NCBI RefSeq assembly: GCF_006345805.1
Contig: NW_021834428.1
Span: forward strand, 1-48,840
Length of the DNA: 48,840 bases
Source of the DNA: Octopus sinensis
Lineage: Eukaryota
Direction of reading: 5' to 3'
Shown here: piece after piece, positions 1 to 48,840 of the stretch
Layout: each line of letters begins with the position of its first letter
Position numbering within the stretch: the stretch's first letter is position 1
Notes under the pieces: generated by a model
Told to the model about the DNA's origin: nothing
The model's input: only the letters and a program-made list of their open reading frames with translations
Databases searched by the model: none
Translations under genes and position numbers: made by a program

Positions 1-1135
1 GTCTGTTTATACTGGTAATGGAAGCAGCTATGTTTTTTTAGTGCAACTGCAGCTTACCTTAACTCTAATTTTATAAATCACCTCATGATATCTAAGGCAT
101 ATGAGGAATGCTTGTTTATTAGTGTATGGCCATTTAAACTACATAGAGGATTATACCATATAGTATTTTGTTTCTTATTCTTGCGGGTATTTGAAGTGTT
201 GGTGCTCTTCTATATATAGCCTATCAATCTAGTTTTCAAGGCACTACCTTTTAATACATCATTGTATTGGTTAAAGGATTCTTAGTTAAAAGATCAACTG
301 GATAATTGCTTACTAATATTCTTAACTGGTTTTCTTTGAATTAGTAGTGGATGGCTGGAATATATACTAATGTACTGATTTTTCATGTTACGTTTACTGC
401 GGGGCCTGTAATATCCAAGTATTTAAATGCAGAGTTATAGCGAAGAAGATATATATACATAAATTCGTATTTACTTTGATCTTTAGATTTAAATCTGTTA
501 ATACGTTGATAAAACTCCTTCCCATCACCGTCCATTAGGAGGCTGTTTCTTGCTCAGTGGAACAGTTTACGATCACGATGAGGATCAAATACTGCATAGC
601 AAAACATCTTCCGAAGTAGTCTTATCAATTCAAAAACCTCATTCAATCTTACATCAAACATCAATGGCTACATCAAACAAGCCCTGGCCATTACGTTTAA
701 CAACAACGACGACGACGACGATGATAATAATAATAAATTATCGTAAAATAACAAAGATTTGCTTGTGTGAATAATAATAATAATAATAATAATAATAGCG
801 CTGAACTATTAAATGTAATAAAATCTCTACCGAATTCTAAAAAGTTTTCAAGAAGGGGTTTAGTTACTGTTCTATAGAATTCAACTATATCGAACAGCAG
901 GAATTTATAAATTTGCTTATTATATATATCGATTATCACGTTCAAAGATACAAATGTCTTTGAAATTGATACTGATGAACTGTATTTCCATAGCAGAAGA
1001 AAAGTGTTCTGGTAATGTAAAAAATGGTGGAATCTAAAATATTTTAATTAAATCTAACTCACGTTTATCCGGACTTGTTGATTTACTATTGGGGCTGCCA
1101 GGAAAATTATACGTCGGATTTCTGGTTTAAGCATA
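1..1135 (-). mobile_element. Decayed Penelope-like element, reverse transcriptase/thumb region (many stops and frameshifts, interrupted by microsatellites)
   Basis: Minus-strand translation gives PLE-RT-like motifs in the expected order: NFPGSPNSKSTSPDKREL (~1060-1115), YKFLLFDIVEFY (FDIVEFY at 874-894), SSHP, IWYNPL, VKVSCSC..NIA near the left window edge. Confidence 0.7.
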
Positions 1136-1154
1136 TAACCTCTCATTTTACATT

Positions 1155-1250
1155 AGGCTTTGGTCGGCCCGAGGCTATAGTAGAAGACACTTGCCCAAGG
1201 TGTCACGTGGTACGTTAGCGAGCTACTTACCACACAGCCACGCCTACGCC
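1155..1250 (-). mobile_element. SINE family A, internally deleted 5' part
   Basis: Reverse complement of GGCGTAGGCGTGGCTGTGTGGTAAGTAGC...CCTTGGGCAAGTGTCTTCTACTATAGCCTCGGGCCGACCAAAGCC, shared with many copies in the window. Confidence 0.85.
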
Positions 1251-1265
1251 TAAAAAATGTGTGAC

Positions 1266-1380
1266 GCTTACAGCACCTAGGTTTCCCAAGCGGTCACCCA
1301 TCTAAGTACTAACTAACTAGACTTGATGTTGCTTAACTTCGGTGATCGGACGAGAACCGGTGCTTTCAACGTGATATAGC
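1266..1380 (-). rRNA. 5S rRNA variant/pseudogene
   Basis: Reverse complement reads GCTATATCACGTTGAAAGCACCGGTTCTCGTCCGATCACCGAAGTTAAGCAACATC...TTAGTACTTAGATGGGTGACCGCTTGGGAAACCTAGGTGCTGTAAGC, i.e. metazoan 5S rRNA with a diverged 5' end and a 4-bp TTAG duplication. Confidence 0.9.
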
Positions 1381-1410
1381 TTCGGCACCATCTCATATAT
1401 TCCTGTATAT

Positions 1411-2010
1411 ATATTTCTTTACTACCCACAAGGGGCTAGACACAGAGGGGACAAACAAGGACAGACAAACGGATCAAGTCGCTTACACCGGCCCCAGTGC
1501 GTAACTGGTACCTAATTTATCGACCCCGAAAGGATGAAAGGCAAAGTCGACCTCGGCGGAATTTGAACTCAGAATGTAGCGGCAGACGAAATACCTATTT
1601 CTTTACTGCCCACAAGGGGCTAAACATAGAAGGGACAAACAAGGACAGACAAAGGGATTAAGTCGATTATATCGACCCCAGTGCGAAACTGGTACTTTAT
1701 TTATCGACCCCGAAAGGATGAAAGGCAAAGTCGACCTCGGCGGAATTTGAACTCAGAATGTAACGGCAGACGAAATACCTATTTCTTTACTACCCACAAG
1801 GGGCTAAACACAGAGGGGACAAACAAGGACAGACAAAGGGATAAAGTCGATTACATCGACCCCAGTGCGAAACTGGTACTTTATTTATCGACCCCGAAAG
1901 GATGAAAGGCAAAGTCGACCTCAGCGGAATTTGAACTCAGAACGTAGCGACAGACGAAATACGGTGACGCATTTCGCCCGGCGTGCTGACGTTTCTGCCA
2001 GCTCGCCGCC
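1411..2010 (-). mobile_element. SINE family B tandem array: one tRNA-like head plus three ~184-bp bodies
   Basis: Head GGCGGCGAGCTGGCAGAAACG at 2010; B-box GAGTTCAAATTCC; identical tail-to-body junctions at 1594 and 1778; CCTGTATATA on both flanks. Confidence 0.9.
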
Positions 2011-2368
2011 TACATGCCTGTATATAACCTATCACTGTAAAGTCTCTCAAACCATTTCCAGTGATACAGTTATATTAGAATTAGATTTAAATCAAGAGCG
2101 AAACGTGTAATATAATGGCTAAATCCATGTAATTCCTTAGCTTTACTGCAAAACCCAACACGATATTACAGTCATCCAGTATTGCTTTGTCAATTATTAA
2201 AACACCATTACGTGTTTGCCATGGAAAACGATATCGGGTTTGGTTGCGTGTAAGCTGCAAATACATCTGCATGTGTAACAAAAACGTTCGTGGGAATGCT
2301 TGTTCGGCCATTTCCTAAGACACTCTATAAGCGATCCAGAATGATTGGAATGTGGCTGCTTGGTGTGT

Positions 2369-2420
<52 letters not shown>

Positions 2421-2423
<3 letters not shown>

Positions 2424-2710
2424 GAGGCGCAATGGCCCAGTGGTTAGGGCAGCAGACTCGCGGTCGTAGGATCGCGGTTTCGATTCCCAGGCCGGGTGTT
2501 GTGAGTGTTTATTGAGCGAAAACACCTAAAGCTCCACGAGGCTCCGGCAGTGGGTGGTGGCGATCCCTGCTGTACTCTTTCGCCACAACTTCCTCTCACT
2601 CTTTCAGCGGAGTGGCGTCATTTGAAGGCTAAAACAATGCGAAGCGCATTGTGACCAGCGATGTGTAGCAACATCTGATAGCCTGGTCGGTCATGGTAAT
2701 CACGTGAGAT
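2421..2710 (+). mobile_element. SINE family C (tRNA-Arg-like head)
   Basis: GTGGAGGCGCAATGGCCCAGTGGTTAGGGCAGCAGACTCGCGGTC...GGTTTCGATTCCC A/B-box head; body shared with 3347 and 40470. Confidence 0.9.
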
Positions 2711-2904
2711 ATATATATATAGCTATTAATTCTGTGGAATTACTACTACAGCATAATGTGGTCAATTCTTTACATGGAATGCAGTGAGAAAAGCAACATG
2801 TTTACTGCCTATAATGTTGTAATATAAGGCTTGTTTCAATTGACAAAACCACCAGCTCCACAAAAAATTCTTGACGGTGTGTCAGTGTTAGTTCACAATC
2901 AAGT

Positions 2905-3250
2905 CCGACATATGAATTCAAATCAGGACAATCATTCACCACAGGCAACGTCATTTCGCCTGTGCATCGAAAAATTTACTTCAAGTTATCAAATGTGGTA
3001 GGTGACTGAAGACTACATAGAGCAAACAGATATAACTCTGAGGGAGCGGATGACAGTACACCAACAGACTCGAGACCCCAGCACAAGAAAAATATCTGCG
3101 GGTAAACACCCATATCTTTGTCCAACAAAGAAACATCCCAAATATCAAATTTTATCTTTATATCCATGCCCCAGGAACAATTCAGCCCAATTCCGATTAA
3201 ATAAGGAAAAATATACTGAGAACTATAAATCAAAACTAAAAACTCTATAA
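2905..3250 (+). mobile_element. Penelope-like GIY-YIG endonuclease fragment (decayed)
   Basis: ACASKNLLQVIKCG followed by DYIEQTDITLRERMTVHQQ resembles the C..S.N.IY.I.C..C..YIGQT...LR.R...H GIY-YIG motif of PLEs. Confidence 0.75.
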
Positions 3251-3346
3251 CACAACAGTGTGAGAAATCCTACGAGATTCGAAATCTTAACTTCAACTTA
3301 CTATATAATTATACTTTACATTTTTTCAGCGTTATTGGCTGGCATC

Positions 3347-3623
3347 GTGGAGGCGCAATGGCCCAGTGCCGGATTCACGGTCGTAGGATCGCGGTTTCCA
3401 TTCCCAGACCGGGCGTTGTGAGTGTTTATTGCGCGAAAACATCTAAAGCTCCACGATGCTCCAGCAGGGGGGGGTGATCCCTGCTGTACTCTTTCGCCAC
3501 AACTTTCTCTCACTCTTTCTTCTGTTGGCCTGCTCGCTTAGCCAGCGGGGTGGCGTCATTTGGAGGCTAAAACAATGCGAAGCGCATTGTGACCAGCGAT
3601 GTGTAATCACGGTAATCACGGTG
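3347..3623 (+). mobile_element. SINE family C with internal deletions and 13-bp TSD
   Basis: ATTGGCTGGCATC at 3334-3346 and 3624-3636 flanks the copy. Confidence 0.92.
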
Positions 3624-3934
3624 ATTGGCTGGCATCACTCGAGGATTGAACAACTGGATCTTAAATTTGGTCACAACCGGACCCTCGGGGGGAAAAATGG
3701 AAATACCCAAATTATGTTTTTAAACAGTTAGCTGACTGCGCATCAGTTGTGATGATGTCATTTGATTAAGTTATCATTATGTTATTAAAAGTTTTTCACG
3801 TGACAGCTTTGATTTTAACCAATCACGGACTATTTTTGTTTCTAACACTTCATTGGCTACTTTCGATTTGTCGGTTTCTATATCAACTTTTGGCGATTTA
3901 TGTTATAATTGTTGTTAAGGCTTGTCAGACCGCC

Positions 3935-4200
3935 TTATGGTCTGACAAAATAAAAATAGCGTGGCCCTGGAGGATGACGTTGGCGATCCGCTGGAACAGC
4001 CACTCTGACTTACTAAACTCGCACTTGCGGATAGCCATCTCCGCCCCGTTAGTGGTAAGTAGGGAGATGGTCCAGGGGCCGAGAACACCGGAGTTCTCCA
4101 CTGCCACTGTCTCACCATAAACTTGTCAGAGAGCGACCGATACTTTGACAGTTTCCCCTTCTCGGTCTGATGAGAAGCGGGCCTTGGGACGATACTTTGC
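3935..4200 (-). mobile_element. CRE-like non-LTR retrotransposon, C-terminal restriction-like endonuclease fragment
   Basis: Two frames join to EKGKLSKYRSLSDKF..AVENSGVLGP...SEWLFQRIANVILQGHA, matching the K..KY..L...AVET.G..G...WLFQR.S..IQRGNA pattern of CRE-clade RLE ends. Confidence 0.65.
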
Positions 4201-4468
4201 AAACTATCAAACTTTCAATCATCTGTTAATCAATTCTAATTACTGTGAAATTTATTCAGTATTTGAATTTGCATGAACATTTGATGTTTTTGAGCACGTT
4301 TATTCCTGTGCATTCACTTTCTTTCAATTTTTTATTTTGTCTTTATTTACCATTGAAAAAAAAAACAAATTGTTGAAACCGGTATGGTATTTTAAGAAAT
4401 CTTCTTCAAAATTTGACAACTGCAATTTGTTTTAAGACACAGCCGTATTTTAAACTCAAATTCTCAAA

Positions 4469-4528
4469 TACACACACATATATATATATATATATTACAC
4501 ATACATATTATATATATATATATAATAT

Positions 4529-4594
<66 letters not shown>

Positions 4595-4680
4595 TACACA
4601 TACATATTATATATATTATGTATCTATATACACATATATACATATTATATATGTATATGTGCGCGTGTATGTGTGTGTTA
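4469..4680. repeat. (TA)n/(CA)n compound microsatellite
   Basis: Direct inspection. Confidence 0.95.
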
Positions 4681-4939
4681 ACAAGTTCCATTATCACTCT
4701 GGTTGCAGCGTTGTTGTTGTTGTTGTTGTTATCGTTACTGTTATTGTTATCGTTATGGCGGCGGTGGCAGCAGAGCGACAAACATAAAGAGCTGATATCG
4801 TATTCTCCACACGAGAAACCCGATATTAGCCGATGTGTTTCCATGACAACCAAGTAATTAATGATTAACACAATAGTTGCTTGCAATGGTACTGCCTCCG
4901 CCTACGTTGTCACACCTGACACTTCATCCATTTCCAAAA

Positions 4940-6005
4940 CCACCACCCTACACCTACCAAGACTACACCTACCACCACCTTCACCACCACCACCATCGCC
5001 GTCACCTATACCACCATTGACATCACCATCACCACAGCATCTCTCCCAACCCTAAACCTAACCCTTACTTAACACCACCAGAACCACTACCACCATCACC
5101 AACACCATCACCAACACCATCACCTCCACCACTACTACTACCACCACCACCACCACCACCACCACCACCACCACTACCACCACCGCTACTACTACTACCA
5201 CCATCATCACTACCACCACCACCACCACCAACACCACCACCATCACTACCACCACCACCATCACTACCACCACAACCACCACAACCACCACCACCACCAC
5301 CACCATCTTATCAACCAACTCTAACACTAAAATTAATCTACTGTTACCACTACCACCGCATCCAACATCACTAACACCACGACCACAACCACTACTCTCA
5401 TGAACACCGTCACCACCGCCGCCACCATTAACACCATTACTGCCGCCGCCATCACCACCATCGCTATCATCACCACAGTTAAGCTTTTATTACAACCAAA
5501 ACTACCATGACTGACACCACCACCAACAACAACTTCAACAGTAATACCAACGTCATGAATCTGTTATTACCATCACCATTACACCTACCATCATCACCAC
5601 CACTACAATCACCTATAACACCACTACCACTACCATCATCACCATCGCCATCACCATCCTCTACCACAACCACCATCATATTCATCATCATCATCACCAC
5701 CATTATCATTACAATCACCATACGCACCACCACCACCATCGTCACCATCGCCATCACCTCTACCACCACCACCACCACCACCACCACCATCATCGTCACC
5801 ATCACTACCATCACTACCATCACCACTATCACCACCAACACTATCACTACAATCGCCATCCCCACCACCACCACCACCATCATCATCACCATCACCATGA
5901 TCACTATAACCGTCACCACCACCAACACCACTGCTATCAACAGTATCACCATCACCAGCATCACTAGCATCACCATCTCAGCCACCACTCCCACCATCAC
6001 CGCAA
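4940..6005. repeat. Degenerate (ACC/ATC/ACT)n trinucleotide low-complexity tract
   Basis: Source of the poly-T/I/V ORFs 5058-5327, 5479-6012 and 5507-6049. Confidence 0.95.
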
Positions 6006-6269
6006 CGAACACGTCATTCAGATCAAACTGGCCAAGAATGAGAACATGACGTGGACATACGATCGGTTAGAAATAGAAGCGATATATATTGCTCAAATTA
6101 TTTTGCCCTTCCGATATAGAAGGCGAAGGACACATTAATTAATCTGGACGTAAATGCACTGCGTAAATAAAATATGCGATGGTGACTTTGATTGCATTGC
6201 TACAGGATCAGAATTGACCGAGGGTTAAACAACAACAACATCGAGAACATGGCACATACCGTATGGTGT

Positions 6270-6281
6270 GTGAGTGTGTAT

Positions 6282-6332
<51 letters not shown>

Positions 6333-6399
6333 TTGCACAATATATACATACACATGCAGATACACACAAGCGCGGATTGACGGACACACATATACAAAC

Positions 6400-6442
<43 letters not shown>

Positions 6443-6539
6443 TGTTACATACATTGAATGCATTATATTTTTGTGTATGTATATGTGTGTGTATCTGTGT
6501 CTGTGTACATACATATGTATGTATATGCATGCACGTAAG

Positions 6540-6590
<51 letters not shown>

Positions 6591-6753
6591 GTATATATAC
6601 ATTCATATATACATACATATATGTGTTATATATATATATATAACACATATATATACATACATACATGTTATATATATATATAGATATATTATACTAATAC
6701 ATCTGTTGTTTTGTACACCACCTGCCTTCGTCTTTTGTTTTTTTCGTAACTCT

Positions 6754-6833
<80 letters not shown>

Positions 6834-6841
6834 GTATATAT
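6270..6841. repeat. (GT)n/(TA)n compound microsatellite block
   Basis: Direct inspection. Confidence 0.95.
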
Positions 6842-7101
6842 ACTCAGAACGTAATGGCAGACGAAATACCTATTTCTTTACTACCCACAATGAGCTAAAC
6901 ACAGAGAAGACAAACAAGGACAGACAAAGGGATTAAGTCGATTATATCGACCCCAGTGCGTAACGGGTACTTAATTTATCGACCCCGAAAGAATGAAAGG
7001 CAAAGTCGACCTCGGCGGAATTTGAACTCAGAACGTAACGGCAGACGAAATACCGCTAAACATTTCGCCCGGCGTGCTAACGTTTCTGCCAGCTCGCCGC
7101 C
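6842..7101 (-). mobile_element. SINE family B (head, one body and part of a second)
   Basis: Head ends at 7101; standard junction at 6869; followed by a remnant of a family A head (CTTACCACACAGCCACGCC). Confidence 0.9.
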
Positions 7102-7207
7102 TTCTTACCACACAGCCACGCCTGCATCTATGTAAGATATCAATATGTGTCAATGTATTTCCTTTCTATATCTCTTGTTATAAATCGTGATTAACTGCCT
7201 ATAAATG

Positions 7208-7238
7208 CACTAACAATACGTCTTTTCTTATTTTGCAG
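7208..7238 (+). promoter_or_regulatory. Candidate 3' splice site (branch point, pyrimidine tract, CAG)
   Basis: CACTAAC at 7208-7214, then TCTTTTCTTATTTTGCAG ending at 7238, followed by non-repetitive sequence. Confidence 0.5.
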
Positions 7239-9835
7239 ACGACATTCCTCTGAGGACAACCACACTCCACTTCTCCATAACCAACTGCTGCCACCAAATC
7301 CAATTCCAGCTCTTTAACAGCACTATGTATGTCCGAATTACACACCAGCTCAAAATGGACAATTCCCAATCTATCCTCCAGATAAATCTACGTCGAGTCT
7401 ATTTCCCGATAATCGTAAATGTTGCCGGGTTGTCTAGAATGGAACAGAATGAAATCAATAGACACGAGGTCATTTAACTCCGACGTCTTTCTAGTTGCCT
7501 TCATTTTTCTCTGGTAGTGAATGACTCACCATACCGACCACCGAACATTGCGACAACTTCGGGATAGATCGGTGTTGCCAAAATTAACCTTGATTATGAT
7601 GAATGCCTACTTGATTAATATTTAATTGATCGATTGACTGCGTGATGATCATAACGATGATGATGATGATGACGATGATCAAGCTATCATTTGGCTTACA
7701 CCTAGTGGTTGATTAAGCCGTGAGTTATCTCCAGCCTCGATGTGGTACGGCTGACGAGGGGATCGTCTGCTTCTACGATAAGCCTACACTGTGTGCTGCT
7801 ACGTGAAAGATTTTGATGGAAAATTGCAACTGAACGGCAGAGTAACATTTTTCGAGCAAAACCACTGTTTTTTTCTTTTCTCTTCTCCATCAATCAGTGC
7901 AACTGTGACCATCAGTTTTCAATCCAAAGCGCAACAGTGTGTTTTTCGATCAAACAGACACGGTTTTTATGAACTGGATTCTCACCGGAAGTGTCTAGTT
8001 ACAACTCTTGTCCGAATTCACACTTATGACTCATGAATGCGTTTGGAACATTGGAACATTGTCAAATTGAATTTTTAGAACAAATTTAAAAGGGTGTTTA
8101 CATACAAAAGCAAAAACTGGTGGGTTTCCATATCATTGAACTATAACGCTTTTGATGCACGTAATATATGTACATAATATATGTACATAATATATGTACA
8201 TAAACACATATTCACGCTCGCACGCACAGACACACACGATCGGTTGCTCGGACATGATGTTTAAATTTGAATGAGTTGGACCTCAATTGATTTATCAAGC
8301 ACAGTCATATCTTCCTAAAAGTTGTATATTGGCTTAAAAGCGCTATCAGACTTAAAGGTGTTATCAACCAGAGCCGGCATACAGATTTCTGCCTTGAAAA
8401 GAAAGCACACGTACACACAGTCACACTCCCACACACATACATACAGTGAAAGAGAGAGAGCGAAAGAATGAAAAGGTGAGAGAGATGGAGAGGGAGAGAT
8501 ACAAATAGAAAGGAAGAGGTTAACCAATCAAACAGACGATAAACGAGTGCCAGAAAAACAAAAGAGAAAGTAAGCCACAACATAATTCTATCGCAATTCT
8601 ATCACAGACCGTCACAAGGAAATTTTTAACAGAATTTTCCGATGGCCATAAACAGTAAAAAATCCATTCAAAAGTTAAACCTTAATCTATAGCCATACTC
8701 TTTCCAATAAGTATTTTAACTTACTCTTTTTCTTTCAAGCTTTAACTGAAATATATATTTTTCGACGTCTTATTTTCATAAACGACAATCGCAAATATAT
8801 CTTGATAAGCAGCCATGTTTTCAATAACTAAGACTCTGTCCCAATCTATTAAAGATTTAAATATATAGAACTTCCTTTTTAATCTCATCGCTACTTAATC
8901 TTAATCTGAGACAACCAAAAACACCAGAATCGTATTACCTCGTTCAGATTATCTATACGTGATTTTGGAGCGATTAGAAATGTCTTCTTCATTGAAGACA
9001 TGTTAAATGTACGTCAATACGTATCTACATTTTATAAATATTTGCCAAACCAAACCAGACGACATAATCAACAAAGTGCATCACGATGAAACATATTTGT
9101 GTGTAGTTACACAGTAATTTACTTAAAACATCCAAGCATTTATCCATTTACCCATAAACACACACGCACGAACACACACACACACATTTGACTACATGTT
9201 TGATATTCATACACATACATTTATATTCATATATGTATATAGAAACGCGCGCACATCTCTTTGCCTATGTGCGTATGCGTCAAGCTGCCGGAAGTTTAGA
9301 GCTCGCCATTACGCGATAAAAATGTGAGACTTTTCAACATGTTCTTCGTTTTTGTGCCATATGTCCAACCCCTCACCAGCTCGATACTTCGATCTATAGA
9401 AAAGTAATCAATTTTTATATCAGTAATATCGTATATGTACATACATACTTGAGAACGGAAAAACAAAATCATGAACAGTCAGAGAGGTTAGCTATCCAAA
9501 CGACAATCTGGAAAGGCTCGGATTTGGCAGCAAACAGACCGACCAGCACGTACGTTACAAATACAATCTATAAGTGGAACAGTGTAAATATATAAGATTT
9601 TACAAAGTTCAATATGTAACTATTATTGTTGTTATACAAATTGTAGCAATGAAACTTCTGTTTCTTTGTCAGAAACAAGTTCTTGGCTTCTGGAGGAATT
9701 CTAAGAAATAAAAAAAAAAGTGAAAGCATAAATACATGCGTACACACACACATACATAAATACATATATTCATTTATATATGCATATACACTACACACCA
9801 CAAAATATCTCACATTTGTTCTATTTTCGTCCATT

Positions 9836-9836
9836 A

Positions 9837-9887
<51 letters not shown>

Positions 9888-9908
9888 ATATCTATCTATC
9901 TATCTATA

Positions 9909-9985
<77 letters not shown>
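9836..9985. repeat. (TATC)n microsatellite
   Basis: Direct inspection. Confidence 0.95.
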
Positions 9986-10543
9986 CTTTATACACACACA
10001 CACACATATATATACATATATACATACATACATAGAAAATTTGTGATTTTTGAGGTGCATATATATATATATATATACGCACACGTTGTTCAGTGTAAAC
10101 GTACCTCTTGTACACAATTAATTCTAAGCTTTGGTGGTTTATATAGAACCTCTCTGCGTGTCTGTGTGCGTGTTTGTTTGCTTGTGCACGCGTGTGTGCG
10201 TGCGTGCGTGTGCATGTGTGCGCATGCTTAAGCGTGCGTGTGAGTGTGCAGGTGTGCACGTATCTTACTCTCTATGTAGTCAGCTAGTTAAAAAAAGAAC
10301 GGGGGTTTGTTTAACAGAACGCTCGTGATCCCTTAAGATGAAAGGCTGATTCAAAACCTCAAGTTCGTAGAACACACGCATACACAGATATACGCAAACG
10401 CACTCATACACAAACACATACACTCCCGTGCGAATACACACATACACACACAGGTACACGCAAAGTTGTAAAGCCGTGTATCAACCGACACAGCAGATAT
10501 GAATGTCTGAGACCCTCAATTTTGTTGCTTTTGAACCGTGGCG

Positions 10544-11656
10544 ATGGAAATGAATTTCACAACAGTAGCGCCACAGACCGTGTCTTTCCACAATGGCAGC
10601 TACAATGAAACCCCGTTAGATTTCATGGAGACACGCATCGCTAGATTCATCAACCTCTACTACCCGCCTTTCCTTGTCCTCTTTGGTACAGTTTGTAACA
10701 TTCTTGTCGTAATTGTGATGACAAGTCGTTATTTCTCTTCCGTTTCCACCGCCATATACATGTTAGCCGGAGCTCTGGGAGACGTTCTTTGTTTCCTCAT
10801 AGCTTTGCCTGCTCACTGGGTTTATGTCAACTTCCCACATGCCGTCGAACGTACAGACGACGCACATTACATGTGTAAGTTTTTCAATTTCTTTGGCTGG
10901 GGAAGCAGTGACTTCGGGATTATTCTCACAGCAGCCATGGCGGCAGATAGAGCAATCGCCATTTTGTTTCCGTTCAAAGCTAATAGACTGTGTACGCCAC
11001 GACGCGCAAAGTCTGTAGTTATTGGATTACTTGTCGGCGTCAGTATCAAGGAGTCACACTTTCTGTTTGTGTCAGACATCGTGCCCGAATTCCGCAACGA
11101 CCGCTTGTGCACGGTCACGGAACCAAACGAGATTTACAGGTGGTTTTGGCGAGATATTTGGCCGTGGGTTCACACTGTCTTCCTTCTTATCTCCTTCATC
11201 ATCATCATCATGAGCAACATCGTCATTATATTTTACTACCGGAAATCAAAACGACTTCCGGTCAATCGTGAGATCCGAGGAGTATGCGAGAACTCTCGTA
11301 CGCGTCAAATCAGTACCATGCTACTGGTAGAATCGTTTGCCATAATCCTGCTCACGTTTCCATTTTGTATGCACACAGCGTTCACATCCCACAGACAATA
11401 CAACTTGGAAAGTCCGAGGGAGAAAGCCGAAAACCTGTTGCTCTTCTCCGTTGTCTTCTATCTTCTCTACACCAACAAATGTGCCACCTTCTGTCTCTAT
11501 TGCATCACGGGTTCGAGATTCAGGTATGCCCTCTGTGACATCTTTTGCCACGGACGGTTCACCCGGCGTACAGACAAGATACAGAGGGGGAAATGCTTAT
11601 CACACTCGCATTTCTCCATGAACCACATGGCCGTACACCTACACAACCCACCCTAA
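10544..11656 (+). CDS. Intronless class A (rhodopsin-like) GPCR, FMRFamide/sex-peptide-receptor-like orphan peptide-receptor type, 370 aa
   Basis: Uninterrupted ORF with ATG in a strong context (GCGATGG); N-terminal N-glycosylation sequons NFT, NGS, NET; seven hydrophobic segments; TM1 GTVCNILV, TM2 ALGD, TM3 MCKF...AADRAIAI, ECL2 Cys (RLCTV), TM6 LTFP, TM7 YTNKCATFCLYCITGSRFR. Confidence 0.93.
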   Translation: MEMNFTTVAPQTVSFHNGSYNETPLDFMETRIARFINLYYPPFLVLFGTVCNILVVIVMTSRYFSSVSTAIYMLAGALGDVLCFLIALPAHWVYVNFPHAVERTDDAHYMCKFFNFFGWGSSDFGIILTAAMAADRAIAILFPFKANRLCTPRRAKSVVIGLLVGVSIKESHFLFVSDIVPEFRNDRLCTVTEPNEIYRWFWRDIWPWVHTVFLLISFIIIIMSNIVIIFYYRKSKRLPVNREIRGVCENSRTRQISTMLLVESFAIILLTFPFCMHTAFTSHRQYNLESPREKAENLLLFSVVFYLLYTNKCATFCLYCITGSRFRYALCDIFCHGRFTRRTDKIQRGKCLSHSHFSMNHMAVHLHNPP

Positions 11657-11749
11657 TCCACCTTACATCGCTTGAAGCAGTGTGTGAGTCAGAGGTAGTT
11701 TTTTTTAGAGCTATGACCACCATATTGATACAGCATACTCCTAAAACAT

Positions 11750-11838
11750 ATCAACGTCGTCGTCGTCGTCATAGTTGCCAATATAACCACGGCGACGATG
11801 ACCACCGTCACCACCATCACAACCACTGTCATCATCAG

Positions 11839-11870
<32 letters not shown>

Positions 11871-12040
11871 CCATCACCACCAGCACCACCACCATCATCA
11901 TCGTCGTCGTTATCGTCGTCGTCTTCGACATTATTATCATCAGAATAATCATCACTAGAAACACCGCAGCCGCCACCATCTTCATTACTGTCATCATCAC
12001 CATCATCGTTGCCATCATTATCGTCGTTGTCGTTTTCGTT
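11750..12040. repeat. (CAT/CGT/CAC)n trinucleotide tract in the probable GPCR 3' UTR
   Basis: Direct inspection; starts ~95 nt after the stop codon. Confidence 0.9.
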
Positions 12041-12051
12041 GCCCCCATTTA

Positions 12052-12057
12052 AATAAA
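12052..12057 (+). terminator. Candidate polyadenylation signal AATAAA for the GPCR
   Basis: AATAAA ~400 nt downstream of the stop, immediately after the CAT tract; inference only. Confidence 0.4.
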
Positions 12058-12092
12058 GGTTCCAAACTGTTGATGTCGCTTCTAATTGTTGA

Positions 12093-12151
<59 letters not shown>

Positions 12152-12155
<4 letters not shown>

Positions 12156-12283
12156 AAGTACAAGACCAAATATATGACACCCTAGGCATAACACAAACAT
12201 GAACTTCTAACTTGTTCTCTCTTGAGGTCTCTGGGTGAGACTTGGAGCCTGCTTGTGCAAATGTAGAGCAAAAGTCAAACATA
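12152..12283 (+). mobile_element. Probable 3' end of an R4/Dong-like LINE embedded in (TAA)n/(TAC)n
   Basis: Short ORF end (KVQDQIYDTLGI*) then a GAGGTCTCTGGGTGAGACTTGG 3'-UTR-like motif, bounded by TAA and TAC repeats. Confidence 0.45.
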
Positions 12284-12321
<38 letters not shown>

Positions 12322-12336
12322 ATAATAATAATAATA

Positions 12337-12861
12337 GATGCCCTGATGCAGTACCAGGCAGTGGCTCTCATGGCTTCTGATCTTAACTGATTGGAAGTGT
12401 TATCATGTACATTGTCTTGGTATAAAAGATGGGCTACAGCAAATATTCTGCTCAATACCACAGATTTGCTTGTCAGTTGTTTGACCTTAACCAGTTGAAT
12501 ATGTCCCTTAGTGGCTGACGATATGTGCATCTCTGATGACAAGCAGAAGTAGTGGGGGAGCATCATAGCCATGTGTTGAAAGGAATTCTTAGCGGTTTGG
12601 ATAATTCACCTTTGGAAACAGGGGTGGTTCGTTTGACATCCTTAAACAATATTTATTCAGGGACCTTATAAATTATAACTGGGTCCCACCTGCAAGGTCA
12701 TGCGCTGTTTATCTTGATATGAAATCACAATGTCGCGCACATATGGTTGTGATGCATGTGCCTAGTATACCCTTATCAGACAGGTAGTCGTGATGAGTAT
12801 ACTGGGCTTCGTATATTTGTACCCCAGTGTCACTTTGCTGGCATGCACTGCTCTCTCACTC
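12337..12861. mobile_element. Unclassified ~525-bp interspersed repeat flanked by (TAA)n on both sides
   Basis: Complex non-coding sequence with sharp boundaries into TAA tracts at both ends. Confidence 0.5.
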
Positions 12862-12902
<41 letters not shown>

Positions 12903-13475
12903 GAGCAACAACAACCATAACTAATGGTTTCAAATTTTGGCACAAAGCCTGCAAGTTCAAGAGAGGGTGTAAGTCGAGTACATCGAGCCCAGTGCTCAAC
13001 GGGTACTTACTTTATCAACCACGAAAGAATGAAAGGCAAGTCTACCTATCCACAGATATTTTGCTAAGTTATTTCGCTTTCAGTTTCGCTTTTTATCTAG
13101 GATAAGTTTATTGTCATATCTAATGTAAGCCTCCTTTCTTCCGTCCAGCTATCGATGTATTTGTCGATGCGGATAGGGTGATTGACAAATACATCGATAG
13201 ACAGAACATATAAAAAATTAAAAACCTGATTAAAATATTGTTTTCTAGTCAATTGCAATGATACACCATGTTTAAAATTTCTCTCTGTTAAAATCTTTAT
13301 ATTTCTTTCTCGTTTTTTCTCCTACCTCTTACTTCAGAAAACTTCTTAACCATGTCGTTCCTCTCATCACATCATTATCATTTCTCTCTTTCTCTTTCTC
13401 TTCACCACTCACTTCCACTAACAACATGATAGCTTAATATATCGACTGGCAATAATATCACTACTCTCTCTAGCC

Positions 13476-13506
<31 letters not shown>

Positions 13507-13772
13507 CTTTGCCTTTCTTTAGCCTCAACACCAGAACATCCCGCCCCATCCGCAAAATATTCTATTTCTAACTCTTTTTTCTCTTTATCATTCCCTTCAA
13601 CTAACTTTTTAACCACGTAATAACTATTACGTTCCTCTTACATCACGTAGTTAATACTTCTCTCCCCCTTTTTCTCGCTCTTCGCCTTCCCCTTCAAATA
13701 ATCACGTGACAGCGTAACACATTTCGGCTTTAGCATATTAAAATTTTAATAATAATAATAATAATAATAATA

Positions 13773-13985
13773 AGGCGTGGCTGTGTGGTAAGTAGCTTGC
13801 TTACCAACCACATGGTTTCGGGTTCAGTCCCACTGCGGGGCACCTTGGGCAAGTGTCTTCTACTATAGCCTCGGGCCGACCAAAGCCTTGTGAGTGGATT
13901 TGGTAGACGGAAACTGAAAGAAGCCCATCGTATGTATGTATATATATATATGTGTGTGTGTGTGTATATCTTAGTGTGTCTTTGT
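13773..13985 (+). mobile_element. SINE family A, 5' half
   Basis: GGCGTGGCTGTGTGGTAAGTAGC...GGGTTCAGTCCC head; CCTTGGGCAAG segment reminiscent of the CORE-SINE domain. Confidence 0.9.
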
Positions 13986-14004
13986 TTGTAAAAGAGTAAA
14001 AAGA

Positions 14005-14071
<67 letters not shown>

Positions 14072-14274
14072 TTTCTTTTAATGACATAAACTAATACTAA
14101 TTAATCAATATCCATTACTCGTCTATTATTGTGCGATAAATTGCAGTAATTGAATGAGGTGAATCCAAGCTACATTACCAACTGCCTCCCTCCCTCCCTC
14201 TCACCTTCTATCTTTGCCCAGAAAAGGCTTTGCCTTGTTTTTTATTGAAAAAGAATCGCATACATCATTATCTA

Positions 14275-15270
14275 TCTACCACTACCACCACCACCAGTAC
14301 GAGTAAGCAGCACCACTACCACCACCACCACCACCACTACTACTACTACAGTCACCATCCCAACATCATTCTCATCATCATCATCATCATCATCATTATC
14401 GTCGTCGTCGTTGATGTCGACGTTGTCATCCTCATCGTTGTCGTTGCAGTCATCATCAGCGTCATCATCATCATCATCATCATCGTCGTTTGTCATCATC
14501 ATCATCGTCATCATCAACATCATCATCATCATTGTCATCATCATCATCATTGTCATCATCATTATCACCATCATCAACATCATCATCATCCCATCATCAA
14601 CATCATCATTATCACCATCATCGCCGTCGTCGTTTGTCATCATCATCATCTTCACTGTCGTTTTCATCGTCGTCGTCGTCATTGTCGTCATGAACGTCAT
14701 TGTTCATGCCCTTCGTCGTCATCATCATCATCACCATCATTTTTCAACGTCAGATTTCCGTGCAGGCACGGGTCTATCCCCTATATAAATAACCCACTTC
14801 CTAGATATCACCCATACACCTTTCCCAATATTTCAGTAACTCAACCCCACACCCTTGCCACACTCAACTGTATTCCATTCCACTTCACACCACACTCAAC
14901 TCTATCATTGTCGACATTACTCAACCATACTCCATCACAGTTCACCTCATTTAAATATACTCCACTCAACTCATTCGCACTTCATTCCACTCAGCTATGC
15001 GACATCATACTCCACATCCCTCACCTACACTCAAATGCACTCCATTCCACTGTACTCAACTACACTCCATTTCATTTGGCATCAGTCAGCTATACTCCAC
15101 TCCAGTCCACTCTACTAACTATATTACACCACAGTCCATATCACTCAACTACACTCAACAAGAGCCACCTACACTCACCAAGAGCCACCTACACTCAACT
15201 AGCGTCAACTACACTCAGTTACACTCATTTACACCCAAGTACACTCCTCTAGAGTCAAGAGTTCACTCCG
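14275..15270. repeat. (CAT/CAC)n tract followed by a degenerate CACTC/CATTC pentamer-like tract
   Basis: Explains the 340-aa low-complexity ORF 14230-15252. Confidence 0.85.
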
Positions 15271-16777
15271 CTCCATCACATACTGATGTAGACTCCTCTA
15301 TGTGGCTTCTACACTTGCTAGAAATAGCAAACAAGTCTTCCTAAATCCATAACACACTATACATACCATGCCATCTTTAAAAAAGAACACATTAGCTAAT
15401 GTAGTCCACGATACACAGTTCCAGAAGAAAAGACTCCATCATCTTAAAAAGAATAGCCTTGAGTCATAGGTCAAACTAATATCAACACAACACCAACAAC
15501 TAAACACTACACGAATAACAGTAAGAACACAATGTCCAGTCACCTTTACTTTCACCATTTAATTCTCAATGACAATCTTATATAACGCATTTTCCCACTG
15601 TCCATTCCACCATATATTAAACTGACCACTGTCTATTAGCTACTTTCTCACTATCACATATATCACCACCAGAGTGACCAATGTCCATTAGTTCCTCAAT
15701 GTCCATCCCTCATATTACCAAAATTACTACTGTCGATTCTTCCCTCTCCATTCCATTATATGCTCGACTGACCACTCCAAAGAGTTTGTCACTGACCATC
15801 CCCCAGAATGCTAAAAAAAAAAACATAATAATTTTTCCTTAATTTTTCACTGTCCATTCTACTATTGCATCCCTCTATCATATCAACATGGTCAAACTCT
15901 TACACCAAGAGACTGTTTCCAGTGGCACTAATACAATTCAGAACCACAGTCTTCCTCCAAAGATGGGCCCTAATGCTGGAATGACGAACGCTTCCTTAAC
16001 TTGCTAATTCTTTATTCTCCCACACACACATTTAACTCCGCCATCATTCTGTTGAATACAGGGCACAATACGACACAGAATTGAGAAGAAGAGATGACAC
16101 CATTTCAAACAAGCATGCGCAGCGTGTTACATACGGAGGCGAGCGAGAACCAACTTTTGCATTATTTCGTGACTGCTGAAAAGGGACTTATCTGAAATTG
16201 GTGAGACGAAAATCAGAATGGTAAATTGGATGAAAGGAAATATAACAAAAACAAAGAAAGATATTTAAAAAGGATTTTAAAAAAATATAAAAAGAAACCC
16301 GTACGGACCAATATAATGAAATACTTGAATTTCTAGGAAACGTGTTGTTTGTTGTCTTATTTATGTGGGGGTGGGGGTTATCGTCTGCCGGTTTATTGTC
16401 ATGTCTGTAAGCTTCGTTGTTTTCATGAGAGAGAGAGAGAGAGAGAAAAGGAGAGAGAGAGAAAAATAGAGTGAGAATGTGGAAGAGAGATTGAGAACGA
16501 GGAAGAAAAGTAAACTTCATCTGGAATAAAAATTATTTTTGTAAATGTGAAAGCAACAAATTTTCGTTTTTTTAAAAATCTATTCTTGATATCATTTTTT
16601 GTTGTTGTTGTTGTTGGTATTGTTGGTTGTGGTGGTGGGTGATGGTGTTGTATCTCCTGTGTTCTAACTCCTATTGTTGTCGTCACGGAAAGCAGGTATC
16701 CAAGTGAGTGCGCCGGTCTCTTAATAACCAACCTTGAACAGCGAGTCCAGTTTCAATTCCTGCACGGAATCGTTTTC

Positions 16778-17196
16778 GGATCTTTTCGGTTTGAACGGCA
16801 GTTTTTTCTAGTGGTGTCATATGAAATTGTCACCCATAATTATGACCCTAGTATCAATCTATTGCATTTCAATCTGTTTTAGGGTTAGGGTTAGGGGTGG
16901 GGGGAAGGGTATCTTTTTTTCTTCACAAATGTAAATAAACCCAATCTGTTTCTTAAACGAGGGACATATTCATACGGCACAGACTGTTTTTTTTTTTTTA
17001 CTTCAATAGACGTCACTGATTGGTTGAAACTGCAGAAATTGAAGAAAAAAAAAATATCATACAAACTATAGAATTTTCTCAATGAAGCCAAGAGAAAAAG
17101 ATGTTTTATAAACACATTCTACCAGTATACGAAGTTAAAAATTTTTTAGTTACCTAGAAATTGTGTTAAAAACTGCCGTTCAAACCGAAAAGATCC
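16778..17196 (+). mobile_element. MITE with 24-bp TIRs and 8-bp TSD, Merlin-like (GG...CC termini), carrying TTAGGG repeats
   Basis: TIRs GGATCTTTTCGGTTTGAACGGCAG / CTGCCGTTCAAACCGAAAAGATCC; TSD TCGTTTTC at 16770-16777 and 17197-17204. Confidence 0.88.
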
Positions 17197-17484
17197 TCGT
17201 TTTCACCAAGAACTGTTTACATTGGAAAGCCAAAAGATGGGATAGCTATAATAACTGGAGATAGTGGTGGTTGGTGATAGTTGTGCACAAGGGAAATATG
17301 ACAGGATAGATCAGTACCACCTGATTATTACACGGATTGATAATTGAGGACCCAATTGAAGATATAAGACACAGTAGACAGACACCGGGAGATAAGTGAT
17401 TGTCTCGAAAAAGAACTTGTATACAAGGCCAAGATCCCAGATACCAACAGGTACCTCTAATGACTGAAATAATAATAAATAAAC

Positions 17485-17721
17485 GCGCCCTTTTAAAGCC
17501 TAGCCAGGCTCATGGGCCCGGTTTCTATGGCGTATGTGTTCCCCAGCTGGACGGGACGCCAGTCCACCGCAGCGTTTCTCATTTTTGCTAGCTGAGTGGA
17601 CTGGAGCAACATGAAATGAAGTGTTTTGCTCAAGAACACAACGCGTTGCCCGGTTCAGGTATCGAAACCACAATCTTACGATCATGATGCTGTCACCCTG
17701 ACCACTAAGCCACGTGCCTCC
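17485..17721 (-). mobile_element. SINE family D (tRNA-like head, tail shared with the family C variants at 43201 and 45848)
   Basis: Reverse complement of GGAGGCACGTGGCTTAGTGGTCAGGG...GGTTTCGATACC head; TGGACTGGCGTCCCGTCCAG segment. Confidence 0.8.
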
Positions 17722-18239
17722 ACAATGACTGAAATAGATAAAAGATATATATATATATATAATATATATATATATAAATACATATTTTATCTATTTTTAA
17801 CCATAAAAATAAATATTTAACATAATAAATGGGTTGTATAAATAATCCTAATGTTTTAAGTTTCTAATTTAGATAATGGAGTTTTTTTATATGAAAAATT
17901 ATTATTTTATTTATTTTATTTTATTTATTTATTAAAAAATATTGTTAAACTCTATTTGCTTATTTATTTAACTATTATCATTAACCTGAAGATTGACTAT
18001 AATTTTAGTTCGAATTTATTTCAATTGAATTTAAACTTAATTGTAATTCGAATTTAATTATAGCCATGAAACGTACGTAGTGTTTTTACTTATTATATTA
18101 TATTTATCATTCTTTTAAATACTTTTGAAAAAAATATATATATCATAAATTATATTTATATTATTTGTTATTTATGTATTGGTTTATGTCTATCACTGTT
18201 TGAGTTGCATAATAGTGGTTTTATCTTTAATTCATATTT

Positions 18240-18295
<56 letters not shown>

Positions 18296-18851
18296 CACAC
18301 GCATATTTAATGAATAACTTCCTAGATTCTAACCAGTATTCGAAACTAGATCTACATTTTTCTACAAGTTGCTTTCCTATTGTTCTCGGCTTTTACAGTT
18401 ATGAAAGCGAACTGCCGCACTTAGTTTAATAGTTTAAGTTAACTTTCTTATATTAATTAGGATTTAGTCAGATAAAACATGGAAACTCCTTTGTGTAGCC
18501 TGCGCTAATTTAATTTTAAAATGTATGAATACAGAAGCAGAAATCAGATCGATAACTTTAGTCACGTGGCAGCTAGGCAGAGAGCGTCTACTTGACCCCC
18601 TTCACGTGTGGATTGTTGTGAAGAGTCATCATACGGTTTTGTTTATTTTTTTATAAGATGTGACTGATAAGGTGTAAACTCATTGTTCCTCTTACATTTT
18701 ATTATTGCGTTTAACCATCAAAACATCAACAATCAGCGATCACACCAGCTCACCGTCAACGAAGCGATAGAGATCAGCAGCCACGGGTGTTCACAGGAGA
18801 TGGAGTCCTGACGAGTGGAACGCATTCCTTCAACAGAAAGTGGAAGAGTGT

Positions 18852-19612
18852 AAGGCGGCGAGCTGGCAGAACCGTTAGCACGCGGGGCGAAATGCTTAGC
18901 GGTATTTCGTCTGCTGCTACGTTCTGGGGTCAAATTCCGCCGAGGTTGACTTTGCCTTTCATCCTTTCAGGGTCGATAAATTAAGTACCAGTTTCGCACT
19001 GGGGTCGATGTAATTGACTTAATCACTTTGTATGTCCTCGTTTGTCCCCTCTGTATCTAGACCCTTGTGGGTAGTAAAGAAACAGGTATTTCGTCTGTCT
19101 TCACATTCTGAGTTCAAATTCCGCCGAGGTCGACTTTGCCTTTCATCCTTTCGGGATCGATAAATTAAGTACCAGTTTCGCACTGGGGTCGCTGTAATCC
19201 CTTTGTATGTCCCTTTGTAGCCCCTTGTGGGTAGTAAAGAAACAGGTATTTCGTTTGTCTTCACATTCTGAGTTCAAATTCCGCCGAGGTCGACTTTGCC
19301 TTTCATCCTTTCAGGGTCGATAAATTAAGTACCAGTTACGCACTGGGGTCGATGTAATCGACTTAATCCCTTTGTATATCCTTGTTTGTCCTCTCTGGGT
19401 TTAGCCCCTTGTGGGTAGTAAAGAAATAGGTATTTCGTCTGTCTTCACATTCTGAGTTCAAATTCCGCCGAGGTCGACTTTGCCTTTCATCCTTTCGGGG
19501 TCGATTAAATAAGTACCAGTTACGCACTGGGGTCGATATAATCGACTTTATCCGTTTGTCTGTCCTCGTTTGTCCTTTCTGTGCTTAGCCCCTTATGGGT
19601 AGTAAAGAAATA
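18852..19612 (+). mobile_element. SINE family B tandem array: head plus four bodies
   Basis: Junctions GAAA(C/T)AG-GTATTTCG at 19085, 19245 and 19429; body 2 is internally deleted. Confidence 0.92.
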
Positions 19613-20289
19613 GAATATTAAATTTGTTTCTTTTCTATTTTTGGTCTTCCAAAATCGGGATAAGTCTGAGAAAGGAGCCGCGGGAGGTGGAGTAGCTGCT
19701 CCAGCGAGTGTCGTTGACCATTCTCTGCGACAACGCCATCGTAGTCATGACCCCAGGAGGCAGCTGTTTTCGCTATTTATTCTGGGGCGTGTGGCCCCTG
19801 TCCCCCTCTCCCTACAACTTCTGCTGTTTTACCCCCGCTACCTTATTACTTCTTCTGTCTCTGTGTTTCCTTGTAATATGAATAAAGTGTACTTTATTTT
19901 TAACAAAAAAACGTAAGGATTTGTTTAACGCGCAGTGCATCATCTACACCGGTAAATTCAGTATATGTCAAAGTTTCGGCTGGAGCGATGTGTAGTATTA
20001 GGTCTGGTGTCGGTTAACAATTAGATTAGAGTCACTAATGCAGGTGTTATAACAGAGTTATCCCCCTTACATCAGACTACTACAAGCAAGAAGTGATGGA
20101 ATGAATTGAAATTCTAGATTAGAGGAAACGCATTCTTTCTCTCACTCTCTCTCATTATTTCTCTCTTCTACATGTACACTTACACATACACACACACACA
20201 CGTAATATTCTTATACTTGAGGATAGTGATATTTTACCAATTAAACACAGCAGCAATACGCTTAATTGTTCGAGACGATTGGCAGGACG

Positions 20290-20843
20290 CAGCTCAAGAA
20301 TGACTTCGTTGCCTAACTCGGTCGCATGCCGCGACTCTCGGTAAAGGCGGTGGAGCATTGCGAAATACCTATTTCTTTATTACCCACAAGGGGCTAAACA
20401 CAGAGGGGACAAACAAGGACAGACAAAGAGATTAAGTCGATTACATCGACCCCAGTGCGTAATTGGTACTTAATTTATCGACCCCGAAAGGATGAAAGGC
20501 AAAGTCGACCTCGGCGGAATTTGAACTCACAACGTAACGCAGACGAAATACCGCTAAGCATTTCGCCCGGCGTGCTAACGTTTCTGCCAGCTCACCGCCT
20601 TAAATTGCGAAATACCGATAAGAGCCGCAGAAGTACGGGAGGCGTGATGGGTTGCGCTTTGTGTGTGTATGTGGGGGTGGGGTTCGAGTTTTCTATGCCC
20701 GATATCAACTTCTGTAAGTTGAGAAACGGTGGTACTGCTGAGAAAGGACCCAAACAAGGAGGATCAAATCGAAAACTTTAGACCAGTAACGCTGCTGAAC
20801 GCAAATTCCAAAATTTTAGCCAAGGTGTTAGCAAAGAGGTTGC
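20290..20843 (+). mobile_element. Tx1/L1-like ORF2 reverse transcriptase fragment (interrupted by a SINE B copy)
   Basis: Removing the SINE restores GRMPRLSVKAVEHCEIPIRAAEVREA; downstream VVLLRKDPNKEDQIENFRPVTLLNANSKILAKVLAKRL matches the L1/Tx1 N(W/F)RPISLLN.D.KILAK.LA.RL motif. Confidence 0.8.
20370..20603 (-). mobile_element. SINE family B, single copy with 13-bp TSD
   Basis: ATTGCGAAATACC at 20357-20369 and 20604-20616. Confidence 0.93.
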
Positions 20844-21565
20844 TCACCTTTCTCTTCCTTCTCGTTGAGGTCGACACCTCAACGACTTCCTCCGTTTCTC
20901 CCTGCAATGGGAGAGCGGAGGGCACCTTCCCCTTTTCCTGCTCCGGAGCCTTACCACGGCCCCGGAGGCAGTCCTTCTTGACATAGCCTGACTCCCAGCA
21001 CGACTGACACTTGGTGGGGGTGGGGGTGGGGGTGATTCTCCAGAATCACTGGATACCTGGAGCCAGCCATCCTCAAAATGTCGGGGAAGGTCATTTTACC
21101 TGCGACCACTGGGGTCCACAGGGTCAAAATTGCCTTTGTACCCTCCCAGTTGACCACAAGCGTCACTCTTACATTTAAGAGCCTGGACCCGCTATCCCCC
21201 AGGCCCCGTCGGACGGTATCTTCTATCCAACCCGCCTCTATGCCCGGGGGTAGCCCACATACCCAGGCTCTTATCACCTTCCTCCCGCAGTACGACGGGA
21301 GGAACAAAATTTCCTTTCCCTCCAAAGGCTGACTTGCAAAATTGCAAGCCTCCTCCGTGGTGTCGAACAGCAACCACACCGTTGCATGCCTGACACCCCG
21401 GGATATATATTTTCCAAGGGACAAATAGTATTTTAGTTCTTTTTCAATGGTTTGTTTTGGGAAGACGGTGGTGGTATCAAGAACTTTAGAGTAAGTTCTA
21501 ACCACCACCGTCCTCTCCTCCATATCTTTTAACCACTGCTTGGGTGGGACAATCTCCCACTCCAA
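20844..21565 (-). mobile_element. Tx1/L1-like ORF1 (gag-like) pseudogene with a zinc knuckle
   Basis: 204-aa ORF; after a frameshift in a (CCCCAC)n run the second frame reads KCQSCWESGYVKKDC (CCHC knuckle, H to Y), followed by a basic stretch RRKRK. Confidence 0.65.
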
Positions 21566-21738
21566 AGCAGTGGTTTTATTTTTATCATTTTATTTGCCAT
21601 GTCAATAAAACACAGTTCAAACAAGGAAAAACGTCACTCAACCAAAAACAACAAAATAAACACAATAAAAATAAATACACAGTTCAACTAAAATTGGAAG
21701 AAAAAAATACTAGTCCAACTAAAATTGTTCAACAAAAG

Positions 21739-22679
21739 TGTGGTGTATGCGGGAGATTTGAAATAAGGACACCTACCTTCTCTTCGTCGACGGAGACTTC
21801 TCCAGTGGTAATGCCCCCTTCCACACGGCCCGATCCGAACACTAGAAATAGCAGCTGCTTTTCCCCTACCTTAACAAAGCGCTCACACGTCCAACTCTCT
21901 CGACTACCTCGATCGAAAAGGCCCAATGCTGCCCTCCCTGCGCGCGCGTCACTCCTACCCCTTCATCTTCCGGTCAGCCCCAAGTTCCGGTCAGCTCCCC
22001 AGCTGCCGATGTCATCCCAAACGCCACCCTGATCTTAAAGATCCCATTCTCTCTACTCCATGTCGTAGTCCACCATCCAACCGGGAGGGCGCCTTGCACG
22101 TCGAGATCTTCTTAGGCTAGGCACCTCGTTCTCCCCCTCTCCACAATCGTCGTCCGACGAGCGACAATCCTGCGAAGGTCCAAGACATGTCCCGCCATTC
22201 CATCTACGGAGACGTTGTTTCTGGAATTGACCGCCGTCACCGTTCCTCTGCTCCATTGAGATGTACAGCGCGCCTTCGGTGGCTTAACAATGCCCGTTCT
22301 CAACTCCCTCCAAATGGCCAGCCGCCCCGCCCGCAGTCGACCATGGAGAGATACATTCCCTGACGGTGGTGCGTCACATCCACAGCTAGCCTATTCCAGT
22401 TGTGCTCCACCGAAAGGTTTCCTTGCTCATGCCCACACGGAGCAGGGTCAATGGACTGACACCTGTCGCAGCTCCCGACCACTTTCCGGATGCTTCTCCT
22501 AGTAACATCAGCATCAATTCTCTTCGCCAGATACAGGGTCCTGTCCACACCCAAGTGATGCATAGCATGTAGTCTCTTCAGTTCGGAGTCATCCAACCGA
22601 CACGCCGCAGCTATCCCTTTCTGTGCCTCCTCCGGTTCCTCCAACCGATCAGCTCCCCAGCTGCTGACGTCATCTCACA
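21739..22679 (-). mobile_element. Gypsy-like LTR retrotransposon deletion derivative (941 bp)
   Basis: TG...CA termini and 5-bp TSD AAAAG (21734-21738, 22680-22684); 3' LTR 21739-22021; 5' LTR remnant 22645-22679 matching 21987-22021; integrase HHCC (LHAMHHLG...CDRC), start of core (RLAVDVTH, SMVDCG), C-terminal VKPP..RCT..W and LRRSRR..RPP; decayed polypurine tract at 22022-22035. Confidence 0.88.
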
Positions 22680-23920
22680 AAAAGGAAAGAAAAGACATCA
22701 GTTCAGAAAAATAAATAAATATTGTACAATCCTCCACGGCAGAAAATAAAATTTTCGATCTACACGGTATTCCCAGCTCACTTGTAGCCTCCAAATCTCT
22801 TGATAATCCTTCTGGTAAAGTACTTCCAACGTTTCCGGGTTCAAAACCACGCACAGCTTGCAAGCACCAATTTTTTCCTCAATAACTGTAGTGAAAATAT
22901 TCACATTGAAGTTCTTCACTTGCTTGTTAACAAGCACAATCACAACACCGCCAAGAGTAAGCGAAAATGCCCCAGAGCTGGGCAGAATATACTTAGGAAT
23001 GAGAACCCAGGTTCGAAATTTCCCCAAGACACCTGGAGAAGGCTGGAGGGTATATCAGCTGAAACGTGTTAACAACAAACAAGATGAGGACAAATATCCG
23101 TCAAATATAAATAATGTAAATAATATAAATAATGTTCTTCTATGATATTCAACTCAGAAACAACAAAACCGCTTACCTTGACGGCAACCTTTTTCTTAAT
23201 CCAAACTGGTAATCCACAAATGGTAAAGACAATTTTCACAGCCAACAAAGTTTTGCGGAGGGGATACGCCTCCTCAAAAACAATTCTTACTGCAAAGTGA
23301 GTCTTTTCGCACGACCACAGGCAGGTAAATGTCTGGAGTAGAGTGGAGACTGTTGCTCAACAAAAAATTATTAATAACAGAACAACAAAAACTCCACTAG
23401 GCCCCCCCAAAATAAAACAAACGCCTACCTGTAGTCGAGCTTCGAACGTTCAATATTTCACGTCGAAAGACGTGGCTTCCAAGTAGCATCCAAATCCGAA
23501 CTCTTCTGTCAAGTAAGATAAGCAAGCTAGTTACCAAAATCAGATTGTATTGTCCCCTCTTTGTTGGCCCCTTGTGGGTAATAAAAAATTCACTTCAACG
23601 CCTACTGGCTTCAATATTTGTAACATGGCTTCAATTTTATTATATTTATTATTTTATATTTTATTATATTTTCGTATTTGTGTGAAATTTTGAACGTCAT
23701 CTTTTTTGTATAATCATTCGTTCATCTTACCCTAAAATCAGATTGTATTGTCCCCTCTTTGTTGGCCCTTGTAGGTAATAAAAAAAATCTACTTCTAGGC
23801 CTACTGGCTTCAATACTTGTAACATGGTTTCAGTAGTTGTAACGCAGGCATTGTCCGACATTTCTTATTCCTTGAACAAATTCGTAGGGTGTAGAACATC
23901 ATTCGTATAGAAAATAGACC

Positions 23921-24310
23921 GTGGCTTTGCGATAAGAAGTTTGCTTCCCAACCATATGGTTCCGGGTTCAGTCCCACTGTGTGGCACCTTGAGCAAGTGT
24001 CTTCTACAATAACCTCGGGTCGACCAAAACCTTGTGAGTGGATTTGGTAGACAGAAACTGAAAGAAGCCCGTCGTATATACGTTGTGAATGTGTACATAT
24101 CTTTGTGTCTGTATTTGTGTCCCACCGCCTCTTGACAACTGGTGTTGGTGTGTTAGGTCCCCTTAACTTAGCGGTTCGGCAAAAGAGGCTTGTAGTACAA
24201 GTACTAGGTTGAAAAAGAAATAAGCTCTGAGGTCAATTTGTTCAACTAAAAATCCTTCAAGGCGGTGCTCCAGTATGGCCGCAGTCAAACGCCTGAAAAG
24301 ATAAAAATAA
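23921..24310 (+). mobile_element. SINE family A, near full length
   Basis: Head, CORE-like body, GGCGGTGCTCCAGTATGGCCGCAGTC tail. Confidence 0.88.
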
Positions 24311-24431
24311 AAGATAAAAGATATCTGCTCGTGAAAAATAAATATATAAATATATAAGACAAAAGAGATACGAATATCAAGGAAGAACATTATTTACCAC
24401 ACAGCCACTCCTACGCCTATATAAAATAACT

Positions 24432-24658
24432 ATTTCTTTATTACCCACAAGGAGCTAAACATAGAGGAGACAAACAAGGACAGACGTAGGTATTAAGTCG
24501 ATTATATCGACCCCAGTGCGTAACTGGTACTTAATTTATCGACCCCGAAAGGATGAAAGGCAAAGTCGACCTCGGGTGAATTTGAACTCAGAACGTAACG
24601 GCAGACGAAATACCGCTAAACATTTCGCCCGGCTTGCTAACGATTCTGCCATCTCGCC
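24432..24658 (-). mobile_element. SINE family B, single copy with 14-bp TSD
   Basis: TATATAAAATAACT at 24418-24431 and 24659-24672. Confidence 0.9.
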
Positions 24659-24765
24659 TATATAAAATAACTTTTAATTCTTTGATATTATATCTTATAA
24701 GCTTACTTTACATTTGTTACTATATCACAACAGGGGCGATACGATATCGTACGCGATTTAAAATA

Positions 24766-25191
24766 TATATTTCTTTACTGCCCACAAGGGGCTACACACA
24801 GAGGGGACAAACAAGGACAGACAAACGGATTAAGTCGAAGCACGCCGGGTGAAACGCGTAGCCGTATTTCGTCTGCCGTGAAGTGTTCTGGGTTCAAATT
24901 ACGCCGAGGTCGACTTTGCCTTTCATCCTTTCGGGGTCGATAAATTAAGTACCAGTTACGCACTGCGGTCCCTTTGTCTGTCCTTGTTTGTCCCCTCTAT
25001 GTTTAGCCCCTTGAGGGTAGTAAAGAAATATATATCGACGCCAGTGCGTAACTGGTACTTAATTTATCGACCCCGAAAGGATTAAAGGCAAAGTCGACCT
25101 CGGCGGAATTTGAACTCAGAACGTAACGGCAGACGAAATACGGCTACGCATTTCGCCCGGCGTGCTAACGCTTCTGCCAGCTCGCCGCCTT
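24766..25191. mobile_element. SINE family B (minus) with an antisense family B copy (24839-25030, plus) nested inside it
   Basis: Tail 24766-24838 and head part 25033-25191 are on the minus strand, split at the GTCGA...TCGAC palindrome. Confidence 0.85.
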
Positions 25192-25404
25192 AAAAATATC
25201 ATTTGATATACTGCTCCGAAAAGAACAGTTGTAAGATTTTAACTCGACATGTTTCAGCTGTTAAAATTAAGTGAAACTGAGTTGTCTCCCATGAACCAGG
25301 AATTTCAAAAGATTAGCGTGGAGAGTAGACACGACCAAACGGTGCAATGAGACATTGCAGGATATTGTTAACTGGGCTATAGAGTGCTTTTATCTTTTAT
25401 CGTC

Positions 25405-25741
25405 TCTTATTTACTTCAGTCATTAAACAGCGGCCATGCTGGAGCACCGCCTCGAGAAAGTTTTAGCCGAATAAATCGACTGTAGTAGCTTTTCTTTTTT
25501 CTTTTAAACCTGGTGATTATTTTTCGGTCTGTTCTGCCGAACCTCAACTACAGGGCCGTAAACACACCAACAGGGTTGTCAGTCGGTAGTGGGACACGTG
25601 TGTGTGTGTGTGTGTGTGTGTGAGAGACGGGGGCTTCTTTCAGTTACCATCTATCAAGTCCACTCACAAAGCTTTGGTCGGCCCGAAGCTAAGGCGCCAT
25701 GTAGTGAGACTGAATCCTGAACCAAGCTTCTTACCACACAG
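25405..25741 (-). mobile_element. SINE family A, diverged
   Basis: GCGGCCATGCTGGAGCACCGCC tail and CTTCTTACCACACAG head on the reverse strand. Confidence 0.8.
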
Positions 25742-25764
25742 GTGAATAGATGTCGGTTGACTAA

Positions 25765-25782
25765 CTAGACAGACAGACAGAC

Positions 25783-25817
<35 letters not shown>

Positions 25818-25858
25818 CAGACAGACGGATAGATAGATAGACAGACAGACAGACGGAC

Positions 25859-25905
<47 letters not shown>

Positions 25906-25988
25906 CAGACGGACGGACGGACGGACGGACGGACGGACAGACAGACAGACAGACAGACAGATAGATAGATAGATAGATAGACGGATAA

Positions 25989-26036
<48 letters not shown>

Positions 26037-26083
26037 GTAGATAGATAGATAGACAGACAGACGGACGGACGGACGGACGGACG

Positions 26084-26159
<76 letters not shown>

Positions 26160-26185
26160 TAGATAGATAGATAGACAGACAGACA
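25765..26185. repeat. Compound (GATA)n/(GACA)n/(GACG)n microsatellite
   Basis: Direct inspection. Confidence 0.95.
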
Positions 26186-26857
26186 TGCCCGAAAGGCACA
26201 GTTTCAATCAACAAAAATTCATTTACAAAACTTTGTTCGGCCCTGAACTATAGAAGAAGGCATCTGCTTAAAGTGCCGTGGAGTGGGACTGAACCCGGAA
26301 ATTGGTGGTTACGAAAGAAACTTCTTAACTGCACAGTTATGTCTGAACCTACTAAACAGTATTAACATTGTTTTATTCGATGAAAGCTAGAAACCCTTTA
26401 TTTTGGCCCCACATACATTAACACATACGAGTCGTTATTAACGACAGAACCAGTTTTTGTTCAGAATAATCTGCATATCTTATTTAATATGTCTATTCTA
26501 TAGAAAGCCACAAAACTGCAGTATGTACTAAGAAAGCTTCTTGTATAGACATATACTGCTAAAAAGCGCAGGAGAATATCAGTCGCGGACAAAAAGTGCT
26601 TAGCAGCAGCGGTGGGATGGATAAATCTCGATTTCTGCGTCTTCAGTAGCAAGTATCCATTATCAGCCGCATGCTTAGACAAATTTCACTTCTATTGATA
26701 TAGAAAACCAATGATTAACCAATCGGTGGTATCGCAAAAAGCTTGTCGGCGGGATAAAAATTCGCCAAGAAAAGTCACTCTACGATCATCTTTAGCCATA
26801 GCAATGTTTAGTCCTAAATTCTAATAAAACCTAAAGAAATTGTTCCTATGCCTTTAT

Positions 26858-27440
26858 TATTTCTTTATTGCCCACAAGGGGCTAAACATAGAGGGGACAA
26901 ACAAGGGATACAGTCGATTACATCGGACCAAGTTCGTAACTGGTACTTAATTTATCGACCCCGAAAGGATGAAAGACAAAGTCGACCTCGGCGGAATTTG
27001 AACTCAGAACGTAACAGCAGACGAAATACCTATTTCTTTACTACCCACAAGGGGCTAAACACAGAGAGGACACACAAGGACAGGCAAACGGATTAAGTCG
27101 ATTATATCGACCCCAGTGCGTAACTGGTACTTATTTAATCGACCCCGAAAGAATGAAAGGCAAAGTTGACATCGACGGAATTTGAACTCAGAACGTAACA
27201 GCAGACGAAATACCTATTTCTTTACTACCCACAAGGGGCTAAACACAGAGAGGACACACAAGGACAGACAAACGGATTAAGTCGATTATATCGACCCCAG
27301 TGCGTAACTGATACTTATTTATTCGACCCCGAAAGTATGAAAGGCAAAGTCGACCTCGGCGGAATTTGAACTTAGAGGCAGACGAAATACCGCTAAGCAT
27401 TTCGCCCGGTATGCTAACGTTTCTGCCAGCTCGCCGCCTT
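26858..27440 (-). mobile_element. SINE family B tandem array: head plus three bodies
   Basis: Junctions at 27029 and 27213, spaced 184 bp. Confidence 0.92.
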
Positions 27441-27692
27441 TCTTTAGGTGTAAGGAATTCATTTACTAAAAGGAAAATGTTGTTTTATAAAGGTTTCACG
27501 ATAATAAGTAATAAAACTAAATAATTGTTTCAGATTCAGACGGACACCACATGATGGATGTTGTTTTCCACACTTGATTTTGACAAATGTTAATTCAATA
27601 CGAACAAATTGATGTCAATAAAATTTGTTTGCAGCTAAAATTAATGATTTTGTGAATTTTTCAAAAACGTCCGTCCTCTCTACCCCACCCTG

Positions 27693-27895
27693 TACCAGGA
27701 CCTAGCCAGAGAGATTGAAAGGATCGCGGAAGAATTTGATGACACTTTTTCCTGTGGCAATTGGTGTACTTGGCACAACACCAAAACTGCAAAAGGATAT
27801 CAGAATCGAGACTCGCATCGCATCGTATCGTCGACCTGCAGAAAAGTGCAATCCTGCATTCTGCCAAAATCCTAAGAAATATTCCGGAACAAGAA
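27693..27895 (+). mobile_element. R4/Dong-like LINE, C-terminal RLE fragment
   Basis: YQDLAREIER...PVAIGVLGTTP...DLQKSAILHSAKILRN across frameshifts. Confidence 0.75.
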
Positions 27896-28444
27896 ATACG
27901 GGGCAATTCTTTCTCTCCGTTGTTGTAAACACTTCTGCCCAATCCTCCACCCGTCACGATTTTTAATAAGATAGCAATAATTATTTCTTTGATGTTGTAT
28001 GGCGAACAGAAAGAGAAATTCACCGCCAACCCAACACTACACCATCCTCATACTCCATCAGATTGACAGACTGACACAGAACATGTTCAGCCCATTAAAT
28101 GAACATAAAAGAGAAACATGTGATACCCGACACCCTTAACTCAAACATGGCATTCTGTAGGAATATTTTTGTCGATCTTTTGGTGAGATGAAAACTCGTC
28201 TACGTTGAAGTTCCTTCATCTTTATTCTGTTTAAACACATCAATAATTCTTTCATTTTCATTCTTTGTTAACGGTTTTGGTCATTAGGCCGTGGCCATGC
28301 TGGGGCACCACCGCCTTGGAGAGCTTAGCCGATCATAGAGACAACCAGAACTTATTTTTAAGTCGGGTACATATTTTAATCATGGTTATTTGTCAGGATA
28401 CTAACCATAAATAAGCAAACATACACATGGGCACAACCTTATAC

Positions 28445-29215
28445 ACAGTGGCACCTTGGGTCACTGTCTTCTGCTATGACCTCAGGCCAACCAAAGACTT
28501 GTGGGATCTTTTCGGTTTGAACGGCAGTATTTTTAAAATAATTTCCACGTAACTAAACACTTTTAAACTTCGTATACTGCTAGAATGTGTTTATAAAACA
28601 TCTTTTTCTCTTGGCTTTATTGAGAAAATTCTATAGTTTGTAAGATATTTGTTGGGTTTTTTTCTTCAATTTCTGCAATTTCAACCAATCAATGACGTCT
28701 ATTGAGGTGAAAATATTCTGTACCGTATGAATATGTCCCTCGTTTAAGAAACAGATTGGATTTATTTACATTTCGAAAGAAAAAAAGATACCCTTCCCCC
28801 CACTCCTAACCCTAACTAACCCTAACCCTAACCCTAAAACAGATTGAAATGCAATAGATCGATACTAGGGTCACAATTATGGGTGACAATTTCATATGAC
28901 ACCGCTAGAAAAAAACTGCCGTTCAAACCGAAAAGCTCCGACTTGTGAATAGATTTGGTAGACAGAGACTGAAAGAAGCCTGTCTTCTTTGTGTGTGTCT
29001 GTGTCTTTGTGCCTGTGTTTGTTCCCCACCAGCACCGTGTGAAAACCAGTACTGGTGGGTTTACATCCCCGTAACTTAGCGGTTTGGTAAAAGAGACCGT
29101 TAGAATAAGTACCAAACTTTAAAGAAAATAAATACTGCAGTCGACACATTCGAGTAAAGCTTCTTCAAGGCAATGCGCCAGTCTAATGACTGAAGCAAGT
29201 AAAAAATAAATAAAT
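28445..29215 (+). mobile_element. SINE family A split by a MITE insertion
   Basis: Family A body resumes after the MITE (GACTTGTG duplicated). Confidence 0.8.
28504..28939 (-). mobile_element. Merlin-like MITE, second copy in opposite orientation
   Basis: Same TIRs; 8-bp TSD GACTTGTG at 28496-28503 and 28940-28947; (CCCTAA)n at ~28805-28836. Confidence 0.88.
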
Positions 29216-29288
29216 AAATAAATGGGCACACATTCACACACGTACATACATATCCATGTTTATGTGTGTATGTATATTATATATGCAT

Positions 29289-29676
29289 ACTAGCAGTATC
29301 GCCCGGCGTTGCTCGGGTTTGTAAGGGAAATAACTATATAAGCATTTTTAGAGAGTTATAGCCAAAGAATAGCAAAAAAATGCATTAAAAATGGAAAAAA
29401 ATGATGGTAAATTTTTTTTTAAATCGTTGACTCATCGTAGACATTTTTAGAGAGTTACTTCCCTTATATAATAGCGAAAAAATGCATTAAAATGGAAAAA
29501 ATGATGGTAAATTTTTTTTTAAATCGTAGACTCATCGTAGACGCGCGCTAATACCCAGAAGGGCTCGATATGAATCACGACTATAAGATACCCGGTTTTG
29601 GTTAAACTGCACCGCAAAATGTGGGAGTAGTTAGGAATCTAAATCGTAGGAGACAGACACACAACCTCACTTTTAT
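29289..29676 (+). mobile_element. Non-autonomous Helitron/Helentron-like element
   Basis: 5' ACTAG followed by the hairpin CCCGGCGTTGCTCGGG; internal ~110-bp tandem duplication; 3' CAGACAC...CTTTTAT end as in DINE-1/HINE-type elements. Confidence 0.55.
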
Positions 29677-29922
29677 AATCGACTTAATCCGTTTGTCTGT
29701 CCTTATTTGGAACCTCTATGTTTAGCCCCTTGTGGGCAATAAAGAAATATATTTATCACACAATGCTATATTTGAAATATTAAGAATAGCATCAATCCCT
29801 CATGGGTGGGACACTCAATAACTGGTTCAGGAGCATCCGGTGGTGCAGTTGTATCTCGTCGAATGATAAATAGATGGAATTCGTCAGAATAACAGTTCCG
29901 TAATGTAGCTTCTCGTTTTGTA

Positions 29923-30489
29923 TTGGGTTGTCCGGAAAGTTCGTGCCGATTTATAGTAGCTTACCTTTCGACATATTTTAGAACATGGTTGAATCCATAA
30001 AATAGGATTTGACTACACCTCCATTTAGAGCACAGTTTAAGCTATCTTTCCGTGGAAGAAGGTTTATGTTCCTATAACCTGTGTTAATTTTGTAACCATT
30101 TAAAACGGAAGATAAGAAAGTTCATTTTTGGCACTTGATGCTTTGGGAACCAGACAAAAATTGCTGCAGCTCGGCTGGGATGTGTTACCCTACCTTCCAT
30201 ATTCACCAGATGTTGCTCCTTCGGATTTCCACTTATTCAGGTCTCTGCAGAATAGTCTTAATGGTAAAAATTTCAGTTCCTTGGATGACGTAAAAAGATA
30301 CCTTGATGAATTCTTTGCCATGAAACCACCTCAATTCTGAGAAGAGGGTATTTTTCAAGTTAAAGGAAAGATGGAGACGCATTGTGCAACAAAATGGTTC
30401 ATATTTGGTTGATTAGAAATGTAATGGCAAGTATTTATTGACCTTTTTCTTTCCTTCAAAAATCGGCAAGAACTTTCCGGACAATCCAA
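29923..30489 (+). mobile_element. mariner (D,D34D) internal-deletion derivative
   Basis: ~30-bp TIRs TTGGGTTGTCCGGAAAGTTCGTGCCGATTT / AAATCGGCAAGAACTTTCCGGACAATCCAA with TA TSD; N-terminal EDKKVHF.HLML fused to C-terminal LGWDVLPYLPYSPDVAPSDFHLFRSLQNSL. Confidence 0.93.
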
Positions 30490-30516
30490 TAGAAAGAAAA
30501 ACAGCCAGACGGAGGA

Positions 30517-30848
30517 AAGTACTTATTCTATCGGTCTCTTTTGCCGAACCGCTAAGTTACGGGGACCTAAACACACCAGCATCGATTGTCAAGCGATGTT
30601 GGGGGGGACAAACAGATACACAACATACACACACATATATATATATATACACACACACACATACACACACACATATATATATATACGACGGGCTTCTTTC
30701 AGTTTCCGTCTACCAAATCCACTCACAAGGCTTTGGTCGGCCCGAGGCTATAGCAGAAGACACTTGCCCAAGGAGCCATGCAGTGGGACCGAACCCAGAG
30801 TAGTGTGACTAAGAAGCAAGCTTCTTACCACACAGCCCCTCCTACGCC
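30517..30848 (-). mobile_element. SINE family A
   Basis: Reverse-strand match to the family A head and body. Confidence 0.88.
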
Positions 30849-31294
30849 TTCCGATACTGTACAAAACTTTCCATTGGTCTGTGAATTGTTTTAATAAGAA
30901 AACCTAAATAAAAAGACTTGTATTACTTCTAAGACACCCCGCACAAGTACAAACATACAAAGCTACGGAGGAGATGTCTTGAGAGCTTGTTTGTAAAACA
31001 TGCAACGCCTGTTCTCACCGCACGACCTGCGTCCATTAAAGTTACCAACAGCTGAGTTCAGGCGTTCCAAGCTCTTACAAACCTTTCAGCCGTTCAGGTC
31101 TTCAGCCTTTTAAGTTGTTGTCGATCGCATTTCCTCATTTCTGGAAGAGTTAGACCCACTGCTGATCAATAAACTGCTCACCCGTCGTTTACTTGAGATA
31201 GGAATAATATTTTGGATAAACAACCACGAAATCTTGTACTTCAGTCATATATACGCCTGTACGCGCGGATCTGTGTGTATGTACGTGAGACTAG

Positions 31295-31361
31295 ACATAC
31301 ATACATACATACATACATACATACATACATACAAACATACACATATACTATATATATATGT

Positions 31362-31393
<32 letters not shown>

Positions 31394-31452
31394 ATACATT
31401 CATAAATACACACTCATATGATTATACACACACACAGACAGACAAATATGTT

Positions 31453-31492
<40 letters not shown>

Positions 31493-31576
31493 TATACATA
31501 TATATATATGTGTGTGTCTATATATATACATACACACGCGCACATATATATATATGTATGTCTGTGTGTGTTTGTC

Positions 31577-31655
<79 letters not shown>

Positions 31656-31706
31656 CATAAACACGCGCACATATATATATATATATGTATGTCTGTGTGT
31701 GTGTGA

Positions 31707-31760
<54 letters not shown>

Positions 31761-31771
31761 ACATATATGTG

Positions 31772-31815
<44 letters not shown>

Positions 31816-31885
31816 CACACGCTCACATATATATGCGCGTGTGTCTGTGTGTGCGCGCGCACGCTCACACATATGCATGTCTGTA

Positions 31886-31928
<43 letters not shown>

Positions 31929-31940
31929 CATCCCTCCCTC
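31295..31940. repeat. Compound (CATA)/(GT)/(TA)/(CT) microsatellite block
   Basis: Direct inspection. Confidence 0.95.
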
Positions 31941-32413
31941 CTCTACACACATCACTTGGCACATAAATGTATATTTATTTATTCACAACTGTAATGTTTC
32001 AAAGTATAAAATTGTTTATTTACTCGTTTGTACCGCTACAACTTTGGAATTACTAAACACGGTGGTGCCCGCGGTGGTGGTAGTGGCGGTGGCGGTGGTG
32101 GTGACGGTAACGGTTTTCTTGCTGTTGATGATGATGATGATGATGGCGGCAATGGTGGTGGTTGTGGTGGTGGTGGTGGTGATAATGACCGTAGCAGCGA
32201 TGTTAGTGTTGATGGTTCAACGATGTACTTGGTGCCATGAAGCCATAACAGAAATCGCCTTTCTAAATAAATAAACTCAAAACTACATCCAGTGAGTAAA
32301 TGAGTAAATGAGTAGCGAGCGAGTACACTGACTTTAGTTTCAATTATTCAACATCATATCTGTCTGTCTGTCTGTCTACTTAAGTATATTTTTGTTTCAA
32401 TATTTATCTGTAA

Positions 32414-33012
32414 AAGGCGGCGAGCTGGCAGACACGTTAGCACGCCGGGCGAAATGCGTAGCCGTATTTCGTCTGCCGTTACGCTCTGAGTTCAAATTCC
32501 GCCGAGGTTGACTTTGCCTTTCATCCTTTCGGGGTCGATTAATTAAGTACCAGTTGCGCACTGGGGTCCAAGTAATCGACTTAATCCGTTTGTCTGTCCT
32601 TGTTTGTCCCCTCTATGTTTAGCCCTTTGTGGGTAGTAAAGAAATACGCATTTCCTCTGCCGCTACGTTCTGAGTTCAAATTCCGCCGAGTTTGACTTTG
32701 CCTTTCATGCTTTCGTGGTCGATAAATTAAGTACCAGTTACGCATTAGGGTCGATATAATCGACTTAATCCGTTTGTCTGTCCTTGTTAGTCCCCTCTGT
32801 GTTTAGCCCCTTGTGGGTAGTAAAGAAATAGGTATTTCGTCTGCCGTTACGTTCTGAGTTCAAATTCCGCCGAGGTCGGCTTTGCCTTTCATCCTTTCGA
32901 GGTCGATAAATTAAGTACCAGTTACGCACTGGGGTCGATATAATCAACTTAATCCGTTTGTCTGTCCTTGTTTGTCCCCTCTGTGTGTAGCCCCTTGTGG
33001 GTAGTAAAGAAA
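32414..33012 (+). mobile_element. SINE family B tandem array: head plus three bodies, followed by a related B' copy to ~33195
   Basis: Junctions at ~32646 and 32831. Confidence 0.92.
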
Positions 33013-33247
33013 TGAGAAATGCTTAGCAGTATTTCGTCTGTCTTTATGTTTTGAGTCCCAATTCCGCCGAGGTCGACTTTGTCTGTCACCCTTTCGTGAT
33101 CGATATATTAAGTACCAGTTGCGTGTTGGAATCGATCTAATCGACTGACCCCTCCCCCTAAATTTCGGGCCTTGTGCCTAGATTAGAAATGAATTATCTG
33201 TAGTTATCTGTCTGTATCTATCAGTACAGCTTGAATGCTTCTCATCA

Positions 33248-33306
<59 letters not shown>

Positions 33307-33307
33307 A

Positions 33308-33392
<85 letters not shown>

Positions 33393-33431
33393 CCTATCTA
33401 TCTATCTACCTATCTATCTATCTATCTAGAT

Positions 33432-33632
33432 CAGTGCTTTTCAAACTTTTTACTGGAGCGGAACCCCAAGGAAACATTCCACTGGCTTGAGGAACTCCTG
33501 TGCAATAGTTTAATAGTCTTATGCACACATATCTGCACAGGAGACTTAAAAATTACTGCCGATTTTAGCAGTTTTGTAACTTCTTGCGGAACCCCTGCAC
33601 TGTACTGGCGGAACCCTGGTTGAAAACCACTG
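33432..33632. mobile_element. hAT (Charlie-like) MITE, 201 bp
   Basis: TIRs CAGTGCTTTTCAAAC / GGTTGAAAACCACTG; 8-bp TSD ATCTAGAT at 33424-33431 and 33633-33640, fitting the NTCTAGAN preference of Charlie-type hATs. Confidence 0.9.
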
Positions 33633-33709
33633 ATCTAGATAAATAGATAGATAGATAGATAGATAGATATAGATAGATAGATAGAGAGATAGATATTCCT
33701 GACCAACTT

Positions 33710-33900
33710 CTTTAAGTTTCATTTGGAAAGGAAAATAAGGGTAGAGAGAGAAGTGTTGTCTTCCAACCAGTTTTCTGAAAGGTGGATGAAAGTGGCGAGA
33801 ATGGTGCGCATATGCCTGTAGTTGGAAAAAAGGTACCTGCCCAAAAGTGAAGGTACCCAAGGCTTTTTATGGTTTTTTTTTTCCATAAGCAACCCTCGAA
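33710..33900 (+). mobile_element. Probable Tx1/L1-like ORF2 C-terminus plus start of 3' UTR
   Basis: KFHLERKIRVEREVLSSNQFSERWMKVARM* is homologous to the 36686 copy. Confidence 0.55.
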
Positions 33901-34639
33901 GTCTGTGGAAGGAAGGAGACGGTGGAGAAGGTGGTCGAGAAGGTGGAGGAAGAGGTTTTGTGGGGGAGAAAGCAAAAAAAAAAAAATCGGCTGTAAAGTG
34001 GGTGAAACGGGTGTTTGTTCAATAGAGTGTGTGAGGGTGGGACAGGGGTATGTGGTTGTCCCTAGTGGTACTGTTGTTGTTGCTGTTGTATGTTTGTGTG
34101 TGTGGGGGGGAGGGTGCCAGATATTACATTACATTTCTTCAATAACACCTGACCCCAGATGTTCGTGTTATTTCACCCCCACTTCTACCCGCTTTCACTG
34201 CCTCCACACCATATTCCCCTATAACCCCTCTTTTCTCTCTTCCTCTCTCTCTGTTTCTGTCTCCTCCTTCTCTCTCTCCTCATCTTTCTCCTCATATATC
34301 TCTCTCCTCATCTCTCTCTCTCTCCTCATATCTCTCTCTCTCTCTCCTCATCTCTCCCTCTCTCTCTCCCTGTCTTTGTCACTCGCTTTTGCTTTCACAC
34401 ATTATTTTCTTGCACACATTCCTTCACACACATCCACACATGTACATACACACATGTACATACACACGCTCATTCACACGCACACACACACACACACTGT
34501 CCCCTTCTCTCTTTCACTCTCTTCCTCACTAACGCACGCGCGCACGGATGTACATACACAGGTACACACACCTATTTCCACAATGGAATTGTCTCGCCTG
34601 CTCTCTCTCACAAACACACACACTTGCATGTCAAGCACT

Positions 34640-35820
34640 CGACAGTGAGTAGTGGTGGTGGTGGTGGTGGTTTTGTTGTTGTTGGTGGTGTTGTTGTTAT
34701 TGGTGGTGGTGTTGGTGTTGTTGTTGTTGTTGGTGGTGTTGGTGGTGGTGGTGATATTGGTGGTGGTTGTACTGATAACTCTATCATCAACAACACGAAT
34801 TCTTCCACTGCCGTCATCACCATCACAGCCCTCACCACCACAGCCACTCACTACTTCCACAACCATCATCATCATCATCATCATCACTTTCACCATCACC
34901 ACCAACATAACCACAACTAAAATATCCGCCACTAGTAATATCCCCAACCACAACCATAAACACCCTCTCACCTCAAATACTTTCACCAGGACCATTGGCA
35001 CTCTTACCACTACTACCACCACAACCACCACCACCACCACCACCACCACCAATACCACTACAGCAACTACTACCACCACTACCAGTACCACAAACGAACA
35101 ACTACAACCACTACCATCACCACAATCACCCGAGCCACCACCAACAGAACCACAACCACCACAGAACGACTAACACAACAACTACTACTACCACCACAAC
35201 TACAACAACTGTTTCCAACTCAACCATCACCATCACAACCACTACAACAACTACCACTACTACCACCACTACCAGTGCCACAGATGGACAACTACAACCA
35301 CTACAGCTACCATCACCACAATCACCTGAACCACCACCAACACAACTACAACCACTACAGAACGACTAACACAACTACTACTACTACTACCACCACAACT
35401 ACAACAGCTATTACCAACACAACAATCACCACACAACCACTACAACTACGACTACAACAACTACCACTAACTACCGCCACCGCTACTACAACAATCAATG
35501 CAACAACTATCACCAACACAACCACAACCACCATCACAATTACCACCACTACCACAATCACCACCGCTACCACCGCCGCCACCACCACCGCCACCAACGA
35601 CTTCCTGCGCCACCATAGTAAACATTCTGGTGTCCAGCATGAAAATAAGGGCTCAAGAAAACCCCAGCACAGACACTGAATGTAAACAAGCGTTGCCATA
35701 GAAACAACAGCTACGACGTTCACAGAAATAATAACAGATGTTAGAACAACAACTACTACTACTGCTACCACCACCACCACCACCACCGCAATTACTACTA
35801 CTACTACTATATAAGCAGCT
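34640..35820. repeat. (GGT/GTT)n then (ACC/AAC/ACT)n low-complexity tract containing a ~195-bp higher-order duplication
   Basis: ...ACCACAATCACC(C/T)GA(G/A)CCACCACCAAC...CAGAACGACTAACACAAC occurs twice (~35080-35210 and ~35270-35410). Confidence 0.9.
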
Positions 35821-35827
35821 ACAAAAA

Positions 35828-36215
35828 CAAAAATTACAGCTTGTTTACCAACCACATGGTTCCGGGTTCAGTCCCACTGCGTGGCACCTTGGGCAAGTGT
35901 CTTCTGCTAAAGCCTCGGGTCGACCAAAGCCTTGTGAGTGGATTTGGTAGACGGAAACTGAAAGAAGCCCGTCGTATATATGTATATGCATATGTGTGTG
36001 TATATGTTTGTGTGTCTGTGTTTGTCCCCCCAACATCGCTTGACAACCGATGTTGGTGTGTTTACGCCCCCGTTACTTAGCGGTTCGGCAAGAGAGACCG
36101 ATAGAATAAGTAATAGGCTTACAAAGAATAAGTCATGAGGTCGACTAAAAGGCGGTGCTCCAGCACGGCCGCAGCCAAATGACTGAAACAAGTAAAAGAG
36201 TAAAAGAGTAAAAGA
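35828..36215 (+). mobile_element. SINE family A, 5'-truncated
   Basis: Body and (AAAAGAGT)n tail. Confidence 0.9.
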
Positions 36216-36253
36216 GAGAGTTTGAATTGTTAACATTATTAACAGCACTTTTG

Positions 36254-36500
36254 TGCCGTGTAGCTCAGTGGTTAGAGCGTCGAGCTTACGATCGTGAGGT
36301 TGTGAGTTCGAATCCCGGACTGGGCTGCGTGTTGTGTTCTCGGCTGTTGTACAACCCTTGGATGACACTGGTGGCATGGGGAAGGGAGGCTGGTATGCAT
36401 GGGCGACTGCTGGCCTTCCATAAACCACCTTGCCCGGACTTGTACCTTGGAGGGTAACTTTCTAGGTGCAATCCCACGGTTAGTCATGACCGAAAGGGGT
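36254..36500 (+). mobile_element. tRNA-derived SINE (well-preserved A/B boxes, distinct tail)
   Basis: TAGCTCAGTGGTTAGAGCG and GAGTTCGAATCCC boxes, but no acceptor-stem closure; continues into SINE-like body. Confidence 0.75.
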
Positions 36501-36679
36501 CCTCATGTTTTTATTCATTCAATTTTGGCCGACATGTTTTTCTGTCGTCTTCATATGACAGAGACACACACACATGTACATTTATACATGCACATACACA
36601 TACGTTTGTGTGTGTGTATATATTCTATTGCGTTTTGGGAGAGTCATTAAGTCAATAATGATAAACACATGCACTATTT

Positions 36680-37080
36680 TTTCAAATTTCACTTGAAAAG
36701 GAAGGTGAGAGTAGAGAGGAAAGTGCTGTCTGATAGCAAGTTTACTGAAAGGTGGATAAATGTCGCAAGAATGGCCAGTATGAACGGGCCAATTCTGAGG
36801 ATACACCTGTGAAAAATTAAAAAGAAATATAAAAAGAGAAAGGGGTTCTTTATCCCCCTTTTGACTAGGCTCCCGTGGCTTTTATGGGTTTTTCCACGAG
36901 TAACCTTTCTAAGCGCCTCCCCCTATTGGGAGTTCTATTTGTTACATATTTTCGTTGTTATCTTGCTTTTTTACTCGGACATTTTTTCAAACGGACAAAA
37001 CCCTTTGTAACTTTCGTCCTGTTTTGTCCCTACATGTTATAATTAATTTTTCTCAGCCCTTGTAGCCGATAAAAGAATTA
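36680..37080 (+). mobile_element. Probable Tx1/L1-like LINE 3' end (ORF2 C-terminus and 3' UTR) ending in (ATT)n
   Basis: KFHLKRKVRVERKVLSDSKFTERWINVARM...*; ends TTTTGTCCC...CAGCCCTTGTAGCCGATAAAAGAATT. Confidence 0.55.
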
Positions 37081-37128
37081 ATTATTATTATTATTATTAC
37101 TATTATTATTATTATATTATTATTATTA

Positions 37129-37170
<42 letters not shown>

Positions 37171-37599
37171 ATTGGTTAAATATCTAACTAACTACTCGAT
37201 CGTTTGTTTCATGTTTTGGTTAAACAATCAATCGGTTCTTTGTTAGTCAAAGTTCTTTCGTCGCTAGTCGTGACGTTTTTTTTCCCAGTCACTTAGTGAC
37301 CTCCCCTCTCGAATGAAGTAGGACTGTCGGGTAGTTTGGCTCAAGCTTATCTTACTTTGTATTTGTATTTGTATTTGGTTTTCAAGAGTCTGGATGTGAA
37401 TTCGTGTGTAGAAACAAATTTTGTTGTCTTGGGAAAGTCATTACGCCAATAATAACACACTCGCAGGTTCAATTCCTCTTCTTTATTGTATTGTTAGTCA
37501 GTTGGTTAACTATCTAACCAAACAGGGCAGCGAGGCAAAGGGCTTAGCCAGGCAAAGTGCTTGACGATATTTCGCCCGCTTTGCATCCAGAGTTCAAAT

Positions 37600-37762
37600 T
37601 CCTGGTTTCGTGGGAGGCAATAAGGGCCCATGTCTTTCAATAATCTTGGTGATTATTTGCATTCTAAATTTCAGCGATTTCATAGCAGAAGCTGAAGTTT
37701 CCAAAGATGCTTTATACAAAACATAAGCATTCCAGATAGCCAAATCCATCAAATGAAAAAGT
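37600..37762 (-). mobile_element. piggyBac transposase C-terminal fragment
   Basis: LFHLMDLAIWNAYVLYK...LKFRMQII matches the FFHL.D.A..NAY.LY...L.FR motif. Confidence 0.75.
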
Positions 37763-38659
37763 ACTTCAAGGCGGTGCCCCAGCATGGCCGCAGCCTAATG
37801 ATTGAATCAGATGAGGGTAAAACAGTATGCGCGCGCGCGTGTGTGTATGTCTTTAACTAATAATGTAATGTCTAAATATCTATGTGGTTTTTCTCAGTAC
37901 GTTTTCTCCGTACATTCTATAAAAAAACATTCATTTTATATAAACCAGCACGCCCTATAAACCTGTAAATCGGCACATTCTATAAACCGGCAAGTTACAC
38001 TTGTAATTCTTTTATTTCGGTTTATTTATCCCAGCATTAAACATCGAACTCTCGACGTCAACTTTTCCGGATTCAATGTTACTCTAACGGTTTTGTATTC
38101 CACTGGAAAACCCGAACAAAGACTAAACAAGCGTGTTTATTATTGTAGGCGACTGATTTGAGAGCGAAATTGTTGTTTGTTTAGAGCTTGGTTCATCCGA
38201 GTCGCTGTTTATTTAAGCAACACAACTATTTAGATAACAAATCAGCTGAGATAACAGCTTATTTAGATAACACCTTCATTTCGACTGAGCATTAATTGCA
38301 CGCATAACCAAGACATTTCTGCTCGTGATCAACCGATATACTGCAAACGAAAATATGTTCTGAAAAGAGGTGAATTGTTATAAGGTTTCGCAAAGGACTG
38401 GACATACGCTATCTTTCCTTTACGACAGAGAGAGAGAGGGGGGAGGGAGAGAGAGAGAGAGAGAAGGGAGGGAGGGAGAGGAAGAGAGAAAGAGATGAAG
38501 TCAGTTCTGATATTTGGGACAGATTATATTTTAAGAGGTAAATTATGACATTTTAGGTAAGATATTTGTTTTCTTTTTCTTTCTTTTTTTTGGGTGGGGT
38601 ATTGTGGTACTTCATTCAGGGTCCGTTTCGATCGAGGGGTTCATTGAATGCTCTCTCTC

Positions 38660-39066
38660 TCTTTACTCTCTTTTACTCTTTTACTTGTTTCAGTCATTTG
38701 ACTGCGGCTATGCTGGAGCACCGCCTTTAGTCGAGCAAATCGACCCCAGGACTTATTCTTTGGAAGCCTAGTACTTATTCTATTGGTTCTCTTTTGCTGA
38801 ACCGCTAAGTTACGGGGATGCAAACACACCAGCATCGGTTGTCAAGCGATGTTGGGGGGACAAACACAGACACACAAACACACACACATATATATATATA
38901 TATACATATATACGACGGGTTTCTTTCAGTTTCCGTCAACCAAATCCACTCACAAGGATTTGGTCGGCCCGAGGCTATAGTAGAAGACACTTGTCCAAGG
39001 TGCCACGCAGTGGGACTGGACCCGGAACCATGTGGTTAGTAAGCAAGCTACTTACCACACAGCCAC
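38660..39066 (-). mobile_element. SINE family A, full length
   Basis: Complete reverse-strand copy with (CTTTTACT)n tail. Confidence 0.92.
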
Positions 39067-39208
39067 ACCAGCTGAAATCAATAAATTCTCAATTTGGTGA
39101 TGCTTCTCTCGTTGTCGGAGAAGAAACAGAAACTTAACGGTTATAACTGTCAATGATTGTGAATGAAAAAGGGATATAATTTCAAGAAATTAATAATAAT
39201 CTGCTTGA

Positions 39209-39387
39209 GGGCGGCGAGCTGGGAGAGTCGTTAGAAGGCCGAGCATTTCGTCCGTCTTTACGTTCCGAGTTCAAATTCCATCGAGGTCAACTTTGCCTTT
39301 CGAGGTTGGGGGCTAGATAAAATAAGTACTAGTTGAGTACAGGGGTTGAGGTAATCGGTTTGCACCCTCCTCCAAATTGCAGGCCTC
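39209..39387 (+). mobile_element. SINE family B' (related head, different tail)
   Basis: GGCGGCGAGCTGGGAG head; CCCTCCTCCAAATTGCAGGCC tail. Confidence 0.75.
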
Positions 39388-39433
39388 AACCTCGGCAACA
39401 TTTGAACTCAGAACGAAAAGCTGGACTAGATAT

Positions 39434-39850
39434 CTATTTCTTTACTACCCACAAGGGGCTAAACACAGAGAGGACTAACAAGGACAGACTAACGGATTAA
39501 GTCGATGATATCGACGCCAGTGTGTAACTGGTACTTAATTTATCAACCCCGAAAGGAATAAAGGCAAAGTCAACCTCGGCGGAATTTGAACTCAGAACGT
39601 AGCGGCAGACGAAATACCTATTTCTTTACTACCCACAAAGGGCTAAACACAGAGGGGACGAACAAGGACAGACAAACGGATTAAGTCTTTGATTACTTTG
39701 ACCCCAGTGCGTAACTGGTACTTAATTTATCGACCGAAATGGTGAGAGGCAAAGTCAACCTCGGCGGAATTTGAACTCAGAACGTAACGGCAAACGAAAT
39801 ACGGTTAAGCATCGCCCGGTGTGCTAACGATTCTGTCAGCTTGTCGCCTT
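39434..39850 (-). mobile_element. SINE family B (head plus two bodies) inserted into an older B/B' head, 15-bp TSD
   Basis: AAGCTGGACTAGATA at 39418-39432 and 39851-39865; host head 39851-39914, host continuation 39388-39433. Confidence 0.92.
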
Positions 39851-40205
39851 AAGCTGGACTAGATACCGCTAAGCACTTTATCCGGCACGGTAATGATTCT
39901 GCCATTTCTACCGCCCCCAAAGAAACTAATAATCATAATTTCACTTTTGAATCAACATGTTTAGATGTGGGGCAGAACCTCGACTGGATTTTGTTTCAGA
40001 GACTGGGAGCGGTTATAGACTCGCTTCAGCGTTAGTCTGGTCTCATGAAAACTGTGTAGTCTTGTTCGTTTCCGAACAGATAAGAAACAGACAGCATAGC
40101 ATAGGCAAAAAGAGTCGTGAATATTAAATTTCATAGTGAAAAAGAAAGGAACCAGTAGTGTGAATATGTTTGTGTTTGTGTGTGTATGTTCAGTTAAAAA
40201 ATAAA

Positions 40206-40380
40206 GCTTCTCCTCCCGGATTGCGAGGACACAGCTCCGGTAGTACGGACATATGATTACAATGTTGCAAGAAAGAATCGCAAGACGGATTCTTCAAGCC
40301 GAGCCAACTGGCAACAGACTTGATTGAGTAGATATCCACAGCGAGAGTTTGTCACTCTTGGGAATCCAGTAACAAAGTGT
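40206..40380 (+). mobile_element. RTE-clade LINE C-terminal fragment
   Basis: LLLRIARTQLR*YGHMITMLQERIARRILQAEPTGNR resembles RTE LLL.IERSQLRW.GH..RM...R.......PTG.R. Confidence 0.75.
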
Positions 40381-40469
40381 AATAACGGTTGTTTCTCATA
40401 GGAACCGATAGGGGAGGTACTTGAGGACTTTACCTCAACAACCCTCCCAGAAATAGTGAGGGGAGAAAC

Positions 40470-40750
40470 TGGTTAGAGCAGCGGACTCACGGTTGTAGGA
40501 TCGCGGTTTCGATTCCCAGACCGGGCGTTGTGAGTGTTTATTGAGCGAAAACACCTAAAGGCTCCAGGAGCTACGGCAGGGGATGGTGGCGATCCCTGTT
40601 GTACTCTTTCTCTCACTCTTTCTGCTGTTGGCCTGTTTGCTTAGCCAGCGGGGTGGCGTCATTTGAAGACTAAAAATAATGTGAAGCGCATTGTGACCAG
40701 CGATGTGTAGCAACATCTGATAGCCTGGTCGGTCGCGGTGATCACGGTGA
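40470..40750 (+). mobile_element. SINE family C
   Basis: Same body and GTCGCGGTGATCACGGTGAT tail as 2421. Confidence 0.9.
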
Positions 40751-40989
40751 TATATATATATATATATATATATAATAGAATATAAGGATAAAAATCGCGT
40801 TAATGATTTTTATCAGGTAGTCAGCATGCTATCAACATTTATAGGCAATTTATACATTGAATTGACAATAATATACATATGTATGTAATTATATTATATA
40901 GGTCTCGGTTCTTCAAGCATGCTGGAGACAGGTCGTTCCCCCGCCCCCCTGCTCCCTTAATATAGTTATATACATATGTATATTATTAA

Positions 40990-41029
<40 letters not shown>

Positions 41030-41073
41030 ATCTCTTTATCTTTTATCTTTACTTGTATCAGTAATCTGTCTGC

Positions 41074-41206
41074 TGGGTTCAGTCCCACTGCGTGGCATCT
41101 TGGGCAAGTGTCTTCTACTATAGCCTCGGGCCTACCAAAGCCTTGTGAGTGGATTTGGTAGACGGAAACTGAAACAAGCCCGTCGTATATATCTATATGT
41201 GCGTGT

Positions 41207-41245
<39 letters not shown>

Positions 41246-41470
41246 TGTGTGTCTGTGTTGCCCCCCCCCAACATCGCTTGACAACCGATGCTGGTGTGTT
41301 TACGTCCCCGTAACTTAGCGGTTCGGCAAAAGAGACGGATAGAATAAGTACTGGGCTTACAAAGAATAAGTCCTGGGGTCGATTTGCTCGACTAAAAGAC
41401 TGTGCTCCAGCATGGCCACAGTCAAATGACTGAAACAAGTAAAAGAGTAAAAAGAGAGTAAAGAGTAAAG
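41074..41470 (+). mobile_element. SINE family A, 5'-truncated
   Basis: Body and tail match. Confidence 0.88.
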
Positions 41471-41611
41471 AGTATATATGTATGTGCGCAATCGTTGATG
41501 AATGAGTATGCGTCTGTGCGCGCGCGTGCGTGTGTGTGTGTGTCGTGTGTATCTGTGGTGTGTATACGTGTAGATGTATGTGTGTGAGTGGTGTGTGTGT
41601 GTGTGTGTGTG

Positions 41612-42795
<1,184 letters not shown>

Positions 42796-43200
42796 GTGTT
42801 TATGTATGTGTACATGTGTGTGTGAGTTTATATACATATATAAGTGTATATATGTATTTATATATACACACGCACATGCACACACTTATATGTATATCAA
42901 AGAATGCCACTATGCGTGTATGTATGTGTAGGTGTTGGTGTACGTGTGTGTGTGTACGTGCGCTCGCGCGCGCGCGTGTGTGTGTTATCGTTTAATTCTT
43001 ATTTGCTTTAGTCATTGAACTGCGGCCATGCTGGAGCACCGCCTTGAAGGATTTTACTCGAACGAATCGATGCCAGTACTTATTTCTGTTTTAAAGCCTG
43101 GTACTTATGTTGCCGAACCGTTAATGCTATAGGGAGATAAACAAAGCAGCACCGGTTGTCAAGCGGTGGTGGAGGACAAACAAAGACACATACTCACAGA

Positions 43201-43506
43201 GCGGAGGCATATGGCCTAGTGGTTTAGAGTAGCGGACTCGCGGTCGAGGGATCGAGGGTTCGAATCTCAGACCGGGCGATGTGTGTGTTTATGAGCGAAA
43301 CACCTAAGCTCCACGCGGCTCCGGCAGAAGGTAATGGCGAAACTTCTGCTGACTCTTTCGCCACAACTTTCTCTCTTTCCTCCTGCATCTTGCAGCTCAC
43401 CTGCGACGGACCGGCGTCCCGTCCAGGTATGGGAACCTATACGCCAAGGAAACCGGGAAACCGGCCCTTATGAGCCAGGCATGGCTCGAGAAGGAACAAA
43501 CAACAA
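43201..43506 (+). mobile_element. SINE family C variant with a family D-type tail
   Basis: C-type head and body, then CCTGCGACGGACCGGCGTCCCGTCCAGG...GAAGGAACAAACAACAAC. Confidence 0.85.
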
Positions 43507-43888
43507 CATACTCACAGAAACACATACATCAGAAACAATGGTAAGGTACTCTCAAGAGAGCGGAACAGCAGGTCTTCATAGAAGGAACCCCTCAGACATA
43601 TATTTCGGCCCTTAACTTCTGAGTTTCTCACCACTGTTTCTGATTCAGGGTGGTATCCGCCATTTTGTGGGTAGGGCATTTATCGATTGCATCGGCTCCA
43701 GTATTTAAATGGTATTTTCTTTTATGGACCCCGAAAGGATGAAAAGCAAAGTTGAACACGGCGGAATTTCAACTCAGGACATAAAACGCTGAAGAAATGC
43801 CGCTTAGCATTTTGCTCGAAGAGTAAAAAGGTGATAGTTTATGATTTAGACGCAAGGTCAGCAGATATGAAGGTGGGGGTAGTTAACG

Positions 43889-43973
<85 letters not shown>

Positions 43974-44515
43974 TGTCAACATTATGGAATAACAACAGAA
44001 AAAAGATGGTATAGGCACACACCAGACAAGGTCACAGAAAACGAGAAAGCAACCATACTCTGGGATATGCCAATACACACAGATAGAGAAAATAAGGTCA
44101 ACAGACCAGATATAGTTGTCAGAGATCATGAAGAAAAAAAATGCTTTCTAATTGATGTATCAATACCAGCAGAAGACAACGTTTCTCTAAAAGAAATGGA
44201 GAAACTTTCAAAATACAAAGACCTGGAAATAGAGGTAACTAGAATGTGGAATCTAAAAACAGAAACAATTCCTATCATAGTAGGTGCATTAGGCATGATA
44301 AAAAATATTCAGACAAATACATAACAAAAACACCAGGACTTACATACACATATAACATACAGAAAATTGCACTACTAGGCACTGCATACATCCTATGCAG
44401 AACACTTTCAATACAGTAACCATCAGAGCATCACAACAAATCACAGCACATACCCAAGGCACACAGAGCTGCAGTCGGTAGTGAAGTGAAAGCACGATAT
44501 ATAAAAAAACTACTG
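43974..44515 (+). mobile_element. 5'-truncated R4/Dong-like LINE with RLE domain and intact 3' end, inside (TAA)n
   Basis: Open frame CQHYGITTEKRWYRH.P..V.ENEKATILWDMPIHTDRE...RPDIVV...FLIDVSIP...KLSKYKDLEIEV.RMW...PIIVGALG; TAA tracts on both sides. Confidence 0.88.
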
Positions 44516-44560
44516 AATAATAATAATAATAATATTAATAATAATAATAATAATAATAAT

Positions 44561-44830
44561 AGCAGCCAATGTACGCCACTAGCTCAGAAGGAATATAAAA
44601 GTCGCCACGACAATATAGCCAGGATTGTCCATTGGACACTTTGTAACAAGTATGGACTTCACAAAGCAAAATATTGGTACGACCACAAACCTGAAGGCAT
44701 CGTCGGAAATGGAAATGTAAAGATCCTATGGGATTTTATGATTCAGTGCGACCATGAGATAGAGAATAGGAAGCCGGACATAGTCTTAACTGAGAAAGAA
44801 AACAAACTATGCTGGTTCATAGATATATGA
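44561..44830 (+). mobile_element. Second, divergent R4/Dong-like RLE fragment following (TAA)n
   Basis: CTPLAQKEYKSRHDNIARIVHW.LC..YG...WYDHKP...KILWDF.IQ.D..I..RKPDIV...CWFIDI. Confidence 0.85.
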
Positions 44831-44951
44831 TTTTGCCAATGAAAGGACTACGGCCATATTAGACACCATTTTGAAGGGTTTAAGTTCAATGCTTATTTAT
44901 CAGTATGGGTAATTAATTGCATGTAGCTAATAAAGTCTTAATTGATGCATA

Positions 44952-45132
44952 GGCGTAGGAGTGGCTGTGTGGTTAGTAGCTTGCTTACGAACCACATAGT
45001 TCCGGGTTCCGGGTTCAGTCCCACTGCATGGCACTTTGGGCAAGTGTCTTCTATAGCCTCGGGCCGACCAAAGCCTTGTGAGTGGATTTGGCAGATGGAA
45101 ACTGAAAGAAGCCCGTCGTATATATATGTATA

Positions 45133-45200
<68 letters not shown>

Positions 45201-45430
45201 GTGTGTGTGTGTGTGCGTGCGTGTGTGTGTGTCTGTGTTTGTCCCCCCAACATCGTTTGACAATCGATGCTGGTGTGTTTACGTCCCCGTAACTTAGCGG
45301 TTTGGCAAAAGAGACCGATAGAAAAAGTACTAGGCTTACAAAGAATAAGTCCTGGAGTCGATTTGTTTGACTAAAAGCGGTGCTCCAGCATGGCCACAGT
45401 CAAATGACTGGAACAAGTAAAAGAGTAAGG
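44952..45430 (+). mobile_element. SINE family A, full length
   Basis: GGCGTAGGAGTGGCTGTGTGG head through AAGTAAAAGAG tail, with an internal TA/GT microsatellite. Confidence 0.92.
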
Positions 45431-45539
45431 AGCATAAGTCCTTATATCTCCCCACTACCTTCAGACACCACAAGGTGTTCCCGGTCAAAGGGCAAGTGAC
45501 TAAGCAATACGCGGTAGTAAGTCGAATTGGTTTCTGTTG

Positions 45540-46490
45540 GTTACGGAGGTGACGGTTCCAGTTGATACGATCAGCGAAACAGCCTGTTCGTAAGATTAAC
45601 GTGCAAGTGGCTGAGTACTCCACAGATATGCATATCCTTAACGTAGTTCTCAGGGAGATTCAGCATGACACAGAGTGTGATAAGGCTGGCCCTTTGAAAT
45701 ACAGGTCCAAATTTTTTTTACCATTTGACTGAACTGGAGTAACGTGAATTAAGGTATCCTGCTCAAACACACGGCGCACAGCTGGGAATCGAACTTACGA
45801 CCTTACGATCGTGAGCCGAATATCCTAACCGTTTTTTTATGCGCCCCTTTCAAGCCCAGGCAGGCTCATGGGCCCTGTTTCCCGGTTTCTGTGGCGTATG
45901 TGTTCCCCCAGCCGGACGGGACGCCAGTCCATCGCAGCGTTACTCAAGAATTAGGAAGAAAGAGTGAAAGAGTACAACAGGGGTCACCCCCACCTCCTGC
46001 CGGAGCCTCGTGGAGCTTTAGGTGTTTTCAGTCAATAAACACACGCAACGCCCGGTCTGGAGATCGAAACCGCGATCCTCCGACCGCGAGTCCGCTGCTC
46101 TAACCACTGGGCCATTACGCCTCAGCCTAACCATTAAGCCACGACTTATCTTCTCAAAGGTGGAGGCGCAATGGCCCAGTGGTTAGGGCAGCGGACTCGC
46201 GGTCATAGGATCGCGGTTTCGATTCCCAGACCGGGCGTTGTGAGTGTTTATTGAGCGAAAACACCTAAAGCTCCACGAGGCTCCGGCAGGGGATGGTGGT
46301 GATCGCTGCTGTACTCTTTCACCACAACTTTCTCTCACTCTTACTTCCTGTTTCTGTTGTACCTGTATTTCAAGGGGCCGGCCTTGTCACTCTCTGTGTC
46401 ACGCTGAATATCCCCGAGAACTACGTTAAGGGTACACGTGTCTGTGGAGTGCTCAGCCACTTACACGTTAATTTCACGAGCAGGCTGTAA
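45540..46490. mobile_element. Cluster of three tRNA-head SINEs (45540-45830 minus, 45848-46123 minus, 46160-46488 plus)
   Basis: C/D-type heads combined with different tails. Confidence 0.82.
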
Positions 46491-47081
46491 CCGACGGAGT
46501 GCTTCCATATCATATCGTCTCAAAATTCCTGGCCTTGAGGCTGAATCATCATCACCATCATCATCAGGATTATCATAATTGTTGTTGGTGGTGTTGTTGT
46601 TTTTATTGTTGTTATTGTTGCTGATGCGATTGCTTCTGTTGTTATTGTTCGGCGTTGGTTCTCTTGACTTTACCGCTTCTGTTAGACGCTTTAACAATTC
46701 ACTGCCTCCCCACTACCACCACCTAACCAGCCGCCATCACTTCACAAACATTTCCACACACAACTACACACACACACACATACATACATACACACACACA
46801 CACTCCCTCACAGACACACTTCACACACACCAAACTGTGTGCGCGTGCGTGTGTGTGTGTATGTATGTGTGTGGTTGTGTGTGTGTGTGTCTGCGCGCTC
46901 GCGTGTGAGAGTTACTGCCATCGCAGATTGCCACCCACATTCAGGGTAAAAGGCGGTGGAAGGCAGATACCTTACAATATCATACTGATATATATAATAT
47001 ATATATATATATAATATATATATTATATATATATATATATATAATATATATATATATATGTATATGTATATAATATATGTA

Positions 47082-47755
47082 CACAGACACGACAGAAGTA
47101 AATAGACCCCCTTATAATCATTAGAATATATTTAAATCTAAAAAAAAATTTTATTACAAATTATTTATTATTGTTATAATGTGAATATTTAATATTTAAT
47201 AGGCATGCCCTTTGCATTTTTCCACGCAAGGACCCTATTAGGTGTGTTACTGTTCAGATGAATATTCTCTTGCGGAATTTCTTACCAAATATCATGAAGT
47301 AATCTCAAAAGATCTGTCTTTGAAGATGCCTTCTTGTTTTTTTATGAAGTGTCCTGTCCATTATGTCCCAGAGGTGTTCAATAGGGTTCGTATTTGGTGA
47401 CTGGCTTGCACATGGAAGCTTTTTAATGCCATTCTCATCCAATAAATCTTGGGCCATTTTAGCCGTGTGTCAAGGAGACCCATCTTCCATAAATAAAGAG
47501 TCTTCTTTAATTATGTCACCACTGGAGAAGATTGGAACGAGTCCTTTCTGCAATGCGGACATATATTTATCTGAGTTTATGTTTCCCTCACGCTCCATTA
47601 GCTCTGATCGACCATTGCTCCAAATTGTTTCCCAGACCAACACAGAATAGTTGCCATGTTTTATTGCTGGCTGCAATCTTTTCACATCAAATTCTTGACC
47701 ACAGAGTCTCCACACTCAAACAGGATCACTGTCAGGAAATACAGCAAATTTGGCT
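47082..47755 (-). mobile_element. Tc1-like transposase 3' fragment
   Basis: KF..F.SD..VWR..GQEF...PAIKHGNYSVLVW...NINSDKY...FMEDGSPCH...SQSPNTNPIEHLWD; possible terminal TIR after TA at 47080-47081. Confidence 0.85.
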
Positions 47756-47984
47756 GTATTTTCATACACACACACACACACACACACCACACACACACAC
47801 ACACATATATAAACATTCATATAGTGATGCACAGAGAGAAGTGGAGAGGGAGAACATACAGCTAAGTAGTCTGTCAACCGCAAAAATATTGTTTGAATGA
47901 ATTTTTCTTCATTTTGAAGGGTTTTAGTCCAATGCTTATTTGTCAGTTATGGGTAATTAATTGCATTTATGACATCGTTCGTGC

Positions 47985-48319
47985 GTTTGTGCTGGTTTTA
48001 AGGTTTTACGGTTAGGGTTTTAGAGTTAGGGTTAGGGTTGTCATAAATAACAGTGACAAACGAAATATACACCACCGGAAGTTCTTGTTGACAAACAACG
48101 GCAGTAATTTTATTCAGCTGAATACACGTCATTGATTGGTTGAAATTACCGAAATACGAGAACTTTAAGGTGAAATAACTTCGTAAATATAATTTTTTCT
48201 CAAAAATGCTAAGAGTAAAAGATGTTTTATATGACAGATTCTACCAGTGTCTGAAGTTTGAAAGGTGTTTAGTTACAAAAAATTATTTTTTAAATATGTA
48301 GGTCAAAAGGTAAAGATCC
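47985..48319 (+). mobile_element. Diverged relative of the Merlin-like MITE (right end only)
   Basis: TTAGGG repeats, CGTCATTGATTGGTTGAAA core and AAAGATCC terminus shared with 16778. Confidence 0.6.
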
Positions 48320-48606
48320 TAAAAATGTATAATCCTTTATTCTTTTACTCTTTTACCCCTTTCAGCTAGCAAGCTGCGGCCACGCTGAAGCATTTTGAAA
48401 CTACTCCCCAAAGTTTCAACATCATCAACATCTGACACCAGAAACGGAAGACGAGAATTTAAAGTTTTCATGAAACGTTGCATGGACACGTTTAAAACTG
48501 CAACGTTTATTGCGACTGGCCAATCACAGAGCGTTTTTACTTGTAAACAGAGCACAAACTACCGATATACAAATTACATTCTACTGATCTATAGATGTCC
48601 TGAAAG

Positions 48607-48840
48607 GGATCTTTTCGGTTTGAACGGCAGTTTTTTCTAGCGGTGTCATATGAAATTGTCACCCATAATTATGACTATAGTATCAATCTGTTTTAGGTTT
48701 AGGGTTAGTTAGAGTTAGTTAGGGTTAGGGATGGGGGAAAGGGTATCTTTTTTTCTTCACAAATGTAAATAAACCCAATCTGTTTCTTAAACGAGGGACA
48801 TATTCATACGGCACAGAATGTTTTTTTACCTCAATAGACG
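48607..48840 (+). mobile_element. Merlin-like MITE, third copy, cut by the window end
   Basis: Left TIR GGATCTTTTCGGTTTGAACGGCAG and a body nearly identical to 16778. Confidence 0.88.

What the first reader, a model, noticed from the sequence alone, without database searches (positions are those of the whole stretch)
39388..39914. SINE family B caught inserting into its own family's head at a fixed site (15-bp TSD)
Seen: a complete head+body+body copy (39434-39850) splits an older B/B' copy and duplicates AAGCTGGACTAGATA. On the element strand the target reads CTTAGCG^GTATCTAGTCCAGCTT, which is the same position (just after CTTAGC in the tRNA-derived head) where every internal array junction lies. 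Established: target-primed reverse transcription creates TSDs, and several Tx1-clade LINEs are sequence-specific for multicopy targets such as tRNA clusters, snRNAs, 5S and other transposons. Inference: this SINE is mobilised by a site-preferring endonuclease whose target lies inside the SINE itself, making it a self-targeting, self-concatenating retroposon. I do not know whether this has been described for octopus SINEs.
Basis: partly seen in the sequence, partly recalled or inferred. Interest (0 to 1): 0.82.

Follow-up and report, generated by a model that had tools for sequence, protein, structure and literature searches.

The report
Octopus SINE nested inside its relative
A short mobile element in an octopus genome has copied itself into an older relative at a TAT-starting spot of the kind this family usually lands in, so the nested insertion is real but ordinary, and the idea that the element aims at itself is only weakly supported.

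Summary
A full-length copy (48-nt head plus two 184-nt units, 39433-39850, minus strand) is flanked by an exact 15-bp duplication. It splits a diverged older 5' region of the same family between consensus positions 51 and 52, one base from the head/unit and unit/unit junction.

The window is contig VCDQ01005145.1 of assembly GCA_006345805.1, which I recall as Octopus sinensis. Six other copies in the window are missing from the orthologous O. bimaculoides locus, so these are real retroposon insertions.

The self-targeting interpretation is only partly supported. At least 10 of 12 terminal 3' junctions abut a target starting (N)TAT, with duplications of 7-16 bp in unrelated DNA. The 234-nt consensus has just two TAT sites, and nested copies hit both.

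Units within an array are similar in age, and first units of two arrays at different loci are sisters, so arrays appear to move as multi-unit elements.

One oddity remains. A second copy (20361-20601) sits at the same point of a 14/15 match to the head motif, in DNA otherwise unlike the family.

Under a weight-matrix null, two hits in 11 events gives P = 0.03. Leaving out the discovery event gives P = 0.2. A genome-wide count is needed.

The parts
39851..39865 (-). Target-site duplication, copy at the 5' side of the inserted element. Reads TATCTAGTCCAGCTT on the element strand, equal to consensus positions 52-66 of the host copy.
   Evidence: Exact 15-bp repeat (family D5). Abuts the element start AAGGCGAC.
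39418..39432 (-). Target-site duplication, copy at the 3' side of the inserted element.
   Evidence: Preceded by ...GTAAAGAAATAG plus A.
39803..39850 (-). Head of the inserted copy (48 nt, AAGGCGACAAGCTGACAGAATCG...GCTTAACC).
   Evidence: Aligned with seven other heads of the family in the window.
39618..39802 (-). Unit 1 of the inserted copy (GTATTTCG...AAATAG). Carries the B-box-like GAGTTCAAATTCC.
   Evidence: Sister to the first unit of the array at 32464-32647 (94/90 support).
39433..39617 (-). Unit 2 of the inserted copy, plus one extra A at 39433.
39866..39915 (-). Older, diverged copy of the family: head part, consensus positions 3-51, ending ...GTGCTTAGCGG.
   Evidence: Local alignment of the rebuilt empty site to the consensus, score 95 against shuffles 19.6 +/- 3.2.
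39386..39417 (-). Older copy, continuation after the duplicated segment (consensus about 67-98). It then ends against a convergent relative.
   Evidence: inverted repeats I1-I3.
39209..39388 (+). Its head lacks about 15 nt of the junction region and its 3' end is truncated.
20361..20601 (-). Second copy (c5, head plus one unit) lying at the same motif. Its 12-bp duplication ATTGCGAAATAC is at 20357-20368 and 20604-20615. The flank at 20608-20622 reads CTTATCGGTATTTCG on the element strand.
   Evidence: Absent from the O. bimaculoides ortholog.
24839..25030 (+). 5'-truncated copy inserted in inverted orientation into another copy (24761-25191, minus strand), at the unit's only other TAT site (GATATAATCG).
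   Evidence: The outer copy's empty site is seen in L007.
1412..2011 (-). Array copy c1 (head plus 3 units), flanked by a 15-bp duplication with two mismatches (TATATACAGGCATAT). Comparison copy.
   Evidence: Intact empty site in the O. bimaculoides ortholog.
32414..33193 (+). Array copy c10 (head plus 3 units), joined to a 5'-truncated short-tail relative. Source-related to the inserted copy.

Best explanation
The feature is an ordinary nested retroposition. An RNA of a two-unit member of an abundant octopus SINE family (head plus 184-nt units, no TTTT run, tail ...GTAAAGAAATAG) was reverse-transcribed at a nick in an older, roughly 76%-identical relative. The staggered second nick gave a 15-bp duplication.

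Shown: the family's insertions start at targets of the form (N)TAT(T/C/A).

Inferred: this preference is the joint product of a loosely specific, AP-type LINE endonuclease and a few bases of pairing between the RNA 3' end and the nicked target. In multi-unit RNAs the 3' end continues AAAUAG-GUAUUU.

The element's own GTATTTCG, just after the head, is one of only two TAT sites in its 234-nt consensus. A copy that lands in a relative will therefore usually land there or at the other site.

The array junction AAATAG|GTATTTCG looks like a normal 3' insertion junction. It probably dates from one or a few founding events, and was then inherited because multi-unit elements are copied whole and also duplicate locally.
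For: 1. Exact 15-bp duplication and a full-length insert.
2. The host is a family member.
3. Copies c1, c2, c4, c5, c6 and c7 are all absent from the orthologous O. bimaculoides locus L007. Intact single-copy empty sites are seen for c1, c6 and c7.
4. At least 10 of 12 terminal 3' junctions in three octopus species abut a target beginning TAT or NTAT. The TAT frequency is 3.7% per position. By my own arithmetic the binomial P is of order 1e-10.
5. Duplications are 7-16 bp long.
6. The consensus holds two TAT sites, at positions 52 and 158. Both carry nested copies: c13 and c7-inner.
7. c2 ends 28 nt into a second unit, so multi-unit RNA templates exist.
8. c10.1 and c13.1 are sisters across loci, with 94/90 support. 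Units within an array have near-equal identity to the consensus: c1 96/96/95, c4 91/91/93/93, c8 95/95/93.
9. [quoted passage not shown] Fixed nested-insertion hotspots of a SINE in its own family are described for Alu (PMC2836564).
Against: c5 lies at exactly the same point of a 14/15 match to the head motif. That match is the only one in the window outside recognisable heads (12 matches, 0.05 expected by chance).

With c13 this makes two hits in 11 events. A weight matrix built from the other targets gives these sites 2.4% of the weight, so P = 0.028. This hints at extra affinity for the family's own junction.

The near-identity of the nested break point and the array junction is what a self-insertion origin of arrays predicts.

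The partner LINE was not found, so the endonuclease type is inferred only.

The sample is about 49 kb of this species plus about 180 kb from two congeners.
Confidence: 0.62

Rival explanations
1. Soft self-homing. Multi-unit or read-through RNAs end in ...AAAUAG-GUAUUUCG. That extension pairs over 6-8 bases with the same sequence in resident copies. The family's own head/unit and unit/unit junctions are then hit several-fold more often than other TAT sites. When the target is nearly identical, the 5' end of the cDNA is resolved on the homologous duplicated segment. One unit is added with no visible duplication, so arrays grow. When the target has diverged, as here, a full-length copy with a duplication results.
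For: - c13 and c5 both lie at G^GTAT(T/C)T... of head-like sequence.
- P = 0.028 for two hits in 11 events under the weight-matrix null.
- The array junction equals the nested break point to within one base.
- c2 shows that RNAs extending into a next unit are used as templates.
- 25 of the 72 GTATTT sites in the window lie inside family copies.
Against: - Without the discovery event, one hit in 10 gives P = 0.22.
- Units of one array are the same age, rather than a mix of old and young.
- Cross-locus sister units show that arrays are copied as arrays.
- The adjacent-unit clusters (c8.1/c8.2; c4.2-4.4) fit local duplication as well.
- No head interrupted at this site was seen among about 45 heads outside the window copy.
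Confidence: 0.2
2. The partner LINE has a sequence-specific endonuclease (Tx1-like) that recognises CTTAGCG^GTATTTCG. The SINE is then a dedicated self-targeting, self-concatenating element.
For: - c13 and c5 share 6-7 matching bases upstream of the nick as well as downstream.
- Tx1-type LINEs are among the recently active LINEs in the sister species O. vulgaris (PMC13282606).
Against: - Ten other datable insertions are in unrelated DNA with no upstream similarity to the motif.
- Duplication length varies from 7 to 16 bp.
- One insertion deleted about 190 bp of target.
- The second nested copy is at a different site.
- Short-tail relatives instead pile up behind each other's tails.
- The upstream matches in c13 and c5 are expected if both targets are simply head-derived DNA.
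Confidence: 0.08
3. The structure is not an insertion. It arose by recombination, by gene conversion between neighbouring copies, or by misassembly of a repeat-rich contig.
For: - The locus is a mosaic: a convergent relative abuts the host copy.
- The contig is a small unplaced piece of 48,840 bp.
- Two segments of the window are inverted relative to O. bimaculoides.
Against: - The duplicated 15-mer is specific to the diverged host (GTATCTAGTCCAGCTT against the family's GTATTTCGTCTGCCGT). It brackets precisely consensus position 1 and the normal 3' end.
- The insert's units differ from each other by about 10% and from all other copies. A collapse or chimera of reads is therefore unlikely.
Confidence: 0.03

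Closest known systems
Alu-in-Alu insertion hotspot (Levy, Schwartz and Ast 2010, PMC2836564)
   Same: A SINE inserts into older members of its own family at a fixed position. This is explained by the integration machinery's motif preference. Nested copies are used to read that preference.
   Different: The Alu work rests on hundreds of thousands of events and an L1 TT/AAAA-type target with poly(A) pairing. Here there are two events, a TAT-type target and no poly(A) tail.
Tail-dependent ('stringent') SINEs of the CR1/L2/RTE type, with 3'-end/target microhomology (Nishiyama and Ohshima 2018, PMC6007223, and works cited there)
   Same: No poly(A). A short specific tail. Duplications of variable length. 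The first bases of the duplication mirror the sequence at or after the RNA 3' end. There is an overlap of one to several bases at the 3' junction.
   Different: The split T-stretch signature of RTE-related SINEs was not examined. The partner LINE and its clade are unknown here.
Octopus tRNA-derived SINEs of Ohshima and Okada 1994. OR2 is counted among CORE-SINEs (cited in PMC4758252).
   Same: Octopus host. B-box-like GAGTTCAAATTCC followed by a central region. From memory of the MIR/CORE consensus, that region resembles the CORE domain (...TTTCATCCTTTCGGGGTCGATAAATTAAGTACCAG).
   Different: No OR1, OR2 or OK sequence was available to align, so identity with OR2 is untested. Tandem 184-nt body units are not, to my knowledge, part of the published description.
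Sequence-specific Tx1-clade LINEs (Tx1L, Keno, Kibi, Dewa and others).
   Same: The target is a multicopy sequence, and insertion is at one defined nucleotide.
   Different: Those elements sit almost exclusively in their target. This family is mostly in unrelated DNA that shares only TAT.
Microsatellite-tail targeting, as in Dong/R4-type LINEs and tail-to-head SINE clusters
   Same: Short-tail relatives in O. bimaculoides and O. vulgaris form head-to-tail runs of whole elements. New copies start right after an older copy's tail. This is self-family targeting through a short AT-rich site.
   Different: In those clusters each member keeps its head. The 184-nt arrays repeat the body only.

Membership tests
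SINE (LINE-mobilised, pol III-type short retroposon) | Flanking target-site duplications of variable length | tested here: met
   15 bp (c13), 15 bp with two mismatches (c1), 12 bp (c5, c6), 7 bp (c7), and 11, 11 and 16 bp in L001 and L006.
SINE (LINE-mobilised, pol III-type short retroposon) | Presence/absence at orthologous loci, with an intact empty site | tested here: met
   c1, c6 and c7 show single-copy empty sites in O. bimaculoides L007. c2, c4 and c5 are also absent there. c13 itself could not be tested because L007 ends near window position 25,600.
SINE (LINE-mobilised, pol III-type short retroposon) | Head derived from tRNA, with internal A and B boxes | tested here: inconclusive
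   ARAGORN finds nothing, even at relaxed settings, and Rfam finds no tRNA hit at E <= 10. B-box-like GAGTTCAAATTCC and A-box-like TAGCACGCCGGG are visible. There is no TTTT in the 234-nt consensus.
SINE (LINE-mobilised, pol III-type short retroposon) | 3' tail shared with a partner LINE | tested here: inconclusive
   A tail-only match at 23552-23588 and LINE scraps at 20723-20983 and 43974-44830 were seen, but none links an RT gene to the ...GTAAAGAAATAG tail.
Sequence-specific (Tx1-like) retroposon | Nearly all copies lie in one target sequence | tested here: not met
   Of 29 full-length 5' ends, one lies in a head and one at a head-like 15-mer. Three or four lie behind tails of relatives, and the rest are in unrelated DNA.
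Sequence-specific (Tx1-like) retroposon | Fixed duplication or deletion length at the target | tested here: not met
   Duplications are 7-16 bp, and one insertion carries a target deletion of about 190 bp.
Sequence-specific (Tx1-like) retroposon | Partner LINE of the Tx1 clade with the same target | not testable with these tools
   No octopus genome could be searched by DNA. Only loci reachable through protein look-ups were available.
CORE-SINE (OR2-like) | Conserved CORE domain after the tRNA-related part | not tested
   The resemblance is recalled from memory only. No reference CORE or OR2 sequence was at hand. OR2 is listed as an octopus CORE-SINE in PMC4758252.

The most novel reading that the evidence does not exclude
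The family homes to its own GTATTTCG junction. Its multi-unit RNAs end in the same sequence and pair with it. On near-identical targets the event adds exactly one 184-nt unit and leaves no scar. The SINE would then build tandem arrays, potential satellite seeds, by retroposition rather than by unequal crossing-over. c13 and c5 would be the visible failures, on diverged targets.
Probability: 0.2. Interest if true: 0.6.

Novelty: new member of a known kind. Interest (0 to 1): 0.3.

Why it matters
SINEs make up about 11.6% of the sister genome O. vulgaris, and most families there are unclassified (PMC13282606). A family whose body is repeated in 184-nt units, and whose preferred target recurs at that repeat boundary, is a convenient system for two questions. 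How do RNA 3' ends and nick-site choice shape where SINEs land? How do SINE bodies turn into tandem arrays?

As it stands, the finding documents a target preference ((N)TAT) and a nested-insertion hotspot of the kind already known for Alu. It would matter more only if genome-wide counts show true self-homing.

Tried and rejected
1. More copies through proteins. A SINE-derived open frame found one O. bimaculoides protein, which gave locus L001. A family-A-derived frame gave four O. vulgaris loci. These hold mostly short-tail relatives and only three long-tail copies.
2. L002 (another cephalopod) has no family copies. L008 (Argonauta) has no flank homology.
3. A metagenome scan for the B-box 21-mer found nothing.
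4. The O. sinensis protein P0004 was not on record.
5. The O. bimaculoides ortholog L007 stops near window position 25,600. The c13 empty site could not be checked.
6. tRNA detection on the head failed.
7. The search for the partner LINE failed. The integrase-like hit at 22303-22674 is below Pfam's cutoff. The RT-like scrap at 20723-20983 is about 40 residues long.
8. I tried to explain the c5 flank as a decayed full copy, as 5' transduction from a nested source, or as ancestral sequence. The flanks do not align to the family. The ortholog shows TTCGCAAT is ancestral but breaks there. This is left unexplained.
9. The 9-bp 'duplication' around c10 lies in ATCT/GTCT low-complexity DNA, so I treated it as doubtful.
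10. Literature searches found no description of self-targeting or tandem-unit octopus SINEs.

Full report
**What is in the sequence**

On the minus strand, 39850-39433 is a complete member of a repeat family. It begins AAGGCGACAAGCTG... with a 48-nt head. Two units of 184/185 nt follow, each running GTATTTCG...GTAAAGAAATAG. The 15-mer AAGCTGGACTAGATA lies immediately outside both ends, at 39418-39432 and 39851-39865, and nowhere else nearby (family D5).

I removed the insert and one repeat copy. The joined flanks then align to the family consensus (built) over positions 3-98. The score is 95, against 19.6 +/- 3.2 for 500 shuffles, at about 76% identity. The host is therefore an older, diverged 5' region of the same family.

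The break lies after ...GCTTAGCGG, between consensus positions 51 and 52. The head/unit boundary and all unit/unit boundaries are ...GCTTAGCG|GTATTTCG and ...AAATAG|GTATTTCG, between positions 50 and 51.

The head's tRNA origin is not confirmed. ARAGORN and Rfam find nothing. Only box-like motifs and the absence of any TTTT run speak for a pol III element.

**Where the window comes from**

The window's GPCR gene (10538-11656) is carried by record VCDQ01005145.1 of assembly GCA_006345805.1, a contig of exactly 48,840 bp. From memory this is the Octopus sinensis assembly. The gene's 90% cluster includes the O. bimaculoides protein XP_014776909.1.

Fetching that gene gave L007, the O. bimaculoides ortholog of window positions about 344-25,600, at 84-92% DNA identity. 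Further loci came from O. bimaculoides (L001, 76 kb) and O. vulgaris (L003-L006, 4 x 20 kb).

**These are real insertions**

The window holds five arrays with a 184-nt period, plus single-unit copies. None of c1 (1412-2011), c2 (6842-7103), c4 (18852-19614), c5 (20361-20601), c6 (24424-24654) or c7 (24761-25191) is present in L007. For c1, c6 and c7 the ortholog shows the intact single-copy target. This fixes their duplications at 15 bp (two mismatches), 12 bp and 7 bp.

c2 replaced about 190 bp of a family-A SINE that is intact in L007. Its 3' end lies 28 nt inside a second unit. RNAs longer than one unit therefore serve as templates.

**The family's general target**

I listed every terminal 3' junction of long-tail copies in all loci, together with their duplications. 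The targets begin as follows:

| Copy | Target start |
|---|---|
| c1 | TATATACAGG |
| c5 | GTATTTCGCAAT |
| c6 | TTATTTTATATA |
| c7 outer | ATATTTT |
| c7 inner | TATATCGAC |
| c4 (homology with L007 starts here) | TATTAAAT |
| c13 | (A/G)TATCTAGTCC |
| L006 | ATATTAAATAA |
| L006 | ATATTGCTGTCATCAT |
| L001 | TATAAGGCCTA |
| 29674-29754 fragment | ATATTTATC |
| c8 (the exception) | TAAAGG |

At least 10 of 12 start with TAT or NTAT. TAT occupies 3.7% of positions in the window. By my own arithmetic the binomial probability is of order 1e-10.

Duplications run from 7 to 16 bp. This is the behaviour of a loosely specific AP-type LINE endonuclease with a few bases of RNA/target overlap. [quoted passage not shown] It is not the behaviour of a sequence-specific element.

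The consensus contains only two TAT sites, at position 52 (GGTATTTCG) and at position 158 (GATATAATC). c13 sits at the first. The other family-in-family insertion in the window, c7 inner (24839-25030), is inverted and 5'-truncated, and sits at the second. Given the general preference, a nested copy had about an even chance of landing at the junction site.

**Are the array junctions independent self-insertions?**

In the identity matrix, units of one array are almost equally distant from the consensus: c1 96/96/95, c4 91/91/93/93, c8 95/95/93, c10 95/95/97, c13 95/94. Serial additions over time would mix old and young units.

In a maximum-likelihood tree, the first unit of c13 is sister to the first unit of c10 at another locus (94/90). 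c8.1/c8.2 (98/93) and c4.2-4.4 (87/90) cluster within their arrays. The second units of c10 and c13 share two private variants but are not resolved.

Together with c2, this says that multi-unit elements are retroposed as such and also duplicate locally. The shared junction is therefore largely inherited.

Its form, AAATAG|GTATTT, is that of a normal 3' junction on a TAT target. A founding self-insertion is one possible origin. Slippage between the two GTATTTCG repeats that such an insertion creates (as in c5), or an RT template switch, would all fit. The data cannot separate them.

**The observation that resists**

c5 has a 12-bp duplication (element strand GTATTTCGCAAT). The 7 nt upstream of its 5' copy read CTTATCG. 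The target was therefore CTTATCG^GTATTTCG, a 14/15 match to the head motif, cut at the same place as in c13.

It is the only match with two or fewer mismatches outside recognisable heads (12 matches in the window, 0.05 expected). Nothing else around it aligns to the family.

The ortholog retains TTCGCAAT and then diverges. Window 20365-24658 (c5, a short RT-like scrap, a family-A SINE and c6) is replaced there by 149 nt ending in poly(A). A head-derived scrap apparently abutted the ancestral site before c5 arrived. I could not work out how.

Counting it, two of 11 long-tail insertions in the window are at this site. A weight matrix from the other targets gives junction-like sites 2.4% of the total weight. 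This yields P = 0.028 for two or more of 11. It yields P = 0.22 for one or more of 10, once the event that prompted the finding is set aside. That is suggestive, not decisive.

**Relatives behave similarly at another site**

New copies start directly after an older copy's AT-rich tail: L001 65980-66640, and L003 10790-12040. Three or four of the 29 full-length 5' ends surveyed are of this kind.

Self-family clustering through short AT-rich sites is thus common here. This again points to motif and microhomology rather than to a dedicated recognition sequence.

**Comparison with what is known**

Nested-insertion hotspots of a SINE within its own family are established for Alu (PMC2836564). Tx1-type, CR1, RTE and Dong-R4 LINEs are all recently active in O. 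vulgaris (PMC13282606). The partner therefore remains open.

Octopus OR2 is listed as a CORE-SINE (PMC4758252). From memory the central region here resembles the CORE domain, but I had no reference sequence to test that.

I found no paper describing tandem-unit octopus SINEs or self-targeting. The library does not hold the 1994 description.

**Verdict**

The nested insertion and its duplication are real, and the positional coincidence is real. The best-supported mechanism is ordinary target-primed reverse transcription at a TAT-type target that happens to occur at the element's own head/unit boundary. Arrays are propagated as multi-unit elements.

A modest extra affinity for the family's own junction remains possible, at about 0.2. 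It could arise through pairing of a GUAUUUCG-ending RNA. It would be the interesting outcome.

A strict sequence-specific endonuclease is unlikely, at about 0.08. The decisive test is the genome-wide target logo and nested-position count, which these tools could not run.

Noticed in passing
window 1268-1387 (-): Full-length 5S rRNA match (Rfam 74.5 bits), followed by T6 and then a family-A SINE. The O. bimaculoides ortholog shares only the first few bases, and no 5S is found in L007. This looks like a lineage-specific 5S retro-copy or a 5S-headed SINE. Array c1 ends 25 nt upstream of it.
   Followed up: partly
window 20604-20622 (flank of c5): A 15-nt scrap, 14/15 identical to the family's head/unit junction, lies in otherwise unrelated DNA at the edge of a 4.3-kb lineage-specific block. 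A new copy is inserted at exactly the junction point. The scrap's origin is unexplained.
   Followed up: yes
window 6842-7103 (-): Copy c2 ends 28 nt into a second unit, then runs into (TA)n. It replaced about 190 bp of a family-A SINE that is intact in O. bimaculoides. The 5' join has AAG microhomology.
   Followed up: yes
window 24761-25191: A 5'-truncated copy is inserted upside down in another copy at GATATAATCG, without a duplication. The outer copy's empty site is present in L007.
   Followed up: yes
window 32414-33193 (+): Head plus 3 units joined (...AAAGAAAT|GAGAAATGCTTAGC...) to a 5'-truncated short-tail relative with a different 3' end. This is either an adjacent insertion or a template switch. 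The apparent 9-bp duplication lies in low-complexity DNA.
   Followed up: partly
L001 65980-66640; L003 10790-12040: Head-to-tail runs of three to six whole short-tail relatives. Each starts right after the previous tail, some with (ATT)n tails.
   Followed up: partly
window 43974-44830 (+): Two scraps of a retroelement C-terminal coding region, each bordered by (AAT)n/(ATA)n runs. This suggests a LINE with an (AAT)n tail inserting into (AAT)n microsatellites. Pfam gave no hit.
   Followed up: partly
window 344-2903 and 19616-20195: Both segments are inverted relative to the O. bimaculoides ortholog L007. The second inversion ends at the 3' edge of array c4.
   Followed up: no
window 47998-48033, 48699-48728, 28805-28837; L001 about 69650: Short interstitial TTAGGG/CCTAAC runs. 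In L001 a short-tail copy is followed directly by (TTAGGG)n.
   Followed up: no
window 10538-11656 (+): Intronless rhodopsin-family GPCR gene (7tm_1). At least 90% identical to O. bimaculoides XP_014776909.1, 'growth hormone secretagogue receptor type 1-like'.
   Followed up: partly
window, many sites (e.g. 23813-24232, 30417-30800, 38772-39134, 40996-41391, 44941-45399): A second abundant SINE (family A, head GGCGTGGCTGTGTGGTAAG...) with an internal microsatellite. It yields long spurious open frames, some of which are annotated as hypothetical proteins in O. vulgaris.
   Followed up: partly
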